Assembly: GCA_964483785.1 (NCBI GenBank) | Contig: CAZACW010000008.1 | Coordinates: forward strand, 1 to 60,972 | Source of the DNA: an uncultured Planctomycetales bacterium | GTDB lineage: Bacteria > Omnitrophota > Gorgyraeia > Zapsychrales > Fredricksoniimonadaceae | DNA length: 60,972 bases | Direction of reading: 5' to 3' | Shown here: piece by piece, positions 1 through 60,972 of the stretch | How positions within the stretch are numbered: position 1 is the first letter of the stretch | Layout: the number at the start of each line of letters is the position of its first letter | The notes under the pieces: model-generated | Database searches by the model: none | Seen by the model: the letters and a program-made list of their open reading frames with translations, nothing else | What the model was told of the DNA's origin: nothing | Program-made: the position numbers and the translations under genes

Positions 1-1
1 C

Positions 2-937
2 TCGACGCTCGGCGGCACCGGCATCAACCCGCCCGACCCGCGCAAGCCCGAGGACATCAAATCTTATTTGACCGACGAGCAGTACCGTCTTTACAGCCTG
101 ATCTGGAAGAGGTTTATCAACTGCCAGCTGATGCCCGCTGTTTTCGAGCAGACCAAGATTGAAATTTCCGCCGGGCGTTTTCAATTCGGGGTGTCCGGCT
201 CCATCCTGGCCTTCCCGGGATATTTGGCCATGTATATGGACAATGAGGAGCAGGAGGTCAAGCTTGATCCGTCGCTGTACGCCCAGGGCGACAGTCTCGA
301 GCTTTTGGAAGTCAAGCCCAGCCAGCATTTCACCAAGCCGCCGGCGCGCTATTCCGAAGCCAGCTTAGTCAAGGCCCTGGAAGAGCAGGGGATCGGCCGT
401 CCGTCGACCTATGCTTCCATTATCCAGACCTTGGTGTTTCGTAATTACGTATTGCGCGACCGCGGTTATTTTACGGCCACGGATTTGGGGATCCGCATCT
501 GCCATTTGCTGACGGAGTATTTCAAGAAGATCATGGACATCGGCTTTACAGCCATGATGGAGGAGGAATTAGACTCCATCGAGGACGGCACCAACGGTTA
601 TGCCAAGGTCTTGGGCGATTTTTGGGCGCCGTTTAAGGAAGACCTGGATTTTGCCATGGCCAATATCCAGAAGACCGAAATGACCATTGACAAGGCCTGT
701 CCCGAGTGCGGCAAGCCCATGGCCGTCAAATGGGGCCGCCGCGGCCGTTTCATCAGCTGTACAGGTTTTCCGGAATGCAAACATTCGGAAAGTTTCACCA
801 CCGGCGTCAAATGCCCGCAGGAAGGGTGCACCGGAGAATTGGTGGAACGCCGTTCCCATCGGGGCGCTACATTTTACGGCTGCAGCCGTTATCCTGAATG
901 CAAATTCATCGCCAATAAGCTGCCCTCCGCCAACTGA
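2..937 (+). CDS. topA: DNA topoisomerase I, C-terminal part (5' end outside window)
   Basis: The frame is open from the window edge to the stop at 935-937. LTDEQYRLYSLIWKRF... is the conserved TopA core region. Two C-terminal C4 zinc-ribbon modules follow (CPECG..CTGFPEC and CPQEGC..CSRYPEC). Confidence 0.9.
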   Translation, partial: STLGGTGINPPDPRKPEDIKSYLTDEQYRLYSLIWKRFINCQLMPAVFEQTKIEISAGRFQFGVSGSILAFPGYLAMYMDNEEQEVKLDPSLYAQGDSLELLEVKPSQHFTKPPARYSEASLVKALEEQGIGRPSTYASIIQTLVFRNYVLRDRGYFTATDLGIRICHLLTEYFKKIMDIGFTAMMEEELDSIEDGTNGYAKVLGDFWAPFKEDLDFAMANIQKTEMTIDKACPECGKPMAVKWGRRGRFISCTGFPECKHSESFTTGVKCPQEGCTGELVERRSHRGATFYGCSRYPECKFIANKLPSAN

Positions 938-973
938 TTTCAAGGGCGCTGTCCTTCATCTACCGAGGGGACC

Positions 974-1831
974 TTGAGCAGGCACCTGGACAAATTTCTG
1001 ACCTACCTGGAAGTGGAAAAAAATTATTCCGCGCACACCCTCCTGAATTACCGGATCGATGTGGAAGAGTTCAAGGCCTTTTTAGGGCAGACGCCCTTCG
1101 AAGAGGCGGCCTATCCGGATTTGCGCCGGTATCTGGCCCAGCTTAAGGGCCGCAACCTCAAACCCCGTTCCCTGGCCCGCAAACTTTCCACCCTAAGGAC
1201 TTTTTTCAAGTTTTTACAGCGGGAGGGTGTGATTGATGCCAACCCGGCCAAACTGCTGGTGACCCCTAAACTGGACAAGCCCTTGCCGCATTTCATGAGC
1301 GAGGAAGAAGCGGTCCAGCTGATCGAGGCGCCCAAAAGCGGCAAGGCCTCCCTGCGGGACAAGGCCCTCTTCGAGGTGCTTTACTCGACGGGCATCCGGG
1401 TCAGCGAATTGGTGGGGCTTGACATCGATGATGTGGATTTTATCAGCAATATCATCCGGGTGATGGGCAAGGGCAAAAAGGAGCGCATGGTCCCCGTCGG
1501 AGACACGGCGTTAAACGCCTTAAAGGCCTATCTGGATACGCGCCAGGTCCAGACTAAAACTGTCTTTATCAATAAGAACGCCACGCGTTTAAGCGACCGC
1601 AGTGTGCGCAATATCATCCATAAATACATCCATCAAGCTTCGCTGGCCCAACATATCACCCCGCACATGTTCCGCCATTCTTTTGCGACCCATCTTTTGA
1701 ACAACGGCGCGGATTTGCGCTCGGTCCAGGAATTGCTGGGCCATGTCAATCTCTCCACCACCCAAATCTACACCCATCTGACCACCGATAAACTGAAAAA
1801 AGTTTACGATAAGGCCCATCCCCGGGCCTAA
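974..1831 (+). CDS. Tyrosine site-specific recombinase, XerC/XerD family
   Basis: 285 aa. It has an N-terminal core-binding region (LTYLEVEKNYSAHTLLNYRIDVEEF) and the catalytic signatures HMFRHSFATHLL and LLGHVNLSTTQIYTH. XerC and XerD cannot be told apart by eye. Confidence 0.85.
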   Translation: MSRHLDKFLTYLEVEKNYSAHTLLNYRIDVEEFKAFLGQTPFEEAAYPDLRRYLAQLKGRNLKPRSLARKLSTLRTFFKFLQREGVIDANPAKLLVTPKLDKPLPHFMSEEEAVQLIEAPKSGKASLRDKALFEVLYSTGIRVSELVGLDIDDVDFISNIIRVMGKGKKERMVPVGDTALNALKAYLDTRQVQTKTVFINKNATRLSDRSVRNIIHKYIHQASLAQHITPHMFRHSFATHLLNNGADLRSVQELLGHVNLSTTQIYTHLTTDKLKKVYDKAHPRA

Positions 1832-1833
1832 TC

Positions 1834-1885
1834 AAATAAAGGGGACGTCTCCCAATTAATTAATTGGGAGACGTCCCCTTTATTT
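1834..1885. terminator. Bidirectional intrinsic-terminator-like perfect palindrome
   Basis: A 52-nt perfect palindrome, AAATAAAGGGGACGTCTCCCAATTAA|TTAATTGGGAGACGTCCCCTTTATTT, starts 3 nt after the xer stop. It has A/T runs on both flanks. Confidence 0.7.
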
Positions 1886-1893
1886 GAGGTTGA

Positions 1894-1920
1894 CCTCCAC
1901 AACCCCGGAGGTTGTGATGG
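1894..1920. repeat. REP-like 27-nt hairpin unit (copy 1)
   Basis: CCTCCACAACCCCGGAGGTTGTGATGG. It belongs to the same family as the units at 23501, 29778, 49029/49064, 57687 and 59320/59351. Confidence 0.8.
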
Positions 1921-1982
1921 TCTCTTGACACTTACCTAAAATTTTGCATGTCTTTTAGATCGTGAAAAGTTATAATACTTGA

Positions 1983-3236
1983 ATGTATATTATTTATGAG
2001 TTCCTGTTTTTTATATACGCCCTGGTCTATCTGCCGTATTTGCTGTTGACTCGTCGGGGATACAAGGGCTTTGGTATGCGTTTCGGCCGATTTCCCGCGC
2101 AGATCCAACAGCAGATCAAGGCCAAACCCAATATTTGGCTGCACGCGGTCAGCGTGGGGGAAATCATGGTTTTGGACGCCTTTATGGAGCGCTTGCGCAA
2201 AATCTATCCGGACCATCAATATGTGGTGACGGTAACGACCAAAACCGGATACGCGCTGGCCCAGGAACGCATGACGCGCAAGGCCTTGGTCCTGCCGTCT
2301 CCCATAGATTTTGGTTTCGCAGCCAGGGCCTTTGTGGAGTCCATCCATCCTCAAACCTATATCGCCGTGGAAACGGAGATATGGCCGAATCTTTACAGGC
2401 AATTATCCCAAAAGGGCGTGCCCATGGCCATCATTAACGGCAGGATCTCGGACGCCTCCTGGGGCCGGTATAAAAGCGTCCGGTTTTTTTTAAAGCAAGT
2501 TTTAAACCAGGTGTCCAGATGGTGCATGCAAAGCAAGCGCGATGCGCAAAGGATCATGGAATTAGGCGTTCTGCCCAACAAGGTGGTGGTGACCGGCAAT
2601 GTCAAATTCGACGATCAGCCCGGTGCTCTGGACCCTTCGGCCAATCCCTGGATGAAGGGCAAAAATGATTTATGGTGGGTGGCAGGTTCCACCCATCCCG
2701 GCGAGGAAGATATTGTTTTGGATGTGTTCGCGCAGGTGATCAAGGCAAGCCCTTCCTGGCGCCTGATCATCGCGCCGCGGCATGTGGAGCGCGCGGCCCA
2801 GATCCTGGACCTTGCCCTTCGGCGGGGATTCAAGGCCGCGCTCTATTCTAAAATTTTCCAGGATGTCCATGGGCAGATTGTCATTGTAGATACCATCGGC
2901 CAATTACGTTCCATGTACTCCGAGGCAGCCCTGGTCTTTGTCGGTAAAAGCCTGACAGAAGGCGGGGGGCATAATGTCCTGGAGCCCGCGATGTTCGGCA
3001 AGGCCATCATCATCGGCCCCAAGTTTGCGAATTTCAGGGACATTGTCGCTTGTTTTACGCAGGGCCAGGCCATTGTCCAGGTGCAGGATGCAAAGGATTT
3101 TGCCGGCGCTGTCATCGCCTTGTGCCAGGATGCGCCCAGAAGAGAAGCCCTGGGCAGGGCCGCCAGCCGGGTGATGGCTGAAAATCGAGGGGCGTCTTTG
3201 CGCAGTTTGGAAAGTCTGAAAGGGCTTTTTCCATGA
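1983..3236 (+). CDS. waaA: 3-deoxy-D-manno-octulosonic acid (Kdo) transferase
   Basis: 417 aa. It has an N-terminal membrane anchor and the WLHAVSVGE motif typical of WaaA/KdtA, and its C-terminal half looks like a GT-B fold. The stop overlaps the lpxK start by 4 bp. Confidence 0.9.
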   Translation: MYIIYEFLFFIYALVYLPYLLLTRRGYKGFGMRFGRFPAQIQQQIKAKPNIWLHAVSVGEIMVLDAFMERLRKIYPDHQYVVTVTTKTGYALAQERMTRKALVLPSPIDFGFAARAFVESIHPQTYIAVETEIWPNLYRQLSQKGVPMAIINGRISDASWGRYKSVRFFLKQVLNQVSRWCMQSKRDAQRIMELGVLPNKVVVTGNVKFDDQPGALDPSANPWMKGKNDLWWVAGSTHPGEEDIVLDVFAQVIKASPSWRLIIAPRHVERAAQILDLALRRGFKAALYSKIFQDVHGQIVIVDTIGQLRSMYSEAALVFVGKSLTEGGGHNVLEPAMFGKAIIIGPKFANFRDIVACFTQGQAIVQVQDAKDFAGAVIALCQDAPRREALGRAASRVMAENRGASLRSLESLKGLFP

Positions 3237-4276
3237 ATGCATATCTTTTGTCCATCATGAAGGGCCAGCGCAATGGTTTTATCGACCAATTGATCGTTGA
3301 TCTGCTTCTGCCCTGGTCATGGCTGTATGGATGGGGGGTTTTTGGCCACCGCCTATGGCAGAGGTTTTTAGGCACCTATCTGGCGCCTCAGCCGGTGATC
3401 AGCATCGGCAATATCACGGTAGGCGGTTCAGGCAAGACCCCTCTGACGATCTGGCTGGCCCGAAGCCTTCAGGAAAAAGGCATCAAGTCCGTGGTCTTGA
3501 TCCGGGGGTATATGCCCAAAGGCTGTAAAATCAGCGACGAAGTGGACATGATCAATGAACAGTTGCCGTATATCCCGGTCCTGGCCGGGGCTGACCGGGC
3601 AGAAAATATCAAGAAATACGGCAAGGCCCTGCCCGTGGATGTTTATATCGCCGATGATGCTTTTCAGCATTGGCCCTTGGGCAGGGACCTGGACATTGTG
3701 GCCATAGATTCCAGCAATCCCTTCGGCAACGGGCAGCTGTTGCCGGCGGGGATTTTGCGCGAACCCATATCCGCGCTTAAGAGGGCGGATGTGATGGTGC
3801 TGACCAAGACCTACGGCGTCAACGACCTGGAAAGCCTCTCTGCCAAACTTAAAAAAATCAATCCCCGGGCCCTGATCATGGAAAGCCGTTACAAGAACGG
3901 CGCCCCCTTAGACGTGTTTTCTTTAAAACAAATGCCGGAGCATTATTTAAACGGCAAAAAGATCGTGGGATTTTGCGGCATCGGCGATCCATTGTCCTTT
4001 GAGCACGGGCTGTTAGATTCCCGGGCGGATCTTGTCAAACTTTTTGCCTTCATGGACCATCATGTTTATACACCGGCGGATATTCAGCATCTACAGGCTT
4101 TTTGCAAGGAACAAGGCGTGTCATGCCTTGTGACCACGCACAAGGATGCCGTTAAACTAAAATTCTTCCAGCATCTGATGGAGGGCATTGAGCTTTTGTA
4201 CATCCCCATCCATCTGGAAATGACCAAGGGTACGGATGCCTTCTTTCAAAAAATCATTCCAATTTGCCATTCTTAA
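3233..4276 (+). CDS. lpxK: Tetraacyldisaccharide 4'-kinase
   Basis: 347 aa. It carries the P-loop GNITVGGSGKTP in the usual LpxK position and lies in a lipid A gene context. Confidence 0.9.
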   Translation: MNAYLLSIMKGQRNGFIDQLIVDLLLPWSWLYGWGVFGHRLWQRFLGTYLAPQPVISIGNITVGGSGKTPLTIWLARSLQEKGIKSVVLIRGYMPKGCKISDEVDMINEQLPYIPVLAGADRAENIKKYGKALPVDVYIADDAFQHWPLGRDLDIVAIDSSNPFGNGQLLPAGILREPISALKRADVMVLTKTYGVNDLESLSAKLKKINPRALIMESRYKNGAPLDVFSLKQMPEHYLNGKKIVGFCGIGDPLSFEHGLLDSRADLVKLFAFMDHHVYTPADIQHLQAFCKEQGVSCLVTTHKDAVKLKFFQHLMEGIELLYIPIHLEMTKGTDAFFQKIIPICHS

Positions 4277-6203
4277 AATCCTGACGAAGCTGCTGCCGCT
4301 TCTGCCCATGGGCCTCGTCCTTTGGATGGGGCGCTGTTTAGGAAAGCTGGGCTATCATCTGGCAGGCCGGCGGCGTGTGCTGGTTTATGCCAATCTCAAG
4401 ACTGTTTTTGCCGGGACCTTGATGCCCGCGCAAATCCGAACGATGACCAGGGAAGTGTTCATCAATTTTTTCCAAAGCATTGTCGAATTGCTCTGCCTGC
4501 CCAAACTCAAACGCATAGGCCTGGAAAAATTCATCGATATCCAGGGCAAGGACAATGTGGATGAAGCCTTAAAAAAGGGCAAGGGCGTGATTTTTTTGGC
4601 CGTGCATTCCGGCAGCTGGGAGCTGGCCAGCGTCGTGGGGGGGCTGGTCAAGGGAGGGTATCATGTGGTGGTCAATGACCAGTCCAAGTTCCCGCAGGTG
4701 GATGAATTGCTTAATGTCTATCGCACCATTGCCGGCGCCAATGTGATCTTTACCGGTTCCGCGGCCAAGGACATCATCAAGTCCCTGCAGCGCAATGAAA
4801 TCATTTCCATTGTCCTGGACCAGGGCGGCAAATCCGGGCTGGAGGTGCCTTTTTTAAACCGGAGTTCATCCATGTCCACCGGCGCCATGCGCCTGGCCCT
4901 GAAATACGGCTGTGCGGTGTGCCCGGTGTGGATGGAGCGCCGCGGCCAAGGCAGGCATGTCTTGCAGATTTTTCCCGCCATGGACGTAGTTGGGACCGCA
5001 GACCTTGAATCCGCTGTCAAGGCCAATATCATCCGGGCGGCCGAGCATTTCGATGCCCTGCTGCGCCGGCATCCGACGGAATATATGTGGTTTTACAAGG
5101 TCTTCAAATTTTCTTTGCACAGCAGTTTGCTCATCATCGATGACGGCCGCACCGGACATTTGCGCCAGTCCCAGGCCGTGGCCGGGCATTTGCAGGGGAT
5201 CTTGCGCCGCAAGGGCAGGACTGTGGCCCAAAGCACGGTTGTTCTGCAATGGCGCAGTCCCTGGTCCGCCTCCTTGCTTTCGGTGTACGCGTTTTTAAGC
5301 CAATTTTTGGGCTCATTGAAAAAGGAAGATGCCCTGCAATCTTTTTTGACCAAGGCCTGCTTTGAAGAGTTGATGAAACACAAGGCGGATTATATCGTGT
5401 CCTGCGGCTTTCAAGGCGCGGGGGTCAACTATATCCTGGGCCAAAACCATATAGCCAAGACCGTTACCATTATGACCTCGGGGCTGCTATTGCGGGAAGC
5501 TTTCAGCGCCGTGGTCCTGCCCCAGCATGAAAAGCCCCAGGCCGTTGGCAAGACGAAATTGATCGTGCCCAAGGTCTCCCCCAATTTGATCAACGCGGCG
5601 TATTTGAAGGACCAGACCGAGGGTTTGATTAAATATTATTCGCATTTAAAAAGCAATGTGCGCCAAAAATTCGGGGTCTTGATCGGCGGAAACACCCAGG
5701 GGGTCAAGTTCGAAGAGGCCCAAATGCGCGAGCTTTTAAGCCAGATCAAGGCAGCGGCCCTGCATTACAATGCGGACATTCTGCTGACCACCTCGCGCCG
5801 CACTCCGCCCCAGATCGAACAGATCATTGCCAAGGAGCTCAAGGATTTTGAGCGCTGCGCCCTGTGCATTTTGGCCGGCCAGCGCAATATCCCCGAGGCT
5901 GTGGGGGGGATCCTGGGCCTTGCGGATCTGGTCATTGTTTCGGGGGAGAGCGTGTCCATGGTTTCGGAAAGCGTCTCTTCCGGCAAACGGACCATCGTCT
6001 TTTCTCCCTCGGGGCATTACAAGGAGAGGCCGAGGAACAAATACGAGGCCTTTGTGCTGAAATTAAACGACCAGGGTTATCTGATGGTCACCTCGGTGCA
6101 GGATTTGAAATCGAAAATGGCCCAGTTGTTAAGCCGTAAAATCACGCTCAAATCCTTAGACGATGAAGAGCTCCTGCAGCAAGGCCTGGAGGCCGTGGCA
6201 TGA
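4236..6203 (+). CDS. Fusion: LpxL/HtrB-like lipid A late acyltransferase (N) + ELM1-family (DUF1022-like) domain (C)
   Basis: 655 aa. The N-terminal ~295 aa have the LPLAT H(X)4E motif (AVHSGSWE). The C-terminal ~350 aa begin LLIIDDGRTGHLRQSQAVA and contain GVLIGGN and LLTTSRRTP, which are typical ELM1-family signatures. Confidence 0.8.
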   Translation: MPSFKKSFQFAILKILTKLLPLLPMGLVLWMGRCLGKLGYHLAGRRRVLVYANLKTVFAGTLMPAQIRTMTREVFINFFQSIVELLCLPKLKRIGLEKFIDIQGKDNVDEALKKGKGVIFLAVHSGSWELASVVGGLVKGGYHVVVNDQSKFPQVDELLNVYRTIAGANVIFTGSAAKDIIKSLQRNEIISIVLDQGGKSGLEVPFLNRSSSMSTGAMRLALKYGCAVCPVWMERRGQGRHVLQIFPAMDVVGTADLESAVKANIIRAAEHFDALLRRHPTEYMWFYKVFKFSLHSSLLIIDDGRTGHLRQSQAVAGHLQGILRRKGRTVAQSTVVLQWRSPWSASLLSVYAFLSQFLGSLKKEDALQSFLTKACFEELMKHKADYIVSCGFQGAGVNYILGQNHIAKTVTIMTSGLLLREAFSAVVLPQHEKPQAVGKTKLIVPKVSPNLINAAYLKDQTEGLIKYYSHLKSNVRQKFGVLIGGNTQGVKFEEAQMRELLSQIKAAALHYNADILLTTSRRTPPQIEQIIAKELKDFERCALCILAGQRNIPEAVGGILGLADLVIVSGESVSMVSESVSSGKRTIVFSPSGHYKERPRNKYEAFVLKLNDQGYLMVTSVQDLKSKMAQLLSRKITLKSLDDEELLQQGLEAVA

Positions 6204-8287
6204 ACATTTTGCAGATACTGCCGGAGTTGAACGTCGGGGGTGTGGAAACCGGCACCCTGGATCTGGCCAAATATTTGGTTGGGCAGGGGCATAAGTCCTT
6301 TGTGGTCTCCAACGGAGGAGAGCTTGTCGCTCAACTGCAATCCGACGGCACCAAGCATTTCACCCTGCCGGTGCACAAGAAGAACCTGTTTACAGCTTAC
6401 CGCTGCATCGGCAAATTGGTCAGGATCATCCGGCGGGAAAAAATCGACATCGTGCATGCCCGTTCCAGGGTCCCGGCCTGGATCGCCTTTTTTGCCTGCC
6501 GCCGCACCGAGGCGCATTTTTTGACCACCTGCCACGGGTATTATGCCAATCATTTTTTCAGCCGCGTCATGGGCTGGGGCAAAATGTGCATTGCCATCAG
6601 CGAGGTCATCGGCCGGCATATGGTCCAGGATTTCGGGGTGCCCTCTGAGCATATCCGGGTGATCCCGCGCAGCGTTGACCTGGAGAGGTTTAATCTTCCC
6701 CGGACGCCCTCCAAGGGCAAAGGCCCCATGACCGTGGTGATGATCGGCCGCCTGACACCCTTAAAAGGCCATCCTTATTTTTTAAAGGCCATGGCGCGCG
6801 TCATCCATCAGGTCCCTGCGCTTAAGGTGCAGATCATCGGCGATGCTCCCCTTAAAAAACAGGTCTATAAGGAAGAATTGATTTTGCTGGCCAAACGTCT
6901 GGGCATTGCGGCCAAGGTGGAGTTTTTGGGCAACCGCCGCGATATCCCGGAACTTTTAAGCAAGGCGGATTGCCTGGTCCTTGCGACGACGACGCAGGAG
7001 GCCTTTGGCCGCGTCATCATCGAGGCCCAGGCCGCGGGCGTGCCGGTGGTGGCCACCAGGGTGGGCGGGGTGATGGAAATCATCGAGGAGGGCAAAACAG
7101 GGCTTTTGGTCCTGCCTAAGGACATCGAGGCCATGGCCAAGGCCGTGCTGCGTATTTTAAAGGACCCTGCCTTTTCTGCGGTACTCGTCGAGCAAGCCAA
7201 AAAGAAATTGCATGAGCGCTATACCTTAAAGCACATGGCGGAAGCGACCTTAAGCGTCTATCAGGAATTGCTTTGCTCCACTAAAATTTTGATCATCAAG
7301 ATGACAGCGGTCGGGGACGTGGTCCTTTCCACCGCGGCGTTCAAGGCCATACGCCGCAAATTTCCGGAGGCGGACATCACCTGTTTGACATCGTCTTCAG
7401 CCGCGCCCCTGATCGAGACCTGTCCGCATATCGATGAGTTGATCATCTTTGACCATCAATCCAGGCATTGGCGCGTTCTGTGGAACAAGGCCAAGGAATT
7501 GCGGCGCTGTCATTTTGACAAGGTGGTGGACCTGCAGAACAACCGGGTCAGCCATCTTTTGGCCTACCTCGCCATGCCCAAAGAATCCTACGGGTATGAC
7601 AACGGTAAATTTTCTTTTTTGCTCTCGAAAAAAATCAAAAACAATGTCCGCTTCATTCCGCCGGTGGAACATCAATTCAGGATCCTCAAAATGCTGGGCA
7701 TTGACTATGAACCCTCCTTGAGGCTGGAATTAAACCCTTCAGCCAGGGACCAGGCCTATGCCCAGGAATTGCTGGACAATGAGTGGTTAAGCGGCCAGCA
7801 GGTTTTTGTCGGCATGAACATTTCAGCTTCTCAACTTTGGCCTACGAAGAATTGGCCGATGGAGCACATGGTCAAATTATGCGATCTTTTAGGGCACAAG
7901 AACATCCGGGTGATCTTGACCGGCCAGGACAAGGACAAGGCGCTGGGCAGGGAATTGATCGCCCGGGCCAAGGCCAAACCCGCGAGTTTCATCGGCAAAA
8001 CAAGCCTTTTACAATTGGCTGCCCTGATTGGCCGCTGTCAGGCCTATATCTCCGCGGATTCGGCGCCTTTGCATGTGGCCGCGGCCATGGGCGTTCCCAC
8101 CATAGCCTTGTTCGGCCCGACGGACAGCCGCCGGCATATGCCTCCGGCGGACAAAAGCGCGGTGTTTCATAAGGAGATGAAATGTTCTCCCTGTTATTCC
8201 GGCGTGTGCAAGATCAAGACCCACGCCTGCATGAAAGAAATTCTGCCGGAAGAGGTGGCCCGTAAAACCGTCCAATTGATGCGATGA
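6200..8287 (+). CDS. Fusion: GT4 glycosyltransferase (N) + GT9 heptosyltransferase-like domain (C)
   Basis: 695 aa. The N-terminal half starts MNILQILPELNVGGVETG and carries an EAFGRVIIEAQAAGVPVVAT (E-x7-E type) motif. At about aa 357 a GT9 domain begins (KILIIKMTAVGDVVLSTAAFKAIRRKFP) and ends with ISADSAPLHVAAAMG. Confidence 0.85.
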   Translation: MNILQILPELNVGGVETGTLDLAKYLVGQGHKSFVVSNGGELVAQLQSDGTKHFTLPVHKKNLFTAYRCIGKLVRIIRREKIDIVHARSRVPAWIAFFACRRTEAHFLTTCHGYYANHFFSRVMGWGKMCIAISEVIGRHMVQDFGVPSEHIRVIPRSVDLERFNLPRTPSKGKGPMTVVMIGRLTPLKGHPYFLKAMARVIHQVPALKVQIIGDAPLKKQVYKEELILLAKRLGIAAKVEFLGNRRDIPELLSKADCLVLATTTQEAFGRVIIEAQAAGVPVVATRVGGVMEIIEEGKTGLLVLPKDIEAMAKAVLRILKDPAFSAVLVEQAKKKLHERYTLKHMAEATLSVYQELLCSTKILIIKMTAVGDVVLSTAAFKAIRRKFPEADITCLTSSSAAPLIETCPHIDELIIFDHQSRHWRVLWNKAKELRRCHFDKVVDLQNNRVSHLLAYLAMPKESYGYDNGKFSFLLSKKIKNNVRFIPPVEHQFRILKMLGIDYEPSLRLELNPSARDQAYAQELLDNEWLSGQQVFVGMNISASQLWPTKNWPMEHMVKLCDLLGHKNIRVILTGQDKDKALGRELIARAKAKPASFIGKTSLLQLAALIGRCQAYISADSAPLHVAAAMGVPTIALFGPTDSRRHMPPADKSAVFHKEMKCSPCYSGVCKIKTHACMKEILPEEVARKTVQLMR

Positions 8288-9381
8288 AAATCCTATTTTT
8301 GACAACGCATTTTAACACCGGCGGCATCACCAGCTACGTGCTGACCCTGGGCGAGGTCTTGGTTAAGGCCGGGCACCAGGTTTGGGTGGCTTCCAGCGGC
8401 GGCGACCGCGTGCCGCAGTTGGAGGCGGCCGGGATCAAGCATGTCACCGTCAATATCCGCACCAAGTCCGAAGCGCATCCCAAATTGCTGTTGACTTTTG
8501 GGCCGCTCAAGCGTTTGATCCGCGCCGAAGGCATGGATATTCTCCATGCCCAGACGCGGGTCACCCAGGTGCTTGGTTTTTTTCTGGCCCGCGCAACGGG
8601 CGTCAGCCTGATTACGACCTGCCATGGTTTTTTTCGTCCCCGCTGGTTTCGTAGAACCTTTCCCTGCTGGGGCTCGGCCGTGATTGCCATCAGCAAACCT
8701 GTGGCCCGCCATTTGATCGAGGATTTTTCCGTGCCTGCGGCACAGGTCCATACCATTGCCAACGGGATTGATCTTAAACGCTTTGCCATGACGGATGAAC
8801 AGAAGCGCCGCCATGAGCGTCAGCATTTGGGTCTGCAGGCCTCGCCTGTCATCGGCATCATCGCGCGGCTCTCGGATGTCAAAGGGATCGATATTTTGAT
8901 CAAGGCCATGCCGCGGGTATTGAAAGAATACCCCGGGGCCGTTGCGGTGATCGCGGGCCAGGGGCCGGAAGAGGCCTATTTAAAAAAATTGACCCTGGAT
9001 TTGAGGCTGACGGAGCATGTGCTTTTTAGGGATTTCATCGATGAGCCCCAGGACCTTTTATGCGCCTTTGATGTTTTTGTCATGCCCTCCTTGATGGAAG
9101 GCCTGGGATTGTCGGTGATCGAGGCCCAGGCCTGCGGCATTCCGGTTATTGTTTCCAAGGTGGGCGGGTTGATCGATCTGGTCGAAGACGGCCAAAGCGG
9201 GTTTCTGACAGCTGTGCATGATCCCGAAGCTTTGGCCGGCCGCATCATCGCGATTTTGCGTGATCCTGATTTGGCCCAACGCATGGCGGCCAAGGCCAGG
9301 ACAAAGGTGGAACACCATTTTTCCGTCGGACTGATGCTGATGAAGACCCTGGACGTGTATGAACAAAATTCTCGTCGTTAA
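8284..9381 (+). CDS. GT4 family glycosyltransferase
   Basis: 365 aa. It starts MKILFLTTHFNTGGITSYV and carries the EGLGLSVIEAQACGIPVIVS motif. Its start overlaps the upstream stop by 4 bp. Confidence 0.85.
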   Translation: MKILFLTTHFNTGGITSYVLTLGEVLVKAGHQVWVASSGGDRVPQLEAAGIKHVTVNIRTKSEAHPKLLLTFGPLKRLIRAEGMDILHAQTRVTQVLGFFLARATGVSLITTCHGFFRPRWFRRTFPCWGSAVIAISKPVARHLIEDFSVPAAQVHTIANGIDLKRFAMTDEQKRRHERQHLGLQASPVIGIIARLSDVKGIDILIKAMPRVLKEYPGAVAVIAGQGPEEAYLKKLTLDLRLTEHVLFRDFIDEPQDLLCAFDVFVMPSLMEGLGLSVIEAQACGIPVIVSKVGGLIDLVEDGQSGFLTAVHDPEALAGRIIAILRDPDLAQRMAAKARTKVEHHFSVGLMLMKTLDVYEQNSRR

Positions 9382-10366
9382 CATCAACTGGCTGGGGGAC
9401 GCGGTTTTTTCCCTGCCTGTGTTTAAGGCGCTCAAAACCACCTATCCGCGGGCGTGCATCACCTGTTTGGGGGTACCCAGGGTGAAGGATGTCCTGGATT
9501 ACTGTCCTTATGTAGATGAATTCATCCTCTATGATGAGCGTGGAGAGCATCGCACGCCCTGGGGCAAATGGTCCTTGATCAATAATCTTAGCAAGGAAAA
9601 ATTTGACGCGGCCTTTTTATTGCACCGTTCCATGACGCGGGCCTTGATGGTGTATCTGGCCGGCATTCCCTTGCGCATCGGCTACAGCAAGACCCAGGGC
9701 CTGCTGACCCATCCCGTGGTCATGAATCCCGAGGAAGTCCATCGCTGTGATTTTTATTTGAAGGTGCTGGAAGGCTATGGGGTCAAGATCTTGGACCGCG
9801 CCTGTGAATTGAGACTTAAGCTGCCGGACATTCAGTCCTTGGATGACAAATTAAGCAGGGCCGGCCTGGGTCCTGAAGAGCCATTGATCGTGCTTAACAG
9901 CGGCGGCAACTGGGACCTTAAGCGCTGGAGCCCGGAATCCTTTGCGGCCTTGGCCAAAAGGCTCAGTGAAATTGATCCATGCAAGATCGTCCTTTCCGGC
10001 GCACAGAAGGACAGGGCATTATGCGCGCGCATTGCCGAGCTCTCCGGGGACAAGGCCGTCAGTTTGGCCGGCGAGACCAGCTTGGGCGAATCCCTGGCGC
10101 TTTATAAAAGGGCCAAGGTCCTGATTTCCGCGGATTCCGGCCCATTGCATTTGGCGCATAGTGTCGGCGGGGATGTGATCGGCATTTTCGGGCCGACCCG
10201 GCCAGAGATCACCGGGCCGCGCGGAACAGGCCGTTCGCGGATCCTTTTTAAAGAGGTAGGGTGCAATAAGGCGCCTTGTTATCATTTGGCCTGCGGCCGC
10301 AATGTCTGCATGCAGGCGGTGACGGTGGATGATGTCCTTGAAGCTTTCCAAAAATTCCAGCCCTAA
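9359..10366 (+). CDS. GT9 family glycosyltransferase (LPS heptosyltransferase-like)
   Basis: 335 aa. It has ILVVNINWLGDAVFSLPVFKALK at the N-terminus and ISADSGPLHLAHSVG near the C-terminus. Confidence 0.85.
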   Translation: MNKILVVNINWLGDAVFSLPVFKALKTTYPRACITCLGVPRVKDVLDYCPYVDEFILYDERGEHRTPWGKWSLINNLSKEKFDAAFLLHRSMTRALMVYLAGIPLRIGYSKTQGLLTHPVVMNPEEVHRCDFYLKVLEGYGVKILDRACELRLKLPDIQSLDDKLSRAGLGPEEPLIVLNSGGNWDLKRWSPESFAALAKRLSEIDPCKIVLSGAQKDRALCARIAELSGDKAVSLAGETSLGESLALYKRAKVLISADSGPLHLAHSVGGDVIGIFGPTRPEITGPRGTGRSRILFKEVGCNKAPCYHLACGRNVCMQAVTVDDVLEAFQKFQP

Positions 10367-11324
10367 ACGCATCTTGGTGATCAGCCAGACCAATATCGGG
10401 GACGTGGTGCTGACCTGTCCGGTCATCGATATTTTGTGCCGCGATTACCCTAAGGCCCGGATGGATGTGGTCATCGGCCCCAAGGCCGCGTCCTTGTTTG
10501 AGGGGAATCCTCATTTCGGCGTGAAGGTGTACAACAAGCATGCCGGCCTTGCGGGACAGATCACCTGGTTTCAAGAGCTTCAGCGCAATCATTATGATTG
10601 TGTGGTGGATTTGCGCAGGACAGCCTTAGGATTTTTTCTGATGCCGCGGTATGCGGCCCCGGTTTTTTTTCAATCCCATCAGGCGCTGGCAGGGCACAAG
10701 AAACAGATGCATCTTGACCGCCTGCGCCAGGTCCATGCCTTTGACGGGCCCGCGGCGCAAAAATCAGCTGTCGTGACTACACGAGACGATGAAATATTTT
10801 TCGAGGGCGCGGTGGCCCCGGCCCTGGCAGGCAGGTCCTTTGTGGTCATGGCCCCTGGCGCTGCCTCCTCGGAAAAACGCTGGCACGGCCAGGGCTTTGC
10901 GGCCGTGGCAGACCGCGTTTCCGGCGCGCATAAGATCGTCTTTGTGGGGGATACGCAAGATGCCCCAATCGTTGAGGAGATCCAATCCCAAATGAAATCC
11001 TCCTCGCTGTCCTTGGCCGGTAAAATCAATCTGCGCCAATTGGCCTATGTCTTAAAGCAATGCGCCTGGGCCCTGACCCATGACAGCGGGGTCATGCATC
11101 TGGCCTGTTATCTGGATACCCCGGTGATTTGCTTGTGGGGGCCTACCAACATGGAACGCTATGCGCCGTGGTCCGCTCAATCCGTGGTTGTCAGGCGCAA
11201 CGCAGATTGCCCGCGCTGTCAGGCGCCTCAGGCCAAGGCCGCGCATAACTGCATGTCCCTCATTGAGGTGGAGGATGTGATGAAAGCCATACGCAGCTTG
11301 AATGGCGGCGGAGCGGTTCTCTAA
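10329..11324 (+). CDS. GT9 family glycosyltransferase (LPS heptosyltransferase-like)
   Basis: 331 aa. It has ILVISQTNIGDVVLTCPVIDIL and THDSGVMHLACYLD. The exact start is uncertain because it overlaps the upstream gene. Confidence 0.8.
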   Translation: MMSLKLSKNSSPKRILVISQTNIGDVVLTCPVIDILCRDYPKARMDVVIGPKAASLFEGNPHFGVKVYNKHAGLAGQITWFQELQRNHYDCVVDLRRTALGFFLMPRYAAPVFFQSHQALAGHKKQMHLDRLRQVHAFDGPAAQKSAVVTTRDDEIFFEGAVAPALAGRSFVVMAPGAASSEKRWHGQGFAAVADRVSGAHKIVFVGDTQDAPIVEEIQSQMKSSSLSLAGKINLRQLAYVLKQCAWALTHDSGVMHLACYLDTPVICLWGPTNMERYAPWSAQSVVVRRNADCPRCQAPQAKAAHNCMSLIEVEDVMKAIRSLNGGGAVL

Positions 11325-11325
11325 T

Positions 11326-12336
11326 ATGAAAACATTTGGGAATATCCTTATTGTCCGCACCGACCGCATCGGCGATGTGGTCTTGACCACACCGGCCTTC
11401 AAGGCCCTGCGCCGGGCCTATCCTGCGGCGCGCATTTCCGTATTGGTCGCAGAGGCCACGCGGGATTTGGTCCAGGGCAATCCTTACATCGATGAGGTCT
11501 TGACAGATGACCGTCAAGGACAGCATCGAGGCCCATTGGGTCTCTTGCGTTTGGTCAGGCAGATCCGCTCCAAAGCTTTTGACCTTGCCATTATTTATCA
11601 TACCAAACGAAGGTATAATCTGGCTTGTGCCTTGGCCCAAATTCCTGTGCGTCTGGGCTATAAAAATGAAAAATGGGGATTTTTTCTGACCATGCCTCTT
11701 AAAGATACAAGGCCTTCAGGCCAAAAACATGAGGCCCAGTATTGCCTGGATGTTTTGAAGGCCCTTGGCATTGAGAATGACAGTTTGGACCTTTTTGTCC
11801 CGTTGCAGAAGGAGGCTGAAACCTGGGCGCTGTCCTGGATGCAGGGAGAGGGGCTGCAAAACCACGGATTTATCGTGGTTCATCCAGGCTCTTCGGATCC
11901 GGCCAAATGCTGGCCGCCGGCTGATTTTGCCTTGCTCATGGACCGGTTGATCGAACAATACGCGGTGAAAATTATCTTGATAGGATCTGCGCCGACCTTG
12001 CCCGTGGCTGAAGAAATTCTGCGCCTTATGCGCCGGCAGTCCCAGGTCATCAATAGGACCGGTAAGACAAGCCTGGCCCAGACGGTGAGCCTGCTGCGCA
12101 GGGCCAGCCTGTTAATATCCAATGATTCCGGGCCCGTGCATTTGGCAGCAGGGGTCGGCACAAGCGTGATTTCCCTGTTTTTGCGCAATCAGCCTGGGAT
12201 CAATCCCGGAAGATGGAGGCCGCTGGGCCCCAAAAGCCATTTCCTTTGCGGCGACCCGAAACCTTTCAAGGCCGAAGATGTCCTTCATCTGGCCCATCAG
12301 CTATTTCAAAAAAACAATCAATACGAAATATTTTAA
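11326..12336 (+). CDS. GT9 family glycosyltransferase (LPS heptosyltransferase-like)
   Basis: I chose the ATG at 11326, which lies 2 nt after the upstream TAA (MKTFGNILIVRTDRIGDVVLTTPAFKAL). SNDSGPVHLAAGVG is near the C-terminus. Confidence 0.85.
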   Translation: MKTFGNILIVRTDRIGDVVLTTPAFKALRRAYPAARISVLVAEATRDLVQGNPYIDEVLTDDRQGQHRGPLGLLRLVRQIRSKAFDLAIIYHTKRRYNLACALAQIPVRLGYKNEKWGFFLTMPLKDTRPSGQKHEAQYCLDVLKALGIENDSLDLFVPLQKEAETWALSWMQGEGLQNHGFIVVHPGSSDPAKCWPPADFALLMDRLIEQYAVKIILIGSAPTLPVAEEILRLMRRQSQVINRTGKTSLAQTVSLLRRASLLISNDSGPVHLAAGVGTSVISLFLRNQPGINPGRWRPLGPKSHFLCGDPKPFKAEDVLHLAHQLFQKNNQYEIF

Positions 12337-12350
12337 AAAATTGGGAAAAA

Positions 12351-12388
12351 AATTGGGACACATTGAATTAATTCAATGTGTCCCAATT
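12351..12388. terminator. Bidirectional terminator-like palindrome between convergent genes
   Basis: The perfect palindrome AATTGGGACACATTGAATT|AATTCAATGTGTCCCAATT has A/T-rich flanks. It lies between the end of the GT9 operon (+) and the end of the surface protein gene (-). Confidence 0.7.
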
Positions 12389-12391
12389 ATT

Positions 12392-15300
12392 TTAAACCCC
12401 AGCGACACAGCTGGCGTTGCTTCCGCCGTTTGTCCCAACGCACGTCCATCCCCAGACGCCATTGTTACCGTACTCACCAACGCCATTCGTAGACAAGCTG
12501 CCCACAGCGCAGAGATTGGCGATCGGCTTTGTTGGTGTCATCACCCCATTGGCACTGCCGCAGGCGGCATTGACCGCTGATCCGCTCAAGGGGGCATTGG
12601 GCGCGCTCAATTGGCTGCCGGATGATGTCAAATCCATGTTGCTGCCGTAGGTCCATCCCGGATAATCGATCCCGTTATAAAGCCAGCCAGAGGCTGCTCC
12701 GGCATAGGTCCCGGAGGCATTGATCCAGTTGTTGTCGGCAATGCCTGATGTGTTGGGAGTGCCCCCCAAATGAAAGACGGAACTCACAGGATTAGGCGGT
12801 GTTTGCCCGGGATTCAGTGTTGCGATGATGACATTGTTATTGACGCTTGCATTGGTGATGGAACCTGTAAGATTATTGTACATCTGGATCATTTCACCCG
12901 GCTGCAGGATCCAGTCGTTCTGGACAACCGTATTGAAGGCAAATTGAGGGTTATTGGACGGGCCGGCCATCCATTGGAGAAAATTCAAATGCGGGCAATT
13001 TGAAATACCTGTGCAAGGCGTCAAGGCCCCATTTTCCAACAGATTATATTGGTAGATCAGCGATCCGCCGTTACCCAGGGAAACAAAATGCTGAGGCGTG
13101 TTTTTGATCCAATTGTATTCAATGACGGCCCCAATTCCGTTGAGATTGATGATTTCGCCGAATGAGGTGTCTCCATTGGCCCCGCCGCCGTCCATGGTGT
13201 TGTAGGCGATATAGATATTGCTGGTCCCGGCGGCTTGATTCACAGGGACCCCGCCTAAGAAATAATTGCGTACAACGCTGATATTGGAGCCGGCGACATA
13301 CAGCTGAAAGCCGCCCCCTTGTACGCTAAAGTCATAACCGTCGATGGTGCAATTGTCGCTGACGTAAATTTGTTTCGATGTGTTAAAAACCGCGCAGGCA
13401 GGCAAGGCCCCCGGCGCTGTCGGGTCTTTGAGCGCCAGCCCCGCAGGCACACCGACGGCGTAATCAACGCCGGCCACGTTCCATGCCGGACGCTTGGCAT
13501 AGGCGCTGAATAAGGTGGGATGCTGGGCGTTATTACTTCCGCCAGAAGCGGCTGAACAGCCGTCAGCATAAGCCGTGCCTTGAGGACACGCATTATTGTT
13601 CGCCTGGCTGAAGGCAGCTGCCACGGCGTGGTTGGAAGTGATGTTGTTTAAAGTAAAAACATTGTTCGTCAGGACGGCGGGCAGGCCATCAATGGTCAGA
13701 TTGGCCGTATATCCGCCGGCAGGCGCCAATGTAAAGGTCTGGCTGGCCCCATAATTGACCGTGACATTGCTTGAAGGGCTCATGGTGCCGTTGCTGCCGA
13801 CGCTGACCGTGAGGGTATCTGTCTGTGCAGCGAAATTGGCGATTACGGTGTGGACCGCGATCACATTCGTCAGGGTGTAGGTATTGTTGCTTAACGTGAC
13901 GTTTGTTCCGTCGACACTAAGACTGGGCGTATATCCGGCCGCTGGTGTCAGCGTAAAGGTCTGGCTGGCCCCATAATTGACAACCACACTGCCGGTAGGG
14001 CTTATGGTCCCGTTATTGCCCCCATAGACCGTCAAGGTCACGGTCTGGATAATGGGGACCACGGACAGCGGGGAAAGGGCCGCGTCTCCCGGCATGTCGC
14101 TGTACTTGTTAAGAAAGCCCAGGCTTGTCACACCTGCCTGCTCGGTGCGGAAGGTATAGTTGGTGGCCAAGGCCACGGCTGCCCCGCCCGCGGGTGTGGC
14201 CGTAACAGAATATGTCCCCGCAGGGATATTGACTGTGAATTTGATAGTATACGCCGTACCGGCTGTATAGGCCATGGCAGCGTCTGCGGTATAATTGCTG
14301 CCGTTACGCACAACAATGGTACCGTTGTTGCTGAAAAGGACAATGGCCGCCATGTTTGTATAAGCCGAAGCCGCGGCGGATGAAAGACCGACCACGGTAT
14401 CTTCGTTATTGGCCGATGGAACAGCCGTGACCGTAGCAGTAAAAGATCCGGATTGGGCCGTGAAAGGCGTGCTGCTCCAGACACTGCTGTAAGCGATGCA
14501 CGAGGCATTGGAGCCGCCGTTGGTCCCGTTGCAGTTCCAAGTCCACGGACCGGCAGCGCCGCCGGATACGCTGGAAGCATTGCCGCTGCTGCACAAATTG
14601 CTCGTCGGGGCGCTCGCGGCTTGGCTCAGGTTCGCCGTATCGCAAGCACCATTGACAGGAGGCACTGGAACAAAGCCGGCCGCGACCGCATGACTGGAGG
14701 TAATGTTGCTTAAGGTATAACTGTTGTTGCTTAAAGTCACTGCTGTCCCATCAACCGTCAAGCTGGCAGTATAGCCCGCAGCCGGCGTCAAGGAAAAGGT
14801 CTGGCTGGCCCCATAGTTGACCGTGACATTGCCCGACGGGCTGATCGTACCATTGCTTGCAGCAGAAACAGTTAAAGTCTCTGACTGTATTGTAAAACTC
14901 GCAGTGATCGTATGATTGGCTGTAATGTTGCTTAAAGTGTAGGCATTATTGTTCAAAGAAACATTGGTGCCGTCAACGCTTAAGCTGGCATTATAACCGG
15001 CATTAGGCGTCACAGTAAATGTCTGACTTGTTCCAGCGTTAACAGTAAGCATGCCTGAAGGGCTGATCGCTCCATTACTTCCGGCACTGACAGTCAGCGT
15101 TTCTGTCTGTGTTTGAGTTGTTGCGCTGACACTGGTTGATTGCGCCGAAACATTGCCCGCCGCATCATAGGCTGCTACCGTATAAGAGTAAGTAGTTGAA
15201 GCTGACAAAGCACTGTCTGTATAGGACGTTGTGGTTGAACTGCCTACCTTTGTTCCATTACGATAAATATTGTATCCCGCGACCCCGACATTATCAGAGG

Positions 15301-15940
15301 AAGCATTCCAGCTTAAGTTAATCTGGCTGGTGGAAACGGCCGTAGCCGTCAAACCTGCCGGCTGGCTGGGCGGCGTTGTATCTGCGGGCGCATTTAAACT
15401 GATATTGGAAACCGCAGCATCACCAACGACATCGCTGTATTTATTGATATACGCCAAACTGGTGATCTTGGCTTGGGGTGAACGGAATGCGTAATTGGAC
15501 GCCAGCGTTGTTTGCGCACCGGTTGTTGATACATAAACACTGTAGGTATGCTTTGCCATGTTGACGGCCATTTGAAAATGATACGTTGTGCCCGCTGTAT
15601 AATGATAGGTCACTGCGGCACTGTAGCCGTTAAGATTCATGATATCGATATTGCCGTTGCTGTTGAAGCGTACAATGGCGGCAAGCCCAGAATACGTTGA
15701 GGCAGGCGTGTTGGAAAGACCTATAACCTGGTCTTCATTGTTGACGCAAGGTGAAGCATTAAAATATAGATTGAATGTGCCGGTCTGCGCAGTATAAGAA
15801 GAGTTGGCCCAGGTTTGGGAACTGACCAAACATTGGCCCATGTTGACTGAGGCCGCGGCATTTAAGGCAGGAGCGCAAAGAAACAGTAAAACAGCTGCAA
15901 AAATATTTCTGATGGAGAATACTTTGGATAAAGTTTTCAT
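12392..15940 (-). CDS. Large secreted surface protein with a duplicated lectin/LamG-like module, FN3, four InlB-B-repeat-like Ig modules, a right-handed beta-helix and two 4-Cys modules
   Basis: 1182 aa. Domains by aa position:
- 1-30: signal peptide (MKTLSKVFSIRNIFAAVLLFLCAPALNAAAS).
- 44-183: module A; 488-627: its paralog A'.
- 186-275: FN3-like (LTATAVSTSQINLSWNASSDNVGVAGYNIYRNG).
- Four ~70-aa repeats (TLTVSxGSNGTISPSG..VNYGASQTFTLTPAAGYTxSLxVDGT..LSNITSxHAV).
- About 855-1075: beta-helix-like (NYFLGG, IAYNTMDGGG).
- 432-481 and 1127-1178: Cys modules. Confidence 0.85.
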   Translation of the reverse strand: MKTLSKVFSIRNIFAAVLLFLCAPALNAAASVNMGQCLVSSQTWANSSYTAQTGTFNLYFNASPCVNNEDQVIGLSNTPASTYSGLAAIVRFNSNGNIDIMNLNGYSAAVTYHYTAGTTYHFQMAVNMAKHTYSVYVSTTGAQTTLASNYAFRSPQAKITSLAYINKYSDVVGDAAVSNISLNAPADTTPPSQPAGLTATAVSTSQINLSWNASSDNVGVAGYNIYRNGTKVGSSTTTSYTDSALSASTTYSYTVAAYDAAGNVSAQSTSVSATTQTQTETLTVSAGSNGAISPSGMLTVNAGTSQTFTVTPNAGYNASLSVDGTNVSLNNNAYTLSNITANHTITASFTIQSETLTVSAASNGTISPSGNVTVNYGASQTFSLTPAAGYTASLTVDGTAVTLSNNSYTLSNITSSHAVAAGFVPVPPVNGACDTANLSQAASAPTSNLCSSGNASSVSGGAAGPWTWNCNGTNGGSNASCIAYSSVWSSTPFTAQSGSFTATVTAVPSANNEDTVVGLSSAAASAYTNMAAIVLFSNNGTIVVRNGSNYTADAAMAYTAGTAYTIKFTVNIPAGTYSVTATPAGGAAVALATNYTFRTEQAGVTSLGFLNKYSDMPGDAALSPLSVVPIIQTVTLTVYGGNNGTISPTGSVVVNYGASQTFTLTPAAGYTPSLSVDGTNVTLSNNTYTLTNVIAVHTVIANFAAQTDTLTVSVGSNGTMSPSSNVTVNYGASQTFTLAPAGGYTANLTIDGLPAVLTNNVFTLNNITSNHAVAAAFSQANNNACPQGTAYADGCSAASGGSNNAQHPTLFSAYAKRPAWNVAGVDYAVGVPAGLALKDPTAPGALPACAVFNTSKQIYVSDNCTIDGYDFSVQGGGFQLYVAGSNISVVRNYFLGGVPVNQAAGTSNIYIAYNTMDGGGANGDTSFGEIINLNGIGAVIEYNWIKNTPQHFVSLGNGGSLIYQYNLLENGALTPCTGISNCPHLNFLQWMAGPSNNPQFAFNTVVQNDWILQPGEMIQMYNNLTGSITNASVNNNVIIATLNPGQTPPNPVSSVFHLGGTPNTSGIADNNWINASGTYAGAASGWLYNGIDYPGWTYGSNMDLTSSGSQLSAPNAPLSGSAVNAACGSANGVMTPTKPIANLCAVGSLSTNGVGEYGNNGVWGWTCVGTNGGSNASCVAGV

Positions 15941-15970
15941 ATATAAAGCCCTCTATAAGGCAAACAAGTT

Positions 15971-16005
15971 AATAATAAACCCGGCATGTGAAAAACACAC
16001 CCGGG
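15971..16005 (-). terminator. Intrinsic terminator hairpin (putative riboswitch expression platform)
   Basis: On the minus strand, the hairpin CCCGGGUGUG-UUUUU-CACAUGCCGGG is followed by UUUAUUAUU. It lies between the GEMM-I aptamer and the SD (GAGGG) / ATG of the surface protein gene. Confidence 0.65.
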
Positions 16006-16017
16006 CAATCCTCCGTT

Positions 16018-16121
16018 GTTCTTTGCAGTTCGGCTGTCTTTTCCCATACAAAATCAAGGGATTTAGACCCGATCCTTTGCGTCCTAAGGTTTCCCTCAGT
16101 TTGCCCTAAATTCTAAAGAAC
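16018..16121 (-). promoter_or_regulatory. c-di-GMP-I (GEMM-I) riboswitch aptamer
   Basis: The minus-strand RNA reads GUUCUUU AGAAUUUAG GGCAAAC UGAGG GAAA CCUUA GGACGCAAAG GAUCGGGUCUAAAUCCC..GGGAAAAGACAGCCGA ACUGC AAAGAAC.
- It carries the class signatures GGCAAAC, a hairpin capped by a GAAA tetraloop, GACGCAAAG, and CGGGUCU...AGACAGCCG.
- A 7-bp P1 helix (GUUCUUU/AAAGAAC) closes the fold.
- The motif order and spacing match my recollection of the V. cholerae Vc2 aptamer. Confidence 0.85.
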
Positions 16122-16318
16122 TTATACTACAATATAAAAGTAACATATGTTTGGGGATGGTGCAAATCAGGGGATGTCAAAAAATATGTAACTACATATA
16201 AATAAACAATTTATGAAAATAATAAATTTGTGTTAAGGCCCAAGATAATTAGGGAACGCACCTATGGAACACACAAAAATTGGCGCAAATAGCATTCGGC
16301 AGGTATACTTAGGCTATA

Positions 16319-19300
16319 ATGCTAAAGGATATAAATCTAAAAATTACTATAACCTCAGGGCTTCTTATTGCCTTTTTGGCAAATACGTTTGGGATCTTTT
16401 CCGTGGCCCAAGCGCAGGAATTCATGTTGCCCAAGCCAGGGGTCATGGTGCCGTTAAGCCCTGCCTTTAACCCTCCGGTCCTTAAAGGCCTCAAAGTCCA
16501 TCCAAACAATCCATTCAGATTTGATTTTATTCTGGATAAAGGCGATAGCCGGTTAGGCAATGACCAGCTTAAAACCGAATCAACCAGGCTGATTAAATAT
16601 TTTCTGGCCTCTTTGACCATTCCTGAAAAAGACCTTTGGGTCAATCTCTCGCCATACGAAAAAGACCGCATTATCCCGCAATCATTTGGCTTAACGGAAA
16701 TGGGCCGTGATCTTTTGGCTGAGGATTACATGCTTAAACAAATTACAGCCAGCTTGATTTATCCAGAAGGTGAAACCGGCAAGCGATTTTGGCGGCGAGT
16801 TTATGTCGAAGCAGCCAAAAGATTTGGGACAACGAATATTCAAGTGAATACTTTCAACAAGGTGTGGATCGTTCCGGAAAAAGCGGTTGTCTTTGAGAAT
16901 GCCAAGGCAAAAACAGCTTATGTGGTTGAATCAAGATTAAAAGTCATGCTTGAACAGGATTATCTTTCACTTGAAAAACACGAGGGTATACAAAGCATTG
17001 CTTCTGTGACTAAGAATACAAATCAAATAGGCAGCCAAATTGTCCGAGAAATTGTGATTCCTGAATTGACCAAGGAAGTCAATCAAGACAAAAATTTTTC
17101 TCAACTGCGCCAAGTCTATCATTCATTGATTCTGGCCACCTGGTACAAGAAGAAAATCAAAGACAGTATTTTAGCGGCGGTCTATGAAAACAGAAATAAA
17201 GTCGCCGGTGTTAACAACGACGATCCAAAGGAAAAAGAACGGATTTATGAACGGTACTTAGAAGCTTTTAAAAAGGGGTCATATAACTATATTAAAGAAG
17301 AAATCGATCCGTTAACACAGCAGAGTGTCCCTAGAAAGTATTTTTCAGGGGGCCTGACAATGGATCAACAGGCCATGGATAAAGCAATGATTATAAAAGA
17401 TATATTCCGGCCAAGCATGTTAAAGAAAAGTCCAATTAGCTCAGGGATGATGTTAATTGGGGCTTCTATGTTCATCGCTTCACAAGTTAATTCTATTCAA
17501 TATCCAAATCTGGCGGGAGTGGGTGGAGCGTTAGGTGTGGTCTTGTATTTTGTGTCGTATTGTATGGTTTTTGTGGTTCCAAAAATAAATCCTTATCATA
17601 TTATGACATCGAAGCAAGCGCGTTATAGCTCAACGGGGGCCAGAGAATTAACAGAGGCTGATTTTTATTTAATAACGTATGGAAGAATTAATTTTTCAGA
17701 GGCTTTAAAAAATAGAAATTTCGAGCAGGCGGGACAAATCGTTCGAGCTTTGAATACATTGATAATGGACAATCCATACGTTGGAACTTCCGATTTAAAA
17801 GAGGAAATCAATTCAATGTACGGTGAATTGTGGGATGCTGAGCATTCCGATAGCCGTGCCGGGACGGATTATAATGGATATTACGCCACCATAGGGGTTG
17901 AACGTCATGCATCCCCTGAAGTCATCACCGGTACCTATAGAAGGAAGGCCCGTAGAGTTCATCCTGATGTTCCAGGGACCGGATCTGCCCCGGAGTTTTT
18001 GAAGCTCAAAGAAGCTTATGATGTTTTAAACGACCCGGAAAAAAGAAAGATGTACGACCAAGGCAAATGGCCAAAGAAAGAAGATCAGGCGCAGACAATT
18101 GATGCGGCGATGAATGTGGATAAAAAAGCCATTGCAGCAACCGAGGCAACATCTGGAAAAACAGCCTTATTTGAGAAATTTTTAGAAGATTTGAGAGAGC
18201 AATTAGCAGGTAGTTATTTGACAATGCCGTTAAGGGATGGGCGTAATTTGACATTGCAATTGCAGTTAAATTCCGGGGGTTGGTTTTTTGCTGTCGATGT
18301 CTATCCATTTGACATTAAAAATGAGACGGAAATCAGAATAGGAAGAGGCCAATTTTCTGCATTGGAACCAGTATTCAATATTGAACCATCAAATCATTTT
18401 TTAGCTTCAAGAAAGACAATAGGGAAAATACTTTTTATGGTTAGAGTGGATGCACAAGGTAACCCCATTATACTGTTTGAAGAAAACCAGCCTAGTTTGG
18501 GTTTTAGAATGATCCCTTTAAAGCAACAGGAATTGTTTTTCAATTGGATTGAAGTTGTTCAACAGAGGATCATGAACATAGCGTATCAACTGGGTGCAGT
18601 CAATTTTTACGCGCATACTGCTGAGTACATAAAAGAATCATATCCATCGATTAGCGAAGTTAATTTGGACTTAAATTACAGAAGGGTTAATAGTGTCAAG
18701 AAGGGTTGGAAAAAAACGGAGTTGGACATTTTTAACAATGGCAAGAAACAAGAAGTATGGCGCTATACAGGTTTTGATACAGCCATGAATTCATTATTAA
18801 ATGATGCGCTTAGGGCCTTAAAGGCACAGCAAAATGATCAGTTTAAAACCAAAATAGTGGCATTCATGGAGCAATTGATTGTTGAACAGAAAGAGCACGG
18901 TATCAGCCACTGGCAAGTGGTAGAACCCTTCAAGGACCTGATTGAGTACGTTGAAAATCCGTCGACCCCAGTTGCCCAATTGCGATTTTTGGAAGAAATT
19001 TCCCAACAGCTTCGTCCATATCAAGCTGATTTGCGCATCGCCGCTCCTTTGGGAATATTGGTCTCCAGCATTAAACGCTATAGAACCAAGGAATGGGGTG
19101 GGATGAATGATTTAAATGCTTTAACAAATCTTAACGCACTTTTGGATAATCAATTGTTGTCCGCTTATCAAAGAAAGATTGTCAGTGATGCCAGGGCAGG
19201 TTTAGCGGATGGTTCATGGCACCCGGGAATTAACCCATTGTCCCAAATGTTGGATGAATACCGTAGGATGATCCTTTTAGAAGATGGTTTGGATTTTCCG

Positions 19301-21889
19301 CCGCGTACCCGCAGAGATATTTATTTGCCTATAAGCGCTCAAATGAGGGAATTTTTATCAGGGCAACTCAACCAAGATATGCCGGGGAGTGTTTTTTTAA
19401 CTGACCAGTCGGGACGTACTTTGCTATATCAATTTCACCCCATTGCTGCGGTGAGTCAGCCTTATATAGGAATGATTATTCATAAAAGTGGGATTCCTCT
19501 TAGAATGGCCATCAAAGATAAGACTTTTAAGCAAAGGGATTATGACCATGTTAGCCATTTAGGAGGGACCAAATTATTATCAATTCTTAATTGTCCCGTG
19601 GCGTGGGTTTTCGAGGGGGCACGCTATGTTTATATCAGGGAAATCAGAGACAGGGAAATTACCGATTATATAAATGAAGATTTTCCGACCGCATCCCCAG
19701 AAATACATAAACGGTTTTTCTTTGCTTTGGGGGTGGCTATGTCAGAGGCATATATTTTGGGCATGTCCGACCGGAGAAGGAACTTGATTGTAAGTTTGAG
19801 GCGATTGGCGGAATTTGACACCAATTCTTTGAGTGAGGCTGGAAGCAGGGCCATTTTTAATATTGACCGTGAGAATGTCTTAACACCCAAGCAGATATCA
19901 AGACCGCCAATGGAAGACATTGACGAAGCTGCTAGTATGCCTAACGGATGGAGAAGGTGGGTTCCTCCTATCGAGAGACCAATATTTGATGATAATTTGT
20001 CATATTATCTCGATGGCTTTAAACAAGGTTTTCGGTCTATCCAAGCCTATTTTAGGGTCCAACAGAATGTCATTAAAGAAAAGATCATGGGAATAGCCCA
20101 AAGCGAGGGCAGTCCTTATGGGGCCAATATTATTGAACGCCTTAAACTTTCAGACCCCAATATTGACGCATTAGCGGATAAAATTAAAGCAAAAGCAGAA
20201 GCTCTTTTTAAATTACCTGATAGTCCAGATTCTGATGATGAAGCTATGACCGTTACGGAATTATTGAGCTTAGACCCTGTTAAAGCAGATATACAATTAC
20301 ATCTCTTCAGTTCACATAATTTGTGGGCGCTTAGAAATAAATGGTTGGAAGAATATGAACAAACACAGAGTACTGACACTCTCCGTGCGTCCAGGGTCCT
20401 ATTTGCATATATTTTTAAGAGTGCATTAGGCGCCGAACAGTCCAAAAAACTATCCAAACTGGTTGATTTGTTAGAGTCAGCCAATGATCCGGAAATTGAA
20501 TTGCGGAATGGGGCTGTTAGTTTATCTGAATTGAAAGGGTGGCAAGAAGATTTAGAGCCATTATTTTCAAAACTGTATAAATACGGCGTCCGCGAGATGT
20601 CCTATACCGTGGAACTCACCGTTGATTATATTAAGAATGAAATAAATCGCAGAGAACCTTCCCATGATGAGCCACAGCTCGAACGGTTAAAACAACTTGC
20701 AATGGCAGGGCCCATAGACAGAGAAAAATTAAAGCGATATCTTGTGGCTAATGTTTCTTATAGCGAATTGGATATGTGGTCCTATTTTTTATCGCAAGGC
20801 AGGTCTGGTTTAAGGCCCCAAAAGATTGGTTTTGATGAGTACCGTCAACGGATGAGAGACGCATACGAGGTTGTTGTTCAGGCCTTAAGCCGGGTTCTTT
20901 ATAATCATTATATGGAGTTTGAACCCGTCAACGATGATGAAGGTAAAAAAAGGCTTGAGACCAAAGCCAATGAAAATTTGATCCATAAAGGATATGATTT
21001 AGTATCCAGTTCTGAGATAAAATCGGATGCGGCGATGAATGCAGAGATTACTCAACTGTTGCAGGAAATGCGTGAAGGCGCAAGGGGTGATGCAATAATG
21101 GCATTTACCAGATTGAAGCAATTGGATCCGAGATATAACAACATGATTCCCGTAGACATGTTGTTTAGGGTCATGTTAGAGGAGCAAAAAGAGAATAAAA
21201 ATGTTAATGTGGTCATGGATTTCCCTCGTGAAAATGTATTTGTCGAGAGACGCAAAACGGGCCGGGGAACGTTTGAGTCGAGTGTCATCAATGAACTTAT
21301 TATCAATGCTTTCAAATATACCCCAGAACATGGGACAATCACCGTAAAATTGCGTCAAGAAGGCGGCCGTGTCCTGTTTTCAGTTAAGGATACGGGCATT
21401 GGTATTCCAGATGCAGATAAAGAAAAGGTTTGGCGAGATTTATACCGGGCGCCAAATGCCATAGCAGTACATCGTGGAACGGGAACTGGATTATATAGCA
21501 TGCGTTTGGTCATTCAACGTGATTATGATGGGACCATCAGCTTTGAGAGCAAGGAGGGCGAAGGAACGACTTTTACTGGCAATATCGCCAAGGGAAATGT
21601 TCCGGATCCAGCGATGATTCCAAATGGCAGGGATGTAAACCGAAGATTGGTTCGGGAGAGTTTTACTCCCGCTAAAGGCGGTATCGATCTTACCTCAGAT
21701 CAAGCTCTGACTGTCCAAAATAACGGGCAGGCCATCAAATTTCATGTTGATCCCGCGCAACTCAAAGAGCTCCAAAATGCCCCTGGTTTTGTGCCGGTCA
21801 TTATAGATTTTCAACCAATGACCGACATTCGTTTTTGGCTCGGCCTTGATGATCACCAGCCCGCTGGTCATCCCATAACCAGTATTTAA
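16319..21889 (+). CDS. Giant (1856 aa) multidomain membrane protein: signal peptide, conserved N-module, TM segment(s), J-domain, long unknown region, orphan HATPase_c domain, conserved C-module
   Basis: - Signal-peptide-like N-terminus (ITSGLLIAFLANTFGIFSVAQAQ).
- Hydrophobic stretch at aa ~375-421.
- J-domain at aa ~519-582 (YYATIGVERHASPEVITGTYRRKARRVHPDV...LKEAYDVLNDPEKRKMYDQG, with HPD at 548-550).
- GHKL/HATPase_c boxes at aa ~1654-1756: N box INELIINAFKY, G1 DTGIGI, G2 GTGTGL.
- No H-box precedes the ATPase.
- The gene is AT-rich compared with its neighbours. Confidence 0.85.
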   Translation: MLKDINLKITITSGLLIAFLANTFGIFSVAQAQEFMLPKPGVMVPLSPAFNPPVLKGLKVHPNNPFRFDFILDKGDSRLGNDQLKTESTRLIKYFLASLTIPEKDLWVNLSPYEKDRIIPQSFGLTEMGRDLLAEDYMLKQITASLIYPEGETGKRFWRRVYVEAAKRFGTTNIQVNTFNKVWIVPEKAVVFENAKAKTAYVVESRLKVMLEQDYLSLEKHEGIQSIASVTKNTNQIGSQIVREIVIPELTKEVNQDKNFSQLRQVYHSLILATWYKKKIKDSILAAVYENRNKVAGVNNDDPKEKERIYERYLEAFKKGSYNYIKEEIDPLTQQSVPRKYFSGGLTMDQQAMDKAMIIKDIFRPSMLKKSPISSGMMLIGASMFIASQVNSIQYPNLAGVGGALGVVLYFVSYCMVFVVPKINPYHIMTSKQARYSSTGARELTEADFYLITYGRINFSEALKNRNFEQAGQIVRALNTLIMDNPYVGTSDLKEEINSMYGELWDAEHSDSRAGTDYNGYYATIGVERHASPEVITGTYRRKARRVHPDVPGTGSAPEFLKLKEAYDVLNDPEKRKMYDQGKWPKKEDQAQTIDAAMNVDKKAIAATEATSGKTALFEKFLEDLREQLAGSYLTMPLRDGRNLTLQLQLNSGGWFFAVDVYPFDIKNETEIRIGRGQFSALEPVFNIEPSNHFLASRKTIGKILFMVRVDAQGNPIILFEENQPSLGFRMIPLKQQELFFNWIEVVQQRIMNIAYQLGAVNFYAHTAEYIKESYPSISEVNLDLNYRRVNSVKKGWKKTELDIFNNGKKQEVWRYTGFDTAMNSLLNDALRALKAQQNDQFKTKIVAFMEQLIVEQKEHGISHWQVVEPFKDLIEYVENPSTPVAQLRFLEEISQQLRPYQADLRIAAPLGILVSSIKRYRTKEWGGMNDLNALTNLNALLDNQLLSAYQRKIVSDARAGLADGSWHPGINPLSQMLDEYRRMILLEDGLDFPPRTRRDIYLPISAQMREFLSGQLNQDMPGSVFLTDQSGRTLLYQFHPIAAVSQPYIGMIIHKSGIPLRMAIKDKTFKQRDYDHVSHLGGTKLLSILNCPVAWVFEGARYVYIREIRDREITDYINEDFPTASPEIHKRFFFALGVAMSEAYILGMSDRRRNLIVSLRRLAEFDTNSLSEAGSRAIFNIDRENVLTPKQISRPPMEDIDEAASMPNGWRRWVPPIERPIFDDNLSYYLDGFKQGFRSIQAYFRVQQNVIKEKIMGIAQSEGSPYGANIIERLKLSDPNIDALADKIKAKAEALFKLPDSPDSDDEAMTVTELLSLDPVKADIQLHLFSSHNLWALRNKWLEEYEQTQSTDTLRASRVLFAYIFKSALGAEQSKKLSKLVDLLESANDPEIELRNGAVSLSELKGWQEDLEPLFSKLYKYGVREMSYTVELTVDYIKNEINRREPSHDEPQLERLKQLAMAGPIDREKLKRYLVANVSYSELDMWSYFLSQGRSGLRPQKIGFDEYRQRMRDAYEVVVQALSRVLYNHYMEFEPVNDDEGKKRLETKANENLIHKGYDLVSSSEIKSDAAMNAEITQLLQEMREGARGDAIMAFTRLKQLDPRYNNMIPVDMLFRVMLEEQKENKNVNVVMDFPRENVFVERRKTGRGTFESSVINELIINAFKYTPEHGTITVKLRQEGGRVLFSVKDTGIGIPDADKEKVWRDLYRAPNAIAVHRGTGTGLYSMRLVIQRDYDGTISFESKEGEGTTFTGNIAKGNVPDPAMIPNGRDVNRRLVRESFTPAKGGIDLTSDQALTVQNNGQAIKFHVDPAQLKELQNAPGFVPVIIDFQPMTDIRFWLGLDDHQPAGHPITSI

Positions 21890-22187
21890 ATAACAGGGGA
21901 TGCGGCCCTGATCTTTCGGTTTGCCGGATTTTTATCTTTTAGTGAAATGCTCAGGTTCTCTCCGTAGCTTTAAATATCTCCTTTATCGACAACGTCCAAA
22001 GGATCATTAATTTCATTGTTGCCGGTTTTTTCTTATATATTTCCTTGGGGATTATTTTTTGAATTATTACCATAGTCTTATGGTTGATCACTAAGGCCTT
22101 GTTGGCTCATTAAAGGGTCGTTTTAAGGCCCTGGCTGGCCTTCCGAGGGGCCTTCCAGGGTCTAACAGCCAAATTTATGTATGTTGC

Positions 22188-22216
22188 TTGACAAATATCT
22201 CAATATGAGATATACT
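22188..22216 (+). promoter_or_regulatory. sigma70-type promoter with overlapping palindromic operator for higBA
   Basis: TTGACA (22188-22193), a 17-nt spacer, then TATACT (22211-22216). The palindrome ATATCTCA-ATA-TGAGATAT (22195-22213) covers the spacer and the -10 element. The SD AGGAGG lies upstream of the ATG at 22240. Confidence 0.7.
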
Positions 22217-22239
22217 CTCATCAGATAGAGGAGGTAAAA

Positions 22240-22530
22240 ATGCATGTTATATCAAGAAGGGCTTTACAGGTCTTTTGGGAGAAAAATCCAGACAGCGAAG
22301 GGTCTCTTAAAGCGTGGTTTAAGATCGTCAGTCTGTCGGAATATCAAGGGTTTAATGATTTGAAAAAGACCTTTGGCTCGGTAGATAAAGTAGGAAGCAA
22401 GTATGTGTTTAATATAGGTGGCAATAAATATCGGTTGGTTACAGCTATTCATTTTAATACTGGAAGAATATATGTGCGAGCTGTCTTGACACATAAGGAG
22501 TATGACAAAGAGGAGTGGAAAAATGGTTAA
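22240..22530 (+). CDS. higB: Type II toxin HigB (RelE-fold mRNA interferase)
   Basis: 96 aa. MHVISRRALQVFWEKNPDSEGSLKAWFKIV...GGNKYRLVTAIHFNTGRIYVRAVLTHKEYDK is the typical HigB-toxin family pattern. The toxin gene comes before the antitoxin gene, as in higBA loci. Confidence 0.85.
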   Translation: MHVISRRALQVFWEKNPDSEGSLKAWFKIVSLSEYQGFNDLKKTFGSVDKVGSKYVFNIGGNKYRLVTAIHFNTGRIYVRAVLTHKEYDKEEWKNG

Positions 22531-22927
22531 AATAATCAATGAACCAGTTTTGAAAAAGACCTGGCCTACAGTTGAGCAATATCTTTCCATTCATACAAAG
22601 CAAGATTATGAAAATGCCATCATTGTGCTTAATCATTTGTTAGATGAAGTGGGTGATAATAAAGATCATCCGTTGTTTGGTTTTATAGAAATTTTGGGTA
22701 TTGTTATAGAAAACTATGAAACAGAACATCATGATTGGGAAGATGCTTCAGGAGTTGATGTTCTTAAATATTTAATGGAAGAACACAATTTAAATCAAAC
22801 GGACCTTTCTGAAATAGGTTCTCAAGGTGTTGTTTCAGAAATTTTGAATGGTAAGCGGCAATTAAATGTTAATCAAATTAAAAAATTGGGTGAAAGATTC
22901 CATGTAAAACCGGCAGTTTTTTTATAA
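22523..22927 (+). CDS. higA: Antitoxin HigA, XRE-type HTH
   Basis: The ATG at 22523 overlaps the higB stop; an alternative in-frame ATG lies at 22502. The C-terminal HTH is LKYLMEEHNLNQTDLSEIGSQGVVSEILNGKRQLNVNQIKKLGERF. Confidence 0.8.
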   Translation: MVKIINEPVLKKTWPTVEQYLSIHTKQDYENAIIVLNHLLDEVGDNKDHPLFGFIEILGIVIENYETEHHDWEDASGVDVLKYLMEEHNLNQTDLSEIGSQGVVSEILNGKRQLNVNQIKKLGERFHVKPAVFL

Positions 22928-23025
22928 TTTAGGATAAATATATGCTATATTTTAGATGCCCTCAAAAAATCCGTATACACCCGCCAAATTTATTGTATAA
23001 TTCGACGTCAGTTTAAGCGATTTAC

Positions 23026-23101
23026 GCTGGCTTAGCTCAGTTGGTAGAGCAGCTGATTTGTAATCAGCAGGTCGGGGGTTCGAAGCCTCTAGCCAGCTCC
23101 A
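23026..23101 (+). tRNA. tRNA-Thr (anticodon UGU)
   Basis: 76 nt. Hand-folded cloverleaf: acceptor GCTGGCT/AGCCAGC, anticodon stem GCTGA/TCAGC, loop TTTGTAA, T-loop TTCGAAG, encoded CCA. Confidence 0.9.
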
Positions 23102-23146
23102 TATATGGATTCCCGGCAAAATCATCGGGAACGACGGGACTATTAC

Positions 23147-23227
23147 GGGCAGGTACCCAAGTGGTCAACGGGGGCAGACTGTAAATCTGCTGCGCTAGCT
23201 TCGGAGGTTCGAATCCTTCCCTGCCCA
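23147..23227 (+). tRNA. tRNA-Tyr (anticodon GUA)
   Basis: Acceptor GGGCAGG/CCTGCCC, anticodon stem GCAGA/TCTGC, loop CTGTAAA, a long variable arm, T-loop TTCGAAT, discriminator A. CCA is not encoded. Confidence 0.9.
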
Positions 23228-23372
23228 TATTATAAAGAATTACTATAGTTGCTGTGGAAGGATTCGAATGAGCCCTGCTTAGAAACCTCGACGAATAGGA
23301 GAGGTTTCTAGGGCGAGTGGCCGACCCAAAGCGAAGCGAGCCGCCAGAAGCGGCGAGGCGAGCGCAGGGCGC

Positions 23373-23407
23373 CGAATCCTTCCCTGCCCATATTAAAGAA
23401 TTACTAT
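23373..23407 (+). repeat. Direct duplicate of the tRNA-Tyr 3' end plus its downstream flank (att-like)
   Basis: CGAATCCTTCCCTGCCCATATTA-AAGAATTACTAT repeats 23210-23246 with one 2-nt indel. The duplicate contains only the 3' strand of the T-arm and the acceptor, so it is not a functional tRNA. Confidence 0.85.
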
Positions 23408-23412
23408 GCCAT

Positions 23413-23688
23413 ATTAATAAACGTGAGTTCGACATATTGAGAAAGGCATGCAAGGATACGTTTTTGATAAGACGATGCGCTTTTCCCCCCCAGGCACGCA
23501 GGATACCATCACAACCCCGGGGGTTGTGATGGTATCCATGCGTACCGTCGGGTGGCCGAGGGAGGGGCATCGCCCGTTGAGCGAGGCTTTTGCGAGCGAA
23601 ACGGGGATACCCGAGGCCAGGACCCGACGGTCTGCGAAACATATCCTTGCATGCCTATAGATAGCGTTATGTCGAACCGGCGTTAATG
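23413..23688. repeat. ~276-bp nested palindromic (MITE-like) element between tRNA-Tyr and tRNA-Gly
   Basis: - It has imperfect ~45-bp terminal inverted repeats. The left arm is ..GTTCGACATATTGAGAAAGGCATGCAAGGATA.. and the right arm is ..TATCCTTGCATGCCTATAGATAGCGTTATGTCGAAC..
- The central perfect palindrome GGATACCATCACAACCCCGGGGGTTGTGATGGTATCC (23501-23537) is a REP-family core.
- A further inverted repeat, CCGTCGGG/CCCGACGG, lies inside. Confidence 0.75.
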
Positions 23689-23711
23689 ATTATATGCACA
23701 TAGCGAGAGAC

Positions 23712-23785
23712 GCGGGAGTAGTTCAGTGGTAGAACTCCAGCCTTCCAAGCTGGTAACGACGGTTCGATTCCGTTCTCCCGCTCCA
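23712..23785 (+). tRNA. tRNA-Gly (anticodon UCC)
   Basis: 74 nt. Acceptor GCGGGAG/CTCCCGC, anticodon stem CCAGC/GCTGG, loop CTTCCAA, T-arm GACGG-TTCGATT-CCGTT, encoded CCA. Confidence 0.9.
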
Positions 23786-23845
23786 ATTGATGAAATTATA
23801 AGCAGTTCGACGGTTTCCGCCGGAGGCGGATCAGCCTTTGGCTGA

Positions 23846-23866
23846 CGATTCCGTTCTCCCGCTCCA
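23846..23866 (+). repeat. Direct duplicate of the tRNA-Gly 3' end (att-like)
   Basis: The 21-nt CGATTCCGTTCTCCCGCTCCA is identical to 23765-23785. The two copies are separated by a 60-nt insert that contains two small hairpins (CCGCCGGAGGCGG and TCAGCCTTTGGCTGA). Confidence 0.85.
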
Positions 23867-23895
23867 AAAGTAAACTATACATACCAAAGGAGATT

Positions 23896-24600
23896 ATGAA
23901 GGTAACCCTGCTGGTACCCACCCTGAATGAAGCTGTAGGTATGCGCGCTGTCATGCCCAAGGTGAAAAAGGACTGGGTGGACCAGATCCTGATCGTAGAC
24001 GGCAAGTCCACGGACGCTACCGCGGACATCGCCAAGCAAATGGGCTATGATGTGGTGATCCAGCAGTCCCCGGGCATCCGGGGCGCCTATATGGACGCCC
24101 TTCCCTATATTAAAGGCGATGTGATCCTGACCTTCAGTCCTGACGGCAATTCTATCCCTGAACTTATTCCTGATGTCATCGCCAAGATCAAGGAAGGCTA
24201 TGACATGGTCATTGTTTCGCGCTATGCCAAGGGCGCTAAAAGCTATGATGATGACGCGGTAACAGCCTTCGGTAACTGGCTTTTTACAGGCACCATCAAT
24301 CTATTGCACCGCGCCAATTACACCGATGCCATGGTCATTTACCGGGCCTATCCTAAGCGATTGATCTATGACCTGGAGCTGGACAAGGACAAAAGCTTTG
24401 CCTTTGAAGAGAATTTGTTCAAGACCAAGATCAGCTGGGAGCCGCTTTTGTCCATCCGCGCGGCCAAACGCCGCCTGCAGGTCTGCGATATTCCCGGCGA
24501 TGAGCCGGCCCGCGAAGGGGGCGAGCGCAAACTGCAGGTCTTAAAGTGGGGCGCGGCCTACATGTTCGAAATCTGGCGGGAAATCTTCATTTGGCGGTGA
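23896..24600 (+). CDS. GT2 glycosyltransferase, polyprenyl-phosphate sugar synthase (Dpm1/GtrB/ArnC-like)
   Basis: 234 aa. It starts VTLLVPTLNE and has IVDGKSTDAT and an SPDG segment typical of GT-A DXD-type enzymes. The SD AAGGAG lies upstream. Confidence 0.8.
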   Translation: MKVTLLVPTLNEAVGMRAVMPKVKKDWVDQILIVDGKSTDATADIAKQMGYDVVIQQSPGIRGAYMDALPYIKGDVILTFSPDGNSIPELIPDVIAKIKEGYDMVIVSRYAKGAKSYDDDAVTAFGNWLFTGTINLLHRANYTDAMVIYRAYPKRLIYDLELDKDKSFAFEENLFKTKISWEPLLSIRAAKRRLQVCDIPGDEPAREGGERKLQVLKWGAAYMFEIWREIFIWR

Positions 24601-24636
24601 TGGATTTGGATTCCCGCTTTCGCGGGCAGGGCAAAG

Positions 24637-25635
24637 ATGAGGATAATCAGAAAGATCAGTATCATAGGCGACGGCGGCTGGGGCACCACCCTGGCCGTCC
24701 ATTTGGCCCGCCAAAAATATCCCGTGCTGCTTTGGGGCGCTTTTGCGGAGGATATCAGCCAAACCGCCCGCCGCCGTGAAAACAAAAAATTCCTGCCCGG
24801 CGTCAAAATCCCTTCCCAGGTCAGATTGTCCGCAGACCTTCACGAAGCTGTTCAATATGGGGACCTGATTGTCCTGTCCGTGCCTTCGGAATATTTGACC
24901 AAGACCTTGATCAAACTCAAAAAAACAGCTTATCAGGGCAAGGTCTTTGTCAGCGTGGTCAAGGGTATTGAGCCTAAGACTTTTAAGCGCATGTCCGAGG
25001 TTATTCTTCAGCATCTGCCCAGGGTGCCCTTGGTGGTGCTTTCCGGTCCTACCATTGCCGGTGAGGTGGCCAGGGGCGTGCCGACTACAGCCGTAGCTGC
25101 CTGCAAGGACAAGAGCCTGGCCGCGCTTGTCCAAAAAATATTCAATTCAAACGCCTTTAGGATTTATACCAACACGGATGTAGCCGGCGTTGAATTCGGC
25201 GGCAGTGTCAAGAATGTCATTGCCCTGGCCTGCGGGATCTGCGACGGATTAAAGCTTGGCACCAATGCCAAGGCCGCCATTCTGACACGCGGCCTGGCGG
25301 AAATTTCCCGTTTAGGCATGGCCTTGGGCGCCAAACAAGAGACCTTTTACGGATTGGCCGGTTTAGGGGACTTAGTCACAACCTGCTTCAGCCCCAACAG
25401 CCGCAACCGCAGTGTGGGTGAGGCCCTGGGCCGCGGAAGGAAGATCAAGGAGATCCTGGGCTCCATGCATGCCGTCGCTGAAGGGGTGCTGACAGCCAAG
25501 GCCGTATATGCCCTGGCCCGTAAAAAGAGGATCGCTGCACCCATTGTGGATGAGGTTTACAAGATCATTTTCACCCGCAAGCCTGCGGCCAAGGCCATGC
25601 GCGATTTGATGGGCCGCTCCCTAAAATCCGAATAA
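24637..25635 (+). CDS. gpsA: NAD(P)H-dependent glycerol-3-phosphate dehydrogenase
   Basis: 332 aa. It has the N-terminal Rossmann motif ISIIGDGGWGTTLA and the conserved GSVKNVIALACGI and GLGDLVTTC segments. Confidence 0.9.
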   Translation: MRIIRKISIIGDGGWGTTLAVHLARQKYPVLLWGAFAEDISQTARRRENKKFLPGVKIPSQVRLSADLHEAVQYGDLIVLSVPSEYLTKTLIKLKKTAYQGKVFVSVVKGIEPKTFKRMSEVILQHLPRVPLVVLSGPTIAGEVARGVPTTAVAACKDKSLAALVQKIFNSNAFRIYTNTDVAGVEFGGSVKNVIALACGICDGLKLGTNAKAAILTRGLAEISRLGMALGAKQETFYGLAGLGDLVTTCFSPNSRNRSVGEALGRGRKIKEILGSMHAVAEGVLTAKAVYALARKKRIAAPIVDEVYKIIFTRKPAAKAMRDLMGRSLKSE

Positions 25636-25651
25636 ATGGGCCTTTTTTGGA

Positions 25652-25680
25652 TTGACAAAGAAAAGTTTATCAAGTAGACT
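25652..25680 (+). promoter_or_regulatory. sigma70-type promoter for the small ORF / rsfS-argS-recJ unit
   Basis: TTGACA (25652-25657), an exact 17-nt spacer, then TAGACT (25675-25680). It lies ~45 nt upstream of a strong SD (AAGGAGG) and the ATG at 25725. Confidence 0.6.
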
Positions 25681-25724
25681 CTCAATTAATCAAACAACCT
25701 TCAACGTTTTTTAAGGAGGACTGG

Positions 25725-25898
25725 ATGGAGAAATTATCGTTCTATGATGTGAAAACCAAGGCCAAATTTGAAACCGATACCTACTCCGTAAAGGAAAAAG
25801 GCGGGCGTTTTTTTGCCGTTACCAAGTCCCTGAAAGGTTCGCATGAGTGCTGGCGCGTGTTAAGCAAGGACCAGGCCGCCAAACTTAAAAAGAAATAG
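25725..25898 (+). CDS. Small basic protein (57 aa), function unknown; absent from the ORF track
   Basis: MEKLSFYDVKTKAKFETDTYSVKEKGGRFFAVTKSLKGSHECWRVLSKDQAAKLKKK. The SD TAAGGAGG lies 5 nt upstream. It has its own consensus-like promoter and is lysine-rich. Confidence 0.65.
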   Translation: MEKLSFYDVKTKAKFETDTYSVKEKGGRFFAVTKSLKGSHECWRVLSKDQAAKLKKK

Positions 25899-25915
25899 GT
25901 ACCAAGGAAGATTTT

Positions 25916-26323
25916 ATTCGCCAGAAGGTTTTAACTTCTAAAGCATTAGCCCAAAAAGTAGCAAGATTTGCGGATGACGTCAAGGCGCAGGACATTGTGA
26001 TTCTGGACATGCGCCATTTGGTTAACTTTTGCGACTATTTTGTCATCGCCACAGGGACCTCTGACCGCCAGGTCAAGGCCGTTGCCGAAGGCATTGAAGA
26101 GGGCCTGGCCGGCGAGGGGATCCAGGCGCACCTCGGCCGAAGCTTAAAGTCCCTGGGCGGTCTGGAACATTCCCAGGAAAACGGCGCCTGGATATTGCTG
26201 GACATGGGGGACGTGGTGGCCCATATTTTCGAGCCCCAGGCCCGCGCATTTTACGCCCTGGAACATCTCTGGCAGGACGCGCCTAAGGCAGAAATCAAGC
26301 TTAAAAAAAGAGCTAAAGGATAA
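25916..26323 (+). CDS. rsfS: Ribosomal silencing factor RsfS (Iojap family); start probably a non-canonical ATT
   Basis: The conserved core is DIVILDMRHLVNFCDYFVIATGTSDRQVKAVAEGI. The track starts at GTG 25997, but the family-typical N-terminus (LAQKVARFADDVKAQ) is encoded in frame upstream. That upstream stretch has no ATG, GTG or TTG after the stop at 25886-25888. An ATT at 25916 follows the SD AAGGAAG by 5 nt. Confidence 0.75.
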   Translation: MRQKVLTSKALAQKVARFADDVKAQDIVILDMRHLVNFCDYFVIATGTSDRQVKAVAEGIEEGLAGEGIQAHLGRSLKSLGGLEHSQENGAWILLDMGDVVAHIFEPQARAFYALEHLWQDAPKAEIKLKKRAKG

Positions 26324-26405
26324 GCGTTCAGCGATCAGCGTTAGGCGATCAGTAATAAGCATTTATTCTGACCCTTGAACGCTTTTCCCTGAACGCTTAT
26401 TTATT

Positions 26406-28076
26406 ATGTTCGCCGAGACCCGCCGCCAATTGCAGGCACTCATTGCCGCGTCCCTCAAATCCCTGGAAGGGGCGGGGGACGTGCCTGTCTTGATTGATGT
26501 GCCTGCGGACAAACAGCACGGCGAATTTTCCTGCAATGCGGCCCTGCAATTGGGCCGTGTCTTAAAAAAAAGCCCTTTAAGCATAGCCCAGCAGATCCTG
26601 CCCGGCTTGCAAGCTTCGGTCCAATCCAGCCCCTTACATCCTTTCATCCGCAGCATCGAGATCAAGGCCCCGGGCTTTATCAATTTTTATCTCTCCACAG
26701 AAGGATTTTATCAGGTCTTATATGATGTACTGCGCCGTCAGCAGGATTACGGCTGTTCGGATTATGGGGCCGGCCTTTCCTTTTGCCTGGAATTTGTCAG
26801 CGCCAATCCCACCGGGCCCTTGACCGTGGCCCATGGCCGCCAGGCCGCGGTGGGGGACAGCCTGGTCAATATTCTTTTGGCCGTGGGGTTTGACGCGCGC
26901 CGGGAATATTACGTCAACGATGAGGGCAATCAGATCAATATCCTGGGCAAATCCATCCAGGCCCGCGCCCAGCAATATTTGGGCCAGGAGGTGGCCTTCC
27001 CTGAAGATGGTTATCAGGGCGATTATATCCGCGCGATGGCCGAAGCCTTTGTACAAGCCAAAGGCATCAAAACAACAGCGGATCTGAAGGAATGCCAGGA
27101 GGCGGATTTCCGGCGCTTTGGCGTGGATTATCTCATGGCCATGATCCAAAAAGACCTGGAAGATTTTGGGGTGCATTTTGATATCTGGTCTTATCAGTCC
27201 AAGATCGCGGATGCCAAGGCCATTGCCGAGGTTTTGGCGGACCTTTGCGCCAGGGGCTTTATCTATGAACAGGAAGGGGCCTGGTGGTTTAAATCGACCT
27301 TATGGGGCGATGACAAGGACAGGGTGGTCCGCAAAAGCGACGGGCAATACACGTATCTGGCCCCGGACATTGTTTATCACAAGGACAAATTCGCCAGGGG
27401 ATTCAAGCGCATCGTCAATATTTTAGGGCCTGATCATCACGGCTACATTCCCCGCATCAAGGCCGCGGCCGGGGCCCTGGGAAAATCCGTGGATGATCTG
27501 GACATCCTGATCGTGCAATTGGCCACCATTTACCGCGGCGGCAAGGAAGTGTCCATGTCCACCCGGCGGGGCGAATTCATTTCCTTGCGGGAGGTGATGG
27601 ATGAGGTGGGCCGCGACGCGGGCCGGTTTTTCTTTTTGATGCGCCAGGCCAATGCCCATCTGGAATTCGACCTGGAGCTGGCCAAAAAGCAAAGCGCGGA
27701 AAACCCGGTGTATTACATCCAGTATGCCCATGCGCGCATTCACAGCATCATCCGCAAGGCCAAGGACGAATACCATTGCGCGCCCAAGACCAAGGATTTG
27801 GGCCTCATGCAGGCCCCGGAAGAAATTGATTTAATGCGTAAAATCGGGCTTTATCCTGATATACTGATCGGGTGCGCCAAGACCCTGGAGCCGTTTTCCC
27901 TGGTCAGATATCTGCAGGAAGTGGCCGGAGCTTTCCATAAATTTTACGATTCCTGCCGCGTCCTGGATGAACACAAGGAACTTGCGTCTGAGCGGCTGGC
28001 CCTGATTGAGGCCGCGCGCATGGTGTTAGGCAATGGATTAAAATTGTTGGGAGTTTCCGCTCCTGAAAAAATGTAA
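26406..28076 (+). CDS. argS: Arginine--tRNA ligase
   Basis: 556 aa. It has the class I HIGH-region equivalent (ANPTGPLTVAHGR), the MSTRRGEF (KMSKS-like) segment and a C-terminal anticodon-binding DALR-type domain. Confidence 0.92.
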   Translation: MFAETRRQLQALIAASLKSLEGAGDVPVLIDVPADKQHGEFSCNAALQLGRVLKKSPLSIAQQILPGLQASVQSSPLHPFIRSIEIKAPGFINFYLSTEGFYQVLYDVLRRQQDYGCSDYGAGLSFCLEFVSANPTGPLTVAHGRQAAVGDSLVNILLAVGFDARREYYVNDEGNQINILGKSIQARAQQYLGQEVAFPEDGYQGDYIRAMAEAFVQAKGIKTTADLKECQEADFRRFGVDYLMAMIQKDLEDFGVHFDIWSYQSKIADAKAIAEVLADLCARGFIYEQEGAWWFKSTLWGDDKDRVVRKSDGQYTYLAPDIVYHKDKFARGFKRIVNILGPDHHGYIPRIKAAAGALGKSVDDLDILIVQLATIYRGGKEVSMSTRRGEFISLREVMDEVGRDAGRFFFLMRQANAHLEFDLELAKKQSAENPVYYIQYAHARIHSIIRKAKDEYHCAPKTKDLGLMQAPEEIDLMRKIGLYPDILIGCAKTLEPFSLVRYLQEVAGAFHKFYDSCRVLDEHKELASERLALIEAARMVLGNGLKLLGVSAPEKM

Positions 28077-28085
28077 GAGGCATTG

Positions 28086-29759
28086 ATGAAACGCTGGACT
28101 CTCCAAGCGCCCAATCCGCAATTGCGCCAAAGCTTCAGTGATGAATTAAACATCCATCCCATCATCGCCCAGCTGTTGATCAACCGCCAGATCACGACCG
28201 TACCCCAAGCCAGGGTATTTTTGTCGGCGGAGATGACCACCCTTAACAATCCCTTTTTATTGACGGACATGGACCGCGCCGTGGCCCGCATAGAATTGGC
28301 CAAGCAAAGGGCGGAGAAAATCCTGATCTTCGGCGATTATGACGTGGACGGTGTCACCTCGTCGGCCTTGCTGCGGCGTTTGTTCGATCAACTGGGCCTT
28401 GAGACCATCAATTATATCCCTCACCGCATGGAAGAAGGCTATGGCCTGAATGCGGAGGTGGCGGATTTTGCCAGGGACCAGGGCATTCACCTATTGATCA
28501 CCGTGGACTGCGGCATCAATGCCTTTGGGCCCATCGCAAGCATCAAGGCCGCCGGCATCGACGTGATCGTGATCGACCACCATGAACCCGATGGCCCTAA
28601 AATCCCCGCGGCCCTGGCGGTGATCAATCCCAAAAGACAGGACTGCCTGTATCCGTTTAAAAATTTGTCCGCCGTGGGATTGGTGGCCAAATTAATGCAG
28701 GCGATCCTGGGCGAAATCCCTAAGGAAGACCTGGATTTGGTGGCTTTAGGCACCGTGGCAGATGTGGTCCCTTTGCTCGGCGAAAACCGCGTTTTTGTCA
28801 AAAACGGCCTTCCCTTTATCGAGCGGACCAATAAGCCAGGGCTTCAAGCCCTGCTGGAAGTGGCGAAAATTGCCGGCAAAAAAATGAAGCCGTCCTATAT
28901 CGGGTTTATTTTAGGCCCCAGGATCAACGCGGCCGGCCGCATGGACTCTGCCAGGATTTCCCTGGATTTGCTCTTGTCGGAAAACGCCTCCGACGCCCAT
29001 GCCCTGGCCCGCAGCCTGGAAGCGCACAATCAAACCCGCCAAAGAATGCAGACCGAGGTGGTCTCAGAGGCCTTGCGGATGATTGAGGCGGATGAGAATT
29101 TAAAGAGCCAGGACATCATCGTGGTTCATAAGGAAGGATGGCATAAAGGGGTCTTAGGCATCGTGGCCAGCCGCATTGTGGATAAATATTACCGGCCCAC
29201 CGTGGTGATTTCCGTGGAAGAGGGGCTGGGCACCGGCTCAGCCCGTTCCATCGAGGGCTTTCATTTAAATGAAGCGTTAGGCGCCTGTTCCTGGGCCCTG
29301 GAAAATTTCGGCGGGCATAAAAGGGCCGCGGGACTGCGTCTGAAACATGATAATATCGAGGCCTTTCGCATTGCAATCAATGCCTTTGCCCAGCAGGCCC
29401 TGACCCAGGAACAATTCATTCCCAGTTTAAATATCGACTGCGAAATCAGTTTTAAGGACATTGATATGGGCTTAGTCGAGGTGCTGGGCAGTCTGGAACC
29501 TCATGGGGAGGGCAATCCCGCGCCCTTATTTTGTTCCCGGAAGGTGACGGTCAAAAGCCCTCCGTCTGTATTGGGCAGGGACACCTTGAAATTTTGGGTC
29601 AGCGATGGCAATAAGACCTTCAGCGCCGTGGGCTTCGGCATGGGGTCCTTGAAAGATTCCGTGAAATTAGGTGCTGTGGTGGATTTGGCGTATACCTTGG
29701 GGATTGATGATTGGAACAAGGCGCCGGTTGTCCAGCTGGTATTGAAGGATATAAAATAG
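28086..29759 (+). CDS. recJ: Single-stranded-DNA-specific exonuclease RecJ
   Basis: It has the DHH motifs (IFGDYDVDGVTS, VDCG, IVIDHH) and the DHHA1 segment (GGHKRAAG). I chose the ATG at 28086; the track starts at TTG 28083. Confidence 0.9.
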   Translation: MKRWTLQAPNPQLRQSFSDELNIHPIIAQLLINRQITTVPQARVFLSAEMTTLNNPFLLTDMDRAVARIELAKQRAEKILIFGDYDVDGVTSSALLRRLFDQLGLETINYIPHRMEEGYGLNAEVADFARDQGIHLLITVDCGINAFGPIASIKAAGIDVIVIDHHEPDGPKIPAALAVINPKRQDCLYPFKNLSAVGLVAKLMQAILGEIPKEDLDLVALGTVADVVPLLGENRVFVKNGLPFIERTNKPGLQALLEVAKIAGKKMKPSYIGFILGPRINAAGRMDSARISLDLLLSENASDAHALARSLEAHNQTRQRMQTEVVSEALRMIEADENLKSQDIIVVHKEGWHKGVLGIVASRIVDKYYRPTVVISVEEGLGTGSARSIEGFHLNEALGACSWALENFGGHKRAAGLRLKHDNIEAFRIAINAFAQQALTQEQFIPSLNIDCEISFKDIDMGLVEVLGSLEPHGEGNPAPLFCSRKVTVKSPPSVLGRDTLKFWVSDGNKTFSAVGFGMGSLKDSVKLGAVVDLAYTLGIDDWNKAPVVQLVLKDIK

Positions 29760-29777
29760 GGGGGAGACAGAGTCTAT

Positions 29778-29794
29778 GCAACCCCGGGGGTTGC
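29778..29794. terminator. REP-family palindrome acting as a shared terminator-like hairpin for recJ (+) and rpmB (-)
   Basis: GCAACCCCGGGGGTTGC is a perfect palindrome. Its flanks (CTAT..GGTGG) resemble the CCATCGCAACC..GGTTGCGGAGG variant at 59351. Confidence 0.55.
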
Positions 29795-29813
29795 GGTGGT
29801 CCTGTTCCTTATT

Positions 29814-30041
29814 TTAAGCCGCGCGGGTGATTTTATTGGCCTGGATGCAGCTGGTGCAGACCAAGGCCCTTTGCACCCTGCCGTTGATGGAAATTTTGAT
29901 GCGCTGGAGATTAGGGAGCACCAAACGGAAGCTTTTACCGACGATTTTAGAACCTGCCCCGCCTTTTTTCTTTTCCATACCGCGTCTTTTGTATTTGCGG
30001 CCGGAAGCAGGGCTTTTAGCGCAGACAATGCAGGATCTCAT
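29814..30041 (-). CDS. rpmB: 50S ribosomal protein L28 (zinc-ribbon form)
   Basis: MRSCIVCAKSPASGRKYKRRGMEKKKGGAGSKIVGKSFRLVLPNLQRIKISINGRVQRALVCTSCIQANKITRAA. The CxxC...PNLQ...CxxC layout is typical of L28. The SD GAGG lies 7 nt upstream of this ATG. Confidence 0.8.
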   Translation of the reverse strand: MRSCIVCAKSPASGRKYKRRGMEKKKGGAGSKIVGKSFRLVLPNLQRIKISINGRVQRALVCTSCIQANKITRAA

Positions 30042-30139
30042 GAATGACCTCGATTGCAAAATGTTAGGGACTTAAAAATTTGAATCTTAACTATAATTGA
30101 TTAAGTTCAATTGTCAAGGTTTTTATACCTTACCAATCC

Positions 30140-31858
30140 ATGGATTTGACCCAGCTGCCCGCCTATCAAAAACGCCGTTTCGTCCCTGAAGGGGCGGATT
30201 TAACCGATGCCGCGGCTGTTCTGGCCTTGTATGAACAGCTCGAAATTCGGGAGATCGCCTCAGCCAAGGAATTGGAGCAATGGCTGTTGGACCGCTCAGA
30301 ACTGGACGCGGCCCTCTCACAAGCCGGTTCGGTCCTTTATATCCGCATGACCTGCCAGACCGATGATCCTCCGACCGCCGGCGCCTACACCAAATTCATC
30401 GAGACCGTCCCGCCGGCAGTCAAGCCTGTCAACGACCGATTAAACCGCAAATATCTTCATATGAACAAACGCTATCCTCTGGAGGCGAGGCGATACCAGG
30501 TGTATGACAGGGTCGTGAGAGCTGATATCGAACTTTTTTGCGAGGAGAATGTGCCCTTGCAGACCAAGGTGGATTTATTGAGCCAGGAATATCAGACCAT
30601 CTGCGGGGCCATGACCGTCTCCTTCGAGGGCAAGGAACAGACCCTTCCGCAAATGGCCAAATATCTGCTGGACAATGACCAGGACCTGCGGGAGCGCTCC
30701 TGGAGGGCAGCGGCCGAGCGGCGGCTCAAGGACAAGGACAAGCTTGAGAAAATATTTGAAGAGATGTTGAGCTTGCGCAATGCCATCGCCCAAAATGCCG
30801 GGTTCGAGCCGTTTACCGCTTATCAGTTTAAAGCCTATCACCGTTTTGATTATACGCCCCAAGATTGTAAAAAATACCATGAAACCGTGGAGAGGTTGAT
30901 CGTGCCCTTGCACGGCAGGATCATGGAAAAACGCCGCCAGCAGATGAAGCTAAAGACATTAAGGCCGTGGGACACGGCGGTTGATCCTATGGGCGCTGAA
31001 CCATTGGCCCCGTTTAAGCAGGTCCACGAGCTCATTCAAGGCACCCAGTCGATTTTTGATGCGCTGGACCCGGATTTCAGCGCGCAATTTCGGGAAATGG
31101 AGCAATTAGGCTTGCTGGATCTGGCCAGCCGCAAGGGCAAGGCGCCCGGCGGGTATCAAAACACTTTAAGCGAGGCCCGCAAGCCTTTTATTTTCATGAA
31201 TGCCGTCGGTATCGATGATGATGTGCGCACACTTCTGCATGAATCCGGCCATGCCTTTCACGCCCTGGCCTCGGCCCAGGACCCCATCGTTGAGTACAGG
31301 CATGCGCCCATGGAGTTTTGCGAAGTGGCTTCCATGGCCATGGAACTTTTATGCAGCCGGCATTTGGGCCGCTTTTACGGGCCGCAGGATTTGCGCCGCT
31401 CCAACCGCGAACATTTGGAAGGGATTGTCCAGACCCTGGCCTGGGTCGCCACGATTGATGCTTTTCAGCACTGGCTGTATGAACATCCCGGACATTCCCC
31501 GGATGAACGCCGGCAGGCCTGGTGCGCTTTCTATGAGCAATTCGGCGGGCAATTCATCGACTGGGAAGGGTTGACCCAGATCAGGGACCATCTCTGGCAC
31601 AGGCAGCTGCATATTTTCGAGGTGCCTTTTTATTACATCGAATACGGCATTGCCCAGCTGGGTGCTTTGCAGGTGTGGCTGAATGACCGCAGGAACGGTT
31701 CCAAGGCCCTGGCGGATTACAAGAGCGGGCTGGCGCTGGGAGGGTCTTTGTCCGTCAAAGAATTGTACAGCGCCGCCGGCATCCGTTTTGATTTTTCCGA
31801 AACGATCATCAAGCCCTTGATGGATGCCGTGGCCCAGGAATGGGAACGGCTGTCTTGA
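30140..31858 (+). CDS. pepF: M3-family oligoendopeptidase F
   Basis: 572 aa. It has the zinc motif HESGHAFH and a downstream E (EFCEVASMAMELL), and its overall length fits PepF/M3B. Confidence 0.85.
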   Translation: MDLTQLPAYQKRRFVPEGADLTDAAAVLALYEQLEIREIASAKELEQWLLDRSELDAALSQAGSVLYIRMTCQTDDPPTAGAYTKFIETVPPAVKPVNDRLNRKYLHMNKRYPLEARRYQVYDRVVRADIELFCEENVPLQTKVDLLSQEYQTICGAMTVSFEGKEQTLPQMAKYLLDNDQDLRERSWRAAAERRLKDKDKLEKIFEEMLSLRNAIAQNAGFEPFTAYQFKAYHRFDYTPQDCKKYHETVERLIVPLHGRIMEKRRQQMKLKTLRPWDTAVDPMGAEPLAPFKQVHELIQGTQSIFDALDPDFSAQFREMEQLGLLDLASRKGKAPGGYQNTLSEARKPFIFMNAVGIDDDVRTLLHESGHAFHALASAQDPIVEYRHAPMEFCEVASMAMELLCSRHLGRFYGPQDLRRSNREHLEGIVQTLAWVATIDAFQHWLYEHPGHSPDERRQAWCAFYEQFGGQFIDWEGLTQIRDHLWHRQLHIFEVPFYYIEYGIAQLGALQVWLNDRRNGSKALADYKSGLALGGSLSVKELYSAAGIRFDFSETIIKPLMDAVAQEWERLS

Positions 31859-32391
31859 TGCGCAAATTGTCCCACGAGGAAATCGTCAGCCGTCAAGTCC
31901 AGAAAGCCAATCATCCCAGACTGCCTTTGTGCGTGGTCCTCAATAATGTCCGCAGTCTGCATAATGTGGGCGCCATTTTCAGGACCGCTGACGGCGCCGG
32001 GATTGAAAAAATATGGCTGTGCGGGATCACCGGTTATCCGCCCCAGAGCGGCATTGCCAAAACAGCTTTAGGCGCTGAAAATCATGTGCCCTGGGAATAT
32101 AGGGAAGATGTCATTCAACTTCTTCAGGAATTGAAACAGCAGGGTTACCAGATCGTGCTTTTAGAGCAGATGCAGGGCAGTGTGGCCCATGATTGTTTCA
32201 AGCCCAGGCCGCCGGTGTGCCTGGTGATCGGCCACGAGGTGGAAGGGATCAGCCAGGCCCTGTCCTCCTGGACGGATGCGGCCATGGAAATCGAAATGGA
32301 AGGGATCAAGAATTCCCTGAATGTCGCGGTGGCATTCGGAGTGGCCGTGTATCAACTGCGTTCTCAATTAAAGACCATCCATTCCAGATGA
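31858..32391 (+). CDS. SpoU/TrmH-family RNA 2'-O-methyltransferase
   Basis: The ATG overlaps the pepF stop (TGATG). It has LNNVRSLHNVGAIFRTADGAG, LVIGHEVEGIS and SLNVAVAFGVAVYQL, the SPOUT motifs 1-3. Confidence 0.85.
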   Translation: MRKLSHEEIVSRQVQKANHPRLPLCVVLNNVRSLHNVGAIFRTADGAGIEKIWLCGITGYPPQSGIAKTALGAENHVPWEYREDVIQLLQELKQQGYQIVLLEQMQGSVAHDCFKPRPPVCLVIGHEVEGISQALSSWTDAAMEIEMEGIKNSLNVAVAFGVAVYQLRSQLKTIHSR

Positions 32392-34451
32392 AAACCAAGG
32401 AAATCCTTTTTTTAACAATCCCCTTTGTGCTGTGGGCCGGCTGTTTTTTTCCGTTCTTCAGGGGCCATCTGCATTTGGAAGCGGATGCCGCGCCTTACGC
32501 CGATCAAATCGGATTTTACACGGATCATTTAAGCCAGGGGGTGTTTCCGCTGTGGGGCCGCGACATGGTCAACGGCGTGCCGTATCATTTTTTCTTAAGG
32601 CGCGTCGGCGATGTCAATCCGTTCTTTTTTTTGATGGTGGCGCTGAAATGGTGCGGCGTACCTGCCTCTGCCGCCTATCTGGTTTTTCTGGGGCTGTATT
32701 ATTTTTTGGCGGGATTGGCGGTCTATTTGATCACGCGCCTGCTGCTGCAGGAGCCTTTTTACGCCTTTGTAGGCTATGTGCTTTTTCTTTTTTCCTCCTG
32801 GGGCGCGGAATTATTTTACAATTACATCATCATCATTTTCGTCCCCTTGATCTGGTTCTTTTATTTTCTGCTGTCCTTCAGCCGCCAGGCCCGCCGGCCG
32901 TATTTTTTGGGCATGTGTTTTTGCGCCGGCCTGCTGGCGACCACCTATATCCCGTTTTTCTTTTTAACGGTCCTGACGGTGTTTGTCTTTTTTATGGTCT
33001 TGTTGTACTGGAAACCGGTCGCTGAATTTTGGAAAAACAGTCTTGCCTTTATGGGCCGCAACAAGGGTCTGACGGCCTTCGGCCTGGTTTTTCTTTTGGT
33101 TTCCTGCATCCCGGCCCTGCTGTTGTACAAGGAATCCAAAAGCGGGGAATTTGTCCTGCCCGGCCGCCACTCCGGCGCTGACGCGCCCTCTGCAGTGGCC
33201 GTGGGCCTGGAAAACGCGGCCAGCGGAGACCTTGTCAGCCACGGCTATTTTGACCGGGTCTTTGATGACCACGCGAACATCGACATGGGGGACATCTTTG
33301 TCCCGTATGTGTTCTTCCTGCTTTTGCTGACAGCCATTTTGGCCAGTGCCAGCAGGCTCATCTACTTTCTGCTGTTGAATATCCTGGCGCTGTCCTTGAT
33401 CACCGTGACCTCGGCCGCCGGGGTGCACCGCTTTCTTTTTGAGCATTTGGTCATCTTCAAATATATCCGGCAATTGTATTATTTTTTCTGGCTGGCCATG
33501 CTGCCCATGGCCGTGCTGTTGTCCGTCGCCGCTTTTCAGTCGTTTATGGCACAGCTGGAGAAGTCCCCGCGGCAGGCCTGGTGGCTGATGTATCTGGTCA
33601 TGGTCCATTTGGGCTTCATGGTATTTTTGTCCACCCGCCAGGGCGTGCTGTGGGGCGCCTGGGCCGCCGTATTTTTGACCCTGGCCTATTTTTTGGTCTA
33701 TCTTTTATGCAGCCCCTCGATGTCCTATCCCGCCGGATTTGTCATCCTATTTCTGGCTGTTTTGATTCAATCCACGCAGGTTTACGGCCATTTAAAGGCC
33801 AAAATTGAAAAATCCCAGTCAGACACTGTCAGGTATTATCAGACCCATCATGTCCAGCGGACCCAAAAATTGGAATTGTATTACACCACTCCCTGGCTGC
33901 AGGATTTGATCGACCATATTAATCCGGATGTGCTGGGCGAATATCGGATGGTCCCTTTTATGATGTATGACAATGTGGCGCCCTACGAGGAGAGCCCGGA
34001 GTTTTTCCAAAAGCTCGAAACCATGATGGCCTCCGGCGCCAATCTGGCTTTTGTCCCCAAAGCGCAAAGCCATGCCAAAGACTGGGTGATTGACCCTCAG
34101 GCCGCAAGCCAGGCAGATGCGGATCCTTTACATTCCGGTCAATTGTCTATCCTGCATCAGGACACCAACACATGGATTTTAAAGTCCCATTTGTCCAAAA
34201 GTAAATTTCTGGTGATCAAGGACAATTATCACAGCCAATGGCATGCCTTGATCAACGGGCAGGCCGCGCCTGTGCTCAGGGCCGATGTGTCCTTTATCGG
34301 ATTATGGCTGCCCGCGGGCGCCTCGGACATTGTGGTCCGCTTCGCAAGCCCGGGGCGCTACTTTTTTCACATGGCCCTGGTCCTGCTTTTTGCCGGGACA
34401 TTTTTGTATTTATGTGCGCTTTTTAAAATCGAGGGACGATGGCAAGCGTGA
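32388..34451 (+). CDS. YfhO-like polytopic membrane protein (putative periplasmic glycosyl/polymer transferase)
   Basis: I chose the start MKTKEILFLTIPFVLWAG, whose ATG forms an ATGA overlap with the upstream stop. There are more than 10 hydrophobic helices. The C-terminal soluble part ends FLVIKDNYHSQWHALINGQAAPVLRADVSFIGLWLPAG...VVRFASP, which resembles the YfhO-family C-terminus. Confidence 0.65.
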   Translation: MKTKEILFLTIPFVLWAGCFFPFFRGHLHLEADAAPYADQIGFYTDHLSQGVFPLWGRDMVNGVPYHFFLRRVGDVNPFFFLMVALKWCGVPASAAYLVFLGLYYFLAGLAVYLITRLLLQEPFYAFVGYVLFLFSSWGAELFYNYIIIIFVPLIWFFYFLLSFSRQARRPYFLGMCFCAGLLATTYIPFFFLTVLTVFVFFMVLLYWKPVAEFWKNSLAFMGRNKGLTAFGLVFLLVSCIPALLLYKESKSGEFVLPGRHSGADAPSAVAVGLENAASGDLVSHGYFDRVFDDHANIDMGDIFVPYVFFLLLLTAILASASRLIYFLLLNILALSLITVTSAAGVHRFLFEHLVIFKYIRQLYYFFWLAMLPMAVLLSVAAFQSFMAQLEKSPRQAWWLMYLVMVHLGFMVFLSTRQGVLWGAWAAVFLTLAYFLVYLLCSPSMSYPAGFVILFLAVLIQSTQVYGHLKAKIEKSQSDTVRYYQTHHVQRTQKLELYYTTPWLQDLIDHINPDVLGEYRMVPFMMYDNVAPYEESPEFFQKLETMMASGANLAFVPKAQSHAKDWVIDPQAASQADADPLHSGQLSILHQDTNTWILKSHLSKSKFLVIKDNYHSQWHALINGQAAPVLRADVSFIGLWLPAGASDIVVRFASPGRYFFHMALVLLFAGTFLYLCALFKIEGRWQA

Positions 34452-35350
34452 TGCGGTGGGTGTTTGGCCGGGTGGCCGTGGTGTACCTGATCGTGTTCGT
34501 GTTCGGGTGGACCTGCCTTGACCTTAAGACAATCGGCCTTAGGGTCAAGATGCGCCATTTAAATGATTCCATCCCGGATTTCTCGGACATGATCATATTT
34601 GAAAAAGACCCCAAGAACAAAAAGGACATCCAATGGCAGCCGTACAGGGATTATTTCGAGCTGATCGGGCAATATATGCCGAATGATGTGGTGGCCCGGC
34701 AATTGCTGGGCTATGTGGAATATTTCACGGGCCAGCAGGACAAGGCCGAAGATCTTTTTAAAGGCACTTCCTCCGTGTCCGGGCACCTGCTGTTTTGGTC
34801 CAATTTCAATTTGGGCGTCCTGTATTATAAAAAGGAAATGTGGGCCCAGGCCGCGGAATATTTGTTTAAGGCCGTCTCTTCCAGCCCCCAGCTGGCCTTG
34901 CTGTTGATGCGTGATTCCATCATGTACAAGCAAATTTTTTCCAGCTTGTATTTCAAATTTTCCCTGGAACATGAGCTCAACATGGCCCAGGCTCAAGCTT
35001 ATATCTTGTTGTTGTCCTGTTATTATAAGACCGGACAGCTTGATAAGGTGGTGCTGATGGCCAATTGGGGGCTGAATAACCCGGACCTGCCGCTCAAGGA
35101 CGCCTTTTATTATTACGAGGGGATGGCCTTGCTGGGCATGGGCCAATTCGAAAAGGCCGTGATCATGTTTCAGAAAAGTTTGGATGTCGAAAAAGGCAAT
35201 CCCGACGTTTATTTCTATTTAGGCGAAATATATCAGAAGGCCGGCCAAATGGGCCAGGCCAGACAGCTCTTACAGCTGTCTTACGCGCTTCATCAGAAGA
35301 ATGATCCCCGGTTTCCATATGAAGACCATATCGAGCTTAGATTTTTCTAA
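34439..35350 (+). CDS. Membrane-anchored TPR-repeat protein
   Basis: It has an N-terminal TM segment (VAVVYLIVFVFGW) and several TPR-like units (e.g. AFYYYEGMALLGMGQFEKAVIMFQKSL, VYFYLGEIYQKAGQMGQARQLLQ). Confidence 0.7.
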   Translation: MASVMRWVFGRVAVVYLIVFVFGWTCLDLKTIGLRVKMRHLNDSIPDFSDMIIFEKDPKNKKDIQWQPYRDYFELIGQYMPNDVVARQLLGYVEYFTGQQDKAEDLFKGTSSVSGHLLFWSNFNLGVLYYKKEMWAQAAEYLFKAVSSSPQLALLLMRDSIMYKQIFSSLYFKFSLEHELNMAQAQAYILLLSCYYKTGQLDKVVLMANWGLNNPDLPLKDAFYYYEGMALLGMGQFEKAVIMFQKSLDVEKGNPDVYFYLGEIYQKAGQMGQARQLLQLSYALHQKNDPRFPYEDHIELRFF

Positions 35351-35405
35351 GTCCTCTCAAGAGAAGTTCTTGCAAAAAAAAGCCGTAACGTTTAGAATAA
35401 AATTT

Positions 35406-35606
35406 ATGGGCCGGCCAGTAAGCGACACAGACGCCAAAAAACTTTTGCGCAATAAAAAGGTGATCGAGGAAATCAACCGCCACAAGTGGCTGGAAAGCGA
35501 GATCGCCGGCTATGACATTGGTTTCGAGGCCGCGGCCGAAGACTGGCTCAAGAAATATGCCGCTGTATGGATTGCCTACCACGAACATAAGAACAAGAAA
35601 AAGTAA
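35406..35606 (+). CDS. Small hypothetical protein (66 aa)
   Basis: MGRPVSDTDAKKLLRNKKVIEEINRHKWLESEIAGYDIGFEAAAEDWLKKYAAVWIAYHEHKNKKK. I chose the internal ATG; the track ORF begins at 35301 inside the TPR gene. Confidence 0.5.
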   Translation: MGRPVSDTDAKKLLRNKKVIEEINRHKWLESEIAGYDIGFEAAAEDWLKKYAAVWIAYHEHKNKKK

Positions 35607-35615
35607 TCTTCCTTT

Positions 35616-36362
35616 GTGATCCCCCAACCCGTCAACATCCAAACCTTGCCGGCATCGGCGCAGAACGTGGTGGCCGGCTTTGTCCAAAAGCTTTTGGAAA
35701 GCCTGGGGGAGAACGCTGTTTCAATCTTAGTCTACGGCTCGGCCGCCGGGGTCAATTATAATCCGGGAATTTCCAATATCAATTTGGCTGTCATTGTCAG
35801 GCAGATCGATTTTTCCGTCCTTAAGCAATGCCAGGCCGTGTTTAAAAAAGGACAGGAGAAACGGATCGCCACCCCTTTACTGCTGACCAAGGATTATATC
35901 CAGGGATCCCTGGATGTTTTTCCCCTGGAGTATTGTGAAATCAAGGCAAACCACATTGTCATTTTCGGGGAGGATTTTTTTAAGGACCTTGATATCCCGC
36001 TTAAAGACCTGCGTCTGCTCTGTGAACAGCAGATCAAGGGCAAATTGCTGAATCTGCGCCAGGCCTATCTTGGCTTGGGGGAGCACAGGGAGCATTATAA
36101 GGAATTGCTGATCGCTCTGCTGGGCGATTTACTGCCGGTGTTTCGTCAATTGATTGTGTTTAAGGGCCAGAAGCCCCTGGGGGCCAATGAAGAGATGATC
36201 CCCCAAATGGCCGGGCTTTATGCGGTGGATGGCCAGCCGTTTTTGGAGGTCTATCAGCGCAAACATAAAAAAATTTCGATCCCTCCCGGCCGGTTGGAAG
36301 AGCTTGTCCATCAATTTATCGTCCAGCTGGAAGGGCTTTCCCGCCAGATTGACCTGATATGA
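35616..36362 (+). CDS. Nucleotidyltransferase-fold protein (KNTase-like two-domain layout), catalytic acidic residues apparently substituted
   Basis: 248 aa with a GTG start. The Pol-beta-type NTase signature reads ILVYGSAAGVNYNPGISNINLAVIV. Where canonical enzymes have D/E-x-D/E, this protein has S-N-I-N. The C-terminal half is helical. Confidence 0.55.
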   Translation: MIPQPVNIQTLPASAQNVVAGFVQKLLESLGENAVSILVYGSAAGVNYNPGISNINLAVIVRQIDFSVLKQCQAVFKKGQEKRIATPLLLTKDYIQGSLDVFPLEYCEIKANHIVIFGEDFFKDLDIPLKDLRLLCEQQIKGKLLNLRQAYLGLGEHREHYKELLIALLGDLLPVFRQLIVFKGQKPLGANEEMIPQMAGLYAVDGQPFLEVYQRKHKKISIPPGRLEELVHQFIVQLEGLSRQIDLI

Positions 36363-37099
36363 AATCCATCTTAATCGCGGTTGCAATCTTTTTGCCCATG
36401 ACAGGATGGGCCTATGCCCAGCAGGTGTCCTATCCTGAAGCCACGGGCTATGTGACGGACCAAGCCGGGATCATGGAGGATGCGGACCATCAGAAGATAG
36501 AGGCCTGGATAAAGGAATTGAGGCAGAAAACCACGGCGGAAGTGGCCGTGGTCACGGTTGAGAGCACTGAACCGTTGTCCATCGAAGAATATGCCGTCAG
36601 GCTTTTCCAGCGTTTCGGCATCGGCCAAAAGGGCAAGGACAACGGGGTTTTGCTTTTGGTGGCCTCTAAGGACCATCATATGCGCATCGAGGTGGGTTAC
36701 GGCCTGGAAGGCGCTGTGACAGACGCTTACAGCAGCGCGATCATCAATAACATCATGGTCCCTGAATTTAAGCAAGGCCAATATTCCGATGGCATTGCCA
36801 AAGGAACAGCGGCTATTGTCACCTTGATCGCTAAAGAGTATAATGTGACACTCACAGGTGTTCCTCAGCCGCAAGAACTCACCGACGGTTCTTCCTGGGT
36901 CGTTTGGCTTGTTATTGCGCTGATCATTTTTTTCTTTATCGGACGCGGAGGGTTTTTCCTTCCCATGCTGTTTTTCCCGGGGGGTTACAGCCGGGGGTAC
37001 GGTTCGGGCGGTTTCGGCGGGGGCGGCGGATTTAGCGGCGGTTTCGGAGGATTCGGCGGCGGCATGAGCGGCGGCGGCGGGGCCAGCGGAAGCTGGTAA
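36359..37099 (+). CDS. TPM-domain protein (YgcG-like), secreted/membrane, Gly-rich tail
   Basis: It has a signal peptide, a TPM core (VTDQAGIM...AEVAVVTVES...GVLLLVASKDHHMRIEVGYGLEG), a TM segment and a GGFGGGGGFSGGFGG tail. It pairs with LemA. Confidence 0.85.
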   Translation: MKSILIAVAIFLPMTGWAYAQQVSYPEATGYVTDQAGIMEDADHQKIEAWIKELRQKTTAEVAVVTVESTEPLSIEEYAVRLFQRFGIGQKGKDNGVLLLVASKDHHMRIEVGYGLEGAVTDAYSSAIINNIMVPEFKQGQYSDGIAKGTAAIVTLIAKEYNVTLTGVPQPQELTDGSSWVVWLVIALIIFFFIGRGGFFLPMLFFPGGYSRGYGSGGFGGGGGFSGGFGGFGGGMSGGGGASGSW

Positions 37100-37120
37100 A
37101 TCAATTGAAGGAGGCTTAGG

Positions 37121-37696
37121 ATGAATAAAATGTGGGTTGTGTTGGCGGTATTGGCAGTGCTGGCCATTTTCGGATTTGGCTGGTATCAAAGCGGGTATAA
37201 TCAGATGGTCAGCATGAACCAGGAGGTGAAATCTTCCTGGGCCCAGGTGGAAAACCAATTACAGCGGCGCTTTGACCTGATCCCCAATCTGGTCAGTACT
37301 GTCAAGGGATATGCCGCGCATGAAAAAGACATATTGGAGGAGGTCACGCGCCTGCGCAGCCAGTGGGGCGCGGCCCAAACTTCAGAATCCGTACAGCAAA
37401 AGGTGGACGCGGCCAATGCCTTAACCGGCGCCTTGTCGCGCCTGCTTATGGTCTCCGAGAATTACCCTAACCTGAAAGCGGACCAGAACTTTTTGGAATT
37501 GCAAAGCCAGCTGGAAGGCACCGAAAACCGCATTGCGGTGGAGCGCATGCGCTATAACGATGCGGTAAAGCGTTTTAATTCTTATCAGCAAAGTTTATTC
37601 GGATCATTCTTTGCTTCGGCAACGCATTTGACCCAGCCTGCGGCTTATTTCAATGCGCCTGCGCAGGCCCAGGAAGCGCCGAAGGTGAGTTTCTAA
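37121..37696 (+). CDS. lemA: LemA family protein
   Basis: 191 aa. It has an N-terminal TM segment and the conserved WAQVENQLQRRFDLIPNLV...YAAHEKDILEEVT...SENYPNLKA...LEGTENRIAVERMRYN. Confidence 0.9.
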   Translation: MNKMWVVLAVLAVLAIFGFGWYQSGYNQMVSMNQEVKSSWAQVENQLQRRFDLIPNLVSTVKGYAAHEKDILEEVTRLRSQWGAAQTSESVQQKVDAANALTGALSRLLMVSENYPNLKADQNFLELQSQLEGTENRIAVERMRYNDAVKRFNSYQQSLFGSFFASATHLTQPAAYFNAPAQAQEAPKVSF

Positions 37697-37698
37697 TT

Positions 37699-39333
37699 AT
37701 GTCTTTAATGTTGAAAAAATTATCCGGTTTTTCCGGACGACCGGGCCCCTTGCTTTTGGTGATCATGGACGGGGTGGGCATCGGCAAAAGGGACGACAGC
37801 GACGGTGTATTTTTGGCCAAGACCCCCTGCCTGGAGGCCTTGATGCAATCCAAGCTGTACACCCCGCTTAAGGCCCACGGCACTGCCGTCGGCATGCCCA
37901 GCGATGAGGACATGGGCAATTCCGAGGTGGGGCACAATGCCCTGGGCGCCGGCCGCATTTTTGACCAGGGCGCCAAGCTCGCCCAAAAAGCCATTGCCGG
38001 CGGCGCCATTTATGAGACCGAGATCTGGAAGCAATTGGTCGAACGGGTCAAGTCCCAAAACAAGGTCTTTCATTTCATCGGCCTTTTGTCCGACGGCAAT
38101 GTGCATGCCCATATCGACCAGCTGCTGGCCATGGTAAAGCACCTGGCCCAGGAAGGGGTGCGCCGGGTCTGCATCCACGCGCTGTTGGACGGCCGGGACG
38201 TGTATGAAAAGTCGGCCCTGACCTACATCGATAAGACCGAAGAGGTGCTTAAAGAGATCAATGCTTCCCACCGTAATTATGAATACCGCATCGCCTCCGG
38301 CGGCGGCCGCATGGTCACCACCATGGACCGCTATAACGCGGATTGGTCCATTGTGGAGCGCGGCTGGAAGGCCCATGTCTTGGGCCGGGGCCGCAGGTTC
38401 ACCAGCGCGCGCCAGGCTGTTGAAACCTATTACCAGGAAGACCCCAAGATCACGGACCAGTACCTGGATTCCTTTGTCATCGAAGACGACGGCTCGCCGG
38501 TGGGCACCATCGAGGACGGCGATTCCGTTGTCCTGTTCAATTTCCGGGGCGACCGGGCCATGGAATTGTCCAGGGCCTTTGAGGAGAAGGATTTCGACAA
38601 ATTCGACCGCGTGCGCGTGCCGGAGGTGCTGTTTGCCGGCATGATGGAATATGACGGCGATCTGCATATTCCTAAGCATTATTTGGTGGCGCCGCCGCAA
38701 ATCGAGGCGCCCGTGGGTGCCTATATGTGCGCCAACGGGATCACCTCCTTCGCGATTTCCGAGACCCAGAAATACGGGCACGTGACCTATTTCTGGAACG
38801 GCAACAGATCAGGTTATATCGATGAAAAGCTTGAGACCTACGTGGAAATCCCGTCGGACAAAATACGTTTCGACCAGGCGCCCCGCATGAAGGCGGATGA
38901 GATCACCGCACGCACCATCGAGCTTCTTAACAGCGGCAAGTACAGATTCGGCCGTCTGAATTATCCCAACGGCGACATGGTGGGGCATACCGGCGTGCCG
39001 GAGGCGATCATCCTTTCCGTGGAAGCGGTGGACCAGGGCCTGGCCAAATTGCTGGAGGCCATCCGGGCCTTAAACGGCATCGCCGTTGTGCTGGCAGACC
39101 ACGGCAACGCGGATGAGATGTACACGGTCAAAAAAGGCCAAAAGCAGGTCAGCACAGCCCATTCCTTGAATCCTGTTCCCTGCGCCATCGTGGATCCGGG
39201 GTATCAAGGGGAATATGAAATGGCAGGGCTTCCCAACGCGGGGCTGGCCAATGTGGCTGCGACCCTGCTGAATTTATTGGGCTTTCAAGCGCCTTCAGAC
39301 TACGAACCGTCCTTGATCAAATTCAAGTCATGA
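37699..39333 (+). CDS. gpmI: 2,3-bisphosphoglycerate-independent phosphoglycerate mutase
   Basis: 544 aa. It has LVIMDGVGIG, MGNSEVGHNALGAGR, the catalytic Ser region, and ADHGNAD near the C-terminus. Confidence 0.92.
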   Translation: MSLMLKKLSGFSGRPGPLLLVIMDGVGIGKRDDSDGVFLAKTPCLEALMQSKLYTPLKAHGTAVGMPSDEDMGNSEVGHNALGAGRIFDQGAKLAQKAIAGGAIYETEIWKQLVERVKSQNKVFHFIGLLSDGNVHAHIDQLLAMVKHLAQEGVRRVCIHALLDGRDVYEKSALTYIDKTEEVLKEINASHRNYEYRIASGGGRMVTTMDRYNADWSIVERGWKAHVLGRGRRFTSARQAVETYYQEDPKITDQYLDSFVIEDDGSPVGTIEDGDSVVLFNFRGDRAMELSRAFEEKDFDKFDRVRVPEVLFAGMMEYDGDLHIPKHYLVAPPQIEAPVGAYMCANGITSFAISETQKYGHVTYFWNGNRSGYIDEKLETYVEIPSDKIRFDQAPRMKADEITARTIELLNSGKYRFGRLNYPNGDMVGHTGVPEAIILSVEAVDQGLAKLLEAIRALNGIAVVLADHGNADEMYTVKKGQKQVSTAHSLNPVPCAIVDPGYQGEYEMAGLPNAGLANVAATLLNLLGFQAPSDYEPSLIKFKS

Positions 39334-40229
39334 GCCCAGCCCAAGCCCTTGTATTTCAGGAGAGGGTGCCGCGCAGGGTTTATCGATGGCGGGCGTATGC
39401 CGCGGATGAACGCAAGCTTTGGATCATCCGCGCCGTTCTTTTAAATTTGGGCTATGGCCAGGAAGAATTGATTTCATCGACGTCGGGGTCTAAACCCTGC
39501 CTGGAAATGTTCTGTGAGCATCCGGCGAAATTCAAGCGCGCGGCTGGATTGCTAAGCCGGTTGAACATCGCCGGGGTGACCATTCAACAGCATTGTCTGG
39601 CGCCCAAGGACTGGCTGACACTTTGGAAAAAAGAATGGCGGCCGGCGGCCTTGACCGAAAAATTAGATGTGGTGCCGGTCTGGTACAAGAATAAGTACAG
39701 GCCGCGTCCGGGCAGGTCTGCACTTTACATGGACACGCTTTTGTCCTTTGGCACGGGTTTGCATGAGACCACCCGGATGATCGCGCAAATGATTGAGGAC
39801 CATCAGGGGCATTTCCAGTCTTTTCTCGACATCGGGACCGGCACAGGGATTTTGGGCCTGGTTGCCTTGCATAGCGGGGCCGCGCGCGTCAAGGGCATTG
39901 ATATCGGCGCCTTGAGCGTCCAGGCCGCGAAGGACAATATGAAGGCCAATCAAATGTATTTTCAAGTGCAGAGGGCGGACATTCAAAAATATCCTTCCAA
40001 AGAAATTTTTGACTTTGTGGCAGCCAATTTGATCACTGATGATTTGATCCGTTTTGCTCAAAAAATCATCACGTTTGTCAGGAAGGGCGGGTATCTGGCG
40101 GTCTCAGGGATTTCGTTGGGCCATCTTGGCACATTGCGCCGGGCCTATGCCCGCTTGCCGTTTAGATGCCTGCGGATAGCCAAAGGAGAACAATGGTCGG
40201 GGATACTGTATCAAAGGAAGATGTTGTAG
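39330..40229 (+). CDS. prmA: Ribosomal protein L11 methyltransferase
   Basis: 299 aa. It has FGTGLHETTRM and the SAM motif FLDIGTGTGILGL, and the PrmA N-terminal domain is present. Confidence 0.85.
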   Translation: MSPAQALVFQERVPRRVYRWRAYAADERKLWIIRAVLLNLGYGQEELISSTSGSKPCLEMFCEHPAKFKRAAGLLSRLNIAGVTIQQHCLAPKDWLTLWKKEWRPAALTEKLDVVPVWYKNKYRPRPGRSALYMDTLLSFGTGLHETTRMIAQMIEDHQGHFQSFLDIGTGTGILGLVALHSGAARVKGIDIGALSVQAAKDNMKANQMYFQVQRADIQKYPSKEIFDFVAANLITDDLIRFAQKIITFVRKGGYLAVSGISLGHLGTLRRAYARLPFRCLRIAKGEQWSGILYQRKML

Positions 40230-40561
40230 AATCCTTCGTGCGTTCTTCCGGTCCGGGCGGACAGCATGTCAACAAGGTGGCCACCTGTGTGGTCTTGTTC
40301 CATAAGCCGACGGGCATCATCGTCAAATGCCATGAAACCCGTTCCCAGTTTCTCAACCGTCAAATGGCCTGGGAATTATTGAAGGAAGCTTTGCGCAGAC
40401 GGCAGGAGGAGCAGCGCCTTTATCGCAAGTCCAGGCAGGAAAAAATCCGGCGCCAAAACCGCAAGCGCTCTTTGTCGGCCAAGGAGCGGATGCTCAAAGA
40501 TAAAAAGAAAAACACTTTAAAGAAGCAAAACCGTAAAAAATCAGACGATTGGGAGACATAG
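40193..40561 (+). CDS. arfB: ArfB-like peptidyl-tRNA hydrolase (RF-1 GGQ domain with a basic tail)
   Basis: It has the GGQ motif SSGPGGQHVNKVATCV and a Lys/Arg-rich C-terminal tail. The SD AAGGAG lies before the ATG at 40193. The gene overlaps the prmA 3' end. Confidence 0.8.
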   Translation: MVGDTVSKEDVVESFVRSSGPGGQHVNKVATCVVLFHKPTGIIVKCHETRSQFLNRQMAWELLKEALRRRQEEQRLYRKSRQEKIRRQNRKRSLSAKERMLKDKKKNTLKKQNRKKSDDWET

Positions 40562-40563
40562 CT

Positions 40564-41001
40564 ATGGGCATGGCGGATATTTCACTTAAGCAGGCCACCC
40601 AACGCATAGCCAGGGCCGAGGGGAAACTGGTTTTAAGCCCCATGGCTTTTAAGACCTTGACCGGTCCCGGGTCGCCCAAGGGAGATGCGCTGGAGACGGC
40701 CAAGATCGCCGGCATTATGGCGGCCAAGAACACGCCCTCCTTGATCCCCCTGTGCCATCCGCTGCCGCTCGAGAAAGTCGCGGTGCAGTTTGAAATGATC
40801 AAATCCAAAAATACCGTCAAGATCAGCTCGGAAGTGTCTTGTTTCGGCAAAACCGGTGTTGAAATGGAAGCGCTGTCAGCGGTTTCAGCCGCGGCCTTGA
40901 CCATTTATGATATGATGAAATTTACGGGCCAGGACATGGTCCTCACCGAGATCCGCTTGACCCACAAAAGCGGGGGTAAAAGCGGCACCTATGAAAGGTA
41001 A
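40564..41001 (+). CDS. moaC: Cyclic pyranopterin monophosphate synthase accessory protein MoaC
   Basis: It has KGDALETAKIAGIMAAKNTPSLIPLCHPLPL and GVEMEALSAVSAAALTIYDM, which are MoaC signatures. No other moa genes are in the window. Confidence 0.88.
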   Translation: MGMADISLKQATQRIARAEGKLVLSPMAFKTLTGPGSPKGDALETAKIAGIMAAKNTPSLIPLCHPLPLEKVAVQFEMIKSKNTVKISSEVSCFGKTGVEMEALSAVSAAALTIYDMMKFTGQDMVLTEIRLTHKSGGKSGTYER

Positions 41002-41004
41002 TGT

Positions 41005-41268
41005 ATGAACCGTCTCTTGTTGCTATTGATCTTGTCCATGGCTTGCGCCATGCCTTCGTCCTGGGCCCTTCAAAATAAATATCCAGACCCCAATCGCCAG
41101 ACCTTATGGAATAAGCTCACCGATTCCCTGCACACCATGGGCCAATCGCCGAGGCAGGCTGCTCTGACTAAGTCACGCTTGCATAATACGCGTTTAAGAA
41201 AGCGAAGCAGCGACATTCAAAAGGCCAGGCGCAAGGCATGGCTGAATACCAACACCCAGCAAGAATAA
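41005..41268 (+). CDS. Small secreted basic protein, unknown function
   Basis: 87 aa. It has a signal peptide (LLLLLILSMACAMPSSWA) and an Arg/Lys-rich C-terminus. Confidence 0.5.
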   Translation: MNRLLLLLILSMACAMPSSWALQNKYPDPNRQTLWNKLTDSLHTMGQSPRQAALTKSRLHNTRLRKRSSDIQKARRKAWLNTNTQQE

Positions 41269-41302
41269 AATTTACATTGTGGCAATTTCAAAAAATAGTA
41301 AA

Positions 41303-42280
41303 ATGATGGGAACTTATATGGCCACTCCTGAGCTTAAAAAGAAATTGCTGGACCTGATGCTTCTGATCCGCATGGTCGAGGAAAAGATCGTGGAGGTCTA
41401 CGCCAGGGACCAGCAGATGCGCACCCCCACCCATTTGTCCATCGGCCAGGAAGCTGTGGCCGCGGCCTTGGGCGCGGTGCTTAAGGAGGATGACCAGGTT
41501 TTTACCGGGCACCGCTGTCACGCGGCCTACCTGGCCCGGGGAGGGGATTTCCAGGGATTTTTCGATGAGCTTTGCGGCCGGGCCTCCGGCGTCTGCCTCG
41601 GGCGCGCGGGTTCAGCCCATATGACGGACCCCAAGGCCGGCATATTTGCCTCGCCCATTTTAAGCGCCATGATGCCTGTGGCCGTCGGCGCGGCCCTCTC
41701 GTTTAAGATGGATTTAAACCGCAGGGTGGCGGTCGCTGTTTTTGGAGATGCGGCCATCGAGGAGGGGGTGTTTGCCGAGAGCTTAAATTACGCCGTGACC
41801 AATGCCTTGCCCGTGCTGTTTGTATGTGAGAACAATCTGTATTCCACCCACAGCCCTTTAAACGTGCGCCAGCCGCCTTCTAAAATTTTTGAGAGGGTCT
41901 CAAGCCCTGACATGAAGGCCCTGCAGATCGACGGCAATGATGCCTGCTTGGTCTATGAAACATTAAAAACCGCGCTGGAACATGTCCGGGCCCTGAAAGG
42001 CCCCTTGTTCATTGAATGTTTGACCTACCGCATCCGCGAGCACGTCGGCCCCTTGTTTGATTATGACCGGGGTTACCGCAGCCAGGAGGAAGTCGAGGCC
42101 TGGATGAAACGCGATCCCGTGGAAAAATTGACCCTGCAAGTGGTCCAGGACCATATCCTGAAGCTCTCTCAAGTGCAGGCCATGAAAGACCGCTGGAAGC
42201 TCGCCGCGGATTTGGCCTATGACAAGGCCTTAAAAGCTCCTTGGCCCTCGGAGAGCATGCTGGAAGAGCATGTGTATTGA
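41303..42280 (+). CDS. TPP-dependent 2-oxoacid dehydrogenase E1 component, alpha subunit
   Basis: It has PTHLSIGQEAVAAAL and the TPP-binding GDAAIEEGVFAESLNYA..LPVLFVCENN. The start is one of the ATGs at 41303, 41306 or 41318. Confidence 0.85.
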   Translation: MMGTYMATPELKKKLLDLMLLIRMVEEKIVEVYARDQQMRTPTHLSIGQEAVAAALGAVLKEDDQVFTGHRCHAAYLARGGDFQGFFDELCGRASGVCLGRAGSAHMTDPKAGIFASPILSAMMPVAVGAALSFKMDLNRRVAVAVFGDAAIEEGVFAESLNYAVTNALPVLFVCENNLYSTHSPLNVRQPPSKIFERVSSPDMKALQIDGNDACLVYETLKTALEHVRALKGPLFIECLTYRIREHVGPLFDYDRGYRSQEEVEAWMKRDPVEKLTLQVVQDHILKLSQVQAMKDRWKLAADLAYDKALKAPWPSESMLEEHVY

Positions 42281-42302
42281 AGCTTAGGAGATCATCTTAA
42301 CC

Positions 42303-43337
42303 ATGACCAGACAAATCAATTATTGCCAGGCCATTTCCGAAGCTCTTGTGCAGGGCATGGAAGCTGATCCCAACGTATTTTTGTTCGGCTTAGGGGTGGA
42401 TGATTGCCGCGGCATTTTCGCCACCACCATCGAGGCCACCAGGCGCTTCGGGCCTTCCCGCGTCTTCGATGTGCCGGCCTGCGAAAACGCCCTGACCGGC
42501 ATCGCCATCGGCGCGGCCTTAAACGGCAAGCATCCGGTGCTGGTGCATGCCCGCCATGATTTCATGTTTTTGGCGCTGGACCAGATGATCAACAACGCGG
42601 CCAAATGGAAATACATTTACGGCGGAAAATCATCGCTTGGCATCACCTTCCGGGCCATTGTCGGCAAGGGCTGGGGGCAGGGCGCCACGCATTCCCAGAA
42701 CCTGCAGGCCCTGTTTGCCCATTTTCCCGGCCTCATCGTCGCCATTCCCAGCAATGCCTATGATATCAAAGGGATCATGCTCGAGGCTTTCAACCAGAAA
42801 AAGCCCGTGGTGATCATCGAGCACCGCAGCCTGTATTACCTGAATATGCCGGTGCCCCAGGAGCCGTACCGTCTGGCTTTCGGCAAGGCGCGTATCAGCC
42901 GCCAGGGGCGGGACGTGACCGTGGTGGCCACCGCGGCCATGGTGCCCGAGGCCCTGCGCGCCGCGCATATTTTAAGCGAGCACGGCATTGAACTGGAAGT
43001 CATTGATCCGGTGACCCTGCAGCCTTTGGACGAGCAGACCATCCTGGCCTCGGTGCAGAAAACCGGGCGCCTGATCTGTGCCGACGGAGACTGGCTGCAC
43101 TGCTCCTTTGCCTCGGAAGTGGCGGCCCGCGTGGCGGAAAAAGCATTTCATGATTTAAAAGCGCCCATCAAACGCATCGGCTGGCCGGAATGCCCGGCGC
43201 CGGTGTCCAAGTCCCTGGAAGAAGCGTTTCACCCGACGCACAAGCAGGTGATCCGCGCGGTCCTGGAAGTCCTGGACCGCGGTTCCCTCTCCATCCGCGA
43301 CGTTGAAATCAAGGATACCTTTGTAGGGCCCTATTGA
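42303..43337 (+). CDS. TPP-dependent E1 component, beta subunit (transketolase-like Pyr + C-terminal domains)
   Basis: 344 aa. It starts INYCQAISEALVQGME, followed by RVFDVPACENALTGIAIGAAL, and has a C-terminal transketolase_C-like part. Confidence 0.85.
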   Translation: MTRQINYCQAISEALVQGMEADPNVFLFGLGVDDCRGIFATTIEATRRFGPSRVFDVPACENALTGIAIGAALNGKHPVLVHARHDFMFLALDQMINNAAKWKYIYGGKSSLGITFRAIVGKGWGQGATHSQNLQALFAHFPGLIVAIPSNAYDIKGIMLEAFNQKKPVVIIEHRSLYYLNMPVPQEPYRLAFGKARISRQGRDVTVVATAAMVPEALRAAHILSEHGIELEVIDPVTLQPLDEQTILASVQKTGRLICADGDWLHCSFASEVAARVAEKAFHDLKAPIKRIGWPECPAPVSKSLEEAFHPTHKQVIRAVLEVLDRGSLSIRDVEIKDTFVGPY

Positions 43338-43339
43338 TC

Positions 43340-44152
43340 ATGCCTAAAACCGTTGTCATCATCTCCATTTCGTCGGATATCGGAAAATATCTGGCCCGGC
43401 AATACGCAGAAAGAGGATGGCGGGTGATAGGCACCTTCCGCCGCGCCCAAAGCCTGGATGGACTCGATGAGACCCAGGCCCGTCTGCATAAGCTGGACAT
43501 CACCAGCCCCGGCCAAATCAAAGCCTTTACCGCACGCTTGAAACGCGGCCATATCCGCTGGGACAGGCTGATCTGCCTGGTGGGGACTCTTTTGCCGGCC
43601 AGCGATTTTTTTGACTGCGATTTCGACCAGTGGCAGCGCTCGGTGATGGTCAATGCCATCGGCCCTTTGCGCCTGGTGCATGGGCTTTATCCTTTGCGCC
43701 GTCGGGGTGCCAGGGTGGTGTTTTTCGCCGGCGGCGGGGCCAACGGCACGGTGGTGCATATGTCGGCGTATGCGATTTCCAAGATCATGCTGACCAAGAT
43801 GACGGAATTTTTGGATGCTGAATATCCGGATTTGCATGTAAGCATTATCGGCCCGGGCTGGACCCTGACAAAAATCCATCAGGACATTTTGGATGATCAA
43901 GGTTCCTCGGCTGAGAAACGCAGGCAAACCGCCCATGATCTCAAGCATCGGGCGTCGACCAGCCTGGATGATATCGATGCCTGCTTGGAATGGGTCTGCG
44001 CCCAGCCCAAGCAGTTGACCAGCGGCCGGAATTTTTCAGTGGTGTACGATCCCTGGCGCAAGGACAAGCGGCAAAGGCTGGCCGAAGCGCTGGCCAAGGA
44101 CAGCGGCATGTATAAATTGCGGCGCCAGGGCAATCAATTCTTGCAATCATGA
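43340..44152 (+). CDS. Short-chain dehydrogenase/reductase (SDR)
   Basis: It has VVIISISSDIGKYLA (a Rossmann TGxxxGIG variant) and a YAISK catalytic Y-x3-K. Confidence 0.8.
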   Translation: MPKTVVIISISSDIGKYLARQYAERGWRVIGTFRRAQSLDGLDETQARLHKLDITSPGQIKAFTARLKRGHIRWDRLICLVGTLLPASDFFDCDFDQWQRSVMVNAIGPLRLVHGLYPLRRRGARVVFFAGGGANGTVVHMSAYAISKIMLTKMTEFLDAEYPDLHVSIIGPGWTLTKIHQDILDDQGSSAEKRRQTAHDLKHRASTSLDDIDACLEWVCAQPKQLTSGRNFSVVYDPWRKDKRQRLAEALAKDSGMYKLRRQGNQFLQS

Positions 44153-44823
44153 AATCCAAAATTTCCCAGCAGCAAGCATACCGCTTGGGCACGGATTACC
44201 AATTCATCGAATCCTTGCGGCTCGGCCCCTGGACTTCGTATAGTTTGCTCCACGATCCCAAGCACATGGGCTTTGTGCTGGCCCGCTATAAATTTTGCGC
44301 CAAGATGCTGGAGGGCATGGAAAGGGTTTTGGAAGTCGGCTGCGGGGACGGCTTCGGCACGCCGGTGATCGCCCAGGCCGTCAAGCACGTGGTGGCCATT
44401 GAACCGGATGTGAGGCATATCAAGTCCAACCGCCAGCGGCTGGCCAAGATCAAGAACGTGGAATTTCGGGCCATGAGCATCTGTGACAGCGTGCCGCCGG
44501 AACAATTTGACGCGGCCTTTTCCATCGACGTGATCGAGCATTTGGACAGGCCTTTAAACAGGTCCTTTTTCGAAAACCAATGCGCCTGCCTCAAGGATGA
44601 CGGTGTCTGCATCGTGGGCACGCCCAATATCACGGCCAATAAGCACGCCTCCCCGCGCAGCCGCGTGCAGCACATCAATCTGCAGGGCCAGGCGAGCTTG
44701 AAAAAAATGATGTCCAAATATTTCCGGCGCGTCTTCATGTTCGGGATGAACGATGAAGTCCTGCACACCGGCTTTGCGCCGATGTGCCATTATATTTTTG
44801 GCATGGGCGTTGGGTTAAAATGA
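44149..44823 (+). CDS. Class I SAM-dependent methyltransferase
   Basis: It has SAM motif I (VLEVGCGDGFGT) and post-I and II segments. It forms an ATGA overlap with the SDR gene. Confidence 0.8.
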   Translation: MKSKISQQQAYRLGTDYQFIESLRLGPWTSYSLLHDPKHMGFVLARYKFCAKMLEGMERVLEVGCGDGFGTPVIAQAVKHVVAIEPDVRHIKSNRQRLAKIKNVEFRAMSICDSVPPEQFDAAFSIDVIEHLDRPLNRSFFENQCACLKDDGVCIVGTPNITANKHASPRSRVQHINLQGQASLKKMMSKYFRRVFMFGMNDEVLHTGFAPMCHYIFGMGVGLK

Positions 44824-46601
44824 AATTATCCGACTTTATCGCCGAGTTTTTGCATCAGCAGGGGACCAGGCACGTGTTTGTGGTCTCCGGCGGTGCCATC
44901 ATCCATTCCATTGATTCCGTGGCCAGGCATCCGGGCATGCATTATGTCTGCGTCCAGCATGAGCAGGCTGCGGGTGCTGCGGCAGACGCCTATTGGCGGA
45001 CCTGCGGCAAGGTGGGGGCCTTGATGGTCACCTCCGGTCCCGGCGCCACCAATCTCACGACCAGCCTCTGCAACGCTTATTTTGATTCCATTCCCTTGCT
45101 GTGCATCTGCGGCCAGGTCACCACCCCGCGCCTGCGGCCGAGCGCGAACTTGCGGCAGAAAGGTTTTCAGGAAACGGACATTGTTTCCTTGTTTTCGTCC
45201 ATCACCAAATATGTGTATCGTGTCATGGACCCTTATGAAATCAAATACCAACTGCAAAAGGCCTTGTATCTGGCCCAGGAAGGCCGTCCAGGGCCTGTGG
45301 CCTTGGACATTCCGGATGATCTGCAGCGCATGGACATTGATCCGGCCAAACTCAGGGAATTTATTCCCCCCTTTAAGACGCCAGCGAGGGACATGGCTTC
45401 TCAGCTTAAAACCCTGCTGGGCTGGATCGAAGAGGCCAAACGGCCTTTGGTGATTTACGGCGCCGGCATCCGCATCGCCGGGGTGATCGAACCTGCCCTG
45501 GAATTTTTGCGCAGCTTGAGCTTGCCTGCGGTTTTGACCTGGGGCGGCAAGGACATTATGGACCATGAGGATCCGCTGAACATGGGAGGGATCGGGGTCG
45601 TTGGCCCGCGCTGGGGCAATTTCGCCGCCCAGAACGCGGATCTGATCATCGCGGTGGGGACCAGGCTTTCCCAGATGATCACCGGCGGGAAAACCACCTT
45701 GTTCGCGCCCCATGCCAAAAAGGTCCTGGTTGACATCGACCCTTTTGAACTGCAGAAATTCACGGCCAATGATTTCCATTTGGATTTGGGGATTGAGAGC
45801 GCTTTTCCGGAATTTTTTCAGGCCTTAAACAAGGCCCTGCGTCCGCAGGAAGAGGAAGACCGTTATGCCTCCTGGCGCGCCCAGATCAGGGCCTGGGAAC
45901 AACAGTATCCGATTTGCCCGCCCTCTAAATATGAGCGGCAGGATTTTGTCGACGGCCATGTCTTTGTCAAAACCATTTCCAAGTTGAGCCGGGCCGATGA
46001 CATCTATATCGCGGACACCGGTGCCAATATTTCCTGGACCCTGCAGGCCATTGAGTTAAAACAAGGCCAGCGGATTTTTTCCGCCTGGAACCATACGCCC
46101 ATGGGCTATGCCCTTTCCGCGGCCGTCGGCGCGGCCTCAGCCGGCCCGCAAAGGATCTTGTGTTTGACCGGCGATGGGGGGCTGATGATGAATATCGAGG
46201 AGCTGGCCACCATCCGCCGCTATAATCTGGATGTCAAGCTCTTCATCTTCAACAACGGCGGCCACGCCATCCAGAAACAGACCATCGACACCTGGCTTAA
46301 GGCCCATTATGTCGCCGTGGATGAGCCCAGCGGTCTGGCCTTTCCGGATTTTGTCAAAACCGCCCAGGCCTTTCATCTGCCGGCCCTGAGGGCCTCCAAG
46401 CACGATGAGCTGGAATCCGTGGTCCGGCAGGCCTTGGACACGCCTGGGCCGGTAGTCTGCGATATCATCATCGACCCAGCCCAAAAAATCGAGCCCATGC
46501 TGAAATTCGGCAGCGGTCTCGAAGACTTAAACCCCAAACTTCCCGCTGAAGATATCGCGCGGATCATGGGCATCTCTAATTCGCTCGTCAATTCTCCCTG
46601 A
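44820..46601 (+). CDS. TPP-binding enzyme of the acetolactate synthase / YerE-like family
   Basis: It starts MKLSDFIAEFLHQQGTRHVFVVSGGAIIH and has GPGATNL and a C-terminal TPP motif (LTGDGGLMMNIEELATI..FIFNNGG). Confidence 0.85.
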   Translation: MKLSDFIAEFLHQQGTRHVFVVSGGAIIHSIDSVARHPGMHYVCVQHEQAAGAAADAYWRTCGKVGALMVTSGPGATNLTTSLCNAYFDSIPLLCICGQVTTPRLRPSANLRQKGFQETDIVSLFSSITKYVYRVMDPYEIKYQLQKALYLAQEGRPGPVALDIPDDLQRMDIDPAKLREFIPPFKTPARDMASQLKTLLGWIEEAKRPLVIYGAGIRIAGVIEPALEFLRSLSLPAVLTWGGKDIMDHEDPLNMGGIGVVGPRWGNFAAQNADLIIAVGTRLSQMITGGKTTLFAPHAKKVLVDIDPFELQKFTANDFHLDLGIESAFPEFFQALNKALRPQEEEDRYASWRAQIRAWEQQYPICPPSKYERQDFVDGHVFVKTISKLSRADDIYIADTGANISWTLQAIELKQGQRIFSAWNHTPMGYALSAAVGAASAGPQRILCLTGDGGLMMNIEELATIRRYNLDVKLFIFNNGGHAIQKQTIDTWLKAHYVAVDEPSGLAFPDFVKTAQAFHLPALRASKHDELESVVRQALDTPGPVVCDIIIDPAQKIEPMLKFGSGLEDLNPKLPAEDIARIMGISNSLVNSP

Positions 46602-46611
46602 AAGTCCTGCC

Positions 46612-47325
46612 ATGGCTGACGGAGTCACCATAGTCATTCCCGCGTTCAGGGAAGAAGGCAACATTGAAGCCGCGCTCGACAATGCGGTCAACGTGGCCAA
46701 AAGCATTACGCCTGATTACGAAATCATCGTGGTGGATGACGGCAGCCCGGACAGCACCGGGGATTTCGCCCGCCTCAAGGCCCAGGTCAATCCCAAGATC
46801 AAGGTGGCGGTGAATGCCTCCAATGAAGGCTTCGGCTACTCTTTTGCCCGGGGCGTTCAAATGGCCTCCAAGGAATTCATCACCGTGTTTCCCGGCGACA
46901 ATGACATGGCGGCCCGCTCCCTGCAGGATTTGCTCGAGGCGCGCGGCTCCGCGGATCTGGTCATCTCCTACATGCAAAAGACCAGGAAACGCTCCTTGTT
47001 CCGGCGTTTTGTGTCCAAGGTCTTTGTCATCACCATGAATTTTTTCTTCCGGCTGGATTTGAAATATTACAACGGCAGTTTCATCTGCCGCCGGACCTTG
47101 CTTCAGGCCATTCCCATCAAATCCACGGGATTGGCGGCCCTGGCGGAATGCACCGTGCGTTTGTTAAAGAAGGGGGTGAGCTGGCGCGCGATCTATTTCG
47201 AACATACCGGCCGCCGCCACGAGAAGTCCAAGGCCTTTCATTTCAAGAGCATCATGGCTGTGCTTAAAACCTACTGGATCTTATGGCAGGACATTTATTT
47301 TCCAGCCCCTTCCCATAATGTTTAG
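46612..47325 (+). CDS. GT2 glycosyltransferase (polyprenyl-phosphate sugar synthase-like)
   Basis: It has VTIVIPAFREEGNI, IIVVDDGSPDST and FPGDND (DXD). Confidence 0.8.
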   Translation: MADGVTIVIPAFREEGNIEAALDNAVNVAKSITPDYEIIVVDDGSPDSTGDFARLKAQVNPKIKVAVNASNEGFGYSFARGVQMASKEFITVFPGDNDMAARSLQDLLEARGSADLVISYMQKTRKRSLFRRFVSKVFVITMNFFFRLDLKYYNGSFICRRTLLQAIPIKSTGLAALAECTVRLLKKGVSWRAIYFEHTGRRHEKSKAFHFKSIMAVLKTYWILWQDIYFPAPSHNV

Positions 47326-48916
47326 AAATCCTCTTCTTATGGCGTTTGGCCTTGGCCTGGCGGCGCTGGCCGGGATTGTTCTGCGTTTTCATCATATCGG
47401 CACGGCCCAATTCCTTTTTTACGATGAGGGCATGTACTTAGGGTATAACCGGGCTTTTTTGAATCTGGTGGCCAATAATCCTCCGCATCATTTTCAGGAA
47501 TTGGCCATCATCCTTTCCCTGATGCTTAAAACCGCCTTGTCCACGGCCAAGGCCCTTTGGTTTTTTATTTTGAGCCTAAGGGTCTTTGTGTTCGGCCCTC
47601 AGGCCTGGGCCTTTGCCCGCTGGGTCTCTGCTTTCAGCGGCCTGGCCACGGTCGTGGTCTTGTATTTTTGGGCCGGACGCGTTTTTAAATCTCAGCGCAT
47701 CGCCATTTTAAGCGCGCTGATCCTGCTTTTTCTGCCCAGCCATGTATTTTATTCAAGATCAGGCATGCAGGAGGCGCTGAGCACCTTATTATTTTTAGGC
47801 GCGGTTTATTTCTATATGCTGGAGGCCCGCCTCCGCTGGCCTTTGTTTGTTTCAGCGTTTTTGCTGGCTGCCGTGTATTTGACCAATTACCGCATGATCA
47901 TCGCGCCGGTCTTTATGGCTTTTATCGAATATTTCGGCGCCTTTGAGCAGGGGACTTTTCAATCTAAAAAACACTGGCAGAAATTGGCTGTGTTTGCCGT
48001 TGTTTACGGCATCCTGATCTTAGGGGCAGGCAGCCTTTATGGGGGCATCAATCTGTATGTCAATTTTGCCTGGATGTTTCACCAGGCCCAGGATGCCGGC
48101 GGAAAATTCAATCCCGTCAATTTTATTTCCTATCCTTATGATGTGTTTGCCCTGGAAGGCATTGGCTTGGCCTGTTTTTTCTGGGCGAATCTTTATTTGG
48201 TGAAATTAAAAGAATACACGAAACTACTGCCCTTTGGCCTGGTCGTTCTGCAGATGGTGCTTTTTTCCTTTGCTGCGGAAAAAGGGGCCAGGTATCTGTG
48301 CGTGATGCTGCCCTTCATGGCCTGCGCTGCGGCCGTGGTGCTGGATGATGCCTGGCAAAGGTTCAAAGCCGCAAGGGGTTGGATATTGGTCTTGTCCGCC
48401 GTGGCAGCGGCCGGCATGGTTTATACGTGCGCCGTCTTGGCTGCAGCCAGGACAGATTATGGCGAGGCGGTGCGTTTTCTGCTGGAGCGTGATCCCCGGG
48501 CCTCGATCATCAGCACCCAGCCTTTAGTGGAAGGTTTGTATGTCACAGATGAGCGGCAAATCCTGCCATGCCCCAAGGACCTCAGTGCCTTGGTTTCCTT
48601 GTATCAACAGGGGGCGAGGTATTTGGTCCTGGATCCGCAGGCCTATATATCCTGGACAGCTGATGGACGGAGATTCTCGCCGCCGTTGATCGATTTTTTG
48701 AACATCACGCTTAAAACGGTTGCGCCGATTAAAACCTACGATCATCTGAATTCCGTATTATTGGGCCGTTTTGTTTTGGACCATAATGAGCAAATCCTGG
48801 ATTCTTTGTCGTTTTTGTCCCACGCTTCCCAGGAAGGGTTTGGTAAGATCAGGATTTACGCCTTAAATGATGTCTTTTTCAGCCTGAAGCAGGCCCACGC
48901 GGCGGGATTAATATAG
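47318..48916 (+). CDS. GT39/ArnT-PMT-like polytopic glycosyltransferase
   Basis: 532 aa. It has ~10 TM helices, an early loop FLFYDEGMY (the DE motif position of GT-C enzymes) and a soluble C-terminal domain. Confidence 0.7.
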   Translation: MFRNPLLMAFGLGLAALAGIVLRFHHIGTAQFLFYDEGMYLGYNRAFLNLVANNPPHHFQELAIILSLMLKTALSTAKALWFFILSLRVFVFGPQAWAFARWVSAFSGLATVVVLYFWAGRVFKSQRIAILSALILLFLPSHVFYSRSGMQEALSTLLFLGAVYFYMLEARLRWPLFVSAFLLAAVYLTNYRMIIAPVFMAFIEYFGAFEQGTFQSKKHWQKLAVFAVVYGILILGAGSLYGGINLYVNFAWMFHQAQDAGGKFNPVNFISYPYDVFALEGIGLACFFWANLYLVKLKEYTKLLPFGLVVLQMVLFSFAAEKGARYLCVMLPFMACAAAVVLDDAWQRFKAARGWILVLSAVAAAGMVYTCAVLAAARTDYGEAVRFLLERDPRASIISTQPLVEGLYVTDERQILPCPKDLSALVSLYQQGARYLVLDPQAYISWTADGRRFSPPLIDFLNITLKTVAPIKTYDHLNSVLLGRFVLDHNEQILDSLSFLSHASQEGFGKIRIYALNDVFFSLKQAHAAGLI

Positions 48917-49026
48917 GGGACAGCGCCCTATTTTTATTATAAGTTTTCATATTTTATAAGGACGGCTTAACGGTGTTGCGCAAGAAACAATCAGGGGTTT
49001 TTCGCCAAAAGTCGGCAAGGTTTTAC

Positions 49027-49092
49027 AACCTCCACAACCCCGGAGGTTGTGATGGTTTGAAGTCCATCACAACCTCCGGGGTTGTGGAGGTT
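49027..49092. repeat. REP-like doublet (two 27-nt units in inverted orientation)
   Basis: CCTCCACAACCCCGGAGGTTGTGATGG (49029-49055) and CCATCACAACCTCCGGGGTTGTGGAGG (49064-49090) are separated by an 8-nt spacer. Together they form a larger cruciform-capable palindrome. Confidence 0.85.
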
Positions 49093-49107
49093 CGTCGCCG
49101 TGAAAAA

Positions 49108-49156
49108 ACATATCCTTGCATGCCTATAGATAGCGTTATGTCGAACTGACGTTAAT
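49108..49156 (+). repeat. Conserved module shared with the tRNA-spacer element
   Basis: ACATATCCTTGCATGCCTATAGATAGCGTTATGTCGAAC (49108-49146) is identical over 39 nt to 23639-23677. In both copies the next 10 nt end in CGTTAAT. Confidence 0.85.
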
Positions 49157-49235
49157 ATAGAGAACAGAGTCCTCTGTTCCAAACAAATTAAAAAAATAGG
49201 GCGCTGTCTTTCATATTCAAGATATAATACAACCC

Positions 49236-51233
49236 ATGACTTACCAGGAATTCGTCCAGCAGATCGAAAATTTCGACGGGCAATACAGCAAGGACATCAA
49301 CGCTTCCACCTATTTTTCCTTTCCCATGGCCCCGCTCTTGGAAGCCGAAACCAAGCTGGCCCAAACAGAGACGCGCTCCATTGCTTATTTTTCCATGGAA
49401 TACGGCCTGGCGCCGAGCATTTACAATACCTTTGCGCTCAACCGGCCCCTGAGCGAGAAGAACACCTTTTACAAACATCAGGTTTTTTCCAATTACTGGA
49501 TCTCCGACTATGTGTTTAAGATCAATATCCAGAAAATGCTCGACATCCCCATTTACAGCGGCGGCCTGGGGGTATTGGCCGGGGACACGGTCAAGAGCAT
49601 CGCGGATTTAGGCCTCTCTGTCGTGGCCTTTGGGATCTTATGGAACAAGGGATATTTCAAGCAGAATTTTTGGTACAAATACGGACAGGTCCCCGAGGAG
49701 CTTGCCTGGGACCCGCAGTCCTATCCGGGGCTGATCCCCTTAAAGAACCGGATCCGCATGAAGACCAAGGAGGGAGACCTTCTTTTGCGTTTATGGAAAT
49801 ATTATGTGTACAGTTACGACAAAAAACAGGTGGTCCCCCTGGTGCTCTTGGACTCCAATCTTCCTGAAAATAAAGAGGCGTTCAGGAAATTGACCGACCA
49901 GCTCTACCGCAGTGACCAGGTGTTTTGGCGCATCCTGCAGCGCTCCATCCTCGGCATAGGCGGCATGAAGGCCATTGATGAACTGCAGTATAAGGTCGAT
50001 TGCTATCATTTGAACGAGGGCCACGCGGCTTTTGCCTTGGTGGAAAAATATGTGCAGCTGGCGGACAAGTCCAGGATGGAGGCTGAAAAGAAAAAATTCG
50101 TATACACCTGCCACACGCCCGTGGCTGCCGGCCATGACCGTTTCCATATCAACGATTTAAAGGGGATTTTTACCGACGAATATGTCCAGGCGGCCGAGAA
50201 ATTCGGCAAGGAAAACGCCGCTTCCCAGGACGTGAATTTGACCTACATTTGCCTGGACAATTGCCGGCATGTCAATGCCGTGGCCCAAAAGCACGGTCAG
50301 ATCATGCGCCTGCAGTTTCCCGCCTTTGCCAAGCGCATCGATGCCATCACCAACGGCGTGCACGCCCATACCTGGGTGTCGGAGAGCTTTGCCCGTCTTT
50401 TTGACAATTACGCCCGGGTCTTCGGCGATTGGCGCCGGGACCCCCGCCGCCTGGAGGAAGCCGGCCGGCTCATCGAGGATGAGAATTTTAGGAAGGACAT
50501 TTTTGAAGCGCACCAGGCCAATAAGCGCCAGCTGTTGAATGTGGTCAAATATTGGAAACTGCAGGAAGATATCCTGACGATCTGCTGGGCCCGCAGAATC
50601 ACCAATTATAAAAGGCCGTCCCTGCTTTTTCATCATGTCCACGAGATCCTTAACATCGCCCAGAAGGCAGGGCCTTTGCAGATCATCATCGCCGGCAAAT
50701 CCCATCCCATGGACACCATGGGCGCCAAGCACATTCAAAACATCATGGACCATGTGGACCAGCTCAACAAGCAGTTTAAGTCCGTCAAGGTGCTGGTCCT
50801 GGAAAATTATGACACGTATTTCGGCAAGCTGTTAAGCAATTCCGTGGATGTTTGGCTTAACAATCCCTTGCCGCCCTTTGAGGCCTCCGGCACCAGCGGC
50901 ATGAAGGCCATTCTTAACGGAGTGGTGCAGCTGTCCACCCTGGACGGGTGGGTGGTGGAGGCGCAAGAGGACAATATCGGCTGGATTTTCGGCTACCGCC
51001 ATCAGGGCCCTGAGATCGGCGATGAAGGCCAATTGCGCCTGGAGGAGGATTCCAAGGCCTTGTACGCGGCCCTGCGGGACGTGACCGGGCTTTATTACCG
51101 CACGAACAAAAACGGCGCCGTTGATATCCACAGCCCATGGATCGACAAGATGATCCATTGCGTGCGCCGCGGCGGATTTTTCAACACCCAGCGCATGGTG
51201 CAGGAATACCATGCCAAGATGTGGGCCGCTTGA
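49236..51233 (+). CDS. glgP: Alpha-glucan phosphorylase (GT35)
   Basis: 665 aa. It has [38 protein letters not shown] and the PLP-lysine region [10 protein letters not shown]. Confidence 0.9.
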
Positions 51234-51234
51234 T

Positions 51235-52050
51235 ATGCGTCAGTACTTAGACCTTGTTAGGCACATATTGGAGCACGGCGAGCGCAAGGAGGACCGCACC
51301 GGCACCGGGACCATGTCCATTTTCGGTTACCAGTGCAAATATGATCTGCGTGACGGCTTTCCGCTGTTGACCACCAAAAAGGTGCTGTTTGAGGCCCTGG
51401 TCTATGAACTGCTGTGGTTTCTGCGGGGCAGTACCAATATCCATGATGATTTAACACAGCACACGCCCATTTGGAACGCCTGGGCCTCGCCCGACGGAGA
51501 ATTAGGCCCGGTGTACGGGTACCAGTGGCGCAAATGGGAAAAATTCGTTTTGGATGAAAAGACCGGGGCCTTTCGCAAAGAGCATATCGACCAGGTCCAA
51601 AATGCCCTGCATCTGATCAAGACCAACCCGGATTCCCGCAGGATCATTGTCAGCGCCTGGAACGTTGCGGATATCGACCGCATGGCCCTGCCGCCCTGCC
51701 ACGCCTTTATCCAATTCTATGTGGTCAACGGCCGTCTGGACTGCCAATTGTACCAGCGCTCGGCGGACGTGGCCTTAGGCGTCCCGTTTAACATCGCCAG
51801 TTACGCCCTGCTCATGAGCATGGCTGCCATGGAATGCGGTCTTACACCGGGCATCTTTGTGCATACGCTGGGGGACGCGCATATTTATCTTAACCACATC
51901 GAAGGCTTAAAGCTCCAGCTGGAGCGCACGCCGACGGCCCTGCCGCGCCTTGTGCTGCCTAAAAAAAATGTCCTGGATTTTACCTTTGCCGACATTCAAT
52001 TGATGGGTTATCAGCCGGCCCCGTTCATCAAATTTCCTATCGCCGTATAA
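51235..52050 (+). CDS. thyA: Thymidylate synthase (ThyA type)
   Basis: It has [26 protein letters not shown], the active-site PPCH ([13 protein letters not shown]), and DAHIYLNH. Confidence 0.93.
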
Positions 52051-52089
52051 GCCGGGAGGGCCCGATGTACGCGGGCGCACACCAAGTCC

Positions 52090-52614
52090 ATGAGACCATT
52101 TTCGATCATTGTTGCTTTTGATGCCAAATACGGGATCGGCAAAAACGGCCGTCTGGCCTGGGACCTGCCTTCGGATTTAAAATATTTCAAAGAGATCACG
52201 ACGCGCGTAAGCCATCCTTCCAAGAAAAACGCCGTGATCATGGGGCGCAAGACCTGGGACTCCTTGCCGCCGAAATACAGGCCCTTGCCTGGGCGCGTCA
52301 ATGTGGTTTTGAGCCATTCGGCTGTTTTGGATCTGCCTGCGGGCGTCCATGCCGCCCAAAGCCTTGAACAAGCCATCGCCCTTTTGCCTGCCGCAGAGAT
52401 CGAAGATATATTCGTCATCGGCGGTTCCCAGATTTTCAGCCTGGCCCTGGCGCATCCCAGCTGCCTGCGCCTTTACGTGACCCATGTGCAAGGGGATTTT
52501 GCCTGCGATGTCTTTTTTCCTGCCATCAGCCTGCAATTTATGCTCATCAGCGCTTCGGAAAATTTAATGGAAAACGGGACCAGTTATCAATTTTCCATCT
52601 ATATGCGCCAATGA
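52090..52614 (+). CDS. folA: Dihydrofolate reductase
   Basis: It has IVAFDAKYGIGKNGRLAW, VIMGRKTWDSLP and IFVIGGSQIF, and follows thyA. Confidence 0.9.
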   Translation: MRPFSIIVAFDAKYGIGKNGRLAWDLPSDLKYFKEITTRVSHPSKKNAVIMGRKTWDSLPPKYRPLPGRVNVVLSHSAVLDLPAGVHAAQSLEQAIALLPAAEIEDIFVIGGSQIFSLALAHPSCLRLYVTHVQGDFACDVFFPAISLQFMLISASENLMENGTSYQFSIYMRQ

Positions 52615-52834
52615 TTTTGTTCGATTTTTCCTTGTTTTTAGAAAGCGCTTTCTTCCAACCGCCTGATTTGATCCTAACTTTTTTCAGAACAAGGGGATAT
52701 GCCCTTTTCTTTCAGGGAAGAAATTCCGATTTTTCGTATTTTAGATGAAGTAAACCGGTTTTTTTTGCGATATACTTTTAATTAAGTTCGTGCAGTTATG
52801 ATTTTTATCCTTATGTTGCGCTGTCCATAGAGTA

Positions 52835-52863
52835 TTGACGAAGAAGTTTTTCGTTTCTATATA
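52835..52863 (+). promoter_or_regulatory. sigma70-type promoter for the REC-EAL gene
   Basis: TTGACG (52835-52840), an exact 17-nt spacer, then TATATA (52858-52863). It sits in a 287-bp AT-rich spacer. The SD GGAGGTG lies before the TTG start at 52902. Confidence 0.55.
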
Positions 52864-52901
52864 GTGGGTCTTAAGCTGGTCGAACTCTATGGAGGTGCGC
52901 C

Positions 52902-54029
52902 TTGAGCGCTCATAACGGAAAAACGATTCTCATTGTTGATGATGAACCATCCATCTCCGAGCTTTTGACCGTCCTGTTATCATCCCAAGGATATACCACC
53001 AAGGTGGCCGCCTCCGGCCGGCAAGCACTGGAGAATATTACTCCCGATATTGATTTAGTGCTGATGGACATGGTCCTTCCGGATGTGGAAGGCTTAAGTG
53101 TGTGCCGTCAGATCAAGACCCAATCCCCCCATAAAGATATTCCCATCATCGCCATCAGCGGCAAGCAAAACAGGCCCGATGCCAAGGAATCCCTAATTTG
53201 CGGGGTCGAGGATTATCTGCACAAGCCTTTCGAACCCGAGGAACTATTTGCGCACGTGGAAATGGTCTTGCAGCGCCATGAACTGCATTTGGCCGGTGAA
53301 TTCAAGCGCATCATCAACGAGGAATCCATCCATGTCCGTTTTCAGCCGATCTATTTTTTAAAGCCCATGAAATTGCTGGGCCTGGAAATGCTCAGCCGGC
53401 CCCAGACGACCAGCCCCATCCTTCATCCCGATATTTTTTTCAAGGCCGCTTTGAAATTCGGGGTCTATTATGAGGTGGAGATGATCGGCTGGCGCAAGGC
53501 GCTGAAAATGGCCGCGGAGAGTTTCGACGGCCGCCAGACCCTGTTTTTGAATTGCGAAACCAATCTGCTGGAAAATAGAAATTTTAATGCCATCAAAAGC
53601 ATGTTTTCAAGCATCGGGGTGTCCGGCAACGACATTTTCCTCGAGGTCACGGAACGCACGGCTGTGATTGCCTTCGATGAATTTTATAAGAGAATCCATG
53701 AATACCGCCAGGAAGGGTTTAAGATCGCGGTGGATGATATGGGCGCGGGGTATTCCAACCTGGAATCCATCGTCAAGATCGGGCCGGAAGCGATCAAGCT
53801 GGTCAAAAATGTCGTCAAAGGCGTCAGCGCGGACATCTATAAAAACAGTATGATCAAGCTGATCTCAGGCTTCTGCCGGGAAAACGGAATCGTCCTCATC
53901 GCCGAAGGCATTGAAACCAAGGAAGATTACGAGGCCTTGCTTGATTTGGGCGTGGAAGCGGGCCAAGGATATTTTCTGTGCCGTCCCACCGAACTCTCAG
54001 ACCTGAAAGAAAAACGCCTTTTGGAATAA
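52902..54029 (+). CDS. Response regulator with an EAL-domain c-di-GMP phosphodiesterase output
   Basis: The REC domain has ILIVDDEP..DLVLMDMVLPD..PIIAISGK. The EAL domain has an EML variant of the EAL motif (GLEMLSRP), plus FLNCE, LEVTER, DDMGAGYSNL, EGIET and GQGYFLCRP. Confidence 0.85.
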   Translation: MSAHNGKTILIVDDEPSISELLTVLLSSQGYTTKVAASGRQALENITPDIDLVLMDMVLPDVEGLSVCRQIKTQSPHKDIPIIAISGKQNRPDAKESLICGVEDYLHKPFEPEELFAHVEMVLQRHELHLAGEFKRIINEESIHVRFQPIYFLKPMKLLGLEMLSRPQTTSPILHPDIFFKAALKFGVYYEVEMIGWRKALKMAAESFDGRQTLFLNCETNLLENRNFNAIKSMFSSIGVSGNDIFLEVTERTAVIAFDEFYKRIHEYRQEGFKIAVDDMGAGYSNLESIVKIGPEAIKLVKNVVKGVSADIYKNSMIKLISGFCRENGIVLIAEGIETKEDYEALLDLGVEAGQGYFLCRPTELSDLKEKRLLE

Positions 54030-54056
54030 GGCGCTTTTAGGATCCCCTAAAACATC

Positions 54057-54644
54057 TTGAGCCGTCTGCCTGCCTGTGTTAATATCCTCTGCGTGGTGAA
54101 GAATTTCCTACTATGCGCAGCGGTTTTTGGGGTCAGCGGATGTTCTTTTTCTCATCACATCGAAAAATCCGATCAAGGTCCCGCACGCCTGCAGACCACG
54201 GGTTCTGTGGTGAATGCCCAGGCCTTGGGCCAAGGGGGGACCCTGCTGATCAAATCTTTCCGGCCCGGCCCCGGCGCCGAGGCTGGCGATGAAACCGACC
54301 TTTTGTCCTGGATGATCGTCAAGGGCATCAAAGAAAACCTTGAATTGGAAGACCGGCGTTTTCAAGTGCAGGTGGAAAGCCAGCAGGACGCGGATTGCTA
54401 CCTGGACGGCTACATCGAGGATTTCGGCCGGGAGCATCATTTGACCCATCATCGCCTGCCTCCCCGTGAAGTGTATTTGAACGTGGACGGAGAAGTTTGG
54501 CTGCGCCAGACCGGGGAAAAGGTCCTGACCTTTCAATCATCGACCGTGATCGATTTAAATTCCCAAAAACCAAGAAACGTGGCCCTGCAGATGGGGGCGG
54601 CCATCGCCCATTTTATCGCCTCACAGCCGGGCGGAAAGAGATGA
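54057..54644 (+). CDS. Lipoprotein, unknown function
   Basis: It has the lipobox AVFGVSGC|S. The true start is probably one of the GTGs at 54093 or 54096 (VKNFLLCAAVFGVSGCS). Confidence 0.6.
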   Translation: MSRLPACVNILCVVKNFLLCAAVFGVSGCSFSHHIEKSDQGPARLQTTGSVVNAQALGQGGTLLIKSFRPGPGAEAGDETDLLSWMIVKGIKENLELEDRRFQVQVESQQDADCYLDGYIEDFGREHHLTHHRLPPREVYLNVDGEVWLRQTGEKVLTFQSSTVIDLNSQKPRNVALQMGAAIAHFIASQPGGKR

Positions 54645-54648
54645 TGCC

Positions 54649-55620
54649 GTGATTGTGGTGACCGGAGGGGCAGGATTTATCGGATCGTGTTTGGTGGCCC
54701 AGTTAAACAGCCGCGGCCGCCAGGACCTGATTGTGGTGGACCATTGGGACGCTGAAGATGATCCCAAAAAAAAGAACTTGGCCGGCAAGCGCTACCAGCG
54801 CTTTTACGATAAGCTGGAATATGTGAAATTGCTCAGGCGCAATCAATTCGATTTTGACGTCGAGTGCATCCTGCACATGGGCGCCTGCTCCTCCACCACC
54901 CTGCAGGACGCCGATTATTTTGAGAAGAATAATTTTGAATACAGCTGTGCCGTGGCCGGCTGGGCCCTGGAGCATGGGGCGCGCCTGATTTACGCGTCCT
55001 CCGCCGCCACCTACGGAGACGGCGCCTTGGGTTACAGCGACGATGATGCCCGATTGCGCCAATTGAAGCCGCTTAATCTGTACGGCGCCTCAAAGCAAAA
55101 ATTCGACCAATGGGTGCTGGACCACGGGTATCAAAACACGGTGGTGGGCCTGAAATTTTTCAATGTCTTCGGGCCCAACGAATACCATAAGGGAGAGATG
55201 CGCAGTGTCGTGGCCAAGGCCTATGACCGGGTGGTTGCGGAAGGCAAAATGTCCTTGTTCAAATCTTATGATCCCCGGTATAAGGACGGCGAGCAGAAAA
55301 GGGACTTTATCTATATCAAGGATGCGGTTGATGCGGTGATGTTTTTGATGGACCATCCCGGCATCCATGGGATTTATAATTTAGGCACCGGCCAGGCGCG
55401 CACCTGGAATGATTTGGCCATGGCTTTGTTCAAGGCCGTGGGTAAAAATCCCAGGATCGAGTATATCCCCATGCCGGATGTGTTAAAGGACAAATACCAG
55501 TATTTTACACAGGCAGAAATGGACAAATTGCGTCGAGCTGGGTATGCCAAACCTTTTACGTCATTGGAAGACGCGGTGAAAGATTATGCCGGATATTTAT
55601 CAGCCAAACGCTGCTGGTAA
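54649..55620 (+). CDS. hldD: ADP-L-glycero-D-manno-heptose 6-epimerase
   Basis: 323 aa with a GTG start. It has IVVTGGAGFIGS, SSAATYG and YGASK (Y-x3-K), and its length and C-terminus match HldD/RfaD. Confidence 0.85.
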   Translation: MIVVTGGAGFIGSCLVAQLNSRGRQDLIVVDHWDAEDDPKKKNLAGKRYQRFYDKLEYVKLLRRNQFDFDVECILHMGACSSTTLQDADYFEKNNFEYSCAVAGWALEHGARLIYASSAATYGDGALGYSDDDARLRQLKPLNLYGASKQKFDQWVLDHGYQNTVVGLKFFNVFGPNEYHKGEMRSVVAKAYDRVVAEGKMSLFKSYDPRYKDGEQKRDFIYIKDAVDAVMFLMDHPGIHGIYNLGTGQARTWNDLAMALFKAVGKNPRIEYIPMPDVLKDKYQYFTQAEMDKLRRAGYAKPFTSLEDAVKDYAGYLSAKRCW

Positions 55621-55635
55621 CGAAAGGAAGGCGCG

Positions 55636-56691
55636 ATGCTCCTTTTGATCATTTTGGGCGTGGTTGTGCTTTTGACCTTCGCGGTCATAGGCTCCCTGTT
55701 TTTCTTCTTGAGCCGGGAAAAGACGAAATTAGACGACGGGGCCGTGCCCTTGACAGACCTGAATCAAATCAAGAAGGAATTTTCTTCCGGGCTGCTTGAG
55801 CCCCAAACACCCAAAATGACCAAATTGGAAACGGATTTGGCGCCGCCGGTCTATGAGCCCAAGGTCTCCATTCCAACGGCAGCGCCGGCCCCTGCGCTTT
55901 CCGAAGATGATCGGTATAAACAGAGGGCCCAGGACCTTGAGGATGAACTGAAGACCATCACCCAGAAAGCCGAAGATCAGTCCCATCAGGCGCAAGGGAT
56001 GATCGAAGACCTGACCAAGGAAAACGAGTCGCTGAAAATCCAGCAGATCAAACTGGAGGAGGCCCAGCGCCATTTGAGCCAATTGCAGGACGAGGCCTCC
56101 CAATTAAAAACCGACAACGCGGGCCTGCAAAGCCAGCTGGATTTGGCCCATGCCCAGGTCAAGCTTCTGCAGGAGCAGATGGCCGCCTTTCAGTCCCAGA
56201 TGCAGGAGGAGATCAGCCGGGCCAATGCCGCGGTGACACAGATCAAGCAGGAGAAGGAGGCCTTGCTGGCCGCGCCCAAACCTGATCCCGATGGTGTCCT
56301 GCGCCTGGAAATCGAGGATTTAAAAGCCGCCAATCAAAAACTTTTGGCCATGGTCGATGCCTTGAAGGAAAAAAATGAGGCCCTGCAGTATGCCTTGATC
56401 AAGTCCAGGGCCCAGTCCAGCGGCCTGGAGCGGGTCAGTTTCAATTACAAAAACCAGCTGGAAGATTTTTTAAAGAAGGTCAATGCCCTGCAGCAGGACC
56501 AGGCGCAGTTATCTCAAGTCAATAACAGGATGGAAGGGCTGATCCAGCAGGTGCAAAATCAAAACGAAGATCTGGTCAAGAAAGACCAGCTGTCCCAGTT
56601 TGAACTGGAAAAAAACCGTTCGCGGCTGGCCTCGCTTGAGCGCGAATGCGAAGACTTGAAATCCCGGATCAAACAGCAAAACAATCCTTGA
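55636..56691 (+). CDS. Membrane-anchored coiled-coil protein
   Basis: It has an N-terminal TM segment (LLLIILGVVVLLTFAVIGSLFFF). About 270 aa of Q/E/L-rich heptad-like sequence follow. Confidence 0.6.
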   Translation: MLLLIILGVVVLLTFAVIGSLFFFLSREKTKLDDGAVPLTDLNQIKKEFSSGLLEPQTPKMTKLETDLAPPVYEPKVSIPTAAPAPALSEDDRYKQRAQDLEDELKTITQKAEDQSHQAQGMIEDLTKENESLKIQQIKLEEAQRHLSQLQDEASQLKTDNAGLQSQLDLAHAQVKLLQEQMAAFQSQMQEEISRANAAVTQIKQEKEALLAAPKPDPDGVLRLEIEDLKAANQKLLAMVDALKEKNEALQYALIKSRAQSSGLERVSFNYKNQLEDFLKKVNALQQDQAQLSQVNNRMEGLIQQVQNQNEDLVKKDQLSQFELEKNRSRLASLERECEDLKSRIKQQNNP

Positions 56692-56695
56692 GGTC

Positions 56696-57172
56696 ATGAT
56701 GCGTTTACTTCTGTTGTGCTCTGCCGTTGTTCTTTTATCCTCCTGCGCCGCCTGGGACAATACCGTCGAGGTGGGCAAGACCATTTGGGGATCATCCACC
56801 CGGGCCCTGGAGCAGGCGCGGGACAGGGCCATGACTAAGTCCTATGACAAATCTTATTGGGACTGCGTGCGCAGCGCCATGGCCGTGGTCAAGAAGACCA
56901 AATGGATGGTGTTTAAAAAAGACGAGATCAAGGGGTATCTCGTCGTGATGGGGATCAAGGGCCAGGTGAACACCACCGAGGTGGGGATTTTCTTCGATGA
57001 ATTGTCCGACACCCGGACCAAGGTCGAGGTTTCGTCTTTAAGCACCAACGCCAAACGCAAGGTGGCCAAGGCCCTGTTTCATGGGATGGACATTGCTTTC
57101 GGGTATCTGCCGCCGGACCCGCCCGAGCCCGAGGAACTGCCTAAAACCGGTCCGAATGCGCCCTTGTCATGA
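56696..57172 (+). CDS. Lipoprotein, unknown function
   Basis: It has the lipobox VLLSSC|A and is 158 aa long. Confidence 0.6.
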   Translation: MMRLLLLCSAVVLLSSCAAWDNTVEVGKTIWGSSTRALEQARDRAMTKSYDKSYWDCVRSAMAVVKKTKWMVFKKDEIKGYLVVMGIKGQVNTTEVGIFFDELSDTRTKVEVSSLSTNAKRKVAKALFHGMDIAFGYLPPDPPEPEELPKTGPNAPLS

Positions 57173-57678
57173 TTGAGCATGAATTTCTTTTTTTGGGCCT
57201 TTTGGCCAAAGGGCCCAAACACGGTTATGATATCAAGCTCCAGCTGCAGGAAGACCTGGGGCCGCGGATAGGCCTGCAGATCAAATCTATTTATTATCCT
57301 TTGCAGAAAATGGAAAGCTCCGGTCTCGTGGCCAAGGACATGGGCCGCCGTGAAGGCCGTTTTCCGGAAAAATACGTTTACCGCATCACACCCAAAGGCC
57401 GCAAGAGATTCGAGGAGCTTATCGAGGAGAAGCTCTTGTCGGTTGAGCGCCCGTTTTTTGAGATTGACCTGGCGTATTATTTCCTGCCCATGGTGGACAA
57501 GAGCAAGGCCAAGCGCCGGCTCAAGGCCCGGCTGGGTCTTTTGAAGAAGGTCGAGAAGGAATTAAGGCTCTGGCAGGCCTCTTCCAAGACCAAGATTATG
57601 GACCTGATTTTTCAGCATGATCTGGATTTGGTCGGGGCAGAAGTCCATTCTACCCAAAAAATCATCAATCAGCTTTAA
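57169..57678 (+). CDS. PadR-family transcriptional regulator
   Basis: It has the winged-HTH pattern LFLGLLAKGPKHGYDIK...IYYPLQKMESSGLV...YRITPKGRKRFEEL. Confidence 0.8.
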   Translation: MIEHEFLFLGLLAKGPKHGYDIKLQLQEDLGPRIGLQIKSIYYPLQKMESSGLVAKDMGRREGRFPEKYVYRITPKGRKRFEELIEEKLLSVERPFFEIDLAYYFLPMVDKSKAKRRLKARLGLLKKVEKELRLWQASSKTKIMDLIFQHDLDLVGAEVHSTQKIINQL

Positions 57679-57686
57679 CAACCGGA

Positions 57687-57713
57687 CCATCACAACCTCC
57701 GGGGTTGTGATGG
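57687..57713. repeat. REP-like 27-nt hairpin unit
   Basis: CCATCACAACCTCCGGGGTTGTGATGG has an 11-bp stem. It lies 9 nt after the padR stop. Confidence 0.85.
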
Positions 57714-57764
57714 TTCTCTCAGAATTCATAGCAGGAGCCTAACTGCTTGATTTATATATAGTTC

Positions 57765-57792
57765 TTGACATATCCGTTGTGTATATTAGAAT
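57765..57792 (+). promoter_or_regulatory. Possible sigma70 promoter for the acyl-CoA synthetase gene
   Basis: TTGACA (57765-57770), a 16-nt spacer, then TAGAAT (57787-57792). Confidence 0.4.
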
Positions 57793-57828
57793 TTCTTTAG
57801 TAAAATTTTAATAGTTTTCTGAGAATCC

Positions 57829-59316
57829 ATGAACGTTTATCAAATTTTAACTGATTCTGCCCAGCATTTTGGCCTCAAGCCTGCTGTTATCTTTAAAGAT
57901 AATAGTATTAGTTTTCAAGACTTGAAAGCCAAGGTCTTTGCCTTGGCCAGGGGCCTGCATAAGGCGGGTCTTGCCAGAGGCGGGAAAATCGCCTTATATC
58001 TGCCCAATTGTCCTGAATATGTATACAGCTATTTGTCATCCTTTCTTTTGGGCGCTGTGGTGGTTCCCCTGGATTATATGCTCAAAAATGATGAGCTGAT
58101 ATCCTGCCTCTTTCATGCCGAGGCGGATTACGCCATTGTCCTGGCTAAACCTGAAATGGATTGGAACATGGTCCAAAAAAGCGTGCCTTCCTTAAAGCAG
58201 GTGATTCATTTGGGGGAAGAGTTTGAGCGCTGCATGGAAGGGGACGGGCAGGGCGCGGTTCCTTTTAAGAACGCCCTTTATGAGGCTGATCCGGCCTTGA
58301 TCATGTACACCTCCGGTACCACAGGCCAGCCCAAGGGCATTTTGCTTAATTATAAACATCTTCAAGGCTCCCCCCAGGCCATGAAATATTTTGTGGATTT
58401 AAGCGCGCGCGACGTCAAATTATGCGCCATTCCTTTGTCTCATATCGGCGGGTTTATCTATATCCAAAACTGCATTATCTTCGGCATCACCTTGGTTTTG
58501 ATGGACCGTTTTCATCCCATGGAATTTTTAAAAAACGTAATGCAGCACAAGGTCACCTGCTTTCACATTGTTCCGCCGATGTACACGGCCTTGCTGACGC
58601 TTAAAAATTTGGACCAGTTTGATCTCTCCAGCCTGCGCTGGGTGGTGGTGTTCGGCGCCCCGAATTCCCCGGAGATTCTGGCGCGGTTTCATCAGTATTG
58701 TCCCAATGCCAAACTGCTCAACGGCTGGGGCATGACCGAGACCTGCCCGCCCAATACGGTGATACCGCTGGACAATCCCAAGATCGAAAGCGTGGGCAAG
58801 CCGGCGCCCCACTGCGCAATCAGGATCGTTGATGAGCAGGACAAGCCGGTGGCAGCGGGAAGCGTCGGGGAGATCACAATCCGCGGCTGGGTGGTGATGC
58901 AGGAATATTACAAGGACCCCGCAGCCACCCAAGACGCCAAGCGGGGAGGCTGGTTTCATACCGGCGATCTGGGACGCTTTGATGAGGAGGGTTTTTTATA
59001 TATCGTCGGCCGCATAAAGGAAATGATCAAGGTGGCGGGCCAAATTGTTTACGCGCCCGAGGTGGAAGCGGCCTTGTGCAAGCATGAGGCTGTTTTGGAA
59101 GCGGCGGTGATCGGCATTGCCGATGATATGCGGGGCGAGGCAGTCAAAGCGTTCGTCGTCTTGAAAGAGGGATTCAATATTGACCCTTTGGAGATCAAAT
59201 ATTTTGCCAAGGACCATCTGGCGAATTTCAAGGTGCCGCATACCGTGGACATCCGTCCGTCCTTGCCCAAGAATAGAACCGGAAAGATAGATAAGGAGAT
59301 GTTAAAACTAAAATAA
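57829..59316 (+). CDS. AMP-dependent synthetase/ligase (long-chain fatty-acid--CoA ligase-like)
   Basis: 495 aa. It has the AMP-binding motif YTSGTTGQPKGI, followed by GWGMTET, FHTGDLG and the C-terminal PKNRTGKI. Confidence 0.85.
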   Translation: MNVYQILTDSAQHFGLKPAVIFKDNSISFQDLKAKVFALARGLHKAGLARGGKIALYLPNCPEYVYSYLSSFLLGAVVVPLDYMLKNDELISCLFHAEADYAIVLAKPEMDWNMVQKSVPSLKQVIHLGEEFERCMEGDGQGAVPFKNALYEADPALIMYTSGTTGQPKGILLNYKHLQGSPQAMKYFVDLSARDVKLCAIPLSHIGGFIYIQNCIIFGITLVLMDRFHPMEFLKNVMQHKVTCFHIVPPMYTALLTLKNLDQFDLSSLRWVVVFGAPNSPEILARFHQYCPNAKLLNGWGMTETCPPNTVIPLDNPKIESVGKPAPHCAIRIVDEQDKPVAAGSVGEITIRGWVVMQEYYKDPAATQDAKRGGWFHTGDLGRFDEEGFLYIVGRIKEMIKVAGQIVYAPEVEAALCKHEAVLEAAVIGIADDMRGEAVKAFVVLKEGFNIDPLEIKYFAKDHLANFKVPHTVDIRPSLPKNRTGKIDKEMLKLK

Positions 59317-59319
59317 AAA

Positions 59320-59377
59320 CCACCACAACCTCCGGGGTTGCGATGGTTAACCATCGCAACCCCGGAGGTTGCGGAGG
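59320..59377. repeat. REP-like doublet (two units in inverted orientation)
   Basis: CCACCACAACCTCCGGGGTTGCGATGG (59320-59346) and CCATCGCAACCCCGGAGGTTGCGGAGG (59351-59377) are separated by a 4-nt spacer (TTAA). Confidence 0.85.
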
Positions 59378-59416
59378 TTTCAGCGGCCATCAGTTCAAAT
59401 AATTAAGGAGATGATT

Positions 59417-60196
59417 ATGACAACAGCGACACAAGACAGAATGACCAGGGACGTGCATTTAAGCGGCAAGGACCTGATGGCCATGGTGCAGCTGCGGCCC
59501 AAGGACATCGGCAAATACGCCCTTGTGCCAGGCCCCAAGGAACGCCTGGATTCCCTGGTCAAGAAAATGGAAAACCCGGTCAAAAATTTTTCCTTTATGG
59601 AATACAATATGTTCACCGGCAGCCTCAACGGCACGCGCGTGACGGCCATCAACGGCGGGCGCTTTGCGGCGGACACCGCCATCACCACAGAGATCTTATG
59701 CAGCGCCGAGGCCAAGGTCCTCATCCGCATCGGCAGCTGCGGGGCCATGCGCCGTGACATCAAGATCGGTGATTTTATCCTGACCACCGGCTGCGTGCGG
59801 GGGGACGGGGTTTCTCCCTATTATGTGGATGATCAATTTGTCACGGTCCCGGATGCCGGCCTGACCAAAAAATTAGGCGCCATCGCCCAAAATCTCGCCG
59901 GCACCGCCGGGTTGACCGTCCACGAGGGCAAGGTCTGGTCTACCGACGCCATTTTGCGGGAGACCAAGGAGGTGGTCAACAAGGTGATCGACCAGGGCGC
60001 CATCGGTGTGGACATGGTCAGCGCGCCGTTTTTGACCATTGCCCAGGTGTATAAGATCCCGGCCGTGTCCATCCTCGCGGTTTCGGATAATTTGATCACC
60101 GGCCAAATGGGCTTTATCAATCCGGATTATTACATGGCCGAGGGCATGCTGATCCAGATGGCGGTTGAGCTGGTGAAACAATTGGAAGGAAAATAA
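59417..60196 (+). CDS. Nucleoside phosphorylase (PNP/UDP family 1)
   Basis: The ATG at 59417 lies 6 nt after the SD AAGGAG. It has RIGSCGAM, VRGDG and VDMVSAP segments typical of uridine/purine nucleoside phosphorylases. Confidence 0.8.
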   Translation: MTTATQDRMTRDVHLSGKDLMAMVQLRPKDIGKYALVPGPKERLDSLVKKMENPVKNFSFMEYNMFTGSLNGTRVTAINGGRFAADTAITTEILCSAEAKVLIRIGSCGAMRRDIKIGDFILTTGCVRGDGVSPYYVDDQFVTVPDAGLTKKLGAIAQNLAGTAGLTVHEGKVWSTDAILRETKEVVNKVIDQGAIGVDMVSAPFLTIAQVYKIPAVSILAVSDNLITGQMGFINPDYYMAEGMLIQMAVELVKQLEGK

Positions 60197-60239
60197 ACAG
60201 CGTTGGCGATAATTTTTAGACGCTGATCACAGGTCACGT

Positions 60240-60972
60240 ATGCAAGAATTTCCATTATTTTGGCCGGCGCAGATGAAGGACGGGGTTTTATATGTTTTGG
60301 ATGAGACCCTGGTGCCGGCAAAACTTAAATACATTCCGGTCAAGGATGTACGCGGCGCAGTGGAGGTGATCCGCTCCATGAAAACCCGCGCCTTTGGGCA
60401 GTTTTTGGTGGTTCTGAATACTTTTTTATTGGAGTTGGATGTAAAGGAGAATTTGCTTAAAGATTTGCAGAATGTGGCCCAGCAGCTGAATAATTCCCGG
60501 CCCACTTTTCCCTTTGCCGAGGTCACGGGCCTGATCATAGCGGTGGCAGAGAAAGCAGCGGCCAATGAGGGGGATGTGAAGGTGGCTGTGGCCAAAACGG
60601 TCCAGGGCTTTTTAGCAGGCATCAGGGCCCGGCGGCTTGAGCGGGTGCAGACCTTGGCCGATGCCTTGCACGACGGGGATGCGGTGCTGACCCATTGTAA
60701 TGTCAGCGGCGAGCTGGCCATGGCCGCAAGCCTGGCCAAAGAAAAGGGCAAGCGCGTCAAATTTTTCGTCACGGAAACCAGGCCGTATATGCAGGGCGCC
60801 AAATTAACGGTTTGGGAATTACAGCAGGCAAAAGTGCCTGTGACCTTGGTGGCTGATAATGCCGTGGGTTCCTTGATGGCCGAAGGCTTAGTCAACAAGG
60901 CCGTGATCGGTTCTGACCGTTCCGCAGCCAACGGAGATATCGCCAATAAAATCGGCACGTATCAAAACGCGG
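60240..60972 (+). CDS. mtnA: S-methyl-5-thioribose-1-phosphate isomerase / eIF-2B-family protein, N-terminal 244 aa (runs off the window end; absent from the ORF track)
   Basis: My own translation gives MQEFPLFWPAQMKDGVLYVLDETLVPAKLKYIPVKDVRGAVEVIRSMKTRAFGQ...THCNVSGELAMAA...FVTETRPYMQGAKLTVWELQQAKVPVTLVADNAVGSLM...VIGSDRSAANGDIANKIGTY. It has no stop before position 60972. Confidence 0.8.
   Translation, partial: MQEFPLFWPAQMKDGVLYVLDETLVPAKLKYIPVKDVRGAVEVIRSMKTRAFGQFLVVLNTFLLELDVKENLLKDLQNVAQQLNNSRPTFPFAEVTGLIIAVAEKAAANEGDVKVAVAKTVQGFLAGIRARRLERVQTLADALHDGDAVLTHCNVSGELAMAASLAKEKGKRVKFFVTETRPYMQGAKLTVWELQQAKVPVTLVADNAVGSLMAEGLVNKAVIGSDRSAANGDIANKIGTYQNA

Follow-up and report, generated by a model that had tools for sequence, protein, structure and literature searches.

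Is a gene for a large secreted protein in an uncultured, Omnitrophota-like bacterium controlled by a c-di-GMP riboswitch, and if so, would the ligand switch the gene on or off? The question is raised by a leader on the minus strand of the window, i.e. the whole stretch of DNA that was analysed (60,972 nucleotides). The gene behind it encodes a protein of 1182 amino acids, as read from the open reading frame list and the translation. The next gene is convergent, so that the leader would control one gene only (monocistronic).

12392 to 15953, minus strand: regulated gene including its SD sequence, 1182-aa secreted protein
15953 to 15949, minus strand: SD sequence GAGGG, read from the sequence
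15940 to 12392, minus strand: coding sequence, starting with the ATG at 15940

The identity of the leader was examined with cmscan and Rfam 15. The c-di-GMP-I family RF01051 matched 16115-16021 of the minus strand over model positions 1-87 of 87, with a score of 64.5 bits that lies far above the gathering score of 35. The corresponding E-value of 2.3e-10 covers the 61-kb window, both strands and 4227 families. RF01051 was the sole non-tRNA Rfam match across the whole window and the top scorer of its own clan on the aptamer stretch. From this score and the full-length match it follows that the signature elements are genuine and far beyond chance. These elements had been listed by an earlier, sequence-only reading of the same DNA, which had also named RF01051 as the covariance model to run. 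All of them were found on the minus strand, where that reading had placed them:

16021 to 16115, minus strand: c-di-GMP-I (GEMM-I) aptamer, full-model match to RF01051
16105 to 16099, minus strand: GGCAAAC, read from the sequence
16099 to 16084, minus strand: P2 hairpin CUGAGG-GAAA-CCUUAG, six pairs of which one is G-U, GAAA loop at 16093-16090
16084 to 16075, minus strand: GGACGCAAAG core, read from the sequence
16075 to 16027, minus strand: P3, containing UCGGGUCU (16072-16065) and AGACAGCCGA (16039-16030)
G16104-C16079 and C16103-G16080, minus strand: junction pairs from the Rfam alignment

[quoted passage not shown] G20 corresponds to G16105, the unpaired G ahead of the GC junction pair. 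A47 is A16078, the first unpaired A past the junction pairs, and C92 is C16025, the C past the last P3 pair. The receptor-side nucleotides of P3 are present as well (CUAA / A-GAC-AG), with GUCUAAA...AAAGACAGCC fitting the upper-case consensus positions. P2 is capped by a GNRA loop (GAAA), and the tetraloop receptor is found too. The same GGCAAAC, GAAA-capped P2 and GGACGCAAAG core can be observed in Vc2 from Vibrio cholerae, the structural reference of RF01051. The leader also has G20, A47, C92 and the P3 receptor side CUAA...A-GAC-AG in common with RF01051/Vc2. Here too, the aptamer is placed in a 5' leader, ahead of a gene whose product is a secreted or surface protein. It differs from this reference in the purine-purine mismatches at the base of P3 (common to a metagenomic subfamily, see below), in a longer distal P3 loop, in a candidate P1 5' strand that stands 9 nt from G20, and in its host, an Omnitrophota-like uncultured bacterium.

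In this class, G20 contacts the Hoogsteen edge of one c-di-GMP guanine, while the second guanine is Watson-Crick paired to C92 (PMC6140456). In the cGAMP-sensing GEMM-Ib riboswitches, G20 is replaced by an A (PMC6140456). Since position 20 is a G and not an A here, c-di-GMP rather than cGAMP is the predicted ligand of the aptamer, and its binding would be expected.

Comparative material had to be found at the DNA level. Full-length relatives of the 1182-aa protein were absent from the GTDB genomes and from a set of 5.8 billion proteins, where only domain-level matches were obtained, and the exact 1182-aa sequence had no match in the contig index. In relatives that share the LPS operon, RF01051 gave no match at the syntenic site, and other cargo follows the last GT9 gene. 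As there was no full-length homologue and the island breaks synteny, metagenomes were scanned with a DNA pattern composed of the aptamer core and the unusual 'GGA' behind GACGCAAAG. The scan returned 74 loci. Peat, bog and fen are the source of most of them, and an Omnitrophota-like relative of the window is found in one of these samples. Subsets of these were used further: 42 distinct leaders with enough flank for the terminator scan, 39 for the statistics and 35 for the alignment. The 42 leaders have in common GACGCAAAGGAUCG(A/G)GCC...GGCAGUCGA(G/A)CUGC. All 10 of the rescanned GGAU-type leaders match RF01051 (48.8-62.5 bits), and the marine leader L206 scores as RF03167. The genes behind the related leaders encode pilin-like, secreted and very large secreted proteins.

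RNAalifold recovered P2, P3 and the terminator stem from the 35 aligned leaders, with double-sided changes in 20 of the 30 predicted pairs. In P2, such changes were found in every variable pair (6/6). In P3, several pairs are changed on both sides, and columns 87/145 form G-C in the window and A-U or G-U in others. Of the three helices proposed in the earlier reading, P2 and P3 are thus borne out by compensatory changes in about 35 related leaders, whereas P1 is not conserved. The leader in the window looks like a mosaic: its 5' part resembles the related leaders L185 and L239, and its terminator tail and ribosome-binding site (RBS) resemble L187 and L204.

Besides the aptamer core, three further features can be distinguished:

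16018 to 16121, minus strand: candidate P1, GUUCUUU (16121-16115) with AAAGAAC (16024-16018), seven Watson-Crick pairs
16107 to 16124, minus strand: 5' hairpin UAAGUUC-UUUA-GAAUUUA, -3.2 kcal/mol
16137 to 16165, minus strand: promoter-like site, TTGCAC (16165-16160), 17-nt spacer, TACTTT (16142-16137)

The closing 7-bp P1 of the earlier reading does exist as a complement, with a duplex energy of -4.8 kcal/mol and a 5' strand separated from G20 by 9 nt. However, a 7-bp complement between such AU-rich flanks also arises in 191 of 5000 dinucleotide-preserving shuffles. Among the related leaders, L239 can form an equivalent of 6 bp (CGUUCU/AGAACG), L185 has a poor version of it, and the main group lacks one. 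P1 is regarded as plausible but weakly supported in the window leader. Its GUUCUUU strand is also sought by the 5' hairpin, which appears in the minimum-energy fold at every length of the growing transcript and of which a UUCU/AGAA equivalent is possible in L185 and L239. The TACTTT of the promoter-like site is preceded by TGn at 16145-16143 (extended -10-like), so that the motif in the window reads ATATGTTACTTT. At the same relative place, L185, L239 and L187 have ATATG(T/G)TATA(C/G)T, and the main group has TGnCATACT. The transcript is predicted to start near 16130. In five members of the main group, the conserved TGnCATACT lies only 6 nt ahead of G20, which would leave no P1 5' strand there. 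Some subfamily members may start transcription at G20 itself, and would hence function without P1.

Between the aptamer and the gene lies a predicted terminator:

15971 to 16008, minus strand: intrinsic terminator from the consensus scan, stem at 16006-15979, GCCCGGGUGUG-UUUUU-CACAUGCCGGGU
15979 to 15971, minus strand: U-tract UUUAUUAUU, interrupted, directly behind the terminator stem

The hairpin folds at -16.2 kcal/mol. A hairpin with a U-tract is found at the corresponding place in 40 of the 42 distinct related leaders, 45-70 nt past the aptamer, although two of these 40 detections are doubtful and were dropped from later analyses. From this recurrence the terminator can be considered part of the device, and its stem shows compensatory changes among the related leaders. 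The GC hairpin with its U-tract, followed by the SD and ATG, had been recognized in the sequence-only reading and is confirmed by the consensus scan, the fold energy and the conservation. The sequence therefore supports a leader in which a class I c-di-GMP aptamer is followed by an intrinsic terminator, upstream of the 1182-aa gene. Most relatives carry UUUUUU. The U-tract in the window is interrupted (UUUAUUAUU), so that termination may be inefficient here. A leader peptide starting from the GUG at 16000 behind an SD-like GGAGGA was also considered. The relatives have ACG, AAG or AUA at this codon, and since these changes are matched by compensating changes in the 3' arm of the terminator, the leader peptide was rejected.

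The direction of the control depends on how the aptamer and the terminator communicate. The aptamer including P1 ends at 16018 and the terminator stem begins at 16006. As they do not overlap, both can form together. A candidate antiterminator links the two:

16022 to 16050, minus strand: aptamer 3' segment as antiterminator 5' strand, comprising the P3 3' strand, C92 and the start of the P1 3' strand
16008 to 15983, minus strand: antiterminator 3' strand, comprising the terminator 5' arm and loop

In RNAduplex, the pairing of 16050-16022 with 16008-15983 reaches -23.4 kcal/mol (z = -2.7, 23 of 2000 shuffles). For the window by itself the significance is moderate (p between about 0.01 and 0.08, according to the segment chosen), and the duplex is interrupted by mismatches. 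The related leaders add to this. In nearly all of them, the terminator 5' arm pairs best with the aptamer 3' end, i.e. the P3 3' strand GUCGAGCUGC, C92 and the tail. Divergent leaders keep the antiterminator with other sequences, through 13 contiguous bp at -23 kcal/mol in L185 and about 16 pairs in L199, and L198, L239 and L168 likewise keep the pairing between the aptamer end and the terminator 5' arm. For 13 representatives, cognate pairings, in which the aptamer end and the terminator arm come from one leader, beat the mismatched pairings (permutation p = 0.0018, double-centred energies). The terminator arm of the window is fitted best by its own aptamer 3' end among the 13 tested partners. 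For the terminator 3' arm, the partners across the related leaders were weak and inconsistent, and no consistent complementarity was found.

Several other designs were tried and set aside. An ON-type design, in which the aptamer 3' strand doubles as the terminator 5' arm, does not agree with the lack of overlap and of a consistent 3'-arm complementarity. The pairing of GGGCAA (16106-16101) with UUGCCC (16008-16003) as an antiterminator is equalled in 232 of 2000 shuffles and is missing in L185 and L239. Equilibrium folding proved uninformative for the choice between ON and OFF, as the terminator forms in both states for most leaders. When the aptamer was enforced in such folding, the terminator probability in the window rose from 0.61 to 0.92, and it was never lowered in any leader showing an effect. 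Even without ligand, the antiterminator state lies about 15 kcal/mol above the aptamer-plus-terminator state at equilibrium. Because of this preference, an OFF model needs kinetic control.

A known switch shows this combination of properties. Cd1, in the flgB leader of Clostridioides difficile, was reportedly described by Sudarsan in 2008 as a transcriptional OFF switch of the c-di-GMP-I class. The window leader resembles Cd1 in its non-overlapping aptamer and terminator, and in an antiterminator made from the aptamer 3' and terminator 5' strands. It would likewise favour the terminator at equilibrium and need a kinetic decision. In Cd1, the aptamer and the terminator can be present side by side, whereas the antiterminator, a competitor of both, is stable only transiently (Landgraf 2022, PMC9262584). 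The terminator state dominates at equilibrium although the switch is functional (PMC9262584). In the pilM ON switch, on the other hand, the aptamer and the terminator are mutually exclusive (PMC9262584). The leader differs from Cd1 in its gene (a large secreted beta-helix/CBM protein instead of flagellar genes), in an antiterminator that invades P3 plus the P1 3' strand, and in an extra complementarity to the RBS.

Since a non-overlapping aptamer and terminator with an antiterminator competing with both is the Cd1 layout, c-di-GMP-induced termination is the likeliest outcome. The region 16130-15941 of the minus strand would then be the 5' leader, whose canonical class I c-di-GMP riboswitch acts by transcription attenuation, and we consider it probable that c-di-GMP turns the gene off. 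Confidence in this direction is moderate, as the sign is read from sequence logic. Three interdependent pairings would be involved: the P3 5' strand with the aptamer 3' strand, the aptamer 3' strand with the terminator 5' arm, and the terminator 5' arm with the 3' arm. With c-di-GMP bound, the base of P3 and C92 would be locked inside the aptamer. The terminator 5' arm would then be free for its 3' arm, and RNA polymerase would halt ahead of the gene (OFF). In the absence of ligand, 16050-16022 would transiently pair with the emerging 16008-15983, and the resulting antiterminator would allow the gene to be transcribed. The earlier reading had stated that production of the protein depends on c-di-GMP. 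Control by c-di-GMP is supported by the sequence, but the architecture and the conserved complementarity make repression its most likely direction. The related leaders of the main group precede pilin-like genes, which is a point against the OFF reading. Pilin-like genes are induced by c-di-GMP in some bacteria.

The extra complementarity allows a different reading, in which the same aptamer acts on translation. It involves two blocks in front of the gene:

15947 to 15965, minus strand: RBS-proximal element complementary to the 5' half of the aptamer, in two blocks
15965 to 15956, minus strand: block 1, GUUUGCCUUA, pairing with UAGGGCAAAC (16108-16099), -12.2 kcal/mol
15955 to 15948, minus strand: block 2, UAGAGGGC, pairing with GUUCUUUA (16121-16114)

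Together the blocks make 20 bp with -20.5 kcal/mol, a value matched in 2/2000 and 4/2000 shuffles, and the strength of the duplex is equalled by one other of about 6400 window tiles. When the full leader is folded, this pairing prevails in the minimum-energy structure (-58.9 kcal/mol, versus -44.8 kcal/mol with the aptamer enforced). If the two blocks both formed in the absence of ligand, they would mask the SD, which gives a sign opposite to the terminator logic. Ligand would hold GUUCUUUA and UAGGGCAAAC in P1 and the junction, thereby freeing GUUUGCCUUA-UAGAGGGC and opening the RBS. The net effect would be ON at the level of translation, with a leaky terminator in a secondary role. This reading draws on the rarity of the bipartite duplex and its weight in the full fold. 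It also draws on the degenerate U-tract and on GUUUGCCUUA, which is specific to the window although the adjoining RBS is common to L187 and L204. However, it conflicts with the conserved OFF-type terminator logic, and the pairing was rejected as a family trait: the z of -4.07 in the window stands against a median of 0.01 over 39 leaders. The SD-side helix of AAGUUCUUUA with UAGAGGGCUU (-7.7 kcal/mol, three G-U pairs) could merely reflect a CU-rich strand meeting an AG-rich SD. Moreover, the SD is still predicted to be paired when the aptamer is enforced, in a local hairpin of the same region (GCCUU-AUAG-AGGGC, -5.5 kcal/mol). If only the first block formed without ligand, as the helix GGGCAAAC:GUUUGCC, it would open this hairpin, and the leader would be OFF at both levels. 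Overall, a net ON switch at translation appears unlikely.

The two kinds of control may also be combined. A Cd1-like OFF terminator and the pairing of the 5' half with the RBS would then be two layers, within an undescribed metagenomic GEMM-I subfamily with a non-canonical P3 base, of which some members would do without P1. We regard this composite reading as tentative and unlikely to hold as a whole. If it is true, transcription and translation both read one aptamer, and the layers either agree (both OFF) or have opposite signs. Opposite signs would give expression over a band of c-di-GMP concentrations or upon a change in c-di-GMP.

Another alternative retains the aptamer but abandons the switch. 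In that case, the platform of a recently acquired island gene would have become a constitutive partial attenuator or a structural element. In equilibrium folding, the terminator does form whether or not the aptamer is enforced, but such dominance is also reported for the functional Cd1 (PMC9262584). The interrupted U-tract, an antiterminator that is weaker than in the relatives, the mosaic look of the leader (5' like L185/L239, 3' like L187) and the position of the gene in a variable island would all fit a platform that no longer switches. They are opposed by an aptamer that is intact at all conserved positions and scores as high as any relative, and by the fit of the window terminator arm to its own aptamer 3' end, the best of 13 partners. 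The loss of switching is therefore judged improbable, and c-di-GMP-induced termination is retained as the preferred reading.

The same holds, more strongly, for a change of ligand to a different cyclic dinucleotide (such as 3',3'-cGAMP, the ligand of GEMM-Ib) or to another molecule. This is suggested by the P3 base near the binding pocket, which in the subfamily is non-canonical in the Rfam register (AGGAU...A(G/A)CU, G.G or G.A beside A.A). In an alternative register, however, the base is mostly canonical, with G-U, G-C, one mismatch and then 4 bp. The GEMM-Ib riboswitches for 3',3'-cGAMP from Geobacter (e.g. pilM, Gs1761) share the overall fold and the Rfam clan, and are also terminator-based. 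GEMM-Ib riboswitches often lie upstream of pilus or surface-protein genes. Compared to these, the window leader has G20 and a non-overlapping terminator, whereas GEMM-Ib has an A and is an ON switch with mutually exclusive structures. A specificity for cGAMP was rejected because position 20 carries a G, and the pocket is also canonical at C92 and A47 (PMC6140456). The variant families of the clan, c-di-GMP-I-GGC and -UAU (RF03167, RF03168), are outscored by RF01051, and the window pocket is G/A/C. The accession RF03168 is presumably that of the second variant family. A ligand other than c-di-GMP is thus very improbable.

A chance resemblance without any riboswitch can be dismissed as extremely improbable, given the E-value of 2.3e-10 for a full-length model match, the right orientation directly upstream of a gene and the covariation across a family of related leaders.

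What would be controlled is an unusual protein. It has a typical signal peptide, two CBM-like domains, fn3, InlB B-repeats, a beta-helix and two Cys-rich modules. Pfam recovers fn3, the InlB B-repeats and, weakly, a sialidase-like CBM twice. Residues ~807-1112 (nucleotides 13522-12605, ~306 aa) belong to a family of right-handed beta-helix proteins of about 350 aa, and the AlphaFold2 model of this domain is confident (pLDDT 91.5, homologue-based). Its neighbours in Foldseek are PL6 alginate lyases, GH136, pectin methylesterase, chondroitinase B and phage tailspike depolymerases, all of them weak matches (E at least 1.5e-3, TM at most 0.49). The C-terminal beta-helix domain had no match in the PDB sequence search or in Pfam. 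The protein is secreted and appears built for glycan binding and possibly for cutting, and it resembles a glycan-binding or glycan-degrading protein as much as an adhesin. The label 'adhesin-like' given by the sequence-only reading remains one possibility, but the nearest folds of the beta-helix are polysaccharide lyases, hydrolases and depolymerases. If the switch is OFF, the protein would be made at low c-di-GMP, as part of a non-sessile programme of dispersal or attack and not of an adhesion programme. A glycan-degrading role would then fit better than that of an adhesin. We infer the production, at low c-di-GMP, of a secreted surface protein that binds or degrades glycans.

The gene lies in an island. 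An LPS-core operon occupies 1983-12336 of the window. The island is an insertion of about 10.7 kb (12337-23025) behind the last GT9 gene, and housekeeping genes make up the remainder. L085, a syntenic relative, has tRNA-Thr/Tyr/Gly and the GT2 gene directly behind its last GT9 gene. Other relatives have different cargo at this spot, which marks it as a variable island. The part at 16001-24000 has 41-43% G+C, versus about 53% elsewhere. Among the matches listed for the adjacent heptosyltransferase, all named relatives are Candidatus Omnitrophica/Omnitrophota MAGs, with 66% identity for the named matches and up to 71% for the best unnamed ones. This phylum is the probable origin of the window. 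The REC-EAL protein that the earlier reading had pointed to as a phosphodiesterase is indeed encoded at 52902-54029, and no other c-di-GMP gene was seen in the window. Nothing in its neighbourhood links it to the leader, which is 37 kb away, and the surrounding housekeeping genes are unrelated. A functional link between this gene and the leader was therefore not retained.

The riboswitch class is well known, and the knowledge of the class itself is not changed by this leader. What deserves attention is the host phylum, the likely OFF sign, the metagenomic subfamily and the complementarity to the RBS. An RNA control that would respond to c-di-GMP is placed in an Omnitrophota-like genome, i.e. 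in a poorly understood uncultured phylum, and is tied to a large secreted beta-helix/CBM protein whose gene is part of a variable island. The approximately 40 related leaders provide a comparative set for Cd1-type switches, and possibly for GEMM-I aptamers without P1. The riboswitch itself is detectable by an automated Rfam scan.

Compared with L085, a relative with matching LPS-operon synteny, positions 12337-23025 of the window represent an insertion. In L085 the tRNA-Thr, tRNA-Tyr and tRNA-Gly genes and a GT2 gene follow directly after the last GT9 gene. Other cargo is found at the same site in further relatives: an IS66 transposase together with DUF4143 and DUF1016 genes in L080, and a 5049-aa protein in L082-L084. 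The inserted segment looks like a variable island adjoining the tRNA cluster. The spacer between tRNA-Tyr and tRNA-Gly (23228-23711) measures 484 nt in the window versus 6 nt in L085.

The features of the riboswitch gene, its leader and its divergent neighbor are the following.

14650-14495 and 12566-12395, minus strand: Cys-rich module, two copies in the 1182-aa protein (residues ~431-482 and ~1126-1182)
16009-16014, minus strand: purine-rich, SD-like linker from aptamer to terminator, conserved, with an equivalent present in relatives
16319-21889, plus strand: 1856-aa ORF, divergent from the riboswitch gene

The Cys-rich module of the regulated protein spans ~50 residues with the pattern C..x..NLC....G.W(T/G)W.C.GTNGGSNASC, and neither copy has a Pfam match. 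The divergent ORF encodes a DnaJ domain (residues 521-580) and an HATPase_c domain (residues 1655-1753). In PADLOC it gave only a weak match (PDC-M43B, E 7.7e-5). The G+C content of its stretch is low, 41-43% versus ~53%, and the ORF was probably acquired horizontally.

In the leader, the linker reads GGAGGAUUG in the window and ACGGUGAUU in most relatives, and its GGUGAU is conserved. Within the predicted antiterminator, the CGG part pairs with the 5' end of the terminator. A leader ORF was considered here and rejected.

Among the metagenome-scan leader loci (L167-L240), the non-canonical P3 base AGGAUCG(A/G)GCC...GUCGA(G/A)CUGC marks a subfamily of GEMM-I. In its main group the downstream genes encode small proteins with prepilin-type N-termini (..GFTLVEVLVS..). 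Its other members are located upstream of secreted proteins starting with ..DGSQTLTGHVP.. or of very large secreted ones (1224-2375 aa). L171 also contains a group I intron match (RF00028, 59.8 bits; 2940-3198, plus strand), ~1.7 kb from a riboswitch-controlled gene.

Five leaders (L171, L173, L179, L191 and L209) share a conserved -10-like TGnCATACT just 6 nt upstream of G20, the pocket nucleotide that opens GGCAAA. Because of this proximity, their transcripts may start at about G20 and hence lack any 5' strand of P1. Alternatively, the -10 element may sit further upstream, a candidate being TGTATAAT in L171.

A second group of matches, from marine and aquatic samples (L176, L182, L188, L206 and similar loci), carries a long G-rich insertion in P3 with the pattern GGA(A/G)CGGGUCCUC...GAUAGCCGCACUGCC. 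By score, L176 belongs to RF01051 and L206 to RF03167 (the c-di-GMP-I-GGC variant), the latter exactly at the gathering score.

Follow-up and report, generated by a model that had tools for sequence, protein, structure and literature searches.

A J-domain and an orphan HATPase_c domain as separate cassettes in a member of an Omnitrophota family of modular proteins

The 1856-residue protein and its surroundings

The window analyzed here is a stretch of 60,972 nucleotides, which we place in the Omnitrophota since the ArgRS it encodes shares 80% identity with sequences from Candidatus Omnitrophica. The gene of interest is the single open reading frame of Table 1, which the first-pass annotation had described as uninterrupted and AT-rich; both descriptions hold, with a GC content of ~41% against a background of ~54%. 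With 41% GC, stops make up about 6% of random codons; by our own arithmetic 1856 open codons then have a probability near e^-117, and a chance origin of the frame cannot be maintained. An assembly chimera, which had been a concern, is also unlikely because GC is uniform over all modules (37–47%) and the same intact bracket of N- and C-terminal modules recurs in over 100 homologues that were assembled independently.

Around the gene extends a low-GC island, which includes a HigB/HigA pair as well and stops at a tRNA-Thr/Tyr/Gly cluster (tRNA-Thr, 23026); further neighbors are a GT2 gene and an fn3 protein. A c-di-GMP-I riboswitch at 16021–16115 on the minus strand (64.5 bits, gathering score 35) precedes a gene for a 1182-aa protein with fn3/CBM-like domains and an N-terminus resembling a signal peptide, in agreement with the earlier report of a divergent, riboswitch-controlled neighbor. 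The 1856-aa gene looks monocistronic. Its body is free of tandem repeats, the window holds no secretion system (T1SS genes included), protease or immunity gene, and a lookup of the protein returned no exact-sequence record. Identity as a defense system was considered and rejected, as PADLOC matches were weak and confined to the ATPase.

Table 1. Features of the 1856-aa gene and its low-GC island (window coordinates).
Feature	Position	Strand	Basis or remark
Low-GC island	15800..23000	.	30–47% GC (~41%) vs. ~54% background
Whole gene, single ORF	16319..21889	+	1856 aa
Signal peptide, aa 1–32, ending AQA/QE	16319..16414	+	hydropathy and inspection
N-module, aa 33–346, LPxPGVMV to RKYFSGG	16415..17356	+	65–79% identity to family members
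Junction motif DKAM, aa 354–357	17378..17389	+	
Cassette A, aa 358–594, TM helix and J-domain	17390..18100	+	
TM helix in cassette A, aa 398–424	17510–17590	+	hydropathy
J-domain, aa 521–580, C-terminal end of cassette A	17879–18058	+	Pfam DnaJ (PF00226), E=6e-15
Junction motif DAAM, aa 595–598	18101..18112	+	
Cassette B, aa 599–819, no named domain	18113..18775	+	
Junction motif DTAM, aa 820–823	18776..18787	+	
Cassette C, aa 824–1306	18788..20236	+	kinase-like motif order
Junction motif DEAM, aa 1307–1310	20237..20248	+	
Cassette D, aa 1311–1569, orphan	20249..21025	+	
Junction motif DAAM, aa 1570–1573	21026..21037	+	
Cassette E, aa 1574–1762, HATPase_c	21038..21604	+	
HATPase_c domain, aa 1655–1753	21281–21577	+	Pfam PF02518, E=1.5e-19
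Junction motif DPAM, aa 1763–1766	21605..21616	+	
C-module, aa 1786–1856, GGIDLT to PGFVPVII and FLGL	21674..21886	+	family alignment
Terminator-like hairpin, then T-run	21915..21928	+	shortly 3' of stop codon

The domain order read from the letters alone, from a cleavable-looking signal peptide to a conserved terminal module, is borne out by the profile searches and the family alignment. Signal-peptide and TM assignments were made by hydropathy and inspection rather than by SignalP or DeepTMHMM; they give a predicted end of the signal peptide (VAQA/QE) at aa 30–33 and place the expected hydrophobic stretch at aa 398–424, with a Kyte-Doolittle mean of 2.11 and K/R-rich sequence after the helix. 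Both anticipated Pfam domains, DnaJ and HATPase_c, were matched. The J-domain carries its HPD at aa 548–550 and matches DnaJ/Hsp40 J-domains in the PDB with E-values down to 2.8e-11. The G/F region, zinc finger and C-terminal substrate-binding domains of class A/B DnaJ are absent, and the DnaJ_bact model is matched at positions 2–67 of 354 and nowhere else; from its sequence this is a class C J-protein at most, with a putative ability to stimulate the ATPase of an Hsp70. Homology of cassette A to DjlA was rejected, as NCBIfam gives generic DnaJ-type matches and none specific to DjlA. The HATPase_c domain shows an N box (1658), a DxGxG G1 box (1691) and a GxGxGL G2 box (1720), and it is an orphan as proposed: HisKA/DHp models give no match even at E≤10 on sub-segments, and no histidine occurs between aa 1557 and 1670.

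The ~1000 residues between these domains, in which no domain could be named at first, likewise have no Pfam or NCBIfam match (aa 600–1570). A word-index homologue search with aa 595–1572 found nothing, which reflects the limit of that tool, and an exhaustive HMMER search with the same segment found 30 relatives. Cassette B has ~15 weak relatives, several of them within other proteins of the family described below, cassette C has ~15 among 1.84 billion representatives, and for cassette D that search found none. The invariant residues of cassette C (IKDK ... DRxxN ... ID, corresponding to K243, D328-R329-x-x-N332 and I359-D360) follow the order seen in kinases, a resemblance without statistical support: a profile search against the PDB gave no match and hhalign against PKA a probability of 0.2%. 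We therefore keep a possible kinase identity of cassette C as a lead.

A family with fixed ends and exchangeable cassettes

The window protein belongs to a family of modular proteins that is very large and specific to the Omnitrophota. Its 119 best matches (1023–3179 aa) align to it solely at ~aa 15–350 and ~aa 1787–1845, and both aligned blocks are the matches' own N- and C-termini; in 118 of the 119 the two modules sit at the extreme ends around unrelated middles. The suspicion that conserved terminal modules bracket variable inserts in uncharacterized Omnitrophota proteins, raised in the first-pass annotation, thus proves correct. The GTDB species representatives contain at least 587 loci of the family, most of them labeled Omnitrophota, with up to 9 per MAG (one MAG supplies 9 of the best 80 loci). 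We found no description of the bracket family, its motif or its module sequences in the literature, and the family is undescribed. A phage origin was rejected, with only 3 loci in 2.9 million viral contigs.

Every member, at 0.8–3.7 kaa, combines a Sec-type signal peptide (by hydropathy and inspection) with an N-module of ~315 aa and a C-module of ~65 aa. Even the signal peptide is conserved in sequence among family members (AFLxNTFGPxPxAQAQ[DE]F). The N-module, to which the ~340-aa N-terminal module noted earlier corresponds, has the signature LPxPG ... WVNLSPYE ... YFSGG and extends in the window protein from LPKPG (aa 37) to YFSGG (aa 341–345); the identity given in Table 1 holds for aa 1–346 against 119 homologues, aligned at their N-termini. 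The terminal module is equally well recovered, starting at GGIDL (aa 1787) in the window protein: aa 1786–1856 align with the C-terminus in 118 of 119 matches, and GGID[LFMI] occurs once per protein, 56–84 aa before the end. Neither module has a Pfam or NCBIfam match or a sequence relative in the PDB. The AlphaFold2 model of the N-module is of low confidence (pLDDT 62), and its Foldseek searches against PDB and BFVD gave best E-values of 0.12 and 0.02 with TM <0.2, while the C-module modeled alone is mostly coil (pLDDT 61, pTM 0.23).

Conservation of the N-module is extreme, on par with that of ArgRS orthologues, and paralogues are saturated at synonymous sites with proteins still ~73% identical. 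Homogenization by gene conversion can be rejected since paralogues share 69% nucleotide identity within a genome vs. 67% between genomes, with third-position identity of ~0.5.

Between the end modules lie 1–12 unrelated cassettes of cytoplasmic type. They include response regulators/receivers, HTH, GNAT, SAM methyltransferases, PEP-utilizers, GGDEF, Fic, PGK, MutS-like and J-domains, most being regulators or metabolic enzymes, not toxins of the classic kind, and no adhesin-type domain (Ig, fn3, CBM, cadherin) occurs among the 119 matches. An internal hydrophobic segment is absent in 83 of 120 members (69%); ~30% carry a strong one, the window protein included, and a TM helix directly follows the N-module in ~9%. 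Cysteine makes up 0.13% of family proteins and 0.12% of cargo vs. 1.12% in neighboring genes, a depletion of ~9-fold, and 0.72% in neighbors with signal-peptide-like N-termini; members that have internal hydrophobic segments and members that have none do not differ in this level. The window protein follows this pattern with 2 cysteines in 1856 aa (0.11%, vs. 1.39% in the other window proteins), of which one falls in the ~1430 aa of cargo. Across 80 loci no conserved partner gene (protease, secretion system or immunity) lies next to family genes, and no neighbor cluster recurs in more than 8 loci or is consistently adjacent.

The borders of the cassettes are marked by the short motif [D/N]-x-A-M. 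In cargo regions D.AM is observed 332 times vs. 15 expected and N.AM 66 times vs. 14, with no enrichment of E.AM, D.GM, D.SM or D.AL in the same regions, and D.AM in 446 neighboring proteins from outside the family stands at 19 vs. 20 expected. At least one internal site is present in 118 of 120 members, and the window protein has 6 where shuffling predicts 0.08. The motif falls within 30 aa after YFSGG in 68% of members and within 30 aa before GGIDL in 68%, and in the cases checked it lies ~7–30 residues past the end of the preceding domain. The Pfam domains of five proteins each stay within a single inter-motif interval, barring one weak partial methyltransferase match, and the DnaJ and HATPase_c domains of the window protein are each inside one interval. 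Large relatives of cassette C that have no bracket (3.5–5.2 kaa) show no enrichment of the motif.

It is also important to consider at which level the motif is maintained. All four codons are used for its Ala, which points to selection on the protein, and both are used for its Asp; a purely DNA-level recombination site is therefore unlikely. The flanking nucleotides show no further conservation, and the Ala codons are biased to GCG (46% vs. 24% background). A role as internal translation start (Shine-Dalgarno plus ATG) was rejected: the 15 nt upstream carry no purine-rich signal, and domains begin 22–368 aa beyond the motif Met.

The same motif delimits exchange. A 323-aa cassette whose limits coincide exactly with the motif is 98% identical in two members (P0004 and P0005). 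The N-modules of this pair are 87.5% and the C-modules 70% identical, from which it follows that cassettes have been exchanged between members. More generally, 45% of cargo-alignment starts lie within 15 aa of a motif vs. 8.6% for random positions. Family members thus trade cassettes, and the breakpoints fall at the motif.

Comparison with known systems

A close architectural parallel is found in the MARTX toxins of Vibrio and relatives, large proteins whose conserved ends surround a recombining array of cytoplasm-acting effectors with defined inter-module sites. The bracket family is likewise large, with conserved ends, a variable recombining middle and defined sites between modules. MARTX toxins are, however, exported by type I secretion without a Sec signal peptide, carry RTX-type glycine-rich repeats at both ends and contain a cysteine protease domain with cleavage after Leu, whereas the window protein has a signal peptide that is conserved and bears an AxA site, has no T1SS genes in the window, has no RTX or C80 match in Pfam and no tandem repeats, and contains only its 2 cysteines. 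In polymorphic toxins (Rhs, CDI, MafB, LXG and similar systems) it is the variable toxin that forms the extreme C-terminus, and an immunity gene follows. These resemble the bracket family in their many paralogues and in joining a conserved N-terminal part to hypervariable recombining cassettes, but the bracket family has a conserved C-terminus, serial cassettes and no conserved neighbor gene at the 80 loci, and its cargo consists mostly of regulators and enzymes instead of nucleases, deaminases and pore-formers.

Single domains have parallels of their own. HopI1 of Pseudomonas syringae is a secreted J-domain effector that recruits host Hsp70, and DjlA of E. coli is a TM-anchored J-protein; both share with the window protein a lone HPD J-domain (class C/type III) on unrelated sequence, but no homology was detected outside the J-domain, which is here one cassette of a shuffled array. 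The HATPase_c domain matches best the catalytic (CA) domains of WalK, PhoR and VicK, sharing N, G1 and G2 boxes with sensor histidine kinases, although the window protein lacks a DHp/HisKA domain, a phospho-acceptor His and a nearby response regulator. Type IX cargo has a similar bipartite layout, an N-terminal signal peptide and a conserved C-terminal element of 60–100 aa on unrelated proteins; in contrast to the bracket family it comes from another phylum, has no conserved 315-aa N-module and carries domains of extracellular type, and the C-module does not match T9SS CTD models.

Within the same phylum, giant Omnitrophota proteins ('Archaeovorins' and others) of 10,000–147,000 aa have been described, with many TM helices, an adjacent T2SS/pilus-like locus and a proposed cleavage into smaller products (bioRxiv 10.1101/2023.11.21.568195, 10.64898/2026.06.07.730766). 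They too join a signal peptide and/or TM helices to many fused enzyme and signaling domains of cytoplasmic type, while the bracket family is far shorter and has its own N/C bracket and its own junction motif.

Interpretation of the family

The best explanation overall, to which we assign a probability of roughly one half, is a shuffled-cassette family of exported multi-cargo carriers in which the motif is a processing or junction site. A signal peptide in all members, mostly no internal TM helix, cargo of cytoplasmic type and the near absence of cysteine together suggest, from sequence features, that the cassettes act outside the producer's cytoplasm, most plausibly in a cell that these host-dependent nanobacteria use as host or prey. 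The N-module would then be a conserved handle for a putative export or translocation step, the C-module a terminal signal and [D/N]xAM a putative processing site between cassettes; the J-domain would recruit Hsp70 (DnaK), with the ATPase and kinase-like cassettes acting independently. The roles of both end modules are guesses, since the N-module model has low confidence and no known fold and the C-module is unstructured alone. Counting against the explanation, no secretion system, protease or immunity gene is conserved beside family genes at the 80 loci or present in the window, and the cargo consists mostly of regulators and metabolic enzymes instead of classic toxins. Nor is delivery of an entire chain easy to reconcile with the strong internal hydrophobic segment of ~30% of members, at which Sec arrest is expected. 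The window protein itself complicates this picture, as its TM helix should act as a stop-transfer segment and leave cassettes A–E on the producer's cytoplasmic side unless the protein is released or processed.

A more specific form of this explanation, which we hold to be tentative and somewhat doubtful, would make the bracket proteins substrates of an unrecognized Omnitrophota delivery pathway, that is, Sec-exported, cysteine-free polyproteins that are cut at [D/N]xAM and act in host or prey. If this form were true, the family would be the main effector arsenal of a host-dependent phylum. The N-module would represent a novel domain for translocation or docking, the motif a novel site of self-cleavage or of cutting by a protease, and the load delivered by the window protein would comprise a J-domain that hijacks Hsp70, a kinase-like module and a GHKL ATPase.

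Alternatively, the proteins may stay intact as multi-enzyme scaffolds at the membrane or in the cytoplasm of the producer, with the N-terminal segment as an anchor and the motif as a recombination junction that involves no proteolysis. The coincidence of shared-cassette breakpoints with the motif would be expected here, the GCG bias at its Ala hints at a DNA-level component, and fusions of many enzymes of cytoplasmic type into very long membrane-associated proteins are known from Omnitrophota (bioRxiv 10.64898/2026.06.07.730766). We nevertheless consider intact scaffolds unlikely: the free use of Ala and Asp codons and the unconserved flanks indicate a peptide-level constraint, the motif is missing from large bracket-less Omnitrophota-type proteins, and a cytoplasmic location explains neither the 9-fold cysteine depletion nor the conserved AxA cleavage site.

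Residence at the cell envelope seems improbable. Here the cassettes would be displayed or stored without delivery, the N-module docking on a coat, an S-layer-like lattice or an outer-membrane complex and the motif capping flexible linkers. The universal signal peptide, the many paralogues per genome and the extreme conservation of the N-module, as a lattice or docking contact would demand, agree with this, and S-layer and surface proteins are also typically near-free of cysteine. The cargo repertoire does not, because HTH, receiver, GGDEF, PGK, MutS-like, GNAT, SAM methyltransferase and J-domains need ATP, SAM, acetyl-CoA, DNA or Hsp70, which are unavailable outside cells; adhesin-type domains are missing from the 119 matches, and a motif in which D/N, A and M are nearly absolute is too sharp for a passive linker.

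The remaining reading, and the one favored when the protein was first described, is a purpose-built single-pass device of the inner membrane whose N-module senses events in the periplasm or at the surface and whose cytoplasmic J-domain and HATPase_c domain recruit DnaK and turn over ATP. The helix that follows the signal peptide, the K/R residues behind it, the intact HPD and ATPase boxes, a DjlA-like order of TM helix and J-domain in cassette A, and the fact that both domains require the cytoplasmic partners DnaK and ATP would all suit such a device, yet we regard it as quite unlikely: among 120 members examined PF00226 and PF02518 occur together in the window protein alone, the two domains are separate cassettes ~1000 aa apart with three other cassettes and four junction motifs between them, members exchange cassettes, the acceptor His and an adjacent response regulator are absent, and the cysteine depletion of the cargo, with its single residue and in line with the whole family, is not expected of resident cytoplasmic domains. 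The associated topology, N-module outside and cargo inside, is reasonable for this member given its one strong TM helix followed by K/R-rich sequence, but a sensor-to-cytoplasm design is not a trait of a family in which so few members have a helix after the N-module and most have no internal one. There is strong support for cassette shuffling, rather than co-evolution as a signaling device, as the origin of the J-domain/HATPase_c pairing.

These results carry a warning that striking domain combinations in such proteins, J-domain plus HATPase_c included, should not be taken for designed devices. The [D/N]xAM rule offers a simple way of parsing family proteins into functional units, and processing could be sought in existing metaproteomes. 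Omnitrophota are abundant, uncultivated, ultra-small bacteria that are thought to depend on or prey upon other cells. They have been described as host-dependent or predatory (PMC10066038; bioRxiv 10.1101/2023.11.21.568195), and for their giant proteins missing information on cleavage points is said by the authors to block analysis (bioRxiv 10.1101/2023.11.21.568195). As a large, phylum-specific family with near-constant end modules and freely swapped cargo, the bracket proteins are a strong candidate for the molecular interface of these bacteria with their hosts.

Architecture of the window protein and its family

The window protein is encoded by a genuine, uninterrupted ORF of 1856 codons, and the layout that a first-pass annotation had read from the sequence holds at the level of its domains (see table). 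The AT-rich gene lies in a low-GC island (~41% GC vs. ~54% elsewhere in the window), and the riboswitch said to control the divergent neighbor does precede that gene. The protein carries a signal peptide, ending between AQA and QE, a strongly hydrophobic segment, a J-domain, a HATPase_c domain with its N, G1, and G2 boxes all present, and the C-terminal module. The claimed absence of an upstream H-box/HisKA agrees with the lack of any HisKA match and of any His from aa 1557 to 1670, and the middle is indeed nameless, with no Pfam or NCBIfam match in aa 600-1570. Parsed by the junction motif [D/N]-x-A-M found at cassette borders, the order of modules is N-module, cassettes A, B, C, D, and E, and C-module.

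Features of the window (nt) and modules of the window protein (aa)
Feature	Position	Strand	Remarks
LPS-core and lipid A cluster	1983-12336 nt	+	long
1182-aa protein gene	12392-15940 nt	-	downstream of riboswitch
Low-GC island	~15800 to 23000 nt		ends at tRNA-Thr/Tyr/Gly cluster
c-di-GMP-I riboswitch	16021-16115 nt	-	64.5 bits
Window protein ORF	16319-21889 nt	+	1856 aa
HigB toxin and HTH antitoxin	22240-22927 nt	+	30-36% GC
tRNA-Thr(TGT), tRNA-Tyr(GTA), tRNA-Gly(TCC)	23026-23785 nt	+	cluster
192-aa ORF	23064-23642 nt		strand opposite tRNA cluster; probably spurious
752-aa polytopic membrane protein gene	32193-34451 nt	+	no Pfam match
N-module	aa 37 (LPKPG) to aa 341-345 (YFSGG)
Cassette A	aa 358-594		TM helix and J-domain
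Strongly hydrophobic segment	aa 398-424
Pfam DnaJ match	aa 521-580		E=6e-15; HPD at aa 548-550
Cassette B	aa 599-819		no named domain
Cassette C	aa 824-1306		no named domain
Cassette D	aa 1311-1569		orphan
Cassette E	aa 1574-1762		HATPase_c
Pfam HATPase_c match	aa 1655-1753		E=1.5e-19
C-module	from aa 1787		begins GGIDL

A homolog search with the window protein gave 3,983 significant matches among 8,000 scored candidates. The best 119 of these (1023-3179 aa) align through their own N-termini at query aa ~15-350 with 65-79% identity and again through their own C-termini at query aa ~1787-1845, and their middles are unrelated, which bears out the first-pass suggestion of an Omnitrophota family with conserved ends around variable inserts (hereafter the bracket family). 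More divergent N-modules, of ~50% identity, occur in members such as P0128, P0136, and P0138. The precomputed Pfam content of these 119 is varied (adenosine deaminase, GNAT, SAM methyltransferases, PEP-utilizers, HEAT, WD40, HTH, receiver domains, GGDEF, Fic, PLD, metallophosphoesterase, PGK, MutS-like ATPase, and others), and about 70 of them have no Pfam domain at all. Models for the N-module or C-module were found in neither Pfam (2025 copy) nor NCBIfam (2026). There is practically no doubt about family membership or the cassette architecture.

With each GTDB species represented by a single genome, a scan gives at least 587 bracket-family loci, most of those listed being labeled Omnitrophota, and a single MAG supplies 9 of the best 80; IMG/VR holds only 3. 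In 80 of the family loci examined for shared neighbors, no conserved neighbor gene was found. The ENA label of some family records is “uncultured Planctomycetales”, and that of another names Candidatus Elulimicrobium; the latter member (L072, DYOU01000064.1), on a contig assigned to a Patescibacteria group in the NCBI taxonomy, represents either mis-binning or a rare non-Omnitrophota case. The window itself is Omnitrophota chromosome: its ArgRS shares 80% identity with Candidatus Omnitrophica sequences, and its flanks encode TopA, a XerC/D-type recombinase, KdtA, LpxK, LPS glycosyltransferases, GpsA, and RecJ. At several related loci (L017 2520-7235, L047 10001-14715, and L020 10001-13797) the N-module and C-module parts lie in consecutive separate ORFs, which are split or pseudogenized family genes or assembly errors. 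Some members (P0006, P0034) are named “ribosomal protein L21E” in JGI annotations, probably through a spurious COG match to the IKFH(L/V)DP stretch of the C-module.

Across 80 related loci (L001-L080), the GC content of family genes averages ~3 points under that of their flanks, and the gap in the window is ~13 points. The nearest N-module DNA found is just 74% identical, so that there is no recent donor in the data. The island stops exactly at tRNA-Thr, as expected of an integrated island, and its most AT-rich part is the HigB/HTH pair at its 3' end, which also matches the PADLOC PD-Lambda-2 A/B models. The 192-aa ORF overlaps the tRNAs. The divergent 1182-aa protein starts with a signal-peptide-like sequence, contains domains of fn3 and CBM-like type, and has 17 Cys, a contrast to its practically Cys-free neighbor. 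The LPS cluster (KdtA, LpxK, a lipid-A acyltransferase fused to an ELM1-like domain, a GT4-GT9 fusion, a GT4 glycosyltransferase, and three more heptosyltransferase-family genes) implies a diderm envelope, and a strong T-over-A skew (-0.25) further downstream is due to the 752-aa polytopic membrane protein gene.

Junction motif and cassette exchange

The window protein has six D-x-A-M sites (aa 354, 595, 820, 1307, 1570, and 1763), where shuffling predicts 0.08. In the cargo regions of 120 members, D.AM is seen 332 times vs. 15 expected and N.AM 66 times vs. 14 expected, and the specificity is sharp, since none of E.AM, D.GM, D.SM, D.AL, D.AI, and the spacing variants rises above expectation. 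At least one internal site is present in 118 of the 120, and D.AM is at chance outside the family (19 vs. 20 expected in 446 neighboring non-family proteins). Every Ala codon and every Asp codon is in use and no flanking nucleotide pattern is seen around the motif, and therefore the constraint acts on the peptide.

The motif marks module borders. Blocks common to the window protein and other members (query aa 625-818 and 827-1336) fit between motifs, as do the stretches from the exhaustive search described below. The significant Pfam domains of the window protein, P0002, P0007, P0016, and P0019 each fall inside one inter-motif interval, with a weak partial methyltransferase match in P0016 as the sole exception, and the motif usually follows ~7-30 aa downstream of the domain end. 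It lies within 30 aa after YFSGG, the end of the N-module, in 68% of members and within 30 aa before GGIDL in 68%. About half of the family also carry it inside the C-module (consensus FHLDPAML), where the window copy reads DPAQ (aa 1810-1813).

Exchange is evident in two members, P0004 and P0005, which have in common a 323-aa cassette of 98% identity whose ends match motifs (870-1192 and 387-709, respectively), whereas their N-modules are just 87.5% and their C-modules 70% identical; the next module is the C-module in one protein and another cassette in the other. Of the internal cargo alignments, 45% start no more than 15 aa from a motif, compared to 8.6% for random positions. Among the 120 members, PF00226 and PF02518 occur together in the window protein only. 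Given this exchange and the uniqueness of the pairing, the apparent coupling of J-domain and HATPase_c is best read as one product of shuffling.

An exhaustive HMMER search of 1.84 billion representatives gave only 30 relatives for aa 595-1572, comprising ~15 for cassette C, mostly within other very long proteins, ~15 weak ones for cassette B, and zero for cassette D. The motif is absent from bracket-less relatives of cassette C. The invariant residues of cassette C, in order IKDK ... DRxxN ... ID, recall a kinase catalytic core, which we treat as a lead only; its profile had no match in the PDB, and against PKA the hhalign probability was just 0.2%, though the expected residues aligned.

Constraints on mechanism and possible export

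All full-length members have a signal-peptide-like start, with a conserved c-region (PxPxAQAQ[DE]F). Cys makes up 0.13% of the family overall and 0.12% of the cargo (0-6 per protein of 1-3 kaa, 2 in the window protein), compared to 1.12% in neighboring genes and 0.72% in neighbors with signal-peptide-like N-termini, and the depletion is the same with or without internal hydrophobic segments. Proteins that have to pass unfolded through membranes or narrow channels, such as colicins, substrates of T1SS and T3SS, and passengers of autotransporters, are typically purged of Cys in this way. Because a signal peptide and near-total Cys purging accompany cargo of a cytoplasmic type, which would be unworkable in a periplasm devoid of ATP, SAM, and DNA, we suggest that bracket-family proteins are exported carriers whose cassettes would act in another cell. 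Such a role would fit the Omnitrophota, which have been described as host-dependent or predatory (PMC10066038; bioRxiv 10.1101/2023.11.21.568195).

At synonymous sites, N-module paralogs from the same genome differ as much as N-modules from different genomes do (third-position identity ~0.5), which rules out gene conversion as the cause of their likeness, and they are still ~73% identical in protein; they are old paralogs under very strong purifying selection. Neither module matches anything known in Pfam or NCBIfam, nor does the N-module among PDB sequences. The predicted structure of the N-module is an alpha/beta model of low confidence, for which Foldseek gave no match; aa 105-139 are best conserved yet lowest in model confidence, and the C-module alone is without a fold in AlphaFold2.

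On the export reading, the invariant N-module could be the handle by which the protein is exported, docked, or translocated. The C-module could act as a docking strand or as a signal at the terminus, and [D/N]xAM could be a processing site, with the Asp/Asn at its first position hinting, speculatively, at an Asp/Asn-specific protease or succinimide-type self-cleavage. We assign this overall statement a probability of about 0.5; its export and processing part is tentative and falls somewhat short of even odds. If the motif were instead a junction only, the members would be intact multi-enzyme scaffolds, which seems improbable to us.

The main difficulty for export is the TM-like segment in the window protein and ~30% of the others, which should arrest Sec translocation. 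A strongly hydrophobic internal segment is absent in 83 of the 120 members, and where found such segments are scattered, lying directly after the N-module in only ~9%. The topology proposed earlier for the window protein, with the N-module outside and cassettes A-E inside, is plausible. An envelope or surface scaffold that is not delivered is unlikely in our estimation, and equally so the signaling device of the first-pass annotation, whose J-domain/HATPase_c pairing shuffling explains best.

Giant Omnitrophota proteins are known from two preprints (bioRxiv 10.1101/2023.11.21.568195; 10.64898/2026.06.07.730766), the first of which proposes cleavage and states the cleavage points as unknown; neither describes the bracket family, the motif, or Cys depletion, and nothing relevant was found in literature text on the motif or module sequences. 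The logic of the family is similar to that of MARTX toxins, although the defining features of MARTX are absent here. The original observation is confirmed, and the function first read into it is not: the window protein belongs to a large family that shuffles its cassettes, is uncurated, and has several unusual, easily testable properties. We rate this family among the modular polymorphic carrier or effector proteins, and it might turn out to represent a delivery system of a categorically new kind.
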